64,000 bases of DNA from positions 10,914,001 through 10,978,000 of the forward strand of contig OZ076409.1 in NCBI GenBank assembly GCA_964187785.1, in the 5' to 3' direction. The DNA is from Amphiscolops sp. MND2022. Taxonomy: Eukaryota. The number at the start of each line of letters is the position of its first letter. The stretch's first letter is position 1. Made by a program: the position numbers and the translations under genes. Shown one piece after another: positions 1-64,000 of the stretch. Below the pieces are notes generated by a model. It worked only from the letters and a program-made list of their open reading frames with translations. It was not told where the DNA came from and searched no databases.

Positions 1-1332
1 CAAAGGGTTCCCCTTCAATTTTTTAATGTTTTGCAACAATGGATGTTAAAAAATGTGTCCCCCCTTTTTAACGCGCCGGTCCAACTTCTGGGTGTTTTTG
101 GTACTGTGAAAGAGAATACTTTGACACTTTGAAGTCCTTTTGCTATTTTTGAGCCTTAGATATGGCGCCGACTTGGGCCGGTGCCGGCTTGTTTCTGTGC
201 ATATTGTCTTTGTTTTGGGTATCAGCAGAACCGATTATCAATCATGATTGGATTTCCGCGAACCACAACGATACGAAGAAAAAATTGTCCGTCCCCAGGT
301 TGAAAAATGTCTGAAAATTGTGTTTTCCAGGAATCACAGAAAGAGCTCTTTTGTACACAAACTTAGATAGTGCACAAACTTGGATAGAAGTTTTTTTCAC
401 ATCCTTTCACAACTTTCTAAATGGTCAAATCAAATTTTTTTCAAAACTAATTGAGCAATCAAAATTGCACATCACGTCAGTAACGTGAATTGTAAATGTT
501 GCATCATCAAAAAATTGCATCATCTTCGGAGAAGTGGCTTTTGAGAAGTTGACAAAATCATTGAGACATTGGAGAAGAACACAGTTTTTGAAGTCAAAGA
601 GTTTTTACAACCTGTTCGTCTGGGTCATATGTCTTCTGAGACCAAAAATTTTGCAAACACAAAAACATCTCTGTGCAAGATTACAGAATCTCTCTTACCT
701 CTGAATCCCACCACTGACAGAATAAAATATTGCTCACTCACCTTTGGAGTTGCATGCCGGCCAAACAAAATGAAGTTGAAAAACGAAAAACGCAGCGAAA
801 CTGGAAAAGTTGAAACATAAGTCAAACATCGAAATAATTCATTATTGCTTGAAGTAAATAGGACCTAAACTCCGTCAAGGATTTTTTGTCTCGATTGAGA
901 CTAATCAAAAAAATTTTGTTGATTAGTTTCTGGATTTTCGATCGAAGACAATTCGTCTGCTTTGCTGAGCTCACTATAGTGGCCATATATGTTTTAACGA
1001 ACCCAAAAGCCACCGAAAGAGCACTATAGGAAGGTTATTTTTCGCTTCGCCGTTATTGTAAGTCTGACTGCAGATTTCTCGGAAAAAAATATTCTGATAG
1101 CTTCTTGCTTTCATCAACAAAGGTTCCATCAAGCTGTCTATAAGATGCATCCTAAATTTGGCGGCAATTCTGAGCCGCAAAGTTTTGCAGGTTTCATAAA
1201 GACGCCGTTCTAATTTTGAAAGCAGCTGACACCTTCGTCAATTTTACATCGGTTTCAATGCAAATAATTTTGAGTCGCATAAGTTTCAACGTAGCGTCAT
1301 ATTCAGCGTGCTATTTGACTAACGGTGATAAC

Positions 1333-1761
1333 TAGGGCAACCAAAAAGGGCAAAAGGGCGATAGGGGCAAAAAAGGCAGAAATACGGGTTAGGGGCAAAA
1401 AGTTTAATAAAAGGCAAAAAAGCAAAATACATCGAATCTTGTACTTTTTCGTATATATTCACCCCTTTTCTGACAAAAACGAGTCGTGTGAATTTGTGTA
1501 CAGGAGTTTCTCAGAATTAACCATTTAGCAAACTCAACAAGATGCTAGCCAAGGACCGTAATTCTGATGTTACAAATATCGAGAATTACATTTGCATTTA
1601 TTGTAACATTCCACTTTAATAAACGAATTTGACTTTTTTGTTAAATCCTCGCTTTCAAACGCGTGCCGATAAAGGGCAAATAAGGGGCAAATTTTAAAAT
1701 AAAGGGCGGCAAATAATGGGCAAAATTTTAAAAAAATAAAGGGCAAATCGCGGTTGCCCTA
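1333..1761. mobile_element. hAT-type MITE
   Basis: TIR TAGGGCAACC/GGTTGCCCTA; perfect 8-bp TSD GTGATAAC; internal AGGGCAAA repeats. Confidence 0.9.
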
Positions 1762-2415
1762 GTGATAACATAAAGTACTTACTTGAGAAACTTACGCGTG
1801 AAAACAAAGTGATCGCGGTGGTGAAGAAGTGGAACTGTTTTCACTTTTAACTCAAATAGTGATAGCTGCATAGTAATCTTACGAAATGTTTCCATGGATG
1901 GTCCCTGAATTTTCCATGTTTTATTAAAAATTAGCCGGCATTTTTGAAGGTACCTGTAAAACTTCGCGGCAACTTCGACTAGGGACTATACATATCTAAT
2001 GCAGCCAATAAACTACCGGCTTCTTTCCAAACACGTTTCAAACTACTTTAGAAAGAAAACAGGCTCCTCATTGAGAAAATTAGACATTTGAAATTGGTAG
2101 TTGAAACGACTGTGAACATTCAAAAATTGATATTTCCTTCTAGAAAGAACTGATCAATCTCATTAAAAAGTAAATAAAACTGAGTATTACATGTGAAATC
2201 CCTGCCACACACACACAAGAAAAAAAAACAAAAAAAAAATCAAGTGTTTTGTTCCATTAATAAGGATCCCTCTTGAAAAGCCAAGTCCTTTAGGGGTCCT
2301 TTTCAGGGGCTGCATAGTAAATTCGATTTGTTCAATTCGAAATTTTGTCTGTAATTTATGCCCTCTGATAAATTGAGTCATTATTAGTATTATTATTGTT
2401 TTGCAATTTTTTCAG

Positions 2416-2743
2416 CTTCAATACGAAGGTGAGCAGGCCCGTTTCGACACATCTTCCGAGATCTACACCTACTCTCCAGGGGCCTCGCAGAGCAATTACC
2501 TCATCCTCATCGACCCCCACATCTCCATGGGCTTCCGATTGGTTGTCAACCTCACTGATGACGTCAACGACGATATGTGCATCTGTGACGTCAGACCTTT
2601 TGACATGGCAGTGTCCTTCATAGGGTGTCAGAACCCCTCGTTCCCACCCTACGTCGTGAGGTCCCTGCCCCCCTTCAACGACACTAAGTGCAAGAAGGAG
2701 TTCCAACTGGACTATGGGCTGCTCACTAAGCTCAACATTCCTT
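2416..2743 (+). CDS. Host exon (LQYEGEQ...KLNIP)
   Basis: ttttcag acceptor, gtaagt donor, phase 0-1. Confidence 0.85.
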
Positions 2744-5700
2744 GTAAGTACTACTATGTGAACCATAGAAAACGGACCGCATGAACATTTTTCACTCTTC
2801 GAAATCGTAATATTTGTGAAACAAGACACTGATAATTTTTCACTTTCTTTGTCAATTATCCTCTCTTTACGTAATCAAATCTTGAACAAAGAATGATCGG
2901 AACCTTCAGAAAACGTCATGACGTCTTCCCCAGCCATTTCATTTCGTTCACATTTCGTTCACGGTGTGGAAATTGGTTTGCTTCGAAGAAAAGTTGTCAA
3001 ATTGAATGACTGACAAGCTGAATTGCAATGTTCAGAATTGTTTAGAAACACTTGTTGACAAAGATTGGAACGTTAAGAGAGCTCAAAAACTTTCATGCGT
3101 TCCGTTTCTTATGGTTCACCTAGTATGTGAACCATAAAAAACGGAACACATGAAAATTTTTGAGCTCTGGAAGCTTCAATTCTGGAAGCTTCTGGAAGCT
3201 TCATATTTGTTATCAAATGTTTCGAAACAACTTTGAACAATGCAATTCAACTTGTACATCATTCACTTTGATAACTTTCTTCGGAGCAAAAGAACTTTCA
3301 CACACCAGAAGTGTGAAGATGTATAGACTTTTTCTGAAGGTTCGTATCGTGCTTTGTTGAAGATTTGATTGCGTAATGAGAGGATGATTGACAGAGAAAG
3401 TGAAAGATTATCAGTGTGTTGTTTACAAATATTAAAATTTTCAAGCGTGAATATTTTGTGCGTTCCGTTTTTTGGTTCATTTAGTAGTTTATGAGATTAT
3501 GCTAATTTTCATGCTGCCAACTGTGGTACGAAATTTAGCAATGCCTATTTCATTTGTGATTGACGGAAAACGCCATTGTTAGGCATCGTACCTTAAGTTC
3601 AACAGATTCAACGCGAATGTAGGTTTGAATCTTCCAAGCCATGGATTCGAGTCAACAAATTCTCAAACATTTGAAAGATAGGATGATACAAAATATCCTG
3701 ATATAGAGTTTTGTTTATCATATGAACATTTCCCGATTTTCTCGTGCATCCGATTAGGGTCATTCAATCAGTTGAGTCTTGAAAGGTATTCTGTTGGTTG
3801 TGAGTCATACGATTATCCTTAATAGCAAAAGTCACAAAGGTTCAAATGCAAATCATTGCTTATTTTACTACCCTTTGAAACAAGACTGCACACTTGAGCC
3901 ATGTCTTGAAATTTGGAAGAAACTTGAATGCAATTTCAAAAACATCGATGCGTTTTAGTTGCGGATGCATACGACACAGTTGTGATGGAGATCATAATGT
4001 GTGCCAAGGACACGGCAGAGTCGGAATACAACATGGACGTGTATCTAGACACCTCAGCCAGCCCTGAAATTCCCAAAGTCTACCAAAGTCTCAAGTTCAT
4101 ACGCTCCCCTCGCGAAGAACTCACTTCAGTCAGTGGTAGCTCGAAAAAAAAACATTTTTCTTATAACCTACCACAACAGCAAACTATAATTTCAGGAAAT
4201 AATTGATTCAAGAGGTTGATCGATCTTTTCAAAAAATTCGAACTTTCAAAAAACTTTCAATAGAATTTGATTTCATGTCAAAAGAAGAAGGATACACGGA
4301 AAGATTGAAACTCCATTTTAAAAGAAGCGAAAACATGGTTCATTATCATTTTAATGATGGCTTGACTTACTGTGTCATTCTGAAAATCTAAATGATTGGG
4401 ATGAACACCATTCAAAATAATTCAAAATTTACCCCTTTCTTTGGCACATTAATTCATCAATGTAAGAAACAACAACTAAAATGTATCGCATACATGTGCC
4501 CTGAATTCTTTGTTTTTGTAAAGTTTCCCTGCATGCTTCCGAGTCCATGCAGCATGTGAAAAGTTCAAGCAGATTCATTTGCTTCCTAGAAACCTTTCCT
4601 CTTCTTAGTTTCCGTGTTCTGTGGACGTGAAGTACACCAATTTCAAGAAAGGATCCGAGATATCCATAGCGGCCACAGTGGATCCGGCTCCGTATGACAC
4701 TTCCACGGTGTACAAGGTCCAGCACAACATGGAGATCAAAGGCTGCAACAAAAAAGACCCAATTCTCAACTTGCGCCCCCGGCTTGTGATGAAATCTAGG
4801 TTAGTTTAGTTAAATCTGCACCGATGTCTATGTTCTATTCTAGCATTATTAGGGTTAGGAAAAACATGAATTATTAAATAAGTTTCGGTACTCCTGACTA
4901 AGTGTGTGTGGTCCCAAGCGATTTTTCCTTATTAAGTGTGGTCCCTATAATATAAGTTATAATATAAGTGTGGTCCCTGCATATTTTGTCGGAATATTTA
5001 TTACAACGTAGTCAGCTATGCTCACATAGCCCTAAATCCTTAAATGCACGAGCGAAGCGAAGCGATGCGGAGCGACGTGCCATATGGCCATGCCTCAATG
5101 TTGCTACTTGGCGAAGGGAGCGGAGCGACCGAGCCATACAACAAATATGTTATCCTCTTCAAATCAAATTCCATACATATTGGCTGTAACAGGACTAAAA
5201 GCCAGTAAAATGAATTCTGCTGTTTTGAACTACATGCTTTACGTTGGCTCTTTTAAATTTGCTAGGGACCACACTTAGTCAGGAGTTTTCAGCTGCATAA
5301 ATTTTGTAGGGACTACACTTAGTAAGGAGTACCTAAGTGTCTATTCTTTATGAAATAACGAGACACCGCTAAGCACCAGGATATTTTCCGCTAAAAATGT
5401 AACGCATCAGCAGGGCTTCGAATCCTCGACCTCGTGTCTGCCAGGCAGATACACTTCCAACTGAGTCAAAGTAACTAAATTAGGTACTAACTGAAGTGGA
5501 TGGAGATCGTGGAGATTTTGCAGAATTGGGTACAAAAAATGCAACACAGATTTCGATTTTCCTCACCCATTCACAAATAAATTTGTGGGGCGGAAAATAA
5601 CAAAATTGTGGTTTAGTATCATTTCACCCCACGTTCATTTCACCCCATATCATTTCACCCCACGTTCATTTCACCCCAAATTCATTTCACCCCAAATTCA

Positions 5701-8700
5701 TTTCACCCCACGTTCATTTCACCCCACATTTAAATTGACAAATGCGTCTCAGATTAATTACTAAAGCCACCCAATTTCAATCTTAGCGCTGATAGAAATA
5801 CGTCTTGGTTCTAATTACTAATTAGATAAGCAAACGATGCTTGCTATGTGAACCACAAAATCGGAACCGAAGAGTTTCACTTATCGGAGTTGTATTACTT
5901 CTAAACAAGGAACTGAGAAAAATCGTTTTTTCTGTCAATCAAAATCTACAATTATGGATGCTGCGAATCTTCAGCAAATAATTTCTTATTCCGTTTTCCT
6001 ACGGCAAAATAAAATTCCTAAATACCTCAAAGCTAACTCAAAAACAGTAAGCATCAAAGTTTAATTGTTGATTGGCTAATTAACGTGAGACGTCTTTGTA
6101 TAATTACAATATGGTGTGAAATGAAAATGGGGTGAAATGAACGTGGGGTGAAATGATTATGGGGTGAAGTGAATGTGGGGTGAAATGAACGTGGGGTGAA
6201 ATGAATGTGGGGTGAATTGATATAAGGTGAAATGATATGGGGTGAAATGATATGGGGTGAAATGATTTTGGGGTGAAATGAACGCACACCAAAATTGTTA
6301 TATAACAAAACTATTGTATTAAATAAACATTATACATTTTAGTTCATTCAAGTTTGTTTGTCAACAACTTGCAAGTAGGCTAGACCGAAACTCGGTAGAG
6401 GTCAAGACGGATTAACCGTTAACTGTATAACAGTCCAGATCTGTTGTTGTCTTTGATTTACAACTGTTTGAATCATTTTCTTCATTTCGGCGAAACCTAT
6501 CTCACAAAATTTAGTTCTGCAGTGATTTTTTGAAGAATTTATAGAACGAGTGTATTCAGAATTTTATTCTTTTCATTAAACGCTGATTTTGACAATCTTA
6601 CTATATAGCTCCCTCTAACCCAATATGCCCGTTGAGTGACAAGATATTTTTTACCCTGATACATTTCAGCGCCAAAAATATTGCAAACTTCAAGAGTAGC
6701 TGATAAACTGCAAACTTGCACAAAAAGAAATTTTGCATTTTTTCATCGTTGTTGAGTCTTTTCGGGCCCTTTTTAGGTGCTTTCTTTAGACTCAAAACTT
6801 CAGGTTTGTTTTTAAAGGATGCGACTTGTAGTTTCGACTCCCGGTTCCTGATTCATGAGGCTTGCATTCAATTCCATGCATGGAACAAAATGATCAGCTG
6901 AATTCCATAAAATTCCGTGCATGGAGTCATATGATTCCATGCGATTTCATGCAGGGAAACAGACTGAAATTGTCGTATGGAACATGTGATTTCATGCATG
7001 GAATTGCATGGAATCGCATGTGGCGTTGGATCCTGGCTTGTAATTGAAATTTTTTCTTTCAGATACGTTGAATTCATGGAAGAAATCTCGTTCAAGAACA
7101 TCTCTGGTCTGCTCGTAGCGGAGTACGACAGCATCAGAGTGACGAGAAAACATCACACCCTGTACACGGAGCAAGAATACTTCCGGTTTGTTGTTGATTT
7201 CTCTGGAACCTTCAACGTAGATCCTGCCGAATGTCCGGATTTGGTTAGTAGCCTGATTGGCAAAAATGCATTTCTTGCCGGGATTTGCAAGATCTTTGCA
7301 AAAACACTCTACTTGAAAGATCTTTCAATGAAAGTTTTCTTTATTCTATACAAAAACTTGATATTCTGTTAAAAAGAATAAAATACTTTCTTCCTCAAAA
7401 TCCTCTCCCGGTTCTTAACAATTAAACTTAAAATCAGTTAAACAGATATTTTGAACTTTCATGCATTAGGTTTTATTTTATGTGCTTTTGCCTCAGTCTT
7501 AATTATCGGCGATTATTGAGAAAACTAATAACTAATGAACTTTTTTCACATAATGGTTTTGAATGCAAAACAAAACATCTATTGAGCAATTTCTGATAAC
7601 TCTCTCAATTTGTTTAGTTAATCTCGGGAAAAACCTTCAAAACCTTCCTCCTCAAAGATGTCAAACATGTGACAACATTTTAGAGAATTACCTTCAATAA
7701 AAATATAAAATACTAAGGTCGTCATTCTCTATTTTTAGCAGTACACATTCCAACATAAGATAAATGACCACTAATGACAAGTCCTAACATCTCTAGTAGT
7801 TTCCCATACTGGAGAACAATGAGTCAATATTTAAGTACAATATCTTAAGAAAACATCTGCCTCTCGTTGAAGACCAATCTCAAAAATTTCTGTGAAACTT
7901 ACTTCCTTTACTTAATTACTTCCAAGCATTCATAGATTGGATTCCGTCATTCATTAAGGAAGGACAAAGAGGGTACAATCATCACATGACAATCACTTGA
8001 TTTTCATCAGTGGTACGCAAATCTCATCTTATGACCAATCAGCAACTTCTGATTGATGATCAATTACTTTGCAGGATCTTTTCTGTTAATCCCCCGCACA
8101 GTAAGCGCGGAAACTTTAATTCCCCACCACTATCAGTTTCAGTTGCCGTTAGAGTTATAAAATACTGCAATTTGATTGGTTGTTATTAATTCAATTAATT
8201 CAATGATAATCCCACTTGACCACTTAACTGGGGGGGGGGGATTAAATTGGAGATTTAACAGAAAAGATCCACTTTGCATAAACATTCTCACAATGAGTGT
8301 TAATTAGACAAGTAAAGATCAATTAATTGCGAAATTCGAAGTTCGACATAAACTGAGTTCAATTCCAGTCACAAGCACTATCTAACGTAATTGACACAGT
8401 GTTTAAATGCTTCACGAAGTTGTTTTGCGCAGCCAAACATAATTACATTGCGGTTATGCATCCATCGGTGACTTTTCAATTCGTAGAATATTCATATCGT
8501 CGAAAAAATTCACGCTATTCAAAGCGTCGGAATGATTCCAAATCAGCGATTATTTTCATATTAGTTGTATGGCTCGGCCTTCCTTCTTCGTGCTACTCGA
8601 GGTCAGCTTTCGACAAAACCAAACGCTGGTCAAGTATTGGCACGTCGCTTCGCTCCTGCATTCAGGGCACTAGGGGTATGTGAGCATAGCTGATTATATT

Positions 8701-11700
8701 ATCGTATTCAGTTCGTTATGTGCTGTGTTCATTTTAAAGAGTTTGATTCGTAAAGCGACAATTCATCCCAAGCGACAATTCATTCCAAATTGCAAAAAGC
8801 GACAATTTGTCACAAGTGACCATTTTGAAAAGGCGACAATTCGTCCCAATTATTAAAAGCTGCAATTCGTCCCCAATTTAATTGCCAATTATTACCTTTG
8901 TAGTAATGAATCCAGAAATTTTACATTTAGAGGCAGGTACCAAAAATTAACACAAATTATTAGTGCCCCCTTCTTGTCAAACTGGGAAATCTCCTTTCAC
9001 ATAGTATAACAAAATTAAAAATGCAATCATGTCTACTCTTAGAACTATTTGTTCATTTCTTTGATTTCAATCTTCTAAAGGTTGCTAATTAGCTGATCAA
9101 TTAAACAATTTGGGACGAATTGTCGTTTTTTTTTACATCTGGGACGAATTGTCGCTTTTTGGAATTTGGGACGAATTGTCGCTTGTGCCGAATTGTCGCC
9201 CAACCAGTTTGATTTTCTGTCTCATTGAATAAAATTATGGTCACGTGACTATGACGCGCAGTGTTTACTGTGACTGAACTTTGCACCATGCTTTCGAAGC
9301 TTTGAATATTCCACGAAGTGAAATTCCCAGGTTTTCGATCTTTGTGAATCTGTGCAGATCTGCAGAATTTTTGCAGATCTTTGCAGAGATGCGCAGATTC
9401 GAAAAAAACTGACGTTCTCAGAAACACAATAAAAATCCCACAGCGATGTCAAATGAATAATAAAAATGTTTAAAACTGGAGAGAAGTCTCATTTATGTCA
9501 AAATGATGAAACATTTTTCTGTAGAAATCTGTAAAAATCTGTACAGATTACAGATCTTTACAGATCTTTACAGAGCCAAGCAATGACCAATGAATTACTA
9601 TAACGTATTCCAAATTAACATCAATTACTAAAAATACTACAGCAAACTATGTTGAGGAAATATTACAACCACATTCCTTTATCAACACCTCTACCAACCG
9701 AGACGGTAGCCACATGTATAATTACATCCGCCAAATCGGAGTCAATATGGCAGACGAGCCTCTCAAAGTTGAACAACCACTTCTGGAAATTTCGAGTGAA
9801 ATACATAAATTAGTGTATGACCTATACCAAATATTCCCCAGACACCAAAATTACCGTGATGGGGACAATATTTCCTTCTCATGAATTTTGAGTGATGGAG
9901 AGTTTCTACTGACTGACCTTAGGTCAGCTAAAATACTGGATAAAGTAGTTGAAGAAGTCCAAAAACGCAGTATATTGGTTCCTTAAAAGCTGCAGAAAAA
10001 CATATTTCTGCAAAAATCTCTAAAGAAAATCTGCACACTTCTGTAAAGATCTTGCAGATTTGTATGGATATTCAAGATTCAGTGCAACGATCTTTGCAGA
10101 ACCCTGCAGAAAAAATCCTGCAGATCTGCACTGATTTGCAAAGATCGAAAACCTGGGATTTCTCGCATCTGTCACTGCTTCTCATTTCAAGAATGTGTTC
10201 AACATTGATAGTAAAAAAATTGTAGCAGTATTTTACCAAAACGACGCCAAAATCAGGAAAGCAGTTTTTTAACGTCAATAGCCAACTGTGGTCAAAAACC
10301 TAGATGATGCTATAGCCATGAATGAAGTGTCCAATTAATTTCAATTGATTGGTCAATTGGCAAACTTTGCATTCAATTTCAATTAATTGACATTGAATTT
10401 CAATAATTGACATTTTTCATTCTCTATTGACTTTTGCGTACCCCTGGAAATCATCTCAATTAATTGTCGTGTGGGAACTCTTGAGACTTGTCAAGAGTTA
10501 TGCATAAGACCCTTGAGCTTTCTAAAAAACCCTAATAGTCTCAACAAAAGTCCCAAGAAATGCAATACTTCCAAAAATTTTTTATTTGCCTGCAAAAATT
10601 TTAATCAACAATGATTTCATGTTGAGCTAAGAATCGACCTCCTCCGAAATTTCAATGATTTAGTGTCTTCTTGTGCTGTCAGAAATGCGACAGAAAAGCA
10701 AGTACTGAAAGCTTCGTTCAAGTGGTTTTTAAAAGTTTTCTTTATTTTATTAATTTCCTGGAAACACTTCATAAGCCGCTGGTTAATGCTCCTTCAATAA
10801 TCTTTAAGAAACACACGACGAAATAAGCTGTGTTAACTGTCAAAAAGTACTCTCTAGACTGTAGCCTCTGATTCAGCCTTGGTATCTTTTCTATGTTAGG
10901 ATAATTGACGTCTGCGTTTGGAGTTGTTCACCGGGTTGACCTGACATGCAAACCATAAAATGTTTCCATATATGGAAATTAGATGCCATACAAAAAAAAA
11001 CATTTTATGTTCTTGTTATGACTTTAATGTTTTCCATATATGATCATTGTATGGATTGCATGATTTCATATAACTGTATGGCCCTTTTATGGAAACCATG
11101 TTTTTTAAGTATGGCCCTCTTATGGAAATCATGTTTTTTGAAGTAGGGCACTTTGATGAAACCTGCTCTTCTGTTACTATCCTCACAAAATACAAGTCAT
11201 ATTAGGACTCATAATTTCTTCTGGAAGTGGCCACTTTTGCTGAAAGCTCAACATAATTTGAACCCATGTTTTCAAAGTATGGTTATTTCATGGAATGCAT
11301 GTTTTTAAAGTATGTTTTTGAAGTTTTAAAGATGAAAAACCGAAAAAAGTCACCGTGTTAGACATAGGAACTCTAATTTCTGCCTAATTAATGTTGACAA
11401 TGAAAACTTGTTTAAAAAGCACGTCTTTCATAGTTTGAACAAACTATGGAAACCATTCGTTCCATAAAATGACCATAGTATGGGAAACATGTTTTTCATA
11501 AAATGACCGTAGATCTTTTTGTATGGTCATTTTATGGCTGAACTGATTTCATAAACACCATATATGACATTTTATGATCTACATGTTTTTCGTATGGTGG
11601 TCAACCCGGGTCACGGATGTTAATCGATATTTTATATGTAGTCATCTCACTCTTCACCGGGGAAAGTAGAATGGACAACATTTTCTTAACCTCGACAGTA

Positions 11701-14700
11701 CACTGAGAAGTAGAAACATTGACAAAATTGAGTAAAAATTTTTCAAAGCTTAATTTGTTCACGAATAATAGTGAAATTTTTCTGAAAAGTAAAATTTTGC
11801 AAATTTTCACTTTTTCCAATTTCTTTTTTGCCGGTGGCTCGGGAAAAAATCTATATCGACACTAATAACAACTCACTCCAGATACTCTAATAAAATTGTC
11901 GACAAGAAAGACAAAGTTTCGTTTCTCTTCTTTCATTTTCCGTTTCGAAATTTTTCATTGATTGCGAAAAAGAATCGCTGTCCTCATTTGAGGACGAAAT
12001 CACTGTCGAGGTTAAGAACATTTTCAAAAATATTGAGTCATCATTTCCACTTGAATTTCACGCAAAGTTTTTGTTGTCTTATAGGTGATCAGTTCAGACG
12101 TTGTTCTCATCACAGAGAGTGGCCAAGCATTCAGTCAATGTCCTCTGGTCGATTACGCAATAAACTCCACAAACGCCATAAATGAGGTAATAATACCGTC
12201 AAACTTTTTTAAACGGAAGCCCTACGTACTAGCACCGGATTTGTGGCGAAGGTGCAATTGGCCAACCGTGCAACTGGTAACAAGCCGGGAACGGCTCAAG
12301 TCGGCGCCATATCTAAGGCTCAAAAAGACGAAAACCACTTTTTCTACAACTGGAGACAACAAAAGCTCTCAAAAAACTAAAAATTGAGAAAAAAAATTTC
12401 CGAATTTTTTTCGGAATTTTTTCGAAGTTTCCGGTAAGTCGCATAGTGCCGAAAAATGTAGAAGGGGACGCTTTGGGATTTTTTGAACATCCATTCTGTT
12501 GCAAAATATCAAAATTGATGGGAGGAACAATAAAAAAACTTCGGAAAAAAATCAGTCTCACAGTGCCGAAAAAAGGAGGAAAGTCTCATAGTGTCGAAAA
12601 AAGTGGACCCTTCTGCTTTGGAATGGCTTTTTATCTCATGTTAGAGGCTTTGGATGCGTTGAAAATGAAGTACTAAGTACATATGGTAAAAGTTGGTAAA
12701 AGTGCATTAATGCACAATAAGTGGACGTTACGCGTTGAACTGACGAAAAAAACTAGCCATTGTAAGAGTCGGGATTTTCTCCGAAAACGCCGACTAAAAT
12801 CTGCACCCGGGATTCCCAACCTCTGATCATATTGGCACCATACAAATCATACAAAGTTTTTTTATGATCTTACCATGATCAATCTGGAATCATATATTGT
12901 ATAAATGTAAACATCTCAATTTCGTTATTCATCTGTAAATAAATCGCATCGAATCAAATTTGGAAGCGTATAAAAATCTTGTTCCAAAACAATATGCAAC
13001 GCGTCCACTATTTTTTATTTAAAAGGAAATTTCCTTTTAAATGAAAAATAGTGGACGCGTTGCATATTGTTTTGGAACAAGAATTTCATACGCTTCCAAA
13101 TTTGATTCGATGCGATTTATTTTGATCTTGAGTCTTTAAAGTTGATCTTGAGTCCAAATCATTCCTCTGGTTGTTAACAACCAGAGGAATGATTTGGATT
13201 CAAGATCAACTTTAACTCCCAACCTCTACGAAAACCTGTTTTATTTCCCTGCAAATTAGAAGTTTCGTTATTGAACCATTTCCGGCATTCGTAATTTATT
13301 GTGTCCGCCAAACACCTTGCACCCAGATTTTTATTTGTATTTTCATTTTTTTCATTTTTTTCCCAAAAGCATTCAATTTGATGATAACCTGGTGTCACAG
13401 TCCGCTCCCGGACTGGCTTGTTCATGTCGACGGATACATTTCGGAAGAGGACACGGATGCCTAATGAAAGCTAAGTACTGTTGGAATTAATCAACTCGAA
13501 CTAAACTAAACAAACTGAACGAAAACTAAACGAACTAAAAACAATAAAACGAAGTAACTTGGGAATATCTCTTAAACATAATCCTAAAATAAGAATTCGG
13601 GGAAAAATTAAAATCAACGCGTTGTTAAACTGTCATCACAAACGAAAATAAGACCGTCACAAATAAAACTTATATGTATCAGTTTACTTCAATCTTCAAT
13701 AACAATTACTATGAGCACACTCTAAGTAAAGTGCAAGCATGTCGCTCGCGTTATCGCATGTCTAACGTCAATAATAGTCAGTTAGGAATATCGTTCAACG
13801 CAATGATCGCGCTAGTGTTTGTTTACGCTGGATTAATATTAGCACCGCTCACATGAAAGAACGACTTACGTCAATACTACGTCACGACTAATTGAAAAGA
13901 AAGAATAGAGTCTACGTCACGACCATACATACGATACTTATGACCAAATAATGCTAGTGTCAAAATTAAATTAGTTGCTAGAAGTATACCGGAATATAAA
14001 CTAACGTCGTTATTGCGCCGCGTATTGGCTTAAAGAAAGCTCAATTCTACGTCAAACTTACGTCACATTATAATTGAGCCTTGGACTCATGCGTACGATG
14101 ACCTCAAGTCAATTTTAAACTGAAATAAAAACTCGATTAGTGAAAGAAACCTTTCTATGGAATTATGAAATAAGAGAAATTCCCAAGTGTTTCGAAGTAT
14201 GGAAAACCATGTTGCACTTAATGTTTGATGATGATTAAATATAATTTGTCTATCGGGGTTGCTATAAAATAAATACTCAATGAATGCAGTTTACATATAA
14301 TGTTGGTTAATGGATATTAACGATTAATTAGCGTCTCTTATGCTGGAGTTCTAACATGACATTTATGTGTATATACATATACAGTTGTTTGATTTCTCAT
14401 TTAATGATTTATTGCAAATGAAAATTCGTTTCATATTTCTCTAAAATGTAATGCCCGAGTAAAACCATAAACCTTCAAATTTTGTGCCTTCCCTAACTCA
14501 TCACATATATGAGTGAGTCTTTTCCCGCGTCTCTTGTCTCGTAATCGCCTCGGTTTTTCACTTCTATTTTCCCGGAAAGTTTCATGATCACTTCCTACAA
14601 ATTAAGACTTTCCCGCCTTTATGAAGTCAAAGTTGGGTTGTTTCGATGAAAATGATTTTAGGAAAGCTTCCACTTCCGGTCTATCGAGATCTGTCACTCG

Positions 14701-17700
14701 AACATTTTTTCACTGAAGGATTTTCCCTACCATATTTGGAAATTATGTTCATACCTTGTTCACATGTATTATAATTTTATTGAAACTAGGTTTCGCGTCT
14801 GGGACGCAGGACGTGATACAATTGCGTTTTTACCGGATGTAAGAGATTTTCCTTCGCCATTTTTGCGACGCGCGCGTGGTCACGTGACATAGGGGAAGGT
14901 ATATATACTTGAGGCGTTTCTAGAGTTTTTTTTAAAACTTGAATGCTGTTCTCATTCTCATAACGTTTCGTTAATTAATTTCAAGTTCTGAGATAAAATC
15001 TTTGAAACCTCAATCTCAAAATCAAAATGTCAACAAGAAGCCAGAAAAAGAAAGCAGGGATGAGCGTAGGAGAAGCTGAAGACAACCTACAGGAGAATCT
15101 TTTGAGGGTCAGCAGTGTCGTCATAGGAGAAGAAGTAAGTCCAGAACCTAGTTCTTCGACTAATGTAATTGCGCCCCAAGTAGACCAGTCTCTTGAAAAT
15201 CTAAAAGCTTCTTTGAGGAAAGAAATAACTGACGAAGTAAAAACTCTCTTAGAACAGTCTCAAAGGGAACTCATATTAGCAATAAAGTCTTCGAGTTTGG
15301 AAAACAGACCTAATAACAACGACGAAATCCTAGAGACCCCCATCAGCGTAACTCTGACTCCGGCCAAAACTGTACGTTTCGAAAACGCAAACTCTCCCGT
15401 TAACATTCGTAACACCTGGCTTCTAAATTTCTCAATTTCAATACGGTTCCTCAATTTCAAAGTCCTTTCTAGTCTCTGAGGAAATTAGAGATTGACAGAA
15501 CTAAAAATTCTCATTGAAAATCAGCTGGAGTTTGAACACATATTTTTCATTCCGACTGCAAATGTTTTTCTTTTTGCGAAATCGTTGTGGGTAAATCGAA
15601 ATTCGCGAAGATGGAGTTTTTGAGAAGTATAAGCATTGGATTTGTACGCATTCATTTCGCAAAGCTTGTTTTTCTGGAAAATAAGGAGTATAAGAATTTT
15701 CGACCAAATATGGCAATATGTTTAGAAAGAAATCTGATCCCTGCGTTCGTATACCCAAACGAGCCTTAAGAAAAACGAGTATGAAGCCAATCTGAAATCT
15801 GATTGGACGACGAAATAAGCACTTGCTATGCGGACAGTCACCGAGGCCACGTTCCTGCATTTCGATCACATCCGTTTTCAATACTGCTCAGCTCACCAAT
15901 GCCAGAAATGATTACGTAATCTGTAGATGTCGGCTGTAGATTTACGGCTTTGATTTCTTTCGTCTTTCAGCTTGTTCAGCATACATTCTACCACGTTTCT
16001 AAATAATCAAGTCTCCAAAAGTTCTCTATTTCCCGGAGTCAGGCAATTAAATCAACAAATTCCATGTATTTATATTTTTAATCTCCTTTAGAAATGTGGG
16101 TACGCGGAACTTAAACTACTCAACATAGCCGATCTGGAGAACCCTTCGTGGGCCATGCATGCGGGCAGTGAGTCATTCCTCTCTTTCTCGTACACCATGA
16201 CAAACGAGACGTGTCGTGCTACTGTGCTCAAGGATGTCAGAGTTAGTATCAGCTAGAAAAATTCATTGAATCATTGCATTTTGGATAATAGGTTTTCTCA
16301 TAAAGAGAATATTGGTCGAGAAATATTGGTGTTTTCAACTCTTTTTTTTTGTTAAAGCCTGCTGTTGAGGTTATTTAAAGGAAGAATATCGTGAACAAAT
16401 CAACTGATTTTCACTAGTTCATACGGTGCGAAGAACGCGAGGCTTTTTGAAGATTACCGTGTTTGTTAACCAACCTGTTACTAACATTTAGTAGTGTTAA
16501 TTTGAAGTTTTTCAAACTCTAATTGACCTGAGTGTTTTTGCGATTTTCGAAAAATCATATGAAAAAATTTCGATAATTAATATGTATCTCCACAACTACG
16601 CATACCAGAGAAACAAACTATAGTGCGTTTGAAAGGTCTGGTATTGAGCGTTCATTTTTGTTAGGTGGCCCATTCTTCAGAATTTTAGCTTCTCCAGGAC
16701 TTATATTATAAATTACAACAGGACTTATAATAAAGGACTTGTTGTTGAAGGTTATAGGTTGCTTTTTCTGTATGAGTCATCGACTTTTGATAGACCTGGA
16801 TTTCTCCAAAAACGGAATTTTGAAAAGAATAACCATTTTTTGCAAGAAAAACTGATTTTCTTCAGTTTTGGAGACAATAATTTTTTCTATTAATTGTGCC
16901 ATTCAAATCAATCTAGGTACCAATGGATTGTTGAAAAAACTGTGCTAGAGAATTAGGCTGTTGGCAAAACGAATCAGTTGAAAGAAGGTAGGTTGCTTAA
17001 AAGTGCCGCTAAGCTATTTAGCGTAAAGAGCTTTCGCTGCGCCAAATTTTCATTGAATGAGCCGGTCATTCTCGGAACGCCAGTTTGGATCAAGAGTTAG
17101 CCAGAGAGAAGACACTATATATGAAATATTATGAGTTGAGACGTTAAAATATTGTCCAAAAATCACCAAATTTGGTGTCACTCATGATAATAACTCATGC
17201 TTAAACTTTCAGACCCTTCAATCTTCCGAAATACACATTTTAGATTATAGATTCATTATTTCAATGTTTAACCAATATTCCGAACTTATAAGAATTGGCG
17301 CGTCTTTCAATTACAGCTGTAGACTTACTTCAATATTCCAGCTAACAGTGGCCATCCCCCAAGACCCCCCGAATTACCCCAGCCTGCTGACCTTGAAGAG
17401 GTTCCGTCTCACCCATGCAGGGGACAACTTTCCCGGTCTCCAGAGACAAATTATTTCAGATGTGTTCGAGAAACCTAACCGGTTAGTGTAACTACATTAC
17501 TTCGATCTCTCAATTTAAAAGTATCCGCGCCCTAGTCGAAGTTGCGGCGAAGTTTCACAGTCACCTTGAAAAAATCCCGCTTAATCTTTAGAACATGGAA
17601 AATTCAGGGACCATGCCATCAAAATTTTTGTAAAATAAACCATCTTCTAAAATTTTGCAAAATTACACGGCAACATGGAAAATGCTGCCAGCATTTCAAA

Positions 17701-20700
17701 CTGCTCGTTAAAAAATTCCCTGCAGTCTATAAAACATTTGAAAAAAATCTAAAAACGTACTATCAATACGTACACAGCGGTTTAAGTAATAAATTTTTGA
17801 ATTATATCCAATTCGGTCAAAGTTAGCAAAATAATTCGATTTTTTTCCTACGGTTAAAATAAATACAAAACGGTGATAAGAGTCGTTCATTATTTCACCT
17901 ATTCGAGTTCAATTACAAACCTCAGTGAGCACGAAGGGTCCCCTCTCAAAGAACATATATTTGGTTGATATCTAGAATATTGAAAATTCATTTCAAAAAC
18001 AGACTCTTAGTGCGCCTATTTGTTTTTTTTCCAAAGTTTCTAATAACATTAAAGTTCAACATTCTCTTAGTGACACGCAACTTCTCAACGTAGATCCCTA
18101 TGAACAACTAATTTTTGAGCCTTCAGCGATGCCACGACTTAAGCTGTTCACATGTTGTTTATGGCTGCACTTTGTTAATTGTATCGTATATTTCGTTCAG
18201 GCACACGACTCCGTATTTCGACATCGGCAGTGTGTGGTCCAGTCTAGAGTTCGGGGATGTCGATTACGTGGCAGTTAACAGCGAGGACATGTACGATCGA
18301 CAAATAGTGCTAACAGGTACCCTAAACCTAAAGCTCTTTTCGACACGGCAGTTGTTCACACGGCAGCCATAACGTTCACACCTTTGATATGTGAAAGTTT
18401 CCTGGCTTCGAAGAAACGTTGTCAAATTGAATGACTCACAAGCTGAATTGCAATGCTCAGAGTTGTTTTGAAATTTTTGTTGGCGAATATTTGAAACTTC
18501 GAGAGCCCGACATTTCTATGCGTCCGTTCTTTCATTCACATAGTAGTAAAGGTTCTTCGGTTCCATCATTCAATGATGTACAAGGTATTGATCGTTTCAA
18601 AAAGGTCGCGAGGCTAGGTACCAGTCTTTTAATTAGCCATGCTATCACATCAATTTCTGCAACCATGCGAGGCAAATGCGCATCTGACGACTTTTCAAAA
18701 TGGATATACCGTTTTAAAGATGCAAACCCGGATTCAGCAAACTCAGCAATTGCTCGGATTTTCTCGATTTCCGAGTCAACACTTGGAGGAATTGTGAAGC
18801 GACGTATTGGTTGGTCTGACAGACAGTAAAAAGTTATTTTGGGTCGAAAATCTGTACTCACAAGAAGAATCAAGCGTCAGCTTCTGGGCCGCGTTAATCG
18901 AAACCTAAATCTCCGGCTTTCTGGCCTTCTGCTTACAGCCAGACGACTTGTCTCCATTGCCACAGCACACCGTTTTTTGAAAAATTGCGGCATTCGAAAT
19001 CGTGTGCTTTACGAGACGTTCTTACGAATGCTCAAAAAGGTAGAAGAGTTAACTGGTGCCGTAGACATTTGATTTTGACTTCACAAAAAATATCTTCAGC
19101 GACGAAACTGTTGTTTCCCTTCGGCCTGGTAAGAAATTTGGAAGAATTTACGTTTACAGAAAAGCTGGTCAAACAATTTTACCCGATTTGGTAGCCGCAC
19201 ACCCAAAGATTTACAGCGAGGATCCGTCATATAATGGGGCTGCATGTCGTATTGGGGGGTTCGGTTCCTTGGAAACATTTATTGGTACCATGGATGGCCA
19301 TTATTTTGTGGAGGAAACTTTGGAAAGTTATTTGAGACCGAGTATTGATTTGTTGTACCCATCTGAAGACTGCATTTTCCAACAAGACAATGCCCCACCT
19401 CACACTGCAAAAATCACAACGCAGCGGCTTCCAAACAGCTGTATTTCTGTTCTGGATTGGCCTCCAAATTCTCTAGATCCCTATCGAACATGTGTGGGGA
19501 CATTTGAAGCTAAAACTTTATAGTTCGATGCGTTCGACGCCACAAGAAGTTATGAACACTTTTTTGAGCCTATGGAACAAACTACGAACTTAAAATGCTG
19601 AATGTTTAGTTTCGGCAATCTATAGCCGAATAGATACGATTATTCAGACCAATGGATTGCATCATTAAAAATTACTTGGTTCTAGTTTTGAAACGGTCTG
19701 TAAACTAAAAATAAAACGGAAGGCATCAAAACCTTGAGCTCTCAAAGTTCCAATATTTGTCAGCATACGTTTAAAGTAGCTTCGATCGCGGTTGTCACTC
19801 ATTCAAAATTGCATCTTTTCTTGAAAGCGAAAAAACTTCCGCAAATTGCTATTGGGAACGAAATGACTTAAGAGAGTCTAGACTTTTTCCGATAGTTCGA
19901 ACCAGTTATTTTGTTAGTTGACTTTGATTACGTAACAAGGTTTCAATTCTGAATGATCATCATTTAGAATTGAAACCTTGTTACGTAATCAAAGTCAACT
20001 AACAAAATAACTGGTTCGAACTATTATCAGTATTTTCGGAAATTTTCAGTATTCGGAAATTTTCAGTATTTTTTGTTTTTGATGAATAAATTTCTGAAAA
20101 TACCAGAAGTTTCGGTTTCTGTTTTTCAAACTAGAAGACTGTTTACAAAATAGCGAATTTCACACCATTTCAAGGCCTTTTTATAAAATATTGCACAAAT
20201 TTCAAATCAACAAATTTTATCAAATGCAGCTATTGTGAAACAAAAATTGGACATTATCATGAGTTCGACAAATTTGATGAATCACGAGTATGCTTTAATT
20301 GAACTTAAAATACCGAAACGCACAAAAATTTGCGTATTTAGAACTGTATTAATTGTAAACATTCCTATAAATTTTTGAAAGAAATTTATAGGAATGTTTA
20401 CAATTAATACAATTCTAAAGTCGCAAATTTTTGTGCGTTTCGGTATTTTCGGTTCAATTAAAGTATACTCGTGATTCATCAAATTTGTCGAACTCATGAT
20501 AATGTCCAATTTTTGTTTCACAATAGCTGCATTTGATAAAATTTGTTGATTTGAAATTTGTGCAATATTTTATAAAAAGGCCTTGAACTGGTGTGAAATT
20601 CGCTATTTTGTAAACAGTCTTCTAGTTTGAAAAACAAAAACCGAAACTTCTGGTATTTTCAGAAATTTATTCATCAAAAACAAAAAATACTGCAAATTTC

Positions 20701-23700
20701 CATAGTTGGTGATAATTGATTAGAAGCATTCAACCATGACTTTCTATTCTTGGAACTTTTGGTCGCTAAATTTGAACAGTTAACTAGAAACCATGTTGTA
20801 TCTGAAGTTATTTGCTATCCATTCAAAAATTGTGTACTGATATAAACTTGCTTCGTTGCACCAGCCGAGTTCTACCTTTATGACGACGGATCCATTAACG
20901 CTTCGTGGACCAATGACATTTCGTTTTTCTCGGGCAACTACGACGAAGGTGGTTGGGTCGAATCGGTGCAGCTTCTCATCTACTATGACGTCAACACTAC
21001 CGAACTCATTCTTCCGGACTATGGTGGAGACTTCGTAAGTAAACGTCAAACCAACAAGTTCCTCAATCTTGATGATTTCAAGTCTGCTTTGAAGGTTTCA
21101 ACGAAAGTTTTGACGTGCAAACAAGTCTGACTTTAAATAATACGAAAACTCTAGCTTCAAAATTTTGCTCCTGAGAACGATTTTGCTTAAGCGTTTGCTT
21201 CTGGGATTTTTTGTACAATAACCCATGTTGAGCGCTCCCTGCGAATCTGTACAGATCCTGACAGATCTTGACAGGATTTGTCGAAATTTAACTAGTCGTA
21301 AATAAAAAAGCCGACTTTAAATAAAAAAGAAAACTCTAGCTTCAAAATTTTGCTCCAGAGTTTGCTTCTGGGATATTTTGTACAATAATAGCTCCATTGA
21401 TGATAGGGTACAAAAGGGTAAATACAGTCGACTTGGCCAACGATAACTTTCAAAGCGCGAAGTCTTTTGATGTATTCATCTTACAAAAAAAGTCTCAGGT
21501 GCAAAAGTCACTCAAACTTTGATCAGCAATACAAGGGTATTTTTTGTTTTGAAATCGAAGCAAAATTTAAAATGTTATATCACGTTGTATTTTAAGGATT
21601 TTTGGAACTTTTTGAACGTTAATTAGCAATATCTCAGAAATTACTGGTCGAAAGAGAAACATCCTTAGTTCATTTTTGTAGCCGTGACACCGTTCATAAA
21701 CTTCAAGTTTCATTTTTGACAATATTTCTGAAAATACCTTGTCAAAAAATGATCATCTAAAAACAATCGTAAATTCGTCAAAACAATATTTTTACCGCGT
21801 AAAAATCGAAGATTTCGCATTTTGTGATCATTTTGCGGTGTAAATTTTCAAAACGAGCATTTTCGGGAAAGTGTTAATTTCAAAAGTTCAAGATTTTAAT
21901 CAAAAATACAAAGTTTGTCTCAAATAACTTTTGTTGACTACAACGGTTTTCGAGATATTGTATTAAAAATTTCGAAAAAAAAGTTATCAAAAGTCAAAAA
22001 GTTAGCTGCGAACGTTTGTAGTTTTGTGTGGGTTTAAAACAAAAAAATACACAATAATTCTGATTGAAATTTGGGAAGGTTTTCCACCAATGACATTTGT
22101 GTTTATTGATTATGTACAATTTTATTGCAATTTGAGATTTGAAATCAAGTGTAGTTATTTTTTCGGTACCCTAGAGTACTATGCAATCATCGCTGCTTCA
22201 ATGACTAGGTTTAAGACCTACACGTTTTGGGTCGACCCAGCTTAATTGACTCATCATTTTCAATTGAGGATTAAAAGTCAACGTCCAGCTGTAAGAGAAA
22301 TGCTTCTGAGAAAAGTAACAAATCTCAATGAATGACAGCTGCGATCAAACTGGTTTTGAAATGTCCGTTGACAATCATTTGAGAACACGAAATTGTTTGT
22401 GCGTTCCGTTTTTTTGTTCACCTAGTAGTGTATTGTAGAAACATCTTAATTAATGATCAAGTTCTGATGGAACAGCCTGAAAGCTTTTTCATTAACAGAC
22501 TTTACACTAATCACCCATGAAAAATCACAAACGAAAGATTTTGAAAACTCCCCAGAGCCTATATCCAAAAATACAAAAACCTCAGCTTTTATAACTTTTT
22601 TTCGAAATCCAACAGAGGATGCTTGATAACCCAAACGACGAGTTGCTGCAACTGGAAGTGCAGTACCCGTACCCGTTTGTGGGTGAGGAGTTTGCGTGGA
22701 ACTTGGAGAAGCAGGTCAAGGCATGGAGTGTCTCCCTCTACATATCTTCGCACCAAGACTTCAACGAGATGGCTCTGGCGGTCTTCGTCACTGGCATGGA
22801 AGCCTTTGCCAACTACGAGAGTGTGGAAATTATCCCAGGCAGGAACATCTACCTGCACCCGATGAACAGTTCTTTCTCCTTCACTATAACCGAGGCTGAC
22901 CTTCTCGGAGAAGTAAGACTTCTTTTTATCAAATTTGACAACTCCTGTTTTATATATTTTTAAACGCCCCGCTCGAAGTTCAAAAAAGGGTTAAGTTTTT
23001 TAAATATGCAAAAGGACACTATAATTGAAATTTTATCAAAAATTTCAAGACGAAAAATTTTCCATTTGAAAGATCTCACAATGACGGAAATTGTCGAAGG
23101 GACCCTTTGGGTTTTTTGAAAATCCAGATTGTTTCAAAAAATCAAAAAATGACCCTTCAGTAACGTCCGGTTTTGCAAATGCCTGAAAAAGTTTCGCGGT
23201 GAAGCAGGGACTCGAACCTGCGACCGCTAGATTCCCACTAAACCGATTAACCTCTGTACCAAAAAGTGGTACAAACAGGGTGAGCGAAAACAAAAGAAAC
23301 AAGCCGGGAACGGCCCAAGTCGGCGCCGTATCTAAGGCTCAATAAGACTCGAAAACCACTTTTTCTACAACTGGAGACAACAAAAGCTCTCAAAAAACTA
23401 AAAAATGAGAAAAAAAATTTTCCGAAATTTTTTCGAAATATTTTTGTAGTTTCCGGTATGTCGCATAGTGCCGAAAAATGTAAAAGCGGGACCCTTTGGG
23501 ATTTTTTGAACATCCATTCTGTTGCAAAATATCAAAAATTGATGGGAGGAACAATAAAAAAAATTCGGAAAAAAATCAGTCTCACAGTACCGAAAAAAGG
23601 AGGAAAGTCTCATAGTGTCGAGAAAAGTGGACCCTTCTGCTTTGGAATGGCTTTTTATCTCATGTTAGAGGCTTTGGATGCGTTGAAAATGAAGTACTAA

Positions 23701-26700
23701 GTACATATGGTAAAGTTGGTAAATGTGCAATTGTTACGACATGCTATCGGGTCGTTTTGAGTAGAACTTATTCTCACTGATTTTGTAGGAGTATAGAAAC
23801 CTCTAGTTTCCTCCTCTACCTCTTCTTCAGTGTTTTCTCTAGTAATCCTTCTTGTTTCAGGTTTAAGGAGTTTCAACATCTCCTTCTGAGATTCAATAAG
23901 AAGATTTTTAATCTCTGACGTTATTTCTTCCTTTAATGAAGTTCTCAAGCTTTCAAAGAGACTATTCTCAATCCGGGGGGATTTAGGTCTAGAAGGCCCC
24001 GCTACTTCATCGTCTTGATTCAAAGAACAAGGATTTCCTACTACTATGGGTGAAATCAAGCCTTCACTTACGTTCTCACTGGTGCTTTGCTGATCGTTCC
24101 TTCTTTTTTGGCTTCTTGTTGTTGACATTTTGTAGAAAAGTTTGATCTTGAAGAATTGAATTTCTTTCAAAGATTTTTCTGACAAAGTAGAACAAGGCAA
24201 GAGTGAAATTGAAAATTCAACTGAATTGTACAATTGCAAAAGACTGAGTCCCTCAATCATCAAATCCTATCATATTTATACCCTCCCAGCATCATTTGAT
24301 CACGAACAAAGCCCTAATTTTCCTTGAACAATTAGTCATTTCCTGTATTTTCGATGAAAAAAGCATTTTGTTCCCAATTTTACGTCGACATTTCGTCAAT
24401 TTTTGAGACACGATGATCTTCATTTAGTATTAGTCATCAAATTTGATCATATCATTTCATCTCGGCGTCCTTTTGCTTCCTCCCAAGCAGGAAGTAGATA
24501 TTACTTCAGTCTGTCAAACCGGAAATGCTTCCCTGTTTTACTGCTTTGGTTCGCGGGAAATTGACGCTGAGATGACGCTGACGTGAACAAAAAATACCTG
24601 ATTTTGAATTTCGCTTTGATAAAAATGCTATGACTAATTTCAAAATAGGAACATTTGACCGATGCTAGGACGATATTTTATGAATTTGGACTCAATCCTA
24701 TGCTAGAGATGAGAATGAAATCATGATATGAAAATAATATTTGTTAGCAACTTTGTCATGTCGTGTCAAACACGACAAAATTTACAAAATTAACAGTAAC
24801 GTTTGTTAAATAGCAACATCAACACAACGTAAATAACTGGACAGCAACGGATGTACTAATATAGGAAGACATGATCACAATCACAAGTACAGTGTTCAAC
24901 GTTGTAGAGTACAAAAATGCAAAATATATGAAAAATACATTTCTGGTACACAATATGCTTTTTAGTAGGAGAGAATAAACTGTGACTTCCTCATTAACCT
25001 ACCGCGAAATCTTGTAATAAAATGATTCATGCACTGAAATTTCTTTATTGTTAAGGATACATGATTGTTACTTAACGTGGGGTTGAAATTATCCTATATG
25101 TGCCAAAACGCATTCTAAATTGGGACCTTAAACCATGGAAAATCAGCAATACATTCGTTATACTATTTGCAACAGTCTGCAATTTTCTCTCTTTAGGAAA
25201 TAACGGCATTTGCGCGATGAAAACCTGACTAAATTCAGCAAATTCATTCACTTTATTCAATTTCATAAACTTGTCAACGTCATGTTGACGAGTTTTCTTG
25301 GCAGAGTAGAGATTTTGACTAGTTTGACGCAATGCTGACGAGTATTTTAGAAATGAGTCTCTCGCTAGCTACCGGAGCAGTGACGTCACAATGGCGGTAA
25401 ATTGGAATGATTTCTTGGTACGCTTATGCGAGGCAGTGACGTCAATTGGTATGCCTTCAAACTTGTCTGCGTCTTACTGACGACAAATATACATGTATTC
25501 TTGTTTCTTTCGCCGCTTTGTTTACTCAGCGCAGTATTGACGTCCTAAATCACTTTAATTGCTGTTCAAAAGAGTAATTAAGCTGTCTTTCTAAGAAAAG
25601 GCTTAACTACCACGGTGTGTTGTCTCACTGTAATTTCCTGTTTTAGGTCCGAATGAAATGTAATTTTTCGGGATTAGTTTTGATGTATTTTCATTTAGAT
25701 TAGCTTATGGTCTCTTTATTCTTGGGATAGTTTTATTCTAATTTTCAGGTTGTGAATGTTTCATTTGTCGTGGTTGACTCGTCCAGCCAAACATGCGTGA
25801 AATCATTTTTGGATTATTTTGCTTCCTTATTTCATTTCCGCCCAAATTTGCGCGCGGTAAATGTGTATTTTACATTTCCGGTACTGTTTTATTCAATTTT
25901 GCGAGAGCATGAAAAATTTAGAACGCGTTCACTAGTTTTATTTGGAATTTTTGTTAGGCAAAAGTATTATTGCATTTCAAGTCACAGTTTATTTAAATTT
26001 AGTTAGAGTTCGAGTTAATAACCAAAATACCTCTTCGTGAGTCTTGCGGTGCACCCATGTCCACGCCCAAAACCAACTCTCCTGCATCCGCAATCCAGTC
26101 CGGGAGCGGACTGTGACAGGGCCACTGTCATGGGACGAACGGCTTTACCGGGTTGATAGAAGTCGAACCCCTGGCGCAGGTGATTTTCGTGCGTGTAGTT
26201 TTCCTTGGCTTCGTCTAGCGTTAATTTCGGCTCCTCCAGATCATTTAGAGGACTAGTTGTCAACAGATTTATTCTTCTCAGTGGACCAGGGGGCGTGACA
26301 AAGTATGAAGAGGCGTCTTCTTGCTGCACCTTCTCCAGATATTCGGCTACTTTGCTACTTGTTACTGATTCGGTTTGTACAGCTGGGGCTTCTACTATGA
26401 ATATGTCCGAAGACAAGCTTTCATCAGGGCTTTCCGGGGAGTCAGCAATAACTTCTTCGGTCGACTCAGAGTGGGGGTATTGTCCCGATTCTACAGTTTC
26501 AAAACTAGAGAACGACTCACTCAGCTTCATTTACTTGCATTCTGTTTCTAGTGAATTTACCGATAGGTCGAGGCATTCTTCTTCGTCTGCGTTCGCCTCT
26601 GCTGATGAGTTTAGAATTTCGATGATCAATCCCGGATAGGCCCTGCTGTCACTAGGTATTGGGGTGGACGATCTTGTTATTTCGCCCTCCTCCTCGCTTG

Positions 26701-29700
26701 ATGACGAGATGTCAATTAGTTCGTAGATATCTAACAAGTTGTTCATTCTGCGGCGAAATTTCTTGGCTGCTGTTTTTCGAGTTTGATTGTTTCACAATGA
26801 ATTTCAGGGTTGATTAGGATTAGGGAAATTATTGGAAAAAACCCTTCATTTTGATTGGCTGTTCAATCATTTTAATCCTTTTTAATCTTCAGGTGTTGGC
26901 GATATGTCGACATCGAGTTTTATTGGTTGTTGGTTAAATTAATTTGCTCGGCTGAGCTTGTCAACGTTATGCTGACGTCATTGCGCTAGCTTAGCTAACT
27001 TTGATTTTTGTCACCGTTTTGATGACGTCATTTTAGGATATCGGATTAATTTCTTAACCCAGATAACCTTTTTGTCAACGTTATGCCGACGTCAATTTCG
27101 CTAGCTTAGCTAACTTTTGATTTTGTCACCGTTATGATGACGTCATTTTAGGATATCGGATTAATTTCTTAACCCAGATAACCTTTTTGTCAACGTTATG
27201 CCGACGTCAATTTCGCTAGCTTAGCTAACTTTTGCTTTTGTCACCGTTATGATGACGTCAATTTGGTTGTTGTTTTCAGATTCCTGCTATTTGTGATGAA
27301 TCAAGAAACTCCTCGGTTTCGTCTTGACACCGGCGCTCAGAGCGGCAATGAGACCCAGTTTGTCTTTTCTGAGGGAGACATTTATCCGAGTGATGCGGAC
27401 GTTGTTCGTCGGCCTGCAACAGGTGAGTTTGTTGTTCCCCATTCCTTTAAGCTTTCCGTGAATTAATGCTATTTACAGATTGGCCTTTTTCTGTTTGCAT
27501 CTTTCACAGCTTAGATTTTCTGACGCGTCGTTATGGGATGTTTATTTGTTGCCAGAACCGACGTTTTCTTCTCCTTTGGCTGGGGCTTCCAACACTGCGC
27601 TCAAAGCTTCTCTTCCTGGTGATCTCTCTGGAGTTTCTCTTGTGCCTCTTGCTGATTCGACGCACCATGCTACTGATTCTCCAGTTGATGTTCCTGCTCC
27701 TGCCTCTCCCGATTTGCATGGCTCTAGTGATTCTGACGTTCCCTTGGCTGACATCATCAAGGTTGCTGCTCCCACTGTTGTTGCGGTCGCTCACGAAGGT
27801 GAGGGGGCTCCCCCCCTCTCAGAGAGGGAGCAGGGAGTAGCCATACTACTATTTCTCCGCGGTTTTCGTCATTCTTGGTACAAGAAGTAGCATCCGGCGG
27901 AGCTGAAGCAGTGTCGTCGAAGAATAAACGTGGTGAGTTGGTCTGTTGATGACTTTTAAATCTTTATGTGTGTACGTGCGAGTGAGAGAGAAAGGAAAAA
28001 ATGAAGGGAATTGTATCGTTGTGGTTGTCTCAGCTGATGCGAGGAAGTTTCTTTCTGTTTTAGTGCAGCTTATTGTCCCTGAGGGTGGTGGGACTGATGA
28101 CCAGTCGGCTTCGAAGTCTTCTTTGAAGGATAGGACGGGTTATGCTGTACCGACTGTGCGATTCAGTTTGTTGGACGCAGACGAGACGTGTGAGGTGGTT
28201 ACTGCGTTGCCTGGCATGTCTGTGCAATCTGGTGAGGTGTTGAGGGCTGGCATTTCAGATGCAGAGAATCACACGTTGGACCCTTTCGTTGCTCGTGAGT
28301 ATATTCTTGTATTTGGTGTATCAACTAATTGGAGCGATTCGTCTTTTCTGTTTGTTTCCACAGTTTTGTCTCGTGGTGCTTAGTTATGTGATAGTTGGTT
28401 TATTGCAGGTTTTGAAGAATTGATCAATCGGATGGAGACGACCTTGGAAAGTGCTGATCGCAGTCGGAAACGTGTGTATAGCCCGAAATCATCTTCGACG
28501 GGATATGGTCGTTGGAAATCCCATCTATGAGCTTTTCGTTAGCGGCTCAAGTACTGGCTCCAGCAAGCTGTTTCACTGCACGATTTGTCAGCGGGACGTC
28601 TCCATGGAGTCGCGGGGTGCTGCCGAGTTTAGTCGGCACTTTTTTGGGAAACGTCACTGGCAACTCGATGTCACTTATCGTGTGCAGAATGGTTTGCCGG
28701 TATACAATCGCCTCATGGATCCCATGGTTCTAAGTGATGCACAGTTGGAAGAGTACCGCAATCGTCCTAGTAAAGGAAAAGATGAGGGATTCAGTTTCCC
28801 CGAAGATTTGCTTCCTGCTTGTGTTCAGCCAGATTCGAGCGTGCCCCTCATGACGATGGTTAATTGCTTGATCGAACTGTTGCGATTTGGTGGTAGTTAT
28901 ACCCTTTTGCGGAAGTTGTGGGGATGTTTCCGTGCAACTCTTGGACCCGAGAACCCTCTGTACAGCATACAGTGGAGCCGACCGGAGTCATTGGTTGGTA
29001 TTTTTGTTTTGGTTTTGATTCAGATGGGGGTTTGTTCCTCTTTTTTTTCTTTTGCTGTTTTTTCCTTTCTTTTCCCCTTTTTTTTTGTTTAAATATAGTG
29101 GGCATTCGTCGTTATGTTTTAGTCGTTGATCTGTGGAGCCCTCTTCCCTCGAGTGTTGCGCGCTCTCGTTGCTCGGATTAGTGCCTTTCGAGAATACAGT
29201 GTCTTCTTTGCGGAGGTGGATGGTTTGCACAAGTGCTTTGTTCAAACTTTTGATGACCACACGTTGATGAGCGTCTGTGTGAGGGTGGAGTCAGTTGGGC
29301 AACGTGTTCCTGAAGCTGAGTTAGCTGGACTATCTCGCGTTATTGATAGTACTGCCTCATGTCAGATGCCGTTGTCCTGTCATGGTGGTAGTCCGACCTT
29401 GTTGCGGGTTTTCAGCGATACTCGAGTGGATGGACGTGAGTTCCTCATGTATCGGGAGTTCGACGCTGAAGTATTTTTGTATTGCTTCCGACTTGCTCAT
29501 CAGGAAGTGTTCGGTGGCCTAGAGACTACGACGATGGTCGATTATCTCATGCTTCGGTTGCGAGGTGCTCTGCAGGAGTCCTGGTGTGAGAGTGTGCCTA
29601 ACCTTCGTCGCTGCATCGTTGCTGGCCGTGTCGACTTCGTAGATTTGCAAGCTGTCGTTACTGACTTGATTGCCGTGTGGTCCTCGGTGCAGGATTTTGT

Positions 29701-32700
29701 CAGACACACTGGTCCTCGACATTTCAAGACTGGAGCTGGCCGAGTAAGAAATTCTTTGTCTTTCTTTTCTTTTTTTTTCTCATAGTCGGGATTTTCCATG
29801 TAGTCTTCATTGCTCATGTGATTGTGAACGGGTCTTTAGTAGTGTTGGCTGTATGTTGCAGATGCGTGGCACTGATTGGCATGTCTACTCTGAGTCTTCT
29901 GGCGAATTGCGTCTGGGCCTGCTCTTGCATATCCTCGAACTCCGTGAGCATGATTCTGGTGTCTAGTTTTCTTGGGTTTTCATGTAGCGTGTTTGTTATG
30001 TGTTATTTTCTTTGTGCACGGAGTGGGTGGGGGAAACACTGTTGTTTTTTTGAGGCTTCGAGCGAGCGAAGCGAAGCGACGAAGTCTCTATTGTTCCGCG
30101 TTTACTAGCGTTTTGGTTTTTTTTTCGCGTGACATACCCTCTGCATTTGTATTAATTGAAGGCTATTTTCTCAGAGCCTATTTTTCCGCGACCATCCAAA
30201 CTTTCCAAAAAGAAACGCAACTTGATGCTCTTTCTAACCGTGTAAAAACTCTCCGAAAATTTTCCACCGGCGCGATTTTATTAGCTTCGAAAGCGCGAAA
30301 TTTTCGAAAATTTTTAGGGTTTTTGTCGATTTTGCTATTTTTCTTTTCGCAAACCACAGCGAATTGGCCCGATGTAGGTACTAACCGACCTAAAACGATG
30401 TTTTCTTTAATTTGGTGAAAGTTTTTTTATCCTAGAATTATTGGGCTTTGCGAAAATGACCATTAAAAATAGGAAAAATTTTCGGTTTTTTTGCGTAAAA
30501 ATTTTCTCAACCTATTTTCAAGTAGCAATCAGTTCTAATCCAAGCAGTGGTGTTTCTACTCGATAACAGGTCTGCTTAGCTGCCCAAAGTTAGAAATTGG
30601 AAAGTCACAACGTTTACGTCGGACAGATGGAGACAAAAAAGTTTTCAAATTTTTTGAATTTTTGATAAATTGCTCTCTTTATTCAATTTTGTAAAAGTTT
30701 TGGCCTATTTTCTCGGAGCCTAATACTTCGAGACCATCCAAAAACTCAACAAATTGTTGGATCTGAATTTGTTGGTGAAGATTTAAATGTTGTTGGATTT
30801 TCGGGCAGTTCATTGTATATTATACAAATTGTGCTTTACTACGAATCTTGAAATAAATGAATATTTGATCCTTCAATTTTTAAATATACATTTTCCAAAC
30901 TAATCTTAGGAAGGAGTGAAATAGACGAAGTTACCGGATCGGTCTTGTAAAAATGCATAGATTGCGGTATGATTACCCCTAGTAACCCTCCTACTGTCTT
31001 ATTTGCACGGCTGTTGTTAAAAATGCTGACTTCATCCTTGGAAGGTTTTTATTTATTTATACTGCTAGTAGAAAATGTAAAAATGCTCGAAGACCTATCG
31101 GCAATGTACATTGAATCATATACTCCATAATTGCTCATTGATTTGCTTTGTCTCATGCCTGTAAAATTTTCGGTGAATAGTTTTTTTGTCCATTTTTGAT
31201 GTCGGAAACCAAAGTTTTTTTCAGACCTCTCGATGTATGGGTTTTCGAGAGTGAGATCATATTGGACCACTGGAGTACATACTCACCGTTAGTTATTGAT
31301 GATGTGGTTGTTTGAAGCGTAAAACCGCGAAATTTCCGTTCTTAACGTATTCTATCCAGTGAATATCTGCACAGAAGGTATTATGCATTACCGCAATATT
31401 CCTGAGAGATTTGATGTCATATGCAACGATTAAATCAAGACAACACTAAGTTATATTCACACCTCGCTGTGCAATGATATTCAACTACGTTGTATTGAAA
31501 ACAAAAATGACTTCGGATCTTTCCGTGATTTTGCCCCATTCGCAAATTTTAACAGGTTATTCATCCTCTGGAATACGTTTCCAACGGTGCCCACTGATGC
31601 TGGAAGGTTGTTTGATGCACAATTCAGCTAATTTTTAGAACTGAAAGTATACTTGCTAGTGATGGCACATATCAACCGTCCTATTGATAACTAGGGCAGC
31701 CCTTCCTTTTATATAGTGGTAAAGGCCGAAAAAGTTAAGCTTCATAGGATTAATACCCGCAATTCTTTTCAATTTCATTGTATTCTGAGCATTCTCGTAC
31801 CGTATATAACCTTAGCTATTCGTCATAGCTAATAACTTGGTAATATGGTTCAAATGCACATGATGATAGTCAATTATGGCTGCGGGACCTGTCGCTCGAA
31901 GCCGTGCGCAAATTCCTTTGCGCCTATGTTTTTTTTTCTCCATGTTGGTTATTGGTCGGTATATTGTGTTTCAGACTCGTGTTCGTTCAAGAAACAGTTG
32001 GCTTGTCGCCCTGACTACGGGTTTCATGGTTATATGGAAGTTTGCCAATTTGTCTACTGTTTGTTGTCGCGCAGTCGCAAGCTCGGTTCTCTTCCCAGTC
32101 TGGATGCATGCGAGGAGTATATGGACCCGTCAAAACTGAAAGCTTATGAGAATGTTGCTGCTGCCGATTTTCTGTGTAACCATGAGTTTGGCGCTGTTCT
32201 TCGTCGTCATAAAAGTGGAGAATCTCAAGTTTTCCGGGGCCTCTGTGGCAAATTCATGGATCGTCTTGTCACTGTCATTTTGTCGCAGCAGTCTGTTACT
32301 GGAGATCTTCCGCAAGGTATTTACTCATTCTGTCCGGAGTTGCTACTGGAGGGGGATGACCATCATATGTTATTGTTGTTTCGCAAGTTGATCCGTGTGT
32401 TAGAGCGGAGTGGGGTCAAATCTGCATTGGAGTCAAAGTCAGCTACCGAAGAATATTCGACGTTTGTTGTTGATGCTCGAGCGCGACACGTCAGTAGTGA
32501 AGGGATTGCTGAGGCTATCCAAGATGTTCGCCATCATCTGCTATCCGATTACAGTTTTTTGGCTCGCAAGTCATTGTGTCGAGTGTTCAAACTGTGCTGT
32601 TTGGTTGTCTCAAAGCCTCGGATGACATTTCCAGCAGTAGACTTAGATCGCAGTGGTTGCGCAGTTCCTGAACTTGTTGTCACGACGTGTATTCAGGGCG

Positions 32701-35700
32701 TTCAGAGTTGTGTTGTGTCTTCGGAGTTCAAGCTGGGGTCATTTTTTACAAAGTTTACAATTGGTCAAGTTCGGAAGTCAATTGTCAGTGCTAGTTCCTT
32801 TATGTTATGCTCTGATTTTGACCCTTGGGACGGCTTGTGTAGTGGTGGTCAGTCTGCGTTTGTTGGTCGTTATCGTCGTCTATTCAATGACCGTATCAGT
32901 CGCAAAAGGAGCAACAGTTGTGAATCACCCTGTGATGTGGGTGATCCTGGTCACAGTGTGGAAAGTGGTGGTGAAGGTGGATGTTTCTCACAATCGGAAA
33001 GTCCGGCAGCTTCATCTGTTTCCGCACCCCCATGCTCTTCGTCGGGGGGATCTAGTTCTTTTCGCCCTAGTAAGACGAAGGTGTACGGAAGTATTGCCTC
33101 ATTGCTTGGTCGTAAGAAGAGTGTTGAGGGGACTGGAGAACATGCATCAAAGAAGAGTAAGAAGAAGTCGGGGCAGTCTTCGAGTAAGGGAATTGCTGGG
33201 GGTTCAGAGAGAAAATGAGTTTTCTTTATCTTTGTGTACGCTGTAGTATGAATTGTAGTTGTTGTTTTATTTCTTTGTTGTTATCCTTTGCAATATATTA
33301 TTGAATACAAACTGAAGTATGACATTTTGAGTGATAAAAGGAAAAATACATTTATTCAGGTCGTAGTATGCCTGTAAATTGAAAATTGTCAGGTCGGTTC
33401 GGCCTGGACTCCTGAATTTATCTTTTCATTTTTTAGTGAGTCGTAGTCATTGCGTCAAGTCGTCTAAAGTCAGGGTCAGCATTAGGTTTAGGATTAGGTC
33501 GTAGATTATATTTCGCTGTTTTTCTCGGATTATATCCAACGACTGTAGGCGGAGATTTTGGGGGAATAGGTGGACTTTGAATGGGTGGGGGGCGACGTAT
33601 ATATGGGTTATCCCCTACGTCTGTAGTGAGATTCGAAAAGTCCGGTGACGGCGGTATCATTTCATCTGTATTGTCAGTTAATTTTTGTGGCATCGTGTTG
33701 TCGTCTGTATTTGTCACCTCTTGTATTTCTGTTCTTTGTCCAGTCTCCGTATTTTTTGATGTGTCGAGTTCGTCGATTTGTTTTCCGAAATCCATTTCCC
33801 ACGAGACTGCATACCATTCATTGTGTGATACTTTAACGTCTGGATCCGGTAGGTATTCGTTTGACCGTACTGTGACGTCGGGTATGCGTTGATCTGTCAC
33901 ATAAGGTCGTATTCTGATTCGATGCAGTGTTTGTGTATATCTCGTGCCAATCTTTCGTATTGTGTAGTTATTATTGGAAAGCACTTTGATCACTATGTAC
34001 GGTCCTGTCCAAATGCAATCTTGAAACGCAAACTTTGTCGATTGATTGTCGGCTTTCGGATTGAGTATATAGCAATAGTCGTTGATTTTTAGTGGGGCGG
34101 CTGATGCCTTGCGATCATAGTATTTTTTGTATTTGAGGTAGGATAGCATGATGTTGTCCTTTGCTGTCGCTCGTACCTCGTCTATTTGTTTTTGGATTTG
34201 CTCCGCTATGTCCGAATTGGGTGTTGTTTTCCATTTTGGTTTGATTCCCAGTTTTAGGTCAAGGACATTGTAGGGTATTCGTCCGTGGAATACTGTAGAT
34301 GGTTCGCAGCCCAGAGTCTCATGGTATGTTGTATTGTTGTTCATTACGGCTATTTGGACGTATTTATGCCACATCGAACGTCTTTCGCCCGTGGAAATTT
34401 TTAGTGCAGTTTTGATTGACGCATGTGTTCTTTCCAAAATTCCGATCGTTTGTGCATGTTTCGTGGACGCGTGGCTGATTTGGATCTCGAGTATCTGGGC
34501 TATTTCTGTAACGACTTCTGATCGAAATTGTGAGCCTTTGTCTGATAAGATTAATGTTGGCAAGTATGCGTGTCTTGTCATGACGTCGACAATACATCGT
34601 CCGATTGTTTTCGCTGTGACATTCTGCGTTGGGTATGCAAATCGGTAACGTGAAAATACGTCGATCATCGTAACGATGTTCTGGTATCCCACAGAGTTTG
34701 GCAAATTTGGTAATATGTCAATTTCAAGAATGTCCTCCGGGCCGAGGACGTGTTCTGTATTGTTGATCATTTTTGGTCTGATTTGGCTATTGTTAATCCG
34801 TTTGTATTTGATACAGTCTTCACATTGCATTACCCATTGTCTGATTCTTTTTGCTAGACCGGGGTAATAGTACTTTGATCGGCATTCTTGAATCATTTTT
34901 GTAATTCCTGGGTGTTTTCGCATTTGTCCATGTATTGTTTTCAGAAGTTCTGTAACCAAGTGTTCAGGGATTAGTATTTGGTGGTGGGTGACTTGGCCAC
35001 ATTCGCCGTAATATTTGCGCATTAATATTCCGTCTTTGACAATTAGTCTGTTTTCGTGGATGAGGAGACGTTTTGCTGTCGGATCAGTTTGTAAGAGATG
35101 TTTGTCATATTCTTCACAAATCAATTTCTTTTTGAGTGCTTTGAAAACTAGGTTTGAATCTTGTTCGGCTCTGATGCGCGCGTCTTCTTTTATTGCCCCG
35201 AAGGTGTAGGAAGCTTTGTTTATTGGGATTGGGTTAGTTTCTTTGATAGCTAGTTTAAGTTTTGTCGTCTCTTCGTCGCGCGCATTTTGTCTTGCTTGAT
35301 CTTTCTGCAGGAGTATATCTTCTTCGGTTTCAATATTTTCATCTGGAAGAAAGAAAAGTTGTTCTTCATCTGCGACGTCAGTAGACTGTAGGTTTACTTG
35401 GATTGGGCGAATTGTGATGTCCTCTCTGATTTTTAATTCGACTCTCTCCTTGGGGTTGAGATCAATTCTCGATAGGAAATCAGCTGCTGTATTCTGTGTA
35501 CCAGCCACGTGCATTATGTGGAAATTGAATTGTAGTACATAATCGCACGCGTTCCACAAGGTAGGCGGTATGGCTTTTGTTTGGAAAAACCGCGTTACTG
35601 ATCTGTTGTCTGTCATCACTAAGGTCGGTAGAGTTGTTTCCCACAGGATATGGCTGTATTCTAGGAAGGCGTGGTATATTGCTAAAAATTCCTTGCAATA

Positions 35701-38700
35701 AATTGACATTTTTAGCTGTGCTGGAGAGAATACTTTCGATCCGAATGCGACTGGCGCAAATGTCTTCTTTTTTGAATTGAGTTTTTTGTCGTTGTCTTCT
35801 TCGATCATCAACGCATAGCCCGAGGCTCGGAAACTGGCGTCCGTCATTAGGATGTATTGTCGTCCTGTGATTGGTTGTTTGAGAGCCAATCCACAGGCTT
35901 GCGCCAATGCTGCGTTGATCGCTTTGTAGTGATCGAGTAGTTCTTCTGTGACCTTGATTTGCTTGTCTGCTTTCAATAGTTCGTAAAATCCGAGCAGTTT
36001 TTCGGACAATCGCGGGATGTAGTTGCGATAATAGTTGACAAAACCAATGTACCTCTGTACTTGCTTCTTTGATTTTGGAAATCTCACATTGGCTAAAAAT
36101 TTCTGTATCTTGTGGTCTTGGGGGGCGATCCCTTGTGGGGTGATCGTCCTTCCAAGGAATTCGACTTCAGTCATTTCAAAATGGCATTTGTCAATGGATA
36201 GTTTGAGTCCTGCTTGTCTGATGCATTCGAAGACGGCTCGGATGTTTCGTATCAGCTGCGTCACGGAGTTGGCGGCTATGCCGATGTCGTCCACATATTG
36301 TGCACATTGGTCAGCTTTGATTACTTTATCCAAATATTCCCTCATGAAACTTGAAAATGCCGATAATGCTCTGCTTAGTCCTTGTGCCAGCCATTTGTAT
36401 GCGAAGGTTCTGCTTGCAAAGTTGAATGCTAGCATCTCGATGGATCGTTGGTCTGCCATTTGTAGACAGTGGTATGCTTGGGAGCAATCTAATTTGCAGA
36501 ACAACTTTTTCCCAGCTAAGTGTTGGGCTGCGTCCGACAGGGTGCTGACTGGGTGGTTGTTGGTGATGTAATCGTCTGAAATTAGTGCGTTTATTTTTCG
36601 TAGGTCGACGAGTAGACGCAGTTTGCCATTTGGCTTCCTTTGTGCGAAAATTGGACTTGCATATTTCGAGAATGGTAGGGTCGTTATTATGCCGTACCTA
36701 TGCATTAGTGCTAATTCGACTGTTAGATCCTCTTTCAGGTTAATTGGTACCGGCAAGCTTTGTGTGTAAATTGGACGCTCGTCTTTCGGAGTTAATTTGA
36801 CTTTGAAGCTATTATTGATTCCGATGTCAAGGCGATGTCGGGCAAAGATATCGTTGTATTCGACTATTGTTTGCTCGAGTTGCTTCCTGTCATTGCCTTC
36901 GATTTGAGAACCTTCCCACTGGAACATGTCCAGGAAATGCTTTCGTGATTCTGGATCTTTGGTTGGGTCTAGTTTTTCTTTTTGAATGAGTTCACGGATT
37001 TCTATCAGTATCCTTCGTTGAATTGGTGTATGTTCTTCTTCGTTTCTTGGGTTCTCGGGTGTGGGGAACCAGAAATTTTCACCGTTTTGTTCATTTTCGC
37101 TGGATTTCATGAGTTCATTCACATACATATGTGTGTCATCTGGATCTTGTAGAGTGGTTAGCGTTGCGACGTCTATGGGTCGTATCTGTTTGGTGTCTTC
37201 TGGCCGCAGGATTTGCAATTCTGCCAATTTGGTGTGATTTTTTAAGGTGTGAGGGAAATCTGTCAAGTTGGCTATTCGTAAGTTGATTCGTTTGTTGTGA
37301 GCTGTGGCTAGTGCTGGTGCGATGATGATGGTTGCTGTTTCGTCAAACTGTGGTAGCGGTTGTACTGCTCCTGTGATGTCAATTGCATTAGTAGTTATGA
37401 CTATTGCGTTTACGGTTGTTGTTTGTTGTGGAGGCAGTGTCTGGTTCCCTTCAGTCATGATTTGGAGTGGTTTGGGGTTACAGTTTTTCTTTTCATCTGT
37501 CATGGCTAATGTCATTTCGACATGGGGGAAGGTGATGGTCCCATTGGCTGTATCTATCACTGCTTGGTGATTCCTCATGAAGTTCAGTCCTATTATTGGG
37601 AAGGACGTTTTTGAGAGTATCACGAAGGTGTCCGTGAAGGTATACGTTCCTATGTTGAATTGTATATCGGCTGTGGCTATTGGTTGCTCCAGTTGAGCAT
37701 TTGCGCATTCGATTTTGAAAGGAGGTTGTGGATACTCTTTTATGACACAGTTGTCGCTGTTCATTTTGATTGCATTGTAGTCCGACCAGGACATGGCATT
37801 GATGAACGCACCTGAGTCGACAAGTCCATCCATTGTTATTTCGCCAAATTCTAGTGGCAAGTACAGCATTCTCCTCCTGCTCTTGAGGACTATAGTCGAG
37901 TGGAGAGGTAAGTACGTCTCTCCGTCTTTTTCAGTAACATACTCTTTAATAGAGTTGAGAGATGCGGGGAAATCTTCTGGGAAGATAGGTACTTGGGTGG
38001 AGCCGTGAGTATCTTCCTTTGTTAGTGGTGACGGTGGTTGGTCTTCATGGGCGTTTTCAGTTTGTTCTATTTGGGTTGCGGTGGATTGTGTTGTGTTGGT
38101 GGGGGATGGCTGTATGAGATTTGGGTGTTGTTTATGGTCGTCTCCATGGTCCTCATCTGGTGTTTGCTCTTTTTCGGTTTGTATGAGGGGTCTTCGTATG
38201 GAGGCAAGTGCCTGAGGTCTCAGCCAGTCCTCTGTTGGAGTTCCATCGCATTCTATTGTTTTATCTTTTGTGTAAGTCGTAGGGGGATCGTTCGTTAAAT
38301 ACGCCCTCGCGTCTACTGTTTCCCCGAAGCGCAGGCGCGGCGTAATTAGTTTTTTGAATCAGTGACAGCGTTGGCCTTCGTTTGCTGGACGGGAACGTCC
38401 TTTTTTGATTCTGGATTGTTGTGACGCTTAGGTCGTGGATCATTGGCAGAGTTGTCTCCGTACCAACAATCTTCCGTTTTGTGGGGTTTGCCACATGTTT
38501 CGCATTTGAGCGGTTTGCCTGCACTAGAGTTAGTTTGACTATTGTTTTTTCTGGTTTGCATCCATTTATCTCTCTTCATTTTTCTGCATTCTGCCTTATA
38601 GTGTCCAAATTTGTTGCAGTAGAAGCAATATCCTTTTTTGACATTTTGCGTTGTGTTGTCGACTTGTTTGGGCTCAGTTTTTGCTGGGGCTGGTTCTACC

Positions 38701-41700
38701 TTGTTTAGCGGTACTAAGGTTACCTCATCCGGCGCTCCTAAGCCGTTAAGTCTCATTTCGCGTTCTAGGTGGAGTACTATATCATTATAGGGTTTATCCT
38801 CGAGGTATGCCCTGTTTAGTATTTTCTTGACGTGGTCTGGCATCTTTGCATAGATCGCCTTATCAATAAATTGTTGGGCTTCAGAGCCAAAAGCTTCCTT
38901 GGCAGTTTTTTGAAGTATGTCCAGAAATTCGTGGAGTTTCTGGTTCGAGGGGTCGAATTTGAGCGCGTCCCATTCGCATCTTGCCTTGGCCATAGACAAA
39001 TAGTCTCCAAAACGTCGTTTGAAAATCGTCATGATCTCATCAAGGGAATCCTTTTTCGTATCTTCGATATTACAAAATGCTTGTAAGGCATCTCCCCTGA
39101 GGAGGGAGTGGAAATAGTTTATTTTTTGGATTTCAGTAAGGTGCGGGTACATTTTTATGTTATTCCGGAAAAGGTCTTCGAATAGTTCAAATTTTTCCGA
39201 CTTCCCGTCGAAGGTCGGGAGTGACGCCGTGAGTGCTTTTGGCATGGGCAGAGTAGTGCTATCGTTTTTATCCGTTGCAAATAAAGTTCTTGCCGCTACT
39301 GGACGTTCTTTTGACGGCGGCTGGCTCTGAGACCTGGCTTTTGTTCTTTTTGGCTGGTTTGTGGAATCGGTTAGGACTCCTGTCACCATGTTACGACATG
39401 CTATCGGGTCGTTTTGAGTAGAACTTATTCTCACTGATTTTGTAGGAGTATAGAAACCTCTAGTTTCTTCCTCTACCTCTTCTTCAGTGTTTTCTCTAGT
39501 AATCCTTCTTGTTTCAGGTTTAAGGAGTTTCAACATCTCCTTCTGAGATTCAATAAGAAGATTTTTAATCTCTGACGTTATTTCTTCCTTTAATGAAGTT
39601 CTCAAGCTTTCAAAGAGACTATTCTCAATCCGGGGGGATTTAGGTCTAGAAGGCCCCGCTACTTCATCGTCTTGATTCAAAGAACAAGGATTTCCTACTA
39701 CTATGGGTGAAATCAAGCCTTCACTTACGTTCTCACTGGTGCTTTGCTGATCGTTCCTTCTTTTTTGGCTTCTTGTTGTTGACATTTTGTAGAAAAGTTT
39801 GATCTTGAAGAATTGAATTTCTTTCAAAGATTTTTCTGACAAAGTAGAACAAGGCAAGAGTGAAATTGAAAATTCAACTGAATTGTACAATTGCAAAAGA
39901 CTGAGTCCCTCAATCATCAAATCCTATCATATTTATACCCTCCCAGCATCATTTGATCACGAACAAAGCCCTAATTTTCCTTGAACAATTAGTCATTTCC
40001 TGTATTTTCGATGAAAAAATCATTTTGTTCCCAATTTTACGTCGACATTTCGTCAATTTTTGAGACACGATGATCTTCATTTAGTATTAGTCATCAAATT
40101 TGATCATATCATTTCATCTCGGCGTCCTTTTGCTTCCTCCCAAGCAGGAAGTAGATATTACTTCAGTCTGTCAAACCGGAAATGCTTCCCTGTTTTACTG
40201 CTTTGGTTCGCGGGAAATTGACGCTGAGATGACGCTGACGTGAACAAAAAATACCTGATTTTGAATTTCGCTTTGATAAAAATGCTATGACTAATTTCAA
40301 AATAGGAATATTTGACCGATGCTAGGACGATATTTTATGAATTTGGACTCAATCCTATGCTAGAGATGAGAATGAAATCATGATATGAAAATAATATTTG
40401 TTAGCAACTTTGTCATGTCGTGTCAAACACGACAAAATTTACAAAATTAACAGTAACGTTTGTTAAATAGAAACATCAACACAACGTAAATAACTGGACA
40501 GCAACGGATGTACTAATATAGGAAGACATGATCACAATCACAAGTACAGTGTTCAACGTTGTAGAGTACAAAAATGCAAAATATATGAAAAATACATTTC
40601 TGGTACACAATATGCTTTTTAGTAGGAGAGAATAAACTGTGACTTCCTCATTAACCTACCGCGAAATCTTGTAATAAAATGATTCATGCACTGAAATTTC
40701 TTTATTGTTAAGGATACATGATTGTTACTTAACGTGGGGTTGAAATTATCCTATATGTGCCAAAACGCATTCTAAATTGGGACCTTAAACCATGGAAAAT
40801 CAGCAATACATTCGTTATACTATTTGCAACAGTCTGCAATTTTCTCTCTTTAGGAAATAACGGCATTTGCGCGATGAAAACCTGACTAAATTCAGCAAAT
40901 TCATTCACTTTATTCAATTTCATAAACTTGTCAACGTCATGTTGACGAGTTTTCTTGGCAGAGTAGAGATTTTGACTAGTTTGACGCAATGCTGACGAGT
41001 ATTTTAGAAATGAGTCTCTCGCTAGCTACCGGAGCAGTGACGTCACAATGGCGGTAAATTGGAATGATTTCTTGGTACGCTTATGCGAGGCAGTGACGTC
41101 AATTGGTATGCCTTCAAACTTGTCTGCGTCTTACTGACGACAAATATACATGTATTCTTGTTTCTTTCGCCGCTTTGTTTACTCAGCGCAGTATTGACGT
41201 CCTAAATCACTTTAATTGCTGTTCAAAAGAGTAATTAAGCTGTCTTTCTAAGAAAAGGCTTAACTACCACGGTGTGTTGTCTCACTGTAATTTCCTGTTT
41301 TAGGTCCGAATGAAATGTAATTTTTCGGGATTAGTTTTGATGTATTTTCATTTAGATTAGCTTATGGTCTCTTTATTCTTGGGATAGTTTTATTCTAATT
41401 TTCAGGTTGTGAATGTTTCATTTGTCGTGGTTGACTCGTCCAGCCAAACATGCGTGAAATCATTTTTGGATTATTTTGCTTCCTTATTTCATTTCCGCCC
41501 AAATTTGCGCGCGGTAAATGTGTTTTTTACATTTCCGGTACTATTTTATTCAATTTTGCGAGAGCATGAAAAATTTAGAACGCGTTCACTAGTTTTATTT
41601 GGAATTTTTGTTAGGCAAAAGTATTATTGCATTTCAAGTCACAGTTTATTTAAATTTAGTTAGAGTTCGAGTTAATAACCAAAATTCCTCTTCGTGAGTC

Positions 41701-44700
41701 TTGCGGTGCACCCATGTCCACGCCCAAAACCAACTCTCCTGCATCCGCAATCCAGTCCGGGAGCGGACTGTGACAGCAATAATGCACAAAAAGTGGACGT
41801 TACGCGTTGAACTGACGAAAAAAAACTAGCCACTGTAAGAGTCTGGATTTTCTTCGAAAACGCCGACTAAAAACTGCACCCGGGATTCCCAACCTCTGAT
41901 CATATTGGCACCATACAATTGAAAGGTTTGCAGCGGTGTTATTTTAGGAAACAAAAAAGCTTCGTCGAACATTTACAAACATTCAAAATACAAAATAGTC
42001 GTAAAATTCGTGGCGCCGCTTTGCAGTCAACTTCGGATGCATCTCATAGGCAACTTGATAAAATTCAATCAAATCAGTGAAGTTTTGATGCATGGGAGCT
42101 TCCTTGAGAGTCCTATAAGATCGTGATAAAACAGCTTTCTAACTCACAAAAACTTTTAGAAAGTTCAAGCCATTTCAACGCTAGTCGGGACTACTGGAGC
42201 TTTTTAAATGTTGCAGAAATGCATGCAGCGTAATTCTTCAAAAACTTCGAAAATTCAGTAAGCTTCCGGGGTGGTACACCTTGAAAATTTGGACGGCAAT
42301 TTGCATCATCGAAATTGAAATCGAAAATATTGTCATATGAAAGAATCAGCCAGAGTTTTAGAAAATCAAAAGTTGCAAAAAGCTGAACCACTTTCAACAA
42401 AAGATGAATAACTTGACGAATTTTGACGTTGCAATTGAGCTATCCAAACTTGAATTCAAAATACTTGACGTTAAGTGTAGCTTTCGACTACTTTATCTTA
42501 ACTATTGGGTTTGGATTCGGTGATAATCATATGATAAGGTTCAAATTTTGATGGTAGAAAATGAAGAGCTCAAATGAGGGAAAAATACCATAGGAAAAGA
42601 TTATTAAAAAAGTAAGATTCAGATTCACGAGACGGAAGTTTCAAGAGTATCCATGTTTCAGACACCACGTGGAGTGTGGTCTCTGGCAAACCTGGGTTAG
42701 TAAAACTAATATTACAATATTCCGTGAAACGATTGGTAAGCATATATGTAGATATATGTAACCATAAAACTTCAATGTTTATGTTCGCAAACTATTCTTC
42801 ATGAACCTCAACCTAAACCACATCGCAGGCCCCATGTTTGAACACAAAAGTTGAAGGATTTGATGCTTTTTGGAGTTATCAATTTGAAAATAAAATCAAC
42901 TTTGAGTTATCAACTTGAAAATTGAATAAATACAAGGCGCTTGATAAGCATCAGGATATTTCCGCCTCCTCAAAAATGTCAGGTGTAGGTGAGATTCGAA
43001 CCCACTGTCTTTTGGATGATAGGCGGATGCACTACCGACTGAGCTATAGTAACTAAAATTGCGACTTACTGAAGGGATGGAGATTGTGGATAATTGGCAG
43101 AATTTGGAAAAAAAACGCAACACTGATGATAATTTTTTCCAGAGAGTTTCAAAAACGAGACGAAAAAAGATGACATGCTGCAAGTGTATATCCAGATGAG
43201 AGCAGTAGCTGCTCGGGCTGGTAGCACAACCAAACAAAGGGTGTGGTTCTGTTACATCTCCTACTACACCCACAAAACTGAGAAATGTCTGAAAGACGAA
43301 CAAGAGATCCCTGGAACTGACGCCATTGTTGATGGAGATATTAACTCGGTTAGAACATGGATACCCAGCATTCGACATCTTGAATATCTTGCCAAGATCT
43401 TGTTAAGATCTTTCCAGATCTTCCAAGATCTCGCAAAGATCTTTCCAGATCTTCCAAGATCTTGCAAGTTCTGGCAAGATCGTCGAAGAAATCCCAGCTA
43501 GAGTCCAAGATCTTGTCAAGATATCCAAGATGAAATCCAAGATCTTATCAAGAAATTCAAGATGTCAAGATAAAATCTAAGATCTTTCCAAGATATTCAA
43601 GAATTCGAGATTTTCCTAAGATCTTGGCAAAATATTCAAGATGTCAAACGCTGGTATAAAAAGTCATTTCACAACTAAACTCGGGAATCTCACCTGCAAT
43701 CGATTTACAAAAAAAAAGATATAGTCTTCAGATAAGAGATCAAAACAATCTTTTAAGAGTTTGAAATTAGGTTTCAACAATCACTTTCAATTCTCAAAAC
43801 CAATATGTGAATTCTAAGCGATTTATTCCCGCTGAATACAACGAATAAACTCGACAGTGACTTCGTACTCAACTGAGGACAACGATTTTTTCGCAACCAT
43901 TAAAAAATTACGAAACACCAGAATTATATAGGAAAACAAAAATTTGTCTTTCTTATCGACAACCTATTGGACTAACTGGGGTGAGTTGTTATTTGTGTCA
44001 ATACAGTTTTCTCCGAGCCACCGGCAAAAAGTAACAGGAAAAAAGTGAAAATTTTGCTCCTAAGCAAAAAAAGCAAATATATGCTCTTTCTCAATAACTG
44101 AGCAACTGTTTGGTAAGTTACTGTTCCACCCAAGTAACACAGTAGACACACCATTAAAAACGCACACAGAAGTTTTTTAAATGAAGCTTCAGTTATGAGT
44201 TCGACTGGCATTTGAATCATTTGCGCCAATTCTCAGCCTAACTAGTGTGCATTTGAAAGCTTAGGTAAAAGGTAACACAAAACCGATTTGAGGTGCAGCT
44301 ATTATTTGTGGAGAAATGAAGCTTTGAAAAAAATTCCCGAAATTTCCTCAATTTTCCAACTTCTCGGTGTACTGTCGAGAATAAAAAGCTATTTTCCAAC
44401 TAAATTTAGGAATATCACCTATCGAATTACAGAAAAAAATAGTCTTCAGAAGACAGATCAATACAATCTTTTTAGAGTCTGAAATTAGGTTTCAATGAGG
44501 TTTTTTCTGTAAAAGATACCTAAAGCCAGGGTCGTACAATCATTTTCAATTTTCAAAACCCAATAAATTTGACGTCTTTATGTACTCTGAATTACTTTAT
44601 TTCCAATAGCTCTAATCCGCAAAATCCGGAAATCCTGAATGACATTTGAAATCTAGCTGAACATTGAAAACTTCCAAAACTGCACTAAATAAACCTCATT

Positions 44701-47700
44701 CTACAGCCACACTTTTAATGAAAAATCTAGCATTTGAATGGTTGACCTGCATTCTTGCATTGGGCTCAATTGTCAAATTGTTTCCGGCAGATACCGTCAA
44801 CTATGGAATTCCAAGAAGGTTCCGTGGGGATTCCTCAGAAAGGGGCAGGACCCGTTGAGTTCACGCTCTACTTGGCTCCGAGGTCAGTGATCGACCTCAG
44901 ACTAGAGGTCACCGCCTCCTTGAGTGAACTTAACCCAAACCCAGCACCATGCACGCCCATAGTTCAGAGTGTGGAACTCATTTCAATTGGACATTACATC
45001 GGGTACCCAGATTACGAAAACTTTGGAATGGAAGAATGTGAATCGTGAGTCAAAGAGTCCTTTTATTTAAATTTTTTTGACCTCAGAAAGTTCCCGAACT
45101 GGGAACATGAAAAAAATTAGGGAGGCTTTTAGATGAAAAAGTGAAAATTTTGAAAAATGTCGCACAGTAAAAAAAACATCCCAAGGGAGACCTGGAGACC
45201 CTTTGGCCTCAATTAGTTTCGAGCATTCAGTAAAAAGCTAAAAAACTCAAAAGGAGTACCCTTTAGACTTTAGAACTTAGGCGAAAAGTCTGTAAAAAGT
45301 GAACAATTCAGTGTGAGGTCTGTAGTCTTACAGAAAAACATGCCTCTGTAAAGATCCGTTTTTTTTCTTACAAAAAGTGCCGACTAAAAGTGGTACGTAC
45401 CATTTTAATGAGAAAGATATCAGAAAAAATCGGTTGAGACCCATTGAGTCTCCATTAAAATAATAACGCCTTCTTATTGGCTGTTAATTTAGCTAACAAA
45501 ATCTTGCTATTTCATTGCGGCATAAGTATCGTAATGATGGTTGGTTTTTCATCCATCGCCAGGGATGAAACTAACTGAATTAACGGCCGTTCTTCGAATT
45601 CAATCCATGGCCTTGAGTGGTTCTCAACTGGTCAGGGTGTTCCATGAGTTCAGAGTGAAATTTTTGAGTTTCTGAGAATCTTTCAAATTTGGATTTCTAT
45701 GCCAGGCCAGGGCTAATCCAGGTTTGTCCAGAGATGGAACTGCCATGGACTAACCATGGCCATGGATAGAATGTCATGGAGTCTCAGTACGGGTGAAGCT
45801 CAATTCTTCATCAAGTTACTTTTTTGATAGTCCTAAACAGGCTTTCACAAACTTTGGAAGTAAAATCCATTGAGAAGTCACTTTGCTTCCTGTTAACCGT
45901 ACTTAAGTTCCTCCTAACTAAGTACTCAAAACACAACAATTAAGAAAAATTTCAATTTTTTCTTGCAAAAACTGAATTGAATTTTCATTCATTTTTACAA
46001 CTTACTTGAAGTCAAACATTCGAAAATTTCAAAAAGTTTTCCAGCTAAATAGCCATTCCAAAACTAGCAGTTTGACGATTAGCGGGAAAAATTAGCAATG
46101 TCAAACACCTGATTGGTGGTATGGTCATGATAAAAACCACGCATTTGGCGAACAAAACAAAATGACAAGAGCAACTGTGACCAATCGGAACTTTGTGAAC
46201 ATGAGCGGGCTTCAAGCTGACAATGGCTTGACAACATGACTGACAACGGTACAGTAGCTTGTTATAAAGAAAAACAACAGGGTACAAAATAATTGACAAC
46301 AATCATATCGCTAGCAAAAAAATTCAAGAAGCTGGACTGTTTTTATTCTGGTAATGAACTCATGGGAAAAAGTCTTCGAATTTCGACCGAAACTGCTCCA
46401 ATACTATTTTGTTTGGAAATCGAATGAAAATTTTTAAATCATTTTTTAAAAACTATTATCGGTCTCCTTTTTCACTTTACTCCTCAAAAATGTCACGATG
46501 TGCGACGAAATACTTGATTTTACACTCCGAAATATCATTTCGACAGAATTACGACAATTTCTTACTGTTCATCAAAAAACGAAAGATTCAAGGAAGAGTG
46601 TCTGATGCAGAAAGTAGAGACCAGCTTCAACAAGCCGAAAACGGGCCAAGTCGGCGCCTCGCTCAATGCCAAAAGTGTACCCGGGGACGTAGTTTTAGTA
46701 GTACTTGTTGAATAAAGATTTTTCGAAAATCCAAAAAAGTCGTTTAGTACTGAACACCTGACCCTAAAGCTTTACATTGAACTCAAATTACGTGATATTT
46801 TGGGGGAAAATCATAAGCATTATACGAGAAATAAAAACGTTCCATCCGAACTTTGAAAACACTTTCTCTGAATTTATGTACGTGTTAGAAGTTATGTATG
46901 TTTGCAAAATGTATGCAAAACGTTCGGAAGAAAAGTCTCACAGTGCCGAAAAAATCAGAGTATAAAACACCAAGGTAGCTAGAAGGGGGATCCTTGGTAT
47001 GTTTGCGAGGTTTTAGAACTTTTTCTAGGTACGTAGTTCACTTGTCTACAAGCTGAACAAAATGATCAAAGTTTATAGAAGTTTATAAAATCTGTCACTT
47101 TGTCCTTCTTTAACGAAGCCACTACTACAGTCTGCTCTTTTTAAGAAAGCGCCGACTAAAAAACCACTACAAACTTGATCTACAAATTTTTGGTAATGAA
47201 ATTCTTTTGCCAAATGCATTTATAACGAAATTATGCGCCTTCACTTGCATTGTTCGGCGTCTTTAGCTTTTCGGTACGATAGTGTTGCATCCTAAACAAG
47301 CCGAATCTTCGGCACCCGCTCAAGTTTCAAGGTAACAAGTTTCTTAAATATGCTAAGGACACTGTTGTTATTTTTTTCTAAGTACCAAAAATTTCCGAAG
47401 GGATACGTTTAGGGATACGACTCGAAAACCAATTTTTCCCCCAATGACCCTCTATGGTCACAAAACGCTTTGCTCCTGCTACAAAGGGGCACTTCGATTG
47501 AAGAATAATATGAAAAAAAAGTTGCGGAAAAATGTAAAATGAGGGCTTTATTAACATCCAATTTGTTGCAAAGTATCGAAAACTGAAGGGGACAATATGG
47601 AAACATTAAAAACATTTTCGAAAACAGTCTCATAACGCGAAAAAAATGAAACGGTGACTTTAGTCTCGTCCGGTTTTGTATGTTACGTTTAAAAAGCACG

Positions 47701-50700
47701 AAGATATTCTGGCTGAAGCACGGACTCGAACCTCACCGCTGGGTTCCCCATAACCGATTAACTTCTGTTCCACAAAGTGGTACATGCAGGTTGCGCTCTG
47801 TAGTCTGACGAAAGCAAAAGAGAAAAACTAGCCACCGTAAGAGTTGGACACTTTTTCAAAAGCTCCGACTAACAAGGGCACCCATAGTGCACTGACCGCT
47901 TATTCGGAGTCTATCTGTTATTAGTTAATTAGCTACTTAGAATACGCGTGTGTAGAAAAATATGCAGTTTGTTTTTTAAAAAAAAGAAATGATCCAAAAT
48001 TGCCAAAATTTTCCTCTGAAATTGATATGAAATGCTCCCAGTTCGTTACTTGCACTTTTTGTAGTTGATTTCATGTCGTTCTTGCATCTAGTTTAGGCTG
48101 CTATACGCATGAATCTTAGCGGCTCAGCGCCTATGTTCCATTAAGGTTCTAGGTCACTCCTTGTTTTTAGTCGGGCCTCCCGTAGAAGGAGCAGACTATA
48201 GTAGTGACTTTTTAAAAGTATTCAAGGCCGACGAACTGGCAGATTTTATTGTTTTTAAAGCTGTTGCTTCTACTACCACATTAAACTTGAAACTTCTTTT
48301 GCCATTTGGCGCAGAGGTTAATCAAGATTTTGTTAGGTCTGCGAAGCAGAAGGAAGTAGGTTTAAGTCTCGCACTTGAGCAAAAATTTTTTGTGCTTTTT
48401 TCGGCTTCGTGAGATTTTTTTGAATATTTTTTATGTCTCCAAAGGGTCTCACTTCAAGTTGCAACAGAATGGACGTTAAAAAAGCCTAAAGCCCCCCCCT
48501 TTTACCATTTTTGGCATTAGAATTTTTCAAAATGATTTTTCGTTTTAAAATTAGGTTTTGTCAGCACGCTGGATCCAAAGTTTGTTTTTTTTCGAGACCG
48601 GCATTTTTTCCATGCGAGTTTTTTTCCATTTTTTTCCGAATCCCTCTCGATTTTTACTAGAAACGGAACGTTTTGCGAGCATACAGGACTCCTTATGGTT
48701 TTCGGACTAAGTGACTTACCTTTGTTTGCTCAATTTTCCGTTTTGGGGGGGGGGGGGGTTGTTGTCTCCACTTGGGGCAAAAGCGGTTTTCGAGTTTTAT
48801 GTGTATCCCTTGAGGTGTTTTTTGGCTCTGTAAAAATGATGAAATTTCAAAAAAGTGTCCTTTTGCATATGTAAAAAAACTGTTAGACTTTTTTTGTGTC
48901 ATTTCATTTTGCTTTCAGCTTTTCATATGTGGAAGGAACTGCAGTGTGCAATAAAGTTGTTGCTAACTTCGGCCATGTTTCTAACCTCAACTTCAACCGA
49001 GACTCGCCAGTGGAAATTGAACAACACAAGGTTATCTGAATAATTAGAAAACAATTTTGCTTGATTTTTCTTGCATCTCAATTTTCTTGGTTATATGCAA
49101 ACTACGACCACTAAACTAATCTTCATTGCAACTTTTCATGTGAGGCAACCTGCCAACTTGGAGGAAAAACAGAATATTCTCAATGCTTTACGTGAAGCAT
49201 TTCTTTAAAAATGTTTAAAAAATTGATTTTTTTTCAAAATTTGAACTATTTTAAAAATCTGTGCTGACGTTTAAAGGCATAGCTTGATCGGAATCATTAC
49301 CTTAATGAAATTGCTTAAACTTTTTTATGCACTTTAATGTTGCCAGCAACCTTTATTATGATTTTCTAAACCTCTTACGGAAACTTTCATGCCAAAAATT
49401 CCTTACTGAACCTTTCTGAATTTTTTAAGTTTTATAAAAAAATCACCCTGCATGCACGACTGCAGCATGTAAAAAGTGCCAGCAGTGTCAACTAGGGTTG
49501 AGATGCTTTTCGAAGAAAGTCCTGATTTAGTTTCATTTTCCCGTCAAATTTCAGATGAACTTCGTGGCCATAATAGGAGTTGATGAAGAATGTGTCTCCG
49601 GAGACATTGACTTGACTGTGGAATTCAAGAACATGAATGCACTAAACAAGACATTCATCAAGGCAACCAACACTTTCATAGGAGTCGCAGTAAGTGAAGA
49701 GCTTCTGAGAAACCTTCAGCTGGATTTTTTCTGTTAATAACTCCCCCCACAGTAAGCGCGAAAATTTTAATCCCCCCCGTATCGGCGATGACTTTCAGGT
49801 GCAGTTAGAGATATAAAATAATGCAATTTGATTGGTTGCTACTATTAATTCAATGATACTTTCACTTGACTGCTTAACTGGGAGATTAAATCAGTTGGGA
49901 GAATTAACAGAAAAGATCCACTAAGGCTAAATAACATAGTGTTACTCTAAAGCTGCCTACCATTTCTTCAAATGATGATTCGTTTGGCTAGTAGCTCATA
50001 TTCTCTAGCACCGTTTTTTCAACAATTCATTGGTTCCTAGATTGATTTGAATAGCACAAGCATTAAAAGAAGTGAATATGTCTCCAAAACTGAGAAAATT
50101 TTAAAAATTTTCAAAATTCGGTTTTTGGCGAAAACCAGTTTTCTCGAAAATCCTTGGCCCTCTAATTAAGTTTTAAAAATAATTTTCAATCATGTTTTTT
50201 TTGAAAATTTGCAAAAAACGCCCAAGTCAATTATGATTAAAGCTGATTTTTTTCAAGGTTATATGAATGAATTCGAACGATATTTAGAATTTTCCAAAAT
50301 ATGAAAGATTTTGGCGTGTCCAGGAATCGAACCGCATCCGCACGGATTTTGTAATATTTCGATGAGAATGGAACATGCAATTAGCATGCGCTATGCTGAA
50401 ATTAAATTTTTGTTTACTTTTAATTTTATTGCTTGCTTGCCAACAGTGTTCGATCATGTGAATGAACTTCGAAAAATCAAAAGCAGCCAAAAGTACAGAT
50501 ATATTTGTCCGTTTGGTAGTTTTTACGATTCCAAAGTCGTAATACGTGAACTGGTTGGAAACAATAAAAAAACTTTTCAATCCATGCAAATATCTTTGCG
50601 AGAAAGTTCTCTCATCAATTTTTATGAATCTTTTAAAAATTTTACTTTGTTGTCTATTTTAAAATGAAGTGTAACGAGGTCCATTGCTTCAGCCTCTGCC

Positions 50701-53700
50701 CGATCCAGTACCTGGAAAAAGTATCTATTCGGTTGTTCATTTCTACAAAGAGGGCAGAATAACTCGCGAACGACTTACAACCATGTCAGGAGAAGCAGAA
50801 AGATATTTGGTTGAAGGTTAGTCAGTTAACATCTGCTTACATTCACTAGTTTCATCAAATCCCACAGGTAACAGGAAGCAAAGTGACTTCTCAATGGATT
50901 TTACTTCCAAAGTTTGTGAAAGCTTGTTTAACCTTAAGTTGGCCAGGAAAAATCTTGTTCCATTGGCTCCGAACTTTGCGCCAAAACTTTGCACGCGTCG
51001 TGTCTCTTCTTGCTTTTCAGCATGTTTCAAAACATGCTGGGGCCGCTTTGACCCAATGTTGATACCAGTGGGATAAAAGGGGCACAAACGAAAACTGGGA
51101 AAACGGAAAATCTGCACTTATTTTTCTTTTGATTTTTTCGCCTCATTTTCTGGATTTTGGAGACATCACGTCAATTTTCCGTGAAAAGGCGCCGAATGCT
51201 ATGCAATATTGTCTGAAACTCTTATTAAAGGGTTTGCTTTACCATACAATCAGCTGGTGCGTTAAGAATTTGCAGAAACTAAATGCGCCAAATTTGGCAC
51301 ATTGGCCAAGTTAAGGTTAAGACTATCAAAAAATGACTTGATGAAGAATTGAGTTTTACCCGTACTGAGATTCCATGACTAGATTTTTATAGCTACGAGT
51401 GGTCCATGGCAGTTCCATTTCTGGACAAACCTGGATTAGCCCTGACCTGGCAAAGAAATCCAAATTTGAAAGCCCAAGAACTAACTACGCTTACTCTGAA
51501 CTGATCTATGGATCACCCTGACCATGGATTGAATTGAAAAGAACGACTAGTAATTCAATTCCATCCCTGTCAATGGATGAAAAACCAACCATCATTACGA
51601 TACTTATGCCGCAACGAACTAACAAGATCTTGCTAGTCCTTGTTATACGGTTCATCCGTCAATCAAGTAACTGACCTTTACCGAACTTCGGTTATAGACA
51701 TACCTGTCTACTGTTTACAAACACTAGATGTAAAACTCCTACGTCACTTTATGTTAATGTGATATAGCATACGCTTGAGTATAAAGAGATATTATTTTAG
51801 AAAACCTTATTCTTTTCTTAGAACTAGTTCGAAAAACTTTAATCAAGATTTCAAAACAAACTGAAAATTTTAATCGGAACCATGGCAAAAAAAATATCGT
51901 ACCGAACCTAGAAGCAAAGGCATCGGACGGGAATCCAATCTTTACTCCGAAACAATGGTTGGAGAGATTCCGACAGTTTTCTAAACGGGAACACAAGAAC
52001 GATATCACACCGCTAGTAAAAGGAGAAGATATCACAGGAACCGGATGGACTGCCGAAAAAGAAGCAAACATTCAAGAACACTTTATCTGGTGAGTGGGAC
52101 CGGAAGCGCTATACCAGATAACCCGAGCCGACTAGAAAACGGAACCGGACAGCATCAAAATTCAAGACCTAATCCGGGTATATAACGAACACTACCTCCC
52201 AAAACGAAATATATAACACAACAGTGGAGATTTCTTTTTGGCAAAACAATCGGAAAATGAAACACTCGAAGAATTCTGCAGACGTTTAATCGAGATCAAA
52301 AAAGAATGTAATTTCGGTACCATCTCAGCCGAAGAACTATTAATATCCAAATACATGACCGCGATCACCGACAAGAAGTTACGGGACAAACAAATGAAAA
52401 AAAAGCATTAGAGATGAAAAAATTATCGAAATGATCCAACAAAATACCTACGAAAAAAAAACAAGAAAAACACAAAACCAGAAACCTCACTAACAACGAA
52501 AGAAAAACAAATAATCAAAGACGAACCAATATAGATGAATGGAAAAATTCTGAACCAGACCGAAAACAGAAATAACAGGGAACCGACCATGCAGATTCTG
52601 CAATGCACCAAATTGGAGCCCAAAACATAAGTGTCCAGCACAAGAATCAAACTGCAATAACTGTGGAAAAAAAGGACACTACGCAGGGGCATGCAAACAA
52701 AGAACAAAAAATAACCGAACAGTGAGAAAACTTACCGAAGAGGAAGAAACAGAGTCGAACGAATCGATGAGCGAACCTGATGAGAGCATATACCACATAG
52801 AAGAAATAAAAAACATTGTGGAACAACAGAAACACTACAGAGCAAAAATAAAAATCAACGGGACACCAAAAGAATTCATCATCGATACCGGATCTCCAGT
52901 AACCATAATGCCATTATATGAACAAATAATGAACAAAACCGAAATTCAGAAAAAACGGAACCGATATCAAGATGTAAATAAAAATGAAGTAAAATTCCGG
53001 GGGAAGAAACCGGTAGACATGGAATACGAAAAACAAAAGATGGAAATACTAATCACCGAAAAAACGGACATAACACCGCTATTAGACATGGACTGGATGA
53101 AAAATTCAAATTGACAATCGGAAAAATACAATTAGCCGAAATCAACCAATTGGAAAAAGAGAAAGTTATCAACAAGTTTCCGGACCTGTTGGAGAACAAC
53201 CGGACAATAAAAGATACTGAAATGAATAAACAATTGAAACCCGGACACTACCCGGTGAAACAAAAAGCCAGACCAATCCCGCTACACCTACAAGAAGATG
53301 TAGGACGAGAACTTGAAAAAGTAATAAAAGCCGGACACTTAGAGAAAGTAAATAATGTGTTTGAAGACTCCTTCGTATCACCGGTAGTAATAACGGTAAA
53401 GAATGACAAATCAGTGAAAATAGCACTGGATTCCCGAAAACTAAATGACAGTTGTATTAAACGGAGACCACAGATGCCAAAAATGGAACAATTGTTAAAT
53501 CAGATGTCGGTGGAAGTTACACGGGACCGAACAATTCAACTAGTAAGTTCTTGAATCGATTTAGATTACGCATACGGATAATTGAAAATATCTGAAGAAG
53601 CAAGCCGACAATGCGTATTTGCAATTACCGGAGCAAACTTTAGCGGATACTATAAATTTAAAAAAGGGTTTTACGGACTCGCCGACATCCCCACAATCTT

Positions 53701-56700
53701 CCAAGAAAAAATTGACCGAACACTGGAATACAGCACCCCGGCATGGCTAGATGACATCATAGTAGTAACACGTGGAAATAAACAAGAACATGGGAAGAAA
53801 CTAATCGATGTGTTATCTAAACTCGAAAAAGCCGGGTACCGAGCAAGTAAAAGAAAATCAGAATTTTTCCTAAAACAAATAAAATGGTTGGGACACGAAA
53901 TCAATGAAAACGGAATAAAATCGAACGAAGAGAAAGTCGAAGCGATACAAAAGTTGAAGTCACCGAACAGTTAAAAAGAATTGAAGTTATTTCTCGGTGC
54001 AATACAATACCTTGCAAAATTCCTACCGAAACTATCGGAAAAGACGGACCAATTGAGAAAACTGTTGAAAAAGAATGAACCATGGATTTGGGGAGAAGAA
54101 CAAGAAAAAAATTTTAAACAAATAAAACAGAGGCTGACCGAGAAACCATGTGTAGCACACTATGCAAAAGACAAGTATAACATGGTAACGACAGATGGGA
54201 TTGAAGCCGGTCTCGGTAGTACACTCTGACAAAAACAAGACAACGGATAAATCAAATCGATCGCATCCGGCAGCAGATATTTAAACGATACCAAAAAAAC
54301 TATTCAATCGGTGAACTCGAACTATTAGCAGTAGTCAGGGCATTGGAAAAAGTCCGATTTTATTTATAAGGAAAGAAAGTACATTTATATACAGACCACA
54401 AAGCACTAGAACCGGTAGAACGAGCACCGACAGAAAGTAATTACGACGAAGAATATGTGATTAACGCAAAATATGGTTCGCTATTCGACAGCCAATCAAA
54501 AAACAGTAAACAAGACATCGAGATAAAACAAAATCCATCCGAGAACAGAAATGAGCAAAAGAACGACCAATCACATGAAAGTAGAACATTCCAGAACAAA
54601 TGCCACGTGAACAAAACTAACCAAAGCGAAAACACTACATTCTGAGTAGTAGCAGTCTGAAATCAGCTCCGCAAAGATAAGTTCAAATACAAAAAGAGAA
54701 GAAACTATTGCTGGCGAGAAAATGAACCGAGAAAACCTATACTACTGGGGGTCAACCCGGGAATCAATGGAAATCATCAGGAGACGAAATAAAAGCCCCG
54801 AAACGCGAAGACTGGTAGATAGGAGAGACGTCCTTGCCAGACCCGGAACAATGCGGAGACGGTACGACCCGCAATCACAGAGAATGATATTGACACCGTC
54901 TCAACCGAATAAAAGAAGCCGGGAAGAAAATGCGGAGATATTCTTTTCTTAGAACTAGTTCGAAAAACTTTAATCAAGATTTCAAAACAAACTGAAAATT
55001 TTAATCGGAACCATGGCAAAAAAAAATATCGTACCGAACCTAGAAGCAAAGGCATCGGACGGGAATCCAATCTTTACTCCGAAACAATGGTTGGAGAGAT
55101 TCCGACAGTTTTCTAAACGGGAACACAAGAACGATATCACACCGCTAGTAAAAGGAGAAGATATCACAGGAACCGGATGGACTGCCGAAAAAGAAGCAAA
55201 CATTCAAGAACACTTTATCTGGTGAGTGGGACCGGAAGCGCTATACCAGATAACCCGAGCCGAGTAGAAAACGGAACCGGACAGCATCAAAATTCAAGAC
55301 CTAATCCGGGTATATAACGAACACTACCTCCCAAAACGAAATATATAACACAACAGTGGAGATTTCTTTTTGGCAAAACAATCGGAAAATGAAACACTCG
55401 AAGAATTCTGCAGACGTTTAATCGAGATCAAAAAAGAATGTAATTTCGGTACCATCTCAGCCGAAGAACTATTAATATCCAAATACATGACCGCGATCAC
55501 CGACAAGAAGTTACGGGACAAACAAATGAAAAAAAAGCATTAGAGATGAAAAAATTATCGAAATGATCCAACAAAATACCTACGAAAAAAAAACAAGAAA
55601 AACACAAAACCAGAAACCTCACTAACAACGAAAGAAAAACAAATAATCAAAGACGAACCAATATAGATGAATGGAAAAATTCTGAACCAGACCGAAAACA
55701 GAAATAACAGGGAACCGACCATGCAGATTCTGCAATGCACCAAATTGGAGCCCAAAACATAAGTGTCCAGCACAAGAATCAAACTGCAATAACTGTGGAA
55801 AAAAAAGGACACTACGCAGGGGCATGCAAACAAAGAACAAAAAATAACCGAACAGTGAGAAAACTTACCGAAGAGGAAGAAACAGAGCCGAACGAATCGA
55901 TGAGCGAACCTGATGAGAGCATATACCACATAGAAGAAATAAAAAACATTGTGGAACAACAGAAACACTACAGAGCAAAAATAAAAATCAACGGAACACC
56001 AAAAGAATTCATCATCGATACCGGATCTCCAGTAACCATAATGCCATTATATGAACAAATAATGAACAAAACCGAAATTCAGAAAAAACGGAACCGATAT
56101 CAAGATGTAAATAAAAATGAAGTAAAATTCCGGGGGAAGAAACCGGTAGACATGGAATACGAAAAACAAAAGATGGAAATACTAATCACCGAAAAAACGG
56201 ACATAACACCGCTATTAGACATGGACTGGATGAAAAATTCAAATTGACAATCGGAAAAATACAATTAGCCGAAATCAACCAATTGGAAAAAGAGAAAGTT
56301 ATCAACAAGTTTCCGGACCTGTTGGAGAACAACCGGACAATAAAAGATACTGAAATGAATAAACAATTGAAACCCGGACACTACCCGGTGAAACAAAAAG
56401 CCAGACCAATCCCGCTACACCTACAAGAAGATGTAGGACGAGAACTTGAAAAAGTAATAAAAGCCGGACACTTAGAGAAAGTAAATAATGTGTTTGAAGA
56501 CTCCTTCGTATCACCGGTAGTAATAACGGTAAAGAATGACAAATCAGTGAAACGACCAATCACATGCAAATCAGAGCATGACCAAATCAGAGCAAAAGAA
56601 CGACCAATCACATGAAAGTAGAACATTCCAGAACAAATGCCACGTGAACAAAACTAACCAAAGCGAAAACACTACATTCTGAGTAGTAGCAGTCTGAAAT

Positions 56701-59700
56701 CAGCTCCGCAAAGATAAGTTCAAATACAAAAAGAGAAGAAACTATTGCTGGCGAGAAAATGAACCGAGAAAACCTATACTACTGGGGGTCAACCCGGGAA
56801 TCAATGGAAATCATCAGGAGACGAAATAAAAGCCCCGAAACGCGAAGACTGGTAGATAGGAGAGACGTCCTTGCCAGACCCGGAACAATGCGGAGACGGT
56901 ACGACCCGCAATCACAGAGAATGAAATTGACACCGTCTCAACCGAATAAAAGAAGCCGGGAAGAAAATGCGGAGATAGACGCCGAAACCACACGAAGAAC
57001 AAACCGAAATGGGGGGGGATATCGACCAATACAAGACGAAGAAGAAGAAGAGCTGGAAGCATCGGGGAAAAAGAAGAACTGCAGGCCGAACAAAATACGG
57101 AAGATAGTGTGATATTGCGGGGAGACAACATGCCGATCGTCGACCTCAGCAAATACCACACAGAAGGCAAGGAAGCCCACTACATTCAAATAAACCACAT
57201 AGTGAGAAGGCTCACCGAAAAGAAAAAAATGACGGAGGAGACCATAAAGAAGGCGGAATTTATTTTGATGCTTGATCTGAAAACACTTATCTCCAAAAAG
57301 CAATTGATCCGGAAATGACACGAGTCCGAGCCAGCATCAGAAGAGAAGAAAGAGACACCGCACCGGAAGGTTATAGACCGTTATTCGACAAACTCTTAAT
57401 TCGGAGGGGTTTAGTCTTTGTAGATGACCAGATCGCCGGTCCCATCGACTTACGAAGAAGACTTATTGAAATTCTACATTTCGGTCATTCCGGAACAACC
57501 AAAATATTATCGGATGCACAGATCTTTTTGTGACCGGATATGCCGAAGGACATCAAACAAAAAGTAATGGACTGCACGGCTTGCTTAGCTACACGTAAGA
57601 ACCTTAAATACCAAAAATCCCAAAAATCAGTACGAACCCGGACAAGAACTACAAATAGATTTTACCGGAAAATTACATGAAAAGAGCTAGAACGGAGAAC
57701 CCCAAATACTAATTGCAATAGATCGGTTTAGCAAATGGCCGACAGCAAAAAATTGCAAAACGTCGGAAACAAAAGGAGTTATAAGTTTCCTATCAAATCA
57801 GTTTAATTTATACGGTGTTCCAGTAAAAATTAAAACCGATCAAGGCAGGGCATTTATTTCAACCGAATACAAAACATTTTGTAAATCCCGAAATATAGAA
57901 ATACAATATTGACCACCGCGAATGCATACCGGAAACAGAACAGTTGAAAGAGCAGTACAAACAATGAAAAACCTAATACTAGCCAATATGGAAGACGGTA
58001 ACAATTTAACCGAAAGCATAAACAGGACATTAAGAGTAATGCGGTTCACAATACACACGGGACTAACGAAAACACCATTTGAACTACATCACGGTCGAAA
58101 ACCGAGAACAAAACTAACTAATATAATAAAAGACGGGAAATCTTTTCGGTCAAATTGGTCAGAACTGTCCATGTTAGCACCAAATAGGCCAAAAATACCA
58201 TTATATGTCGGAGAGATGCTGACGGGGAAATCGCCAACCACATTGTGATGGCCAGAACAGAAACCGAAGAACGATTTCTGGCTGCGAACTCAAAATCACC
58301 GAAGAAAAGGAACTCGGTTAGATATCCTATTTAAATTCTTAGAAAAAAGACACAACCGAAAATCCTTAGAAGGTAGATTTCAATCAAAAATACAAACCGC
58401 AATAAGCGGAACTGAAAACACCGTAAAACAGATACGGGGAGAATAATACACCGAAAACTTATTTCGGGTCCACTATTTCAGAGTGAGAAAAGACACCGAA
58501 GAAAGTCGGCACCTACAGTCTCTGCTGAAATAACACCAAAGAACCGACATTGCCTACGAGGACTCCACGGCAAATACGGAAAGTGGGATGAAATCTTGAG
58601 AGACATCCTAAACGGGAAATTGCGAATTGTGCAAAACAAAAGAAAACCGATACTGAGACGGAAGATGAAGATGACGACAACGATGACGAAGAAGAAACAC
58701 CGGAAGAAGCACGGAAAACATACGACAGAGAGAGAGGGACGGTATGTTCCGATACGGACAGATCCCGAAAACGGTGTGATACAAATTCACACAGACGGAG
58801 AAATGCCCCAGGGTGAGAATTCAGAAAATAAACATAAACGTTCAAACCGAAACGCTAATAGACCGAACAGATACGGTAGCATATCTTATAAAGGAAATTT
58901 TTTGGGTATGAAAAGTTTGTTTGTGTTACAGGTCAAATTTGGAACCGAACAAAAGGCACACCCCAGCCGATACCAGGAACTATACAAAAGCCTCAAGACT
59001 TTCTGCCGGACAACATCATCCAGCCTCCGAAGGACCCCAGAGAGAGAAGAGGGAATGTTATACGGTTCATCCGTCAATCCAGAAACTGACCTCTACCGAA
59101 CTTCGGTTATAGACATACCTGTCTACTGTTTACAAACACTAGATGTAAAACTCCTACATCACTTTATGTTATTGTGATATAGCATACGCTTGAGTATATA
59201 GAGATAGTAATTTAGAAAACCTTATTCTTTTCTTAGAACTAGTTCGAAATTCAACAGTTCTATCAACAGCCAATAAGAAGGCGTTGTTATTTCAATGGAG
59301 TCTCAATAGTGGTAGGCATGAAGGCGGCTTCAAACATGGAGAAAAAGTGTTTTTCTGATAACTTTCTCATTGAAACTTTTTACAGACTTTACGCCTAAGT
59401 TCTAAATGTTCCCATGGAGCCCTTGCAAGGATCCTGAAGGCTACTTTGAGCTTTTCATAGTTTTTGCTAAATCCTCGAAACTATCTGAGACCAAATGGTC
59501 GCAAAGGTCTCAGGGTCTCCCTTGGGAGCTTTTTTCGGAGAATCTTTTGATTTTTTTCATCAATTAAGTTTTTCATTGATGTTTCATTTATGAAGAAGCC
59601 TTTTTTGAACCCGAAGGGCTTTCTTTTTTTCGGTGTTCCTATGAACTTGTTGTAAGAACATTGCACTTTGTGAGCTTTAAGCGGGGCGCCGACTTGAGAC

Positions 59701-62064
59701 GGTCCTGTCTTGATGCTCCAAAAGTGTCATCTACCTGCCATCATAGGACGTTTGGAGCTCGTTTGAAGCAATATGTAATTCGGTTTTCGTTTCCAGTATT
59801 TCTAGACGATGACGTCACAGACGAAATCAGAATCAACGTTGGCTCTGCTGTCAGTTCTTTCGTCTCTAACAACGCAGACGGGGGAGCGGACTTTGTTGTG
59901 CATGGAATTCACGTGTGGGACTTGGGCTCAGATATCTACGGGGCATTCGATCTCAACAATACCCTCGAACTGAATTTTCTGGCACTCATGGAGAATGGTG
60001 AAGGACCCATTCTGGGCTTCCAGGAAAACATGGCCGAAATAAATCTGGGAATATTTTCACATATTCGTTAGTCTCAGGATCTATTTTTAGTCGGCGCATT
60101 TTCCTTTAAGGAAAAAAGCCCGACTATTACAGTGGCTAGTTTTTTTTTTTTTTCGTCAGACCACAGAGCTCATCGCGTATGTACCACTTTTTACAGAAAC
60201 TGATAAGTTCACTCAGGCCAAGTTCCACCAATGCAAACTTACTGCAAAGGGTCCCCCCTTTCGTTTTTTACCTTTTTTACGTAACCTACAAAACCGGAAG
60301 ACTCCAAAGGGTCCCCCCTTTCAATTTTTTTTCGGCACTGTGCGAATTTTTTTTCGAAAATTTTTAATGTCTCAAAAGAGTCCCCCCTTCGGGTTTTTTG
60401 ATATTTTGCAACAGAAAGTATGTTACTGAATACCAAAGGGTCCCCCCTTTTCATTTTTCGGCACTATGCGACGTTTTCGAAGTTTTTTTCAAAAAAATTT
60501 AAAAAAATTTTCGAAAAAATTTTCAAATTTTTTTTTTGTTTCCAGTCGGGAAAAGTGATTTTCCAGTCATATCGAGCATGAAAGGCACACTTTGGGTGTC
60601 TCGAAAGTGTTTTCAAAGCTTTTCCTGAATACGTCCTGGGCATATTTAAAAAACTTTGCGCTTTTTGAGCTCTAGATATAGCGCCGACTTTAGACGTTCC
60701 CGTCTTGTTTGGACTATTCGTAGACTTTTAATAAATGTGAGTCCATTATCAAACAATGAATGACAAAAAATGAGGAAAATTGTTGAGCGATGGCTATCAT
60801 AAACTTTCCGTTATGTGCAACGAATAAATTACAAGGACCTTAATAAGTTACCAATATAGTTTGTAAACATAAGAAATTTTGTTTTGAAATTATTTGGCAA
60901 AATGTCAACATTTTGCGAAACATTCATTTATTTATTGCATTCAGTTTCTTTTAAAAATTCAGTCGATAACTTTTTGAAATCAAGCAATAATTTGGAATAA
61001 AATTAAGAAACTCGGGAAGAAAAGTGTCCCAAAACGTGAATAACTCAGTGTCAGTGCAGAAACTATAAGACATCAGATTCCCGAAACTCCTATTTCTGAT
61101 TGAAACCTCTCCTCTGTTCCAGCGAACAGTGCCAGGGCTTTGAAGAGTGTGAACAGTCGGCCAGACACGGAGACAAAACCCAACTCAATCTTGATCGCTG
61201 TCGACATAGAGCTACAGGACGAGCCTCGCATAGTGAAAGATAATGGCAACCTAACTTTCACAGTCACCGCCGAAGCTGTTCGACATTCAGTCGTGCATTC
61301 CTATTCGTTCATGCTGGTTCCGGAGTTCCAGCGATCGAGACTGCCTCTGCTCCAAATGATTCTCACTAGTTACTTTCTGGTGCCTCGGGAAGCCATTCCC
61401 GGGTTAGGCATTAACTTGGGACTTTCCACTTTTGAGTGAGACAGCTAAATTTCCAAAAAAAATTACAAACAAACTCCCCCTCCCGTACTCAAATGATACC
61501 CTAATGGTACCGACTTATTACACCCATACATTTGACTGAAATCTTATGAGGCAAGTTTGTAAAGTGCAGCCTTGCGTGTAAAAGTAGACGCGAGATATAA
61601 TTTCAACGATTATAGTTGCATCTCACTGAGGGGTTTGTAGTTATCCTGATTGAGAAAATATACAGATCTTGCAAGAATCTTGTAATAATTTTGCAAGGTA
61701 GCCAAGAAAAAAAAACAAATCTTGCAAGATTCTGGCAGAAAATGCAAATCTTGCAAGAATCTGACAGAACAGACAGTTACTTCTTGCAAAGATTCTTGAA
61801 AGATTTGCATGATCGGTTAAATGTCTTGCAAGATTTATATCAATATATATGGAATTTCATTTCACTGTTTCTTCATGTTTCAGTGATCAAGGAACGTACG
61901 GCGTGCAATTGTTCCATTTGTGCGAGTCCAGGTCAGAAGCCAGGGATCTGCGAGTGGTGATCCACATGCCAGACTACGCCAATTACGTGGAAGCCGACTG
62001 GATCAACAACAATGGACGAGCTGCCGTCAACACTATTTCCAGAGACGATTCTGTCGAGTTTGAG
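2416..62064 (+). CDS. Host gene (internal part, 19 exons, ~1147 aa): uncharacterised large protein with repeated beta-rich modules, probably extracellular; start and stop lie outside the traced region
   Basis: AG/GT-bounded exons 2416-2743, 3959-4128, 4609-4799, 7063-7243, 12085-12186, 16092-16241, 17342-17481, 18201-18316, 20865-21034, 22616-22912, 42662-42695, 43143-43348, 44791-45044, 48919-49030, 49555-49689, 50693-50816, 59797-60066, 61123-61402, 61884-62064. All 18 intron phases match, the total is 3441 nt with no stop, and exons are GC-richer than introns. Recurrent motifs: LDYGLL, LEFGDV, ANFGHVSN, INLGIFSH. Extra phase-0/0 exons could have been missed. Confidence 0.85.
2751..3488. 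mobile_element. Non-autonomous Tc1-related element: two ~370-bp TIRs joined
   Basis: Ends CTACTATGTGAACCA...TGGTTCATTTAGTAG; the halves are inverted copies and resemble the flanks of the transposase at 18.4-19.9 kb; a further fragment lies at 22250-22430. Confidence 0.65.
3959..4128 (+). CDS. Host exon (ADAYDTVV...EELTS)
   Basis: ttttag acceptor, gtcagt donor, phase 1-0. Confidence 0.8.
4609..4799 (+). CDS. Host exon (FPCSVDVK...VMKSR)
   Basis: cttcttag acceptor, gttagt donor, phase 0-2. Confidence 0.8.
4887..5333. mobile_element. MITE
   Basis: TIR GGTACTCCTGACTAAGTGT/ACACTTAGTAAGGAGTACC; near-TSD TAAGTTTC/TAAGTGTC. Confidence 0.75.
5357..5600 (-). mobile_element. Short repeat family carrying a tRNA-like segment (copies at 42931-43140 and 63087-63272)
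   Basis: Shared GCACC(A/G)GGATATTTTCCGC...GCGGAAAATAACA ends; minus-strand A-box/B-box segment GACTCAGTTGG...GGATTCGAAGCCC. Confidence 0.6.
5610..6290. mobile_element. Foldback-like MITE with inverted arrays of CATTTCACCCCA
   Basis: Arrays at 5620-5726 and 6115-6280 in opposite orientation; perfect 8-bp TSD AAAATTGT. Confidence 0.85.
7063..7243 (+). CDS. Host exon (YVEFMEE...ECPDL)
   Basis: tttctttcag acceptor, gttagt donor, phase 2-0. Confidence 0.8.
8074..8270. mobile_element. MITE (second copy at ~49722-49919)
   Basis: TIR GGATCTTTTCTGTTAA; 8-bp TSD ACTTTGCA. Confidence 0.85.
8745..9210. repeat. Foldback-like element with inverted GCGACAATTCGTCCCA arrays
   Basis: Arrays at 8754-8875 and 9110-9200 in opposite orientation. 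Confidence 0.7.
9326..10157. mobile_element. MITE with CCC...GGG ends
   Basis: TIR CCCAGGTTTTCGATCTTTG; ATT on both flanks; GCAGAT-rich subterminal repeats. Confidence 0.8.
10930..11610. mobile_element. MITE
   Basis: TIR CCGGGTTGACC/GGTCAACCCGG with CATA/TATGG-rich inverted subterminal repeats. Confidence 0.65.
12085..12186 (+). CDS. Host exon (VISSDVV...NAINE)
   Basis: cttatag acceptor, gtaata donor, phase 0-0. Confidence 0.7.
12279..12799 (-). mobile_element. HINE family A (Helentron-type non-autonomous element)
   Basis: Subterminal IR AGTCGGCG/CGCCGACT and terminal stem GCCG-TTCC-CGGC. Other copies at 1-193, 23298-23731 plus 41776-41872, 46629-47162, 47294-47872, ~48380-48890 and 60085-60709. 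Confidence 0.75.
12937..13215. repeat. Two adjacent spacer-less palindromes (~186 bp and ~80 bp)
   Basis: Centres GGAAATTTCC (~13030) and GTTAAC (~13175). Confidence 0.92.
13393..15414 (+). mobile_element. Solo LTR (2022 bp) of a related but diverged Gypsy family
   Basis: TGTCACAGTCCGCTCCCGGACTGG...CGTAACA ends as in the large element; perfect 5-bp TSD CCTGG (13388-13392 and 15415-15419); contains a gag N-terminus homologue (15027-15414). Confidence 0.92.
16092..16241 (+). CDS. Host exon (KCGYAEL...LKDVR)
   Basis: ctcctttag acceptor, gttagt donor, phase 0-0, open frame. Confidence 0.75.
17342..17481 (+). CDS. Host exon (LTVAIPQ...EKPNR)
   Basis: ttccag acceptor, gttagt donor, phase 0-2. 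Confidence 0.8.
18201..18316 (+). CDS. Host exon (HTTPYFD...QIVLT)
   Basis: tttcgttcag acceptor, ag|gtacc donor, phase 2-1. Confidence 0.8.
18665..19665 (+). pseudogene. Tc1/mariner transposase remnant, inside a Tc1 element with long TIRs (~18371-19950)
   Basis: SDE, FQQDNAPPH, VLDWPPNS and IEHVWG-like motifs across broken frames. Confidence 0.85.
19892..20700. repeat. Two adjacent long palindromes (~133 bp and ~645 bp)
   Basis: 19892-20024 and ~20056-20700 (loop ~20375-20381), arms nearly identical. Confidence 0.93.
20865..21034 (+). CDS. Host exon (EFYLYDD...YGGDF)
   Basis: ccag acceptor, gtaagt donor, phase 1-0. Confidence 0.8.
22616..22912 (+). CDS. Host exon (RMLDNPN...DLLGE)
   Basis: caacag acceptor, gtaaga donor, phase 0-0. 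Confidence 0.85.
23732..26118 (-). repeat. 3' LTR (2387 bp)
   Basis: Direct repeat of 39389-41775; abuts TSD GCAAT. Confidence 0.97.
26015..26746 (-). CDS. ORF3: acidic Ser/Glu-rich protein (~243 codons, one in-frame TAA at 26531-26533) ending inside U3 with a CxC-x8-HxC motif
   Basis: ORFs 26531-26746 and 26015-26530 are adjacent and in frame. The C-terminus SQSAPGLDCGCRRVGFGRGHGC matches SQSAPGLACSCRRIHFGRGHGC at the start of the diverged solo LTR. Confidence 0.65.
26959..27261. repeat. Tandem repeat, ~115-bp unit x2.6, rich in TGACGTCA
   Basis: Units start at 26959, 27073 and 27188. Confidence 0.9.
27296..33218 (+). CDS. Antisense, spliced cargo gene of the Gypsy element (7 exons, ~1100 aa, zinc-finger protein, possibly hAT-transposase-derived); two single-base frameshifts in this copy
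   Basis: Exons 27296-27422, 27556-27932, 28034-28294, 28409-28993, 29123-29743, 29862-29958, 31975-33218. GT-AG introns with matching phases 1,1,1,0,0,1 and lengths 101-133 bp (intron 6 is about 130 bp once a HINE is removed). C-x2-C-x16-H-x5-H at 28577-28657. Frameshifts near 27810 (C-run) and 28525. Confidence 0.8.
30045..31930 (+). mobile_element. Helentron-type non-autonomous element (HINE/DINE-1-like) inserted in intron 6 of the cargo gene
   Basis: Subterminal IRs GGCTTCGAGCGA (30054-30065) and TCGCTCGAAGCC (31892-31903); 5' hairpin GAGGCTTCG..CGAAGTCTC; 3' stem-loop GCGCAAA-TTCC-TTTGCGC; T-run flanks. Confidence 0.8.
33433..38348 (-). CDS. pol: Pol (protease-RT-RNase H-integrase), entered by -1 frameshift; first in-frame ATG at 37869
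   Basis: LVDSGA; LVDLRKIN and YVDD; TDAS; HG..KHPG..CEDC; D..SDKG..E; WTGPY. The -1 frame is open from the gag stop to 33433. Confidence 0.96.
38296..38355 (-). promoter_or_regulatory. -1 programmed ribosomal frameshift signal
   Basis: A_AAA_AAC heptamer (38349-38355) immediately before the gag TAA, followed by a GC-rich stem (TACGCC...GGCGTA); pol is in the -1 frame. Confidence 0.85.
38346..39785 (-). CDS. gag: Gag (~479 aa from the conserved MSTTRSQK start; the ORF track extends it to 39920)
   Basis: LPTFDGK capsid-type motif; zinc knuckles CFYCNKFGHYKAEC and CETCGKPHKTEDC; start codon inside the LTR. Confidence 0.93.
   Translation of the reverse strand: MSTTRSQKRRNDQQSTSENVSEGLISPIVVGNPCSLNQDDEVAGPSRPKSPRIENSLFESLRTSLKEEITSEIKNLLIESQKEMLKLLKPETRRITRENTEEEVEEETRGFYTPTKSVRISSTQNDPIACRNMVTGVLTDSTNQPKRTKARSQSQPPSKERPVAARTLFATDKNDSTTLPMPKALTASLPTFDGKSEKFELFEDLFRNNIKMYPHLTEIQKINYFHSLLRGDALQAFCNIEDTKKDSLDEIMTIFKRRFGDYLSMAKARCEWDALKFDPSNQKLHEFLDILQKTAKEAFGSEAQQFIDKAIYAKMPDHVKKILNRAYLEDKPYNDIVLHLEREMRLNGLGAPDEVTLVPLNKVEPAPAKTEPKQVDNTTQNVKKGYCFYCNKFGHYKAECRKMKRDKWMQTRKNNSQTNSSAGKPLKCETCGKPHKTEDCWYGDNSANDPRPKRHNNPESKKDVPVQQTKANAVTDSKN
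39376..39388 (-). promoter_or_regulatory. Primer-binding site, tRNA-Leu-like (TGGTGACAGGAGT)
   Basis: Begins TGG directly after the LTR-terminal CA; from memory, 12/13 match to the complement of the eukaryotic tRNA-Leu(CAG) 3' end (TGGTGTCAGGAGT). Confidence 0.75.
39389..41775 (-). repeat. 5' LTR (2387 bp)
   Basis: Direct repeat of 23732-26118 with about 7 substitutions by eye; TG...CA ends; PBS immediately adjacent. Confidence 0.97.
39930..39937 (-). promoter_or_regulatory. LTR TATA box (GGG-TATAAATA)
   Basis: About 145 bp upstream of the gag ATG; an equivalent GGTATATATA sits about 125 bp upstream of the homologous ATG in the solo LTR (~14900). Confidence 0.55.
42662..42695 (+). CDS. Host micro-exon (TPRGVWSLANL)
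   Basis: tgtttcag acceptor, gttagt donor, phase 0-1; supplies the phase change needed for the next exon. Confidence 0.6.
43143..43348 (+). CDS. Host exon (SFKNETK...GDINS)
   Basis: ttttttccag acceptor, gttaga donor, phase 1-0 (an alternative phase-0 acceptor exists at 43195). Confidence 0.7.
43363..43655. mobile_element. MITE with CAAGATCT internal repeats
   Basis: TIR CCAGCATTCGACATCTTGAATAT/ATATTCAAGATGTCAAACGCTGG. Confidence 0.75.
44791..45044 (+). CDS. Host exon (IPSTMEF...MEECE)
   Basis: ggcag acceptor, gtgagt donor, phase 0-2. Confidence 0.8.
48919..49030 (+). CDS. Host exon (FSYVEGT...NFGHVSN...EQHK)
   Basis: gctttcag acceptor, ag|gttatc donor, phase 2-0. Confidence 0.75.
49555..49689 (+). 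CDS. Host exon (MNFVAII...FIGVA)
   Basis: tttcag acceptor, gtaagt donor, phase 0-0. Confidence 0.8.
50693..50816 (+). CDS. Host exon (PLPDPVP...RYLVE)
   Basis: gcttcag acceptor, gttagt donor, phase 0-1. Confidence 0.75.
50932..51316. mobile_element. piggyBac-type MITE
   Basis: TTAA TSD on both sides; TIR CCTTAAGTTGGCCA/TGGCCAAGTTAAGG; the empty site is visible in the inverted paralogue at ~45826-45845. Confidence 0.85.
51641..59256 (+). mobile_element. Decayed Ty3/Gypsy element with ~200-bp LTRs and an internal duplication
   Basis: LTRs 51641-~51834 (3' end and PBS missing) and 59056-59256 (TGTTA...CAACA); PPT AGAGAGAAGAGGGAA at 59041-59055; TSD GTCCT/GTTCT. Confidence 0.92.
51882..58890 (+). 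pseudogene. Fragmented gag-pol of the second Gypsy
   Basis: IIDTGS protease; ALDSRKLN and AWLDDI RT; TDG RNase H; LHFGHSG..CTAC, QIDF, TDQG, VERAV integrase; many stops and frameshifts. Confidence 0.9.
59797..60066 (+). CDS. Host exon (FLDDDVT...IFSHI)
   Basis: tttccag acceptor, gttagt donor, phase 1-1. Confidence 0.8.
60085..60709 (+). mobile_element. HINE family A copy
   Basis: TTTTAGTCGGCG...GCGCCGACTTTAGACGTTCCCGTCTTGTT, same layout as 12279-12799 in the opposite orientation. Confidence 0.7.
61123..61402 (+). CDS. Host exon (NSARALK...REAIP)
   Basis: gttccag acceptor; gttagg donor (an alternative same-phase donor gtgaga is at 61436); phase 1-2. Confidence 0.75.
61884..62064 (+). CDS. 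Host exon (DQGTYGV...SVEFE)
   Basis: tgtttcag acceptor, ag|gtgaac donor, phase 2-0. Confidence 0.75.
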
Positions 62065-64000
62065 GTGAACTTCCTTCCTAGTGCAGATTTCTTAAAGTTT
62101 TTACATGCTGCATGGAGACATGCAGGCTAATCTTTTACTCCAGTCAGAAAACTTTCGAAGCTCTTGATAAGAATCGTGCAATTTTGTAAACCCTTTGGCA
62201 AGATACTTTTCAAGAGCGCCAAGAATATGTAAGATCTTGCAAGATCTTGCCAAGAAGTCATATGAAAAACTGACAAAAACTAACAAAAACTGACGCCAAC
62301 TGCGGTTTGATCAGCAAACCATTTATGTCACAGCTATCGGCGCTACCAACCAAGCTATCACGATCTGAAATTCAATACTTTGTGTTGTCATATAGCTAAA
62401 ATATCAAAGATTGATAGTGCAGCTGGTAGTGCGAACAATAGCCAAGTACTTGTGAACAAAATTGTTGTTTGTTTTACAACTTATTCATTTTCTTGACACT
62501 CTTGATACGACTCTTACCAAGATTCCTATCAAGAATATCTAGAGGTTTGTGTGAAGCAAGAATAAACAAGATCTGATGAAGGCTTTCAAGAGTAAATGGG
62601 AATATGTACGAATATGCGAGATCGTGGCAAAAATTTCAAGATATTTTGCACTGGGATGGTATGCGTCGAAAACAAAACCGGTCCTAAAGTAACTGTCGAA
62701 TAATAATTGAGTGCAAACTCGTCAAATAATTACAGATTACCCACAGGGATTAGTCAGTGCTAACTATGAAATAATTTTCCTTAATTGATGCGTGAAATTT
62801 TCAGGTTTGCGCAAAATTTCGCTTTTTTAGTTATGTAATTGCTTGCAATGTTTCATTTCTATAGTTTACAGTGTAATAATTCACTTTTAAAAAGTTTTGA
62901 TAATAGTACGATCACAAAGTTAACACTACATCCGCCAGAGAACTTTCGACGAGTTGCTTTTCGAAGAGTTGTTTCCGACGAGTTGTTTTCGACGAGCTGT
63001 TTTCGACGAGCTGTTTTCCACGAGTTTTCCTAGATTCATCCTTTACAAAACTCAGGGAAAATTCAGGGAGAAACACTTCGTAGGTTACAAGACGCCCGCT
63101 AAGCACCGGGATATTTTCCGCTAACAGAATAGTCAAGTAATTAAAATAGTCAAGTAATTCTAGTGTTACTGGTCAAGTAAGGTGAAACTGGGAGGAGATT
63201 TGGCTGAATTTGGAAAAAAAACGCAAAACAGATAATGATTTTCCTCCCCATTTATGTGGGCGGAAAATAACAATGCATCATCCACAGTCCAAGCAGTTTC
63301 AACGTTTCAACCAGGGTTTCATTGTCAGAATTCAAAAAAGTCCAAAGGAGACTCCATTTGAACCCATCGAGAGGTATCGATGGACCCATTGCAGTGTTTT
63401 CCGATGGCTATCTATTGGATTTCAATTATCGCCAAGCGCGTTATGACCCCCTGGGAAGCATTTTGGGTCTACTTTTTCTGACCTGAATCTGCTTATCTAG
63501 CGTGAATGAGCTTTTTCGGGCCTAAACGTTACTCATCTTAATGTTTTGTCTCCAATATTGTCCTTTTTTTGTTTACCTCTCTGCAAAATAGTCTGCAAAG
63601 TAGCTTCAAAATCGTGGAATACCCAAGAATAAAGTTCATCGTCAGGGTATGTAGATTGCCATGCTAGGAAGTTACAGAGTATATTCGAACTGATCAGCAA
63701 CGGCTAATTCATGTGTTCAGGTCCTGTCGCAGGCTGCCGCCTGTGACGGAACTAGAATTTCAACAACAGCTGTTGGCCAAGATGTGGCTCCTGGGACCCT
63801 ACCTATTTATTAAAAGTAAACTGAAACTTTTCTTTAAACTTTTTCATTGTTTATGTATCTTGTTGCCTTGTTATTTTAAAAACTACCCGAAAGGGCCGTA
63901 CTGGGACATATTCCCTATTACCGAACCAAAAATGTGCTTGTTATTTATTTACAGACAACCTTAGTTTTGAATGTTAATTGTATATTAGTCCGTTAACATA

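Follow-up and report, generated by a model that had tools for sequence, protein, structure and literature searches.

HIV/SIV nef and MMTV sag both overlap U3. Of their products, Sag is a membrane protein and Nef an N-myristoylated one with a folded core. Extra ORFs are also known in LTR retrotransposons; a mechanism is known for almost none of them, and those in sense orientation are usually classed as env-like. Plant and fungal Ty3/gypsy elements, including Grande gene23, Retand, RIRE2 and Boty, carry additional ORFs (aORFs), some sense and some antisense, in the interval from pol to the 3′ LTR, as described in the available portions of two reports (PMC7264820, PMC11963269). In feline foamy virus the 3′ end of bel2 extends into U3, according to the available text of PMC6950176.

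We analyzed a window of 64,000 nucleotides from Amphiscolops sp. MND2022 (contig OZ076409.1), which contains a Ty3/gypsy element with TG..CA LTR ends and a 5-bp TSD. Features are collected in Table 1. The two LTRs differ at 7 of 2388 aligned bases. Gag (39923-38346) and pol (38358-33433) are followed by a third ORF, ORF3, which is sense relative to both. The host of ORF3 is a young Ty3/gypsy LTR retrotransposon, and the pol order PR-RT-RH-IN fits this assignment. A sequence starting with TGG directly follows the 5′ LTR, where a tRNA primer-binding site would lie; the window contains no tRNA genes for matching. Rfam gave no match in 23000-42000.

Table 1. Positions and strands of the features in the window.
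Feature	Position	Strand	Remarks
Solo LTR, second family	13393..15414	plus	own 5-bp TSD on both sides
3′ LTR	23732..26118	minus	2387 bp; carries a TATA-like box (24280) and the gag ATG (24128)
ORF3	26015..26746	minus	243 codons + stop; first two thirds acidic and rich in Ser/Thr, C-terminal tail basic; broken in the window copy
CxC-x8-HxC with G[RK]xHG, inside U3	26051..26092	minus	CxC-x8-H in 66/74; G[RK]xHG in 71/74
First 23 nt of LTR	26096..26118	minus	nt 6-23 form a 7-bp hairpin
Expected polypurine tract site	26119..26138	minus	read as ORF3 codons; purines 8/20
[ST]PxG ... LNDL block, residues 151-170	26237..26296	minus	65/74 and 70/74
Sole predicted helix, residues 128-144	26315..26365	minus	pLDDT ∼74 over residues 131-140
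Second SIM-like motif DIFIVE, residues 114-119	26390..26407	minus	44/74 against 0.24; absent there in divergent members
Basic NLS-like motif region	26522..26539	minus	truncated product of the window copy would end here
Premature TAA, codon 72	26531..26533	minus	ATG next; close relatives open there
Phospho-SIM-like motif, residues 10-21	26684..26719	minus	LIDI, then Ser/Glu run; putative function
Candidate divergent internal promoter	26747..27297	.	115-bp tandem repeats, 4 TGACGTCA palindromes, 3 CCAAT words
Antisense gene, apparently multi-exon	27298..33218	plus	head to head with ORF3 across the CRE-rich repeats; putative exon joins
gag + pol (PR-RT-RH-IN)	33433..39923	minus	both frames open; gag start inside the 5′ LTR
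5′ LTR	39389..41775	minus	99.7% identity to the 3′ LTR

A preliminary description of this DNA had reported a sense ORF crossing the boundary of the 3′ LTR. This is real: ORF3 ends 104 nt into the 3′ LTR, so that the LTR holds its final 33 codons and stop. The N-terminal part has a net charge between -8 and -27, the tail one of +5 to +6. The claim that ORF3 is not Env also stands, as no signal peptide or TM segment was found; the best 19-residue Kyte-Doolittle mean was only 0.36-0.80 in 6 family members, none of which has a hydrophobic segment. ORF3 stands apart from gag as an ORF with a conserved start of its own, and is not spliced from it. The residue preceding the start Met is K/E/Q/R in 24/24 extended homologues; this is indirect evidence for a start context rich in purines and against a polypyrimidine splice acceptor.

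For the in-frame TAA, a nonsense mutation, readthrough and stop-restart had all been considered. All 15 close relatives among the matches listed are open at this position, and 12 of 28 aligned rows have I or L in place of the Met after the TAA. Readthrough and stop-restart are therefore rejected, and the TAA is a nonsense mutation. The ORF3 product of the window copy would end at residue 71; other copies could provide the protein in trans. P0004 likewise starts at the internal Met.

Searches of protein databases gave 150 ORF3-related clusters by sequence and 244 by profile, none of them with a named member. Pfam gave no match for ORF3 and only scattered weak matches for 36 members, PDB sequences gave 0 matches at E≤10, and ESM Atlas returned nothing usable for the C-terminal 72 aa. 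In metagenome and viral contigs there were 77 and 47 pattern matches, respectively, and zero were confirmed. In a separate search that gave 124 matches, the one named match that was looked up, P0297, a bacterial tandem-repeat protein with 19 stretches, was treated as compositional. Tail-only matches such as P0271, P0278, P0279, P0281, P0286 and P0293 appear to be ORFs arising by chance where flanking DNA is read into an LTR start; they were left out of the counts.

Of the 120 cluster representatives listed, 67 are full length with an in-frame tail, and the clusters of these 67 account for 895 of 993 member sequences, so the possibility that ORF3 is closed in most copies does not hold. Motifs were counted in 74 full-length representatives, which form 25 groups at 75% identity; 64 of 138 candidates were excluded (length outside 220-280 aa, or the tail not in frame). 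Across the 25 groups the 200 codons upstream of the tail stay open, with indels in frame. The most divergent relatives, P0242 and P0231, align over the full length at about 32% identity and retain the basic NLS-like motif, [ST]PxG, LNDL and CxC-x8-HxC. Judged from these sequences, ORF3 is a conserved non-Env accessory gene whose frames are open across 25 groups down to 32% identity. The family is large, high-copy and still amplifying, and it has no named relative.

The tail was compared between the two LTR families in the window. As had been noted, the tail peptide recurs at the start of the solo LTR, and both peptides quoted were verified as written. In the solo LTR the ORF3 tail occupies 13395-13490 and a gag start lies at 15027; at the DNA level, its alignment with the 3′ LTR is limited to the first ∼70 nt plus short stretches of gag close to the LTR end. 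P0242, with a full-length ORF3, has a tail near-identical to that of the solo LTR.

Conservation of the tail could in principle be DNA-level only, reflecting an integrase attachment and plus-strand priming site, with ORF3 incidental. In its favor, the first 23 LTR nt are the same in both families with zero silent changes, and in 7 frameshifted read-throughs the first five tail codons vary little at their wobble positions. Since these 23 nt are constrained as DNA, the SQSAPGL part of the tail is no evidence for a protein. A polypurine tract before the 3′ LTR was not found, the nearest run of at least 11 purines being ∼570 nt away; the LTR junction must therefore, on the DNA-level account, carry the priming signal. 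In other subfamilies the frameshifted proteins suggest only a short purine-rich stretch at this site. The next 15 codons (45 nt) argue against this account: 2 are identical, 9 differ synonymously and 4 non-synonymously, with mismatches of 6/3/10 at codon positions 1/2/3, and among the sense frames the silent excess is confined to that of ORF3. When the 19 mismatches were placed at random, 0 of 200,000 placements preserved 11 of 15 residues (P<5e-6). The open upstream codons with in-frame indels in 25 groups also speak against incidental conservation. The strong synonymous bias argues that the ORF3 tail is under protein-level selection, and the DNA-only account is largely refuted and barely credible. 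A conserved hairpin at the LTR start was considered and rejected; its central pair is uncompensated in 7/7 frameshifted read-throughs from other subfamilies (assigned by sequence).

AlphaFold gave a mean pLDDT of 52, a pTM of 0.14 and a single helix for ORF3, which is predicted to be disordered except for this helix. The acidic region contains conserved SIM-like and NLS-like motifs, which the preliminary description had not mentioned. A reversed form with Leu counts as SIM in addition to the consensus. That consensus is [V/I]x[V/I][V/I], as given in the available text of PMC4476178. The [VIL][VIL]D[VIL] SIM-like core occurs in 62/74 representatives against 0.07 in shuffles and the acidic/Ser-tailed pattern in 60/74 against 0.13, these and the other motif counts coming from related sequences and hence not being independent. 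The acidic-tailed pattern is unmatched in the divergent members: in P0242 VIDL is kept and followed by a less acidic stretch, and in P0231 the Asp is missing. Outside the tail, no motif is better kept than the NLS-like one (72/74 against 0.09 in shuffles), which is present in both divergent members. An Fbw7-type degron was discarded as a family feature, being found in just 27/74 and missing in the subfamily of the window copy. Short motifs are frequent in acidic, Ser-rich disordered proteins generally.

Upstream of ORF3, the 4 TGACGTCA CRE palindromes compare with a shuffled mean of 0.005, although the sites lie in repeat copies and so are not independent. No complete TGACGTCA is present in the solo LTR. 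For the antisense gene beyond these repeats, the last exon has 112 related clusters and no known fold, and ESM Atlas gave no usable match for one exon. A dead hAT transposase was not supported as its identity: Pfam matched a single one of 86 members (E=0.019), PDB sequences and Foldseek matched none, and the best VIA Z was 5.9 on generic helices.

We tentatively favor, at a little short of even confidence, a reading of these motifs in which ORF3 would be a disordered nuclear, SUMO-binding regulator expressed from an internal CRE-rich promoter, probably raising the element's own transcription. The internal promoter would likely transcribe ORF3, and the NLS-like motif would import the protein into the nucleus. 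There the phospho-SIM-like motifs would bind SUMO or SUMOylated chromatin factors, and kinases would control the protein through its Ser-rich and [ST]P sites. Acting as a putative co-activator or anti-silencing decoy, ORF3 would raise transcription of its element. In Drosophila, piRNA-guided transposon silencing requires SUMO, according to the available text of 10.1101/533091; an anti-silencing role of ORF3 is suggested by analogy only. A SIM protein encoded by a retrotransposon would, if real, directly counter SUMO-dependent silencing. In the open-access literature we found neither a described retrotransposon-encoded SIM protein nor the ORF3 case itself.

The most invariant block of ORF3 is its basic Gly/His/Cys tail, by which it probably docks onto nucleic acid or a partner. 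The SUMO model leaves this tail unexplained. The preliminary description had proposed zinc binding by the tail. The ligands C1, C2 and H are kept in 70/74, 71/74 and 73/74 representatives and CxC in 67/74, but the last Cys in only 58/74. All four ligands occur together in 52/74, including both ∼32%-identity members, and the expectation of invariant Cys/His residues fails. The last Cys is missing throughout a clade of 11 representatives that includes a high-copy, 173-member cluster; in all it is missing in 15 of 67 full-length representatives, or 262 of 895 members. This weakens the zinc-finger reading, which is partly supported; the tail may bind metal but would not need the last Cys.

A zinc-binding transactivator with Tas/Tat-like logic would go further: the Zn-folded tail would bind the LTR or the internal promoter, and the acidic part would be the activation domain. 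The four-ligand members, the silent Cys/His codon differences between the two families in the window and an acidic region with an amphipathic helix are consistent with it, and the internal promoter and U3-reaching ORF resemble those of foamy viruses in the available text of PMC6950176. We nevertheless consider it unlikely, as the last Cys is lost in the clade of 11, AlphaFold leaves the tail unfolded (pLDDT <50 in a metal-free model), and neither Pfam nor PDB gives a zinc-finger match.

CxC is kept while the fourth Cys is dispensable, which would also suit a Nef-like membrane adaptor, in which the CxC, beside basic and aromatic residues, would be acylated rather than metal-bound and would anchor a disordered, motif-rich arm to membranes, and [DE][DE][FY]xx[LIV] would bind LC3/Atg8. 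This LIR-like pattern is found in 51/74 against 0.07, but it is absent from P0002, the window copy and both divergent members (P0242 and P0231). The prominence of the NLS-like motif does not fit a membrane protein, and acylation needs no invariant His. Such an adaptor is very improbable.

Compared with the solo LTR, the window element also differs in its poly(A) signals. Five AATAAA occur in the 300 nt after the ORF3 stop (P=0.001), against 2 sites in the solo LTR (P=0.26). Along with the 4 CRE palindromes, the five sites were also weighed in favor of the SUMO reading. This cluster early in U3 of the window element's family raises a Rev/CERV-like factor, whose basic tail would bind the 18-kb genomic RNA and aid export or read-through of early poly(A) signals. 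The basic Gly/Arg/aromatic tail (+5 to +6), the NLS-like motif and numerous S/T-P sites are in keeping with this, and C. elegans Cer1 uses a phosphorylated, Cys-rich nuclear protein likewise, as described in part of PMC10309623. The solo LTR shows no AATAAA excess, however, and CERV, as far as that text describes it, is a gag-spliced protein of 517 aa with three folded domains, none of which is present in ORF3. We regard this factor as quite improbable.

A broader, distinctly unlikely version of the SUMO reading joins the whole 3′ region. The divergent CRE promoter would express two proteins: ORF3, as a SUMO decoy or adaptor with several SIMs and an NLS, and an antisense protein of zinc-finger type. 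Jointly they would counter SUMO-dependent chromatin silencing of the element. The ORF3 coding sequence would have replaced the PPT with a non-canonical plus-strand priming site, giving a complex-retrovirus-like cassette in an animal Gypsy lineage. The missing polypurine tract raises a testable question on plus-strand priming, and the ORF3 motifs permit sharp tests: SUMO binding, nuclear import, and Zn binding with natural CCHC versus CCHG tails, such as those of P0002 and P0031.

Compared with the plant and fungal aORF elements, in the available parts of the reports cited above, the locus is similar in its long pol-to-LTR region, its tandem repeats and an antisense gene with its own promoter (a candidate here). 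Those aORFs are described there as nuclear proteins present in most copies, with a function that is not known, a case to which ORF3, as a putative nuclear protein, can be likened. No sequence match to ORF3 was found. Unlike them, ORF3 is sense, non-Env and TM-free, stands head to head with the antisense gene, enters U3 and lies over the PPT site; in the available text of the PMC7264820 review, sense aORFs are Env-like.

ORF3 shares with HIV/SIV nef and MMTV sag the position of a sense accessory ORF extending into U3, and the earlier nef/sag-like label is correct in this respect. It does not extend to homology, since ORF3 has no Gly2, TM segment, predicted fold or sequence match (Pfam, 36 members; PDB, 0 at E≤10). 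Foamy virus tas/bel2 (Bet) likewise are accessory ORFs by the 3′ LTR with an internal promoter, a putative one for ORF3 (PMC6950176, available text). Foamy virus differs as a retrovirus with env, whose Bet is spliced and antagonises APOBEC3, and homology to ORF3 was not detected.

Invertebrate elements offer two further comparisons, drawn from the available text of each source. Cer1 CERV, like ORF3, is a non-Env accessory of an invertebrate Gypsy element, Cys-rich, with a candidate NLS and phosphoregulation, the latter proposed for ORF3 (PMC10309623). CERV is nuclear, as ORF3 would be, and its folded, gag-spliced form contrasts with a separate 243-aa ORF at the 3′ end that is predicted to be disordered. 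The LTR elements of bdelloid rotifers also carry family-specific non-Env third ORFs; some of these encode captured enzymes of GDSL or DEDDy type and others TM/coiled-coil proteins, whereas ORF3 of the window has no enzyme fold (PMC5408684).

The Ty3/gypsy element that carries ORF3 is a young insertion, since 7 of the 2388 bases aligned between its LTRs differ, the LTRs have TG..CA ends and a 5-bp duplication lies on both sides. An uninterrupted copy of the repeat that it splits confirms the insertion ends. ORF3 extends 104 nt into the LTR, where its final 33 codons and the stop lie; the preliminary description of ORF3, of its crossing into the LTR and of the recurrence of its tail peptide in the solo LTR was accurate. 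In both families gag starts within the LTR (~130 codons of R/U5), so that the LTRs are coding at both ends. The gag N-termini of the two families can be aligned as protein, and the overlap of gag and pol is consistent with a ribosomal frameshift. The window also holds a second LTR element unrelated to ORF3, and inverted 16-bp arrays and a 320-bp palindrome that are probably non-autonomous DNA transposons.

Positions of the element, ORF3 and other features in the window
Feature	Position	Strand	Remark
5' LTR	41775-39389	-	Ty3/gypsy element
gag	39923-38346	-	same element
pol	38358-33433	-	protease, RT, RNase H, integrase in this order
gag/pol overlap	38346-38358	-	13 nt
3' LTR	26118-23732	-	same element
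ORF3	26746-26015	-	243 codons, sense to gag-pol, one TAA at codon 72
Antisense gene	27298-33218	+	apparently multi-exon, faces ORF3, within element
C2H2-like CxxC...H...H motif	28578-28660	+	in antisense gene
gag start in 3' LTR	24128-23732	-	
gag start in 5' LTR	39785-39389	-	
gag start in solo LTR	15027-15414	+	
Solo LTR, second family	13393-15414		2022 bp, own TSD; begins with peptide homologous to ORF3 tail
Primer-binding region	39376-39388	-	
3' LTR junction	26112-26120	-	
Interrupted repeat	23298-23729, 41776-41918		
Uninterrupted copy	12279-12845		
Decayed LTR element	51641-59249	+	194-bp LTRs
Its internal duplications	51808-53419 = 54939-56552		
Inverted arrays	5597-5760, 6077-6303		16-bp unit
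Palindrome	20055-20701		near-perfect, 320-bp

ORF3 represents a genuine accessory protein family that had not been named before. Searched with X in place of the stop, ORF3 had 150 related clusters (120 among the matches listed), and a profile search found 244. The listed matches of both searches were unnamed ENA proteins with no Pfam domains, and these records are predicted ORFs. Against 1.84 billion representatives the profile gave 124 matches (E<=0.001), including two divergent full-length members, P0231 and P0242, at about 32% identity. The tail of P0242 equals that of the solo LTR except for one residue. Among the 120 listed representatives, 67 have the full length and an in-frame tail; their clusters account for 895 of 993 member sequences, which may themselves be truncated.

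The first 23 nt of the LTR, including a 7-bp hairpin, are the same in both families of the window with zero silent changes, and look like a cis signal. The central hairpin pair showed no compensation in any of the 7 frameshifted read-throughs that came from other subfamilies. Over the next 45 nt, the element and the solo LTR differ by 19 mismatches (6/3/10 by codon position), which leave 2 ORF3 codons identical, 9 synonymous and 4 replacing. When 19 mismatches were placed at random, 0 of 200,000 placements retained 11 of 15 residues, and neither of the other two sense frames of these 45 nt has silent changes. This synonymous bias indicates that the Cys/His tail is selected as protein. On these alignments, DNA-level and protein-level conservation are both present, one after the other along the LTR start. 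Conservation purely at the DNA level, raised in the preliminary description, would suit the first 23 nt, but with 9 synonymous against 4 replacing codons downstream it is scarcely credible.

For the internal TAA, the preliminary description had offered a nonsense mutation, readthrough or stop-restart as possibilities. In the nearest cluster, P0002 (96% identical, 161 members), all 15 members listed are open at codon 72 and 243 aa long, and 12 of 28 aligned rows have I or L in place of the Met following TAA. The TAA is therefore a nonsense mutation rather than a signal for recoding. Another representative, P0004, also begins at this internal Met and could carry the same break.

Up to [ST]PxG, ORF3 is acidic with 19-23% Ser/Thr; its tail is basic. 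No hydrophobic segment was found in ORF3, so it is not Env, as had been proposed from the lack of a signal peptide or TM segment. A SUMO-binding motif (SIM) has a hydrophobic core with acidic or CK2-phosphorylated Ser flanks, as described in PMC4476178.

ORF3 motifs in 74 full-length representatives out of 138 examined (the rows are related sequences, so their counts are not independent)
Motif	Count	Shuffled rate
Basic NLS-like	72/74	0.09
LNDL	70/74	0.02
[ST]PxG	65/74	0.15
S[ST]P	65/74	0.36
N-terminal [VIL][VIL]D[VIL]	62/74	0.07
[VIL][VIL]D[VIL] + acidic/Ser tail	60/74	0.13
Second SIM-like	44/74	0.24
LIR-like	51/74	0.07
Strict Fbw7-type degron	27/74	0.04

P0231 and P0242 offer a fair test. In both, the NLS-like motif, [ST]PxG, LNDL and the four Cys/His residues are retained; VIDL persists in P0242 but without its acidic tail, and the SIM-like core of P0231 is degenerate. 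By motif retention, predicted nuclear targeting is well supported and predicted SUMO binding moderately so. That ORF3 is an acylated membrane adaptor is very improbable.

Of the 74 representatives, 70 retain C1, 71 retain C2, 73 retain H and 58 retain the last Cys; 52 have all four, and 71 have G[RK]xHG. In a tree built from the region before the tail, 11 representatives without the last Cys form a single branch (87/98 support), which takes in 173-, 40- and 22-member clusters. Outside it, two chimeric-looking rows bear its tail, and three more rows without the last Cys are scattered. The zinc-site motif first described stands for the majority and fails for a whole branch. Four candidate ligands look ancestral, with one successful lineage dispensing with the fourth. 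A zinc-finger transactivator would suit the four-residue majority, but less well that lineage, and is unlikely. The AlphaFold model built with 36 sequences (mean pLDDT 52, pTM 0.14) has one helix, at 128-144, and leaves the tail unfolded, which is not decisive because the model is metal-free. Pfam, PDB sequences and ESM Atlas gave no usable match for ORF3. Three family members (P0077, P0095, P0039) join the N-terminal part of one subfamily to the tail of another, which suggests that recombination took place close to the LTR junction.

ORF3 starts 7 kb downstream of pol. The 551 bp between it and the antisense gene contain 115-bp repeats, four TGACGTCA palindromes and three CCAAT words. All 24 homologues that extend upstream of the conserved Met have K, E, Q or R just before it, in keeping with a purine-rich start context and not with a splice acceptor. 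There are five AATAAA in the 300 nt past the ORF3 stop (P=0.001) and only two in the solo LTR (P=0.26). We infer an internal promoter upstream of ORF3. For the last exon of the antisense gene, 112 related clusters were found; its model is confidently all-helical (pLDDT 78) and gave no fold match. A resemblance by eye of this gene to a catalytically dead hAT transposase was unsupported by database comparisons.

No polypurine tract precedes the 3' LTR at 26119-26138 (-), where 8 of 20 bases are purines and the site is occupied by ORF3 coding sequence. Read from frameshifted proteins, the subfamilies have nothing in common there beyond a short junction of the R-G-Y-G-G-C-C-C type. Over 8 nt, the sequence across the 3' LTR junction is the reverse complement of the primer-binding region, possibly an end-to-end pairing signal, or chance.

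Beyond coding selection, the lack of a TM segment and the nonsense stop, all that we say of ORF3 is predicted or inferred. We tentatively favor a disordered nuclear accessory protein. It would be produced from the internal promoter and use its phospho-SIM-like motifs to contact SUMO or SUMOylated chromatin factors. Kinases would tune it, its basic Cys/His tail would dock it on nucleic acid or a partner, and transcription of the element would benefit. A Rev/CERV-like RNA factor, which the basic tail might also suit, is improbable. SUMO binding is proposed because piRNA-guided transposon silencing in Drosophila is reported to require SUMO (10.1101/533091).

Judged from listings of the open-access literature, neither the ORF3 family nor a SIM protein encoded by a retrotransposon was found to be described. 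Both nef and sag overlap U3. Plant and fungal Gypsy elements are described with additional ORFs in the interval from pol to the 3' LTR, along with tandem repeats, promoters of their own and nuclear proteins (PMC7264820; PMC11963269), rotifers with non-Env ORF3s (PMC5408684), C. elegans Cer1 with a nuclear export factor (PMC10309623), and foamy viruses with internal-promoter accessory genes extending to U3 (PMC6950176). ORF3 has no sequence match to any of these or to nef and sag, but is like them in position and logic.

Follow-up and report, generated by a model that had tools for sequence, protein, structure and literature searches.

An intron-containing antisense accessory gene in an abundant Ty3/gypsy-type retrotransposon of Amphiscolops sp.

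Introduction

Additional genes on the strand opposite to gag and pol have been described in several groups of retroelements. In plant Ty3/gypsy lineages, as presented in the accessible parts of two sources, antisense additional genes are found in the stretch from pol to the 3′ LTR, close to tandem repeats, examples being gene23 of maize Grande, rice RIRE2, Silene Retand and the TRP28-encoding ORFs of the Retand lineage (PMC7264820, PMC11963269). The Grande gene has its own promoter and a nuclear protein, according to the title of a paper cited in PMC8220671 and PMC11963269. Boty-like (BcGypsy1) elements of the fungus Botrytis cinerea are reported to carry brtn, an extra gene in antisense (Zhao et al. 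2011, Virology 417:248, as cited in the portions available of PMC7264820 and PMC8365987), and deltaretroviruses are described as encoding antisense nuclear regulatory proteins, HBZ in HTLV-1 and APH-2 in HTLV-2 (PMC11963269, accessible part).

Here we analyse a 64,000-nucleotide stretch of the Amphiscolops sp. MND2022 assembly (hereafter the window), together with further copies from the same genome. An earlier note on this DNA had proposed that an LTR retrotransposon in the window carries a multi-exon gene on its antisense strand. We confirm the gene with revised exon boundaries, describe its distribution and constraint, and weigh explanations for its presence.

Results

The host element occupies positions 23732–41776 on the − strand of the window and is a young LTR retrotransposon, in which the 3′ LTR (23732–26119) and 5′ LTR (39389–41776) match in self-BLAST over 2,388 bp with 99.7% identity. 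Read together with the flanks, the LTR ends are TG...CA if the outermost base is counted with the target-site duplication, which is CAAT or GCAAT, and an uninterrupted paralog of the insertion site was found by self-BLAST at 12279–12845. The bases adjoining the inner end of the 5′ LTR start with TGG and form a candidate primer-binding site. The pol ORF (33433–38358, − strand, 1,641 aa; stop codon at 33433–33435) contains reverse transcriptase, RNase H and integrase domains (Pfam RVT_1, RT_RNaseH, RT_RNaseH_2, Integrase_H2C2 and rve). The gag-like ORF (38346–39923, − strand), a stop-to-stop frame that extends into the 5′ LTR, matches DUF1759 at E 1.8e-9 and Retrotrans_gag weakly, under its cut-off. 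The interior, from 26 to 40 kb, shows a uniform, strong AT and GC skew. The element is of the Ty3/gypsy type and is abundant in this animal genome.

At the other end lies a sense-strand ORF3 (26018–26791, − strand, approximately 258 aa) that ends about 100 bp within the 3′ LTR; its product is acidic and Ser-rich with a Cys/His motif at the C-terminus, and yielded no Pfam family and no hydrophobic segment. An in-frame stop (26531–26533) splits ORF3 in the window copy. In 14 of 20 other copies, with all subfamilies represented, it is open at 243–264 aa, and dN/dS is 0.10–0.16 in six computable pairs (a further, nearly identical pair with just 4 differences gives 0.85), so that the ORF3 of the earlier note is both real and conserved.

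The accessory gene is located between pol on one side and ORF3 with the 3′ LTR on the other, on the strand opposite to gag-pol (27296–33218, + strand). Its seven exons and six GT-AG introns were found at or near the positions previously assigned, and the phases given for the introns (1,1,1,0,0,1) were right. Exon 1 (27296–27422, 127 nt, followed by a GT donor) carries an ATG kept in all subfamilies compared. Exon 2 (27556–27932; 377 nt here, 378 nt in nine other copies) codes for a low-complexity segment and holds a variable C-run; a conserved, in-phase donor-like site at 27798/27799 would reduce it to 243 nt. Two boundaries had to be moved on the basis of conservation. For exon 3 (28064–28294, 231 nt), the acceptor formerly placed at 28033/28034 is replaced by 28063/28064, the only AG conserved in diverged copies, an in-frame shift of 30 nt which makes intron 2 131 nt long instead of 101 nt. 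For exon 6 (29862–29943, 82 nt), the donor moves in frame by 15 nt, from 29958/29959 to a conserved GTGAGT/GTAAGT site at 29943/29944. Exon 4 (28409–28993) has 585 nt here and 587 nt in 19 of 20 other copies, exon 5 (29123–29743) has 621 nt in 18 of 20, and exon 7 (31975–33218) has 1,244 nt, or 414 codons including the stop. The gene does converge on pol as claimed, its stop ending at 33218, and the intervening 214-bp spacer (33219–33432) contains poly(A)-signal-like hexamers on both strands and is only 60–68% identical between subfamilies. Splice sites lie at homologous positions in every subfamily examined, and introns do so even between gene versions that are about 50% identical in protein. 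A hAT-like ‘CERVFS’ motif, considered and rejected, sits in intron 5 and is not conserved.

The convergent arrangement of gene and pol recurs in 24 of 25 other fetched copies from several subfamilies and many chromosomes (20/20, 2/3, and the copies L032 and L033), the single exception being truncated; all 20 copies of the first set are collinear from the 3′ LTR edge into pol. Among the best 131 pol-tail matches listed, at least 78 pair with a convergent exon 4 match and none with one on the same strand, the 53 unpaired matches being uninformative rather than negative. The spacing is 2,910–3,192 bp in 77 pairs and 4,958 bp in the window's own pair, owing to an insertion in its intron 6. A first look genome-wide gave 6,856 exon 4 candidates, and 139 of the best 150 genomic exon 4 matches lack a stop codon.

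That insertion (30052–31926, 1.9 kb), with TGTTTTTTT repeated at its flanks and short inverted ends, is real, as had been noticed, and private to the window copy: 20 of 20 others pass from about 30051 to about 31927 uninterrupted. The window copy is also damaged in its exons, although not by the two single-base frameshifts suggested before. One lesion is in the C-run near 27811, which has 7 C here against the in-frame 8 C of nine copies (range 5 to 12); the other, assigned to about 28525, is a deletion in exon 4 of 2 bases after 28483 that are present in 20 of 20 other copies. Few copies have the exon chain open throughout: only 3 of 21 in its long form, or 8 of 21 if exon 2 stops at the internal donor. 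The majority are thus damaged, or mis-assembled at the homopolymer. The N-terminal part of the protein and the exon 2 end are tentative assignments.

Between subfamilies, exons 4–7 are 68–82% identical with few or no gaps, whereas introns 2–6 are 43–72% identical, rich in gaps and barely alignable; the DNA of intron 1 and of the upstream region is more conserved than exons 1–3. Estimates of dN/dS are 0.015–0.2 for exon 4, 0.04–0.13 in nearly all pairs for exon 5, and mostly 0.04–0.24 for exon 7 (up to 0.40 in near-identical pairs), compared with 0.02–0.11 for the pol tail (0.32 in one near-identical pair). Purifying selection on exons 4–7 is thus about as strong as on pol; constraint on exons 1–3 is weak (0.25–1; exon 3 alone 0.25–0.6). 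With its exon-specific conservation, retained splice sites and low dN/dS, the exon chain is far beyond chance. The presence in 24 of 25 copies, the pol-like constraint and the kept intron positions support a stable accessory gene of the family over a one-off capture.

The gene is predicted to encode a single protein of approximately 1,045–1,090 aa. An 890-aa single-ORF database homolog, P0103, aligns in order to exons 4, 5 and 7 and is collinear with exons 4–7, with a seamless junction between exons 4 and 5. In a 35-row alignment of exon 4, at least 90% of rows show Val (GTN) as the first codon beyond the exon, as expected of a conserved GT donor. Exon 4 codes for a basic cluster and a C-x2-C-x16-H-x5-H motif whose C57, C60, H77 and H83 are invariant in at least 90% of the same rows and fall in a confidently modelled hairpin-plus-helix, and which reads as a conserved C2H2/BED-like zinc finger. 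Exon 7, with 383 database relatives, codes for a confidently modelled all-alpha domain followed by a disordered, basic Ser/Lys-rich tail; the model of the mid-protein, obtained through a distant homolog, is of low confidence. Pfam, PDB sequence and fold searches with the accessory protein returned no family and no known fold. It is the zinc-finger motif, the basic clusters and analogy that suggest a nuclear or nucleic-acid-binding role.

Directly upstream of the antisense ATG is a 115-bp tandem repeat (26958–27264; 2.7 units by TRF) that holds three of the four TGACGTCA palindromes at 26973–27260. The window contains 12 occurrences of this palindrome where 0.9 would be expected; four lie immediately before the ATG and each LTR holds two. 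The region 27150–27295 is 80–86% conserved between subfamilies. From these features we regard the repeat as a candidate internal promoter of the antisense gene. No canonical AATAAA or ATTAAA was found on the + strand within approximately 680 bp past the gene stop.

Two copies, L032 and L033, combine a familiar backbone with a different version of the gene. Relative to the window copy, their pol tail is 97–98% identical in protein and their ORF3/LTR side 90–93% identical in DNA; protein identity is 73% in exon 4, 58–60% in exon 5, 59% in exon 6 and 50–51% in exon 7, with all splice sites of the accessory gene kept. With a gene only 50–73% identical in protein beside a near-identical pol tail, the gene is therefore exchanged as a module, swapped like a cassette among element lineages. 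AU tests, with groups defined once the trees were known, reject the exon 7 grouping on the pol data (p 0.00016) and the pol grouping on the exon 7 data (p 0.02). Within the main family, the accessory gene tree follows the pol tree.

Discussion

Taken as a whole, these observations are very probably best explained by a family-wide, seven-exon antisense accessory gene that would be spliced from its own transcript and aid the element, and that is exchanged as a cassette. On genomic (sense) RNA, antisense introns read CT...AC and the spliceosome leaves them in the replication template; because they are not spliced from it, reverse transcription copies them into new insertions, and splicing is possible only from a separate antisense transcript. 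Such a transcript would start at the internal promoter, among the 115-bp repeats with their CRE-like TGACGTCA palindromes, and end in the 214-bp spacer before pol. Its product may be a nuclear factor that binds nucleic acid and benefits the element, perhaps by regulating its transcription or RNA handling or by countering host silencing. The deep divergence of the cassette, together with its exchange on near-identical backbones, could reflect pressure from a changing partner, for example host defence.

The + strand frames might instead be a by-product of skewed composition with no gene at all, given that the skew runs across the 26 to 40 kb interior, leaving a T- and G-rich + strand with only 18–20% A and a slightly lowered stop-codon frequency. 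We give this almost no credence: stops are still estimated at about 1 in 20 codons, near that of uniform sequence, which cannot yield frames of 195–414 codons, and composition leaves unexplained the indel-free exons beside indel-rich introns, the conserved GT/AG, the dN/dS of 0.02–0.2 and the 383 relatives of exon 7. The exon/intron contrast and dN/dS refute it. Also highly improbable is capture or transduction of all or part of a host gene by the window copy alone, or an insertion of the element that happened to fall beside a host gene. LTR elements do take up host sequences (PMC7264820, accessible part) and the accessory protein lacks a transposon-type domain, but the gene takes the same position in those 24 of 25 other copies, which are spread over many chromosomes, with at least 78 convergent gene/pol pairs genome-wide among the matches listed and thousands of exon 4 candidates at first look, and its tree tracks that of pol within the main family. 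The gene also lies inside the LTR pair, and single-copy capture is refuted for the window copy.

Somewhat less remote, and still unlikely, is a remnant of another mobile element (for example a zinc-finger DNA transposon) that was nested in the family ancestor and is carried as a passenger without a role. The BED-like finger spacing, the movement of the gene between backbones as a module and the hAT-derived families among the language-model look-alikes of P0103 (weak scores of 0.79–0.82) would fit such an origin. Purifying selection as strong as on pol, seen in exons 4–7 also between recently diverged copies, is however not expected for a passenger in a lineage surviving solely by retrotransposition; Pfam finds no transposase domain, and the all-alpha models show no RNase H-like sheet (the middle part at low confidence). 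We consider it very improbable that the unit acts mainly as RNA, through a spliced antisense transcript feeding small-RNA or double-stranded-RNA control with the protein secondary, as might be suggested by the higher conservation of intron 1 and upstream DNA than of exons 1–3 and by a plant review that, in its accessible part, raises antisense transcription of retroelements as a regulator itself (PMC7264820). An RNA-only role fails to predict synonymous saturation with dN of 0.05–0.2, or exon lengths kept as exact multiples that fit the phases. A protein-coding role is required, alongside which an added RNA role is possible.

An accessory gene of this kind shares features with several known systems. 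Arkhipova et al. are said to have described in 2003 Penelope-like and other retroelements that retain introns; genomic copies of Penelope-like elements likewise keep spliceosomal introns, but these elements belong to a different class, with introns reportedly in sense, within the element's own ORF region. Reporters of the his3AI/neoAI type are engineered antisense-intron retrotransposition markers that use the same principle, by which an intron antisense to the element's transcript stays in the genomic RNA through reverse transcription while the mRNA of the antisense gene can be spliced. In the reporters the intron is oriented for removal from the element RNA, marking the new copy; in the present family no intron leaves the template, and all of them are native, conserved components of a gene. 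One HBZ mRNA is spliced, and the HBZ and APH-2 proteins interact with CREB-type factors, which parallels, by analogy only, the CRE-like palindromes found here. HBZ and APH-2 nevertheless belong to exogenous mammalian retroviruses, with an antisense start in the 3′ LTR, at most one intron and a small bZIP protein, in contrast to the internal candidate promoter, six introns and large, unrelated protein of this family.

The earlier note did not recognise this design from standard Gypsy clades; antisense genes are in fact already known in plant and fungal elements, and the novelty narrows to the animal host and the six introns, for neither of which we found a described case in the literature. As described in the available portions of its sources, brtn is likewise an extra antisense gene inside a Ty3/gypsy element, in a fungal host. 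The plant Ty3/gypsy ORFs share with the present family a long region between pol and the 3′ LTR, an antisense gene in most family copies and tandem repeat arrays in that region; in both, the gene lacks a counterpart outside elements and is suspected of regulating in the nucleus or by binding DNA. The plant cases are plain ORFs, in that the word ‘intron’ is absent from the accessible text of PMC7264820 and PMC11963269, and their products carry TRP28 or other domains; the Amphiscolops gene has six introns in an animal host, is predicted to encode a protein of approximately 1,045–1,090 aa without a Pfam family and, unlike the plant elements as described, is followed by a second, sense-strand ORF3.

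Structure and classification of the element

The retrotransposon that carries the antisense gene occupies 23732-41776 on the - strand (18,045 bp, or ~16.2 kb minus an insertion private to this copy). A self-comparison of the window delimits its LTRs as 2388-bp direct repeats of 99.7% identity (23732-26119 and 39389-41776), the flanks read at both element ends contain the target-site duplication CAAT or GCAAT, and a paralog of these flanks at 12279-12845 (95% identity) is uninterrupted at the exact insertion point. Given the near-identical LTRs, the gag and pol frames, the duplicated target and the intact paralogous site, the element is a young LTR retrotransposon. Its target is another repeat (23298-23729 and 41776-41918), of which 12279-12845, 11 kb upstream, represents the intact 'empty site'. 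The host genome (1.07 Gb) is that of an animal by gene content as well, with at least 146 rhodopsin-type receptor matches against 0 for chlorophyll a/b-binding proteins.

The gag-like frame (525 codons, - strand) matches Pfam DUF1759, and pol (1641 codons, - strand) contains, all over the Pfam cut-offs, a reverse transcriptase (RVT_1, residues 574-739), a gypsy-type RNase H (RT_RNaseH/RT_RNaseH_2, 805-939), an integrase zinc-binding domain (Integrase_H2C2, 1130-1186) and an integrase core (rve, 1207-1299). This Pfam order of reverse transcriptase, RNase H and integrase is of Ty3/gypsy type, and the long LTRs and short target duplication agree with it. DUF1759 is more usual in Bel/Pao elements, and Pfam reported no protease family in the 570 residues ahead of the reverse transcriptase. 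The clade assignment is provisional because of the DUF1759-like gag and the absence of a detected protease. TGG directly after the 5′ LTR is a candidate primer-binding site, and no clear purine run that could represent a polypurine tract was seen ahead of the 3′ LTR. Rfam and tRNA scans of the whole window gave no RNA genes. At 51636-56977 the window holds a further retroelement-like region, strongly skewed in AT in the opposite direction, where two 1.6-kb direct repeats (51808-53419 and 54939-56552, 99.7% identity) each hold a retroviral-type aspartic protease-like frame.

A seven-exon antisense gene shared by the family

The earlier note had joined + strand fragments between pol and the 3′ LTR into a seven-exon gene (27296-33218) that converges on the pol stop (33433-33435). 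The chain is real: AG precedes and GT follows at each internal boundary, and the frame closes at 33218. Most of the six proposed junctions stand as they were; on the alignment of diverged subfamilies two had to be moved, both by multiples of three, the exon 3 acceptor to the AG that precedes 28064 and the exon 6 donor to a GTGAGT-type site at 29944, each the only conserved candidate at its boundary. Both revised sites, AG and GT, recur at precisely the expected positions in a version of the gene that has diverged further still, where exon 6 is 82 nt. The exons accordingly run 27296-27422, 27556-27932, 28064-28294, 28409-28993, 29123-29743, 29862-29943 and 31975-33218.

Damage to this copy, suspected from two single-base frameshifts, is borne out, and the second lesion is of another size than supposed: the C-run in exon 2 has 7 C against 8 in the in-frame state, and 2 bases, present in 20/20 other copies, are missing after 28483. 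Exon 2 measures 377 nt in the window and 378 nt in 9 other copies, exon 4 585 nt in the window and 587 nt in 19/20, and exon 5 621 nt both in the window and in 18/20; the reading frame of the window chain is disturbed between its two lesions only. The large insertion that had been noticed in intron 6 was confirmed at 30052-31926 and, being absent from all 20 other copies, is private to the window copy. It is flanked by a repeated TGTTTTTTT (an 8-9-bp duplication), has short inverted ends, one of them with a hairpin-like palindrome nearby, and looks like a non-autonomous DNA transposon.

Collecting other copies, as had been proposed, yielded 20 (10 kb each, from 10 chromosomes), all of them collinear with the window over a span that starts at the inner margin of the 3′ LTR region and reaches into pol. 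Lying between pol and the 3′ LTR, opposite to gag-pol, the gene has the position of an aORF-3R, as antisense additional ORFs at this site are called in work on plants, and it is present in most family copies (24/25 of those studied in full detail, out of possibly thousands). Three additional, diverged copies were inspected; exons 4-7 converge on pol in two of them, and the third is truncated past the start of exon 7. Genome-wide, combining the best 131 pol-tail matches (the 3′ portion of pol) with the best 150 exon 4 matches gave 78 convergent and 0 same-strand pairs, where both sets are the best matches of thousands of candidates and unpaired matches are uninformative. Gene and pol are spaced by 2910-3192 bp in 77 of the 78 pairs; the window pair, at 4958 bp, is wider because of its insertion. 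Together, the 24 copies and 78 convergent pairs uphold the proposal that this is an accessory gene of the whole family and not a single capture.

Selection on the antisense protein

Between subfamilies, exons 4, 5 and 6 are 71-82% identical with almost no indels, and exon 7 is 66-77% identical with some gaps, mainly toward its end; introns 2-6 are 43-72% identical and contain tens of gap positions each. Synonymous sites are saturated between subfamilies. Nei-Gojobori estimates of dN/dS were 0.015-0.2 for exon 4, 0.04-0.13 for exon 5 (with 0.47 for one pair of only 5 differences), 0-0.11 for exon 6 and 0.04-0.4 for exon 7; the pol tail, computed for the same pairs with the same script, gave 0.02-0.11, with 0.32 for one near-identical pair. 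The predictions of the earlier note, dN/dS below 1 and faster divergence of introns, thus hold for exons 4-7 and introns 2-6 between subfamilies. Exons 1-3, which encode a low-complexity product, are under far weaker constraint (0.25-1.0). Selection is detectable even for copies just 5-10% apart at synonymous sites, and therefore lineages that were still transposing retained the protein. Among 6856 first-look genomic candidates for exon 4, the best 150 are all full length with at least 77% protein identity, and 139 are without a stop codon.

Within the window family, synonymous divergence for the same pairs (L009/L018, two other genomic copies, and similar) is 0.21-0.26 in the pol tail and 0.05-0.12 in the antisense exons, a difference of two to four times, for which recombination or strand-specific mutation bias are possible explanations.

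Public protein collections contain 383 relatives of exon 7 at E ≤ 0.001 (cluster representatives; 220 at E ≤ 1e-10), 170 of exon 4 and 90 of exon 5, and ten relatives looked up by name were all unnamed ENA records. One homolog, P0103 (890 residues on a 4-kb contig), is collinear in a single frame with exon 4 (residues 31-250), with exon 5 (residues 255-452) and with exon 7 (residues 498-839). Its exon 4 part runs to residue 249 and its exon 5 part starts at 250, and by arithmetic on the match coordinates the segment that separates the exon 5 and exon 7 matches agrees better with an exon 6 of 82 nt than with one of 97 nt. In an alignment of 35 exon 4 relatives conservation ends at the exon end, and at least 90% of rows continue with a Val codon, the translated GT of the donor. 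An exon 5 search among longer proteins gave no match, and metagenome contigs scanned with the exon 4 profile returned 70 pattern matches, of which 0 were confirmed.

Two possible ends of exon 2

Exon 2 contains a conserved, in-phase internal donor-like site, GAAG|GTGAGG. The predicted protein is 1089 residues long if the whole exon is used and 1044 if splicing occurs at this donor, at 27798. The part upstream of the site is 243, 246 or 249 nt in 21/21 copies, and the part downstream has an in-frame length in only 9/21; in 5/5 in-frame representatives the downstream part is nevertheless open in the coding frame. The complete chain is open in 3/21 copies in the long form and in 8/21 in the short form, and both forms are possible. 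Right after the in-phase GTGAGG, a G-run followed by a C-run (27799-27830) varies from 5 to 12 C among the 21 copies, and an out-of-frame C-run length is common to many copies of one sub-clade. Behind this variation may lie misassembly of the homopolymer, a true frameshift or an alternative donor.

Inheritance with the element and exchange as a cassette

About twenty pol tails that are 95-99% identical to that of the window had no paired exon 4 among the listed matches. In the downstream DNA of two of these (copies L032 and L033) the antisense gene is present in a very different version: protein identity to the window is 73% for exon 4, 58-60% for exon 5, 59% for exon 6 and 50-51% for exon 7, set between an ORF3/LTR side of 90-93% DNA identity and a pol tail of 97-98% protein identity. 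Similarity falls at 27264-27338 and recovers at ~33218-33366, just around the antisense gene. A second mosaic, L022, has a like pattern with a different left boundary.

The pol-tail and exon 7 trees agree in the main clades and in the fine structure of the window's family, and differ in the mosaics. In approximately unbiased (AU) tests, for which the groups were defined once the trees were known, the grouping by exon 7 is rejected on the pol data (p 0.00016) and the grouping by pol on the exon 7 data (p 0.02); one further case, its group likewise defined afterwards, was not significant (p 0.12). From the pairing, the collinear copies, the mosaics and the tree conflict, we infer that the antisense gene is inherited with the element and occasionally swapped between lineages as a cassette.

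An orphan, probably nucleic-acid-binding protein

The exon 4 product combines a basic cluster with four nearly invariant residues, C-x2-C-x16-H-x5-H, preceded by a conserved Phe and followed by a conserved Trp. BED-type zinc fingers have the signature Cx2C...Hx3-5H/C with flanking aromatic residues; Pfam found no zinc-finger family over threshold here, Sgf11 reaching E 0.069 only. In an AlphaFold model of P0103, built from the alignment of exon 4 and 5 relatives, the finger region forms a small hairpin and helix (pLDDT ~90), and the remainder is helical and of low confidence (mean pLDDT 52). The model of the window's exon 7 (60 relatives, mean pLDDT 76.8) is an all-alpha domain with pLDDT above 90 at residues 10-210, followed by a disordered, basic Ser/Lys-rich tail.

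Pfam found nothing over threshold in any exon, in P0103 or in 61 exon 7 relatives; a PDB sequence-profile search from two family alignments (one of exon 4 and 5 pieces with bridging ORFs) gave nothing meaningful; and Foldseek returned no match at E ≤ 0.001 for both models against PDB or for the exon 7 model against BFVD. A wide VIA-align search reached at best Z 4.9 for the exon 7 model and Z 7.5 for the P0103 model, the latter only in the low-confidence helical part. With no convincing match to a Pfam family, a PDB sequence or a solved or viral fold, the product counts as an orphan. The finger motif, the nuclear-localisation-like basic clusters and the analogy with other antisense retroelement genes point to a probable nucleic-acid-binding factor.

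Two more specific identities were weighed and found no further support. A language-model lead made P0103 hAT-derived, and a hAT-dimerisation-like 'CERVFS' string occurs at ~29830; other subfamilies lack this string, whose place is in intron 5, and Pfam gave no match to the hAT C-terminal dimerisation domain (at E ≤ 1 in P0103, and at E ≤ 0.01 or 1 in exon translations). As to the RNase H-like core of hAT transposases and its inserted helical domain, the fold searches listed the Hermes insertion domain with only Z 4.3 and rmsd 5.0 over 146 residues, at rank 46, and residues 230-400 of the P0103 model are of low confidence; no other tool supported the lead. Language-model look-alikes likewise suggested a RhoGAP for exon 7 (0.89-0.92, with 126-152/256 features in common), again with no other tool in support: 0/61 exon 7 family members match PF00620 (RhoGAP) at E ≤ 10, and no RhoGAP chain is among the listed fold matches. 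Both models are helical apart from the small finger hairpin.

Predicted expression of the two strands and a second accessory gene

Antisense introns are known to be kept through reverse transcription. The sense genomic RNA would carry the six introns as their reverse complement, and because they would be invisible to the spliceosome in this form, they should be copied unspliced into each new insertion; in agreement with this expectation, all copies and cassette types studied have introns at homologous positions. The antisense gene would need a transcript of its own, for which the best candidate promoter is a 115-bp tandem repeat (2.7 units, 26958-27264) just upstream of the antisense ATG. The CRE-like palindrome TGACGTCA occurs 12 times in the window against 0.9 expected by chance: four precede the conserved ATG, three of them within the tandem repeat and one just before it (26973-27260), and each LTR contains two (25381-25444 and 41038-41101), so the sense and antisense promoters may share a factor. 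The stretch 27150-27295 and intron 1 (27423-27555) are 78-88% identical between subfamilies, against 50-87% for exons 1-3, which suggests a cis-acting element; consensus folding of intron 1 gave modest z-scores (-2.5 on the + strand, -3.3 on the - strand).

Termination of the antisense transcript would be expected in the 214 bp that separate the gene from pol, where the + strand offers only variant poly(A) hexamers. Two AATAAA hexamers on the sense strand (33266-33271 and 33351-33356) lie just past the pol stop in this spacer, which is common to both genes, and a full-length genomic RNA would have to read through both.

ORF3 (26018-26791, - strand, ~258 aa), whose end lies ~100 bp within the 3′ LTR, shows conservation across all subfamilies (dN/dS 0.10-0.16), with an acidic, Ser-rich product that has a conserved C-terminal Cys/His motif and no Pfam family match. 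A subgenomic spliced RNA is one way in which it might be expressed. The window copy is split by a stop at 26531-26533. A retroviral or errantiviral env was considered and rejected, ORF3 having ~258 aa, no transmembrane segment and a maximum Kyte-Doolittle value of 0.65 (19-residue average).

Significance and comparison with known systems

The usual picture of an LTR retrotransposon in animals is gag-pol, to which env may be added. The window family adds two conserved accessory genes, one of them large, spliced and on the opposite strand, and complex retrovirus-like gene sets with antisense regulators would thus not be limited to deltaretroviruses or to plant or fungal elements. The family is also a genome-scale natural test of how antisense introns ride through reverse transcription. 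Since its exons occur in hundreds to thousands of copies and its relatives are unnamed, they are easily mis-annotated as host genes, and naming the antisense family would clean up annotations.

Selection of pol strength together with cassette-like exchange makes the product a concrete candidate factor at the host-element interface. A speculative and, in our judgement, rather improbable reading goes further: an animal lineage would have a complex, retrovirus-like gene set in which gag and pol are joined by a sense ORF3 and by a spliced antisense gene. The product of the antisense gene would serve in an arms race as a factor for counter-defence or specificity, directed for instance at silencing by host small RNAs or chromatin, with recombination shuffling deeply diverged versions among near-identical elements much as retroviral env genes are swapped. 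If this arms-race reading were true, the gene family would represent a class of retroelement accessory proteins that is both new and widespread and has a fold of its own.

The earlier note had not recognized the design from standard Gypsy clades. As a layout it has precedents; for the animal host and the six introns none was found in the open-access full texts searched. There was in these no animal LTR retrotransposon with an intron-containing antisense gene (one may exist in print), and no antisense retroelement gene of six introns or such size; the fungal element Boty reportedly carries an antisense gene, brtn. The available excerpts of a rotifer LTR study (PMC5408684) and a giant-transposon review (PMC6431247) describe no antisense additional gene in animal LTR elements. 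Tat/Retand-type plant Ty3/gypsy elements, according to excerpts of PMC7264820 and PMC11963269, combine a long, tandem-repeat-bearing interval from pol to the LTR with antisense ORFs that almost every copy contains, and an own promoter and a nuclear product are reported there for the antisense gene of Grande; the word 'intron' is absent from both papers. Deltaretroviruses have the antisense genes HBZ and APH-2 (excerpted from PMC11963269). The plant Tat/Retand elements resemble the window element in layout, and the latter differs by its animal host, six introns and orphan protein. The layout is familiar; the novelty lies in the kingdom of the host, the many introns of the gene, its orphan protein family, the presence of ORF3 as a second accessory gene and the exchange of cassettes.
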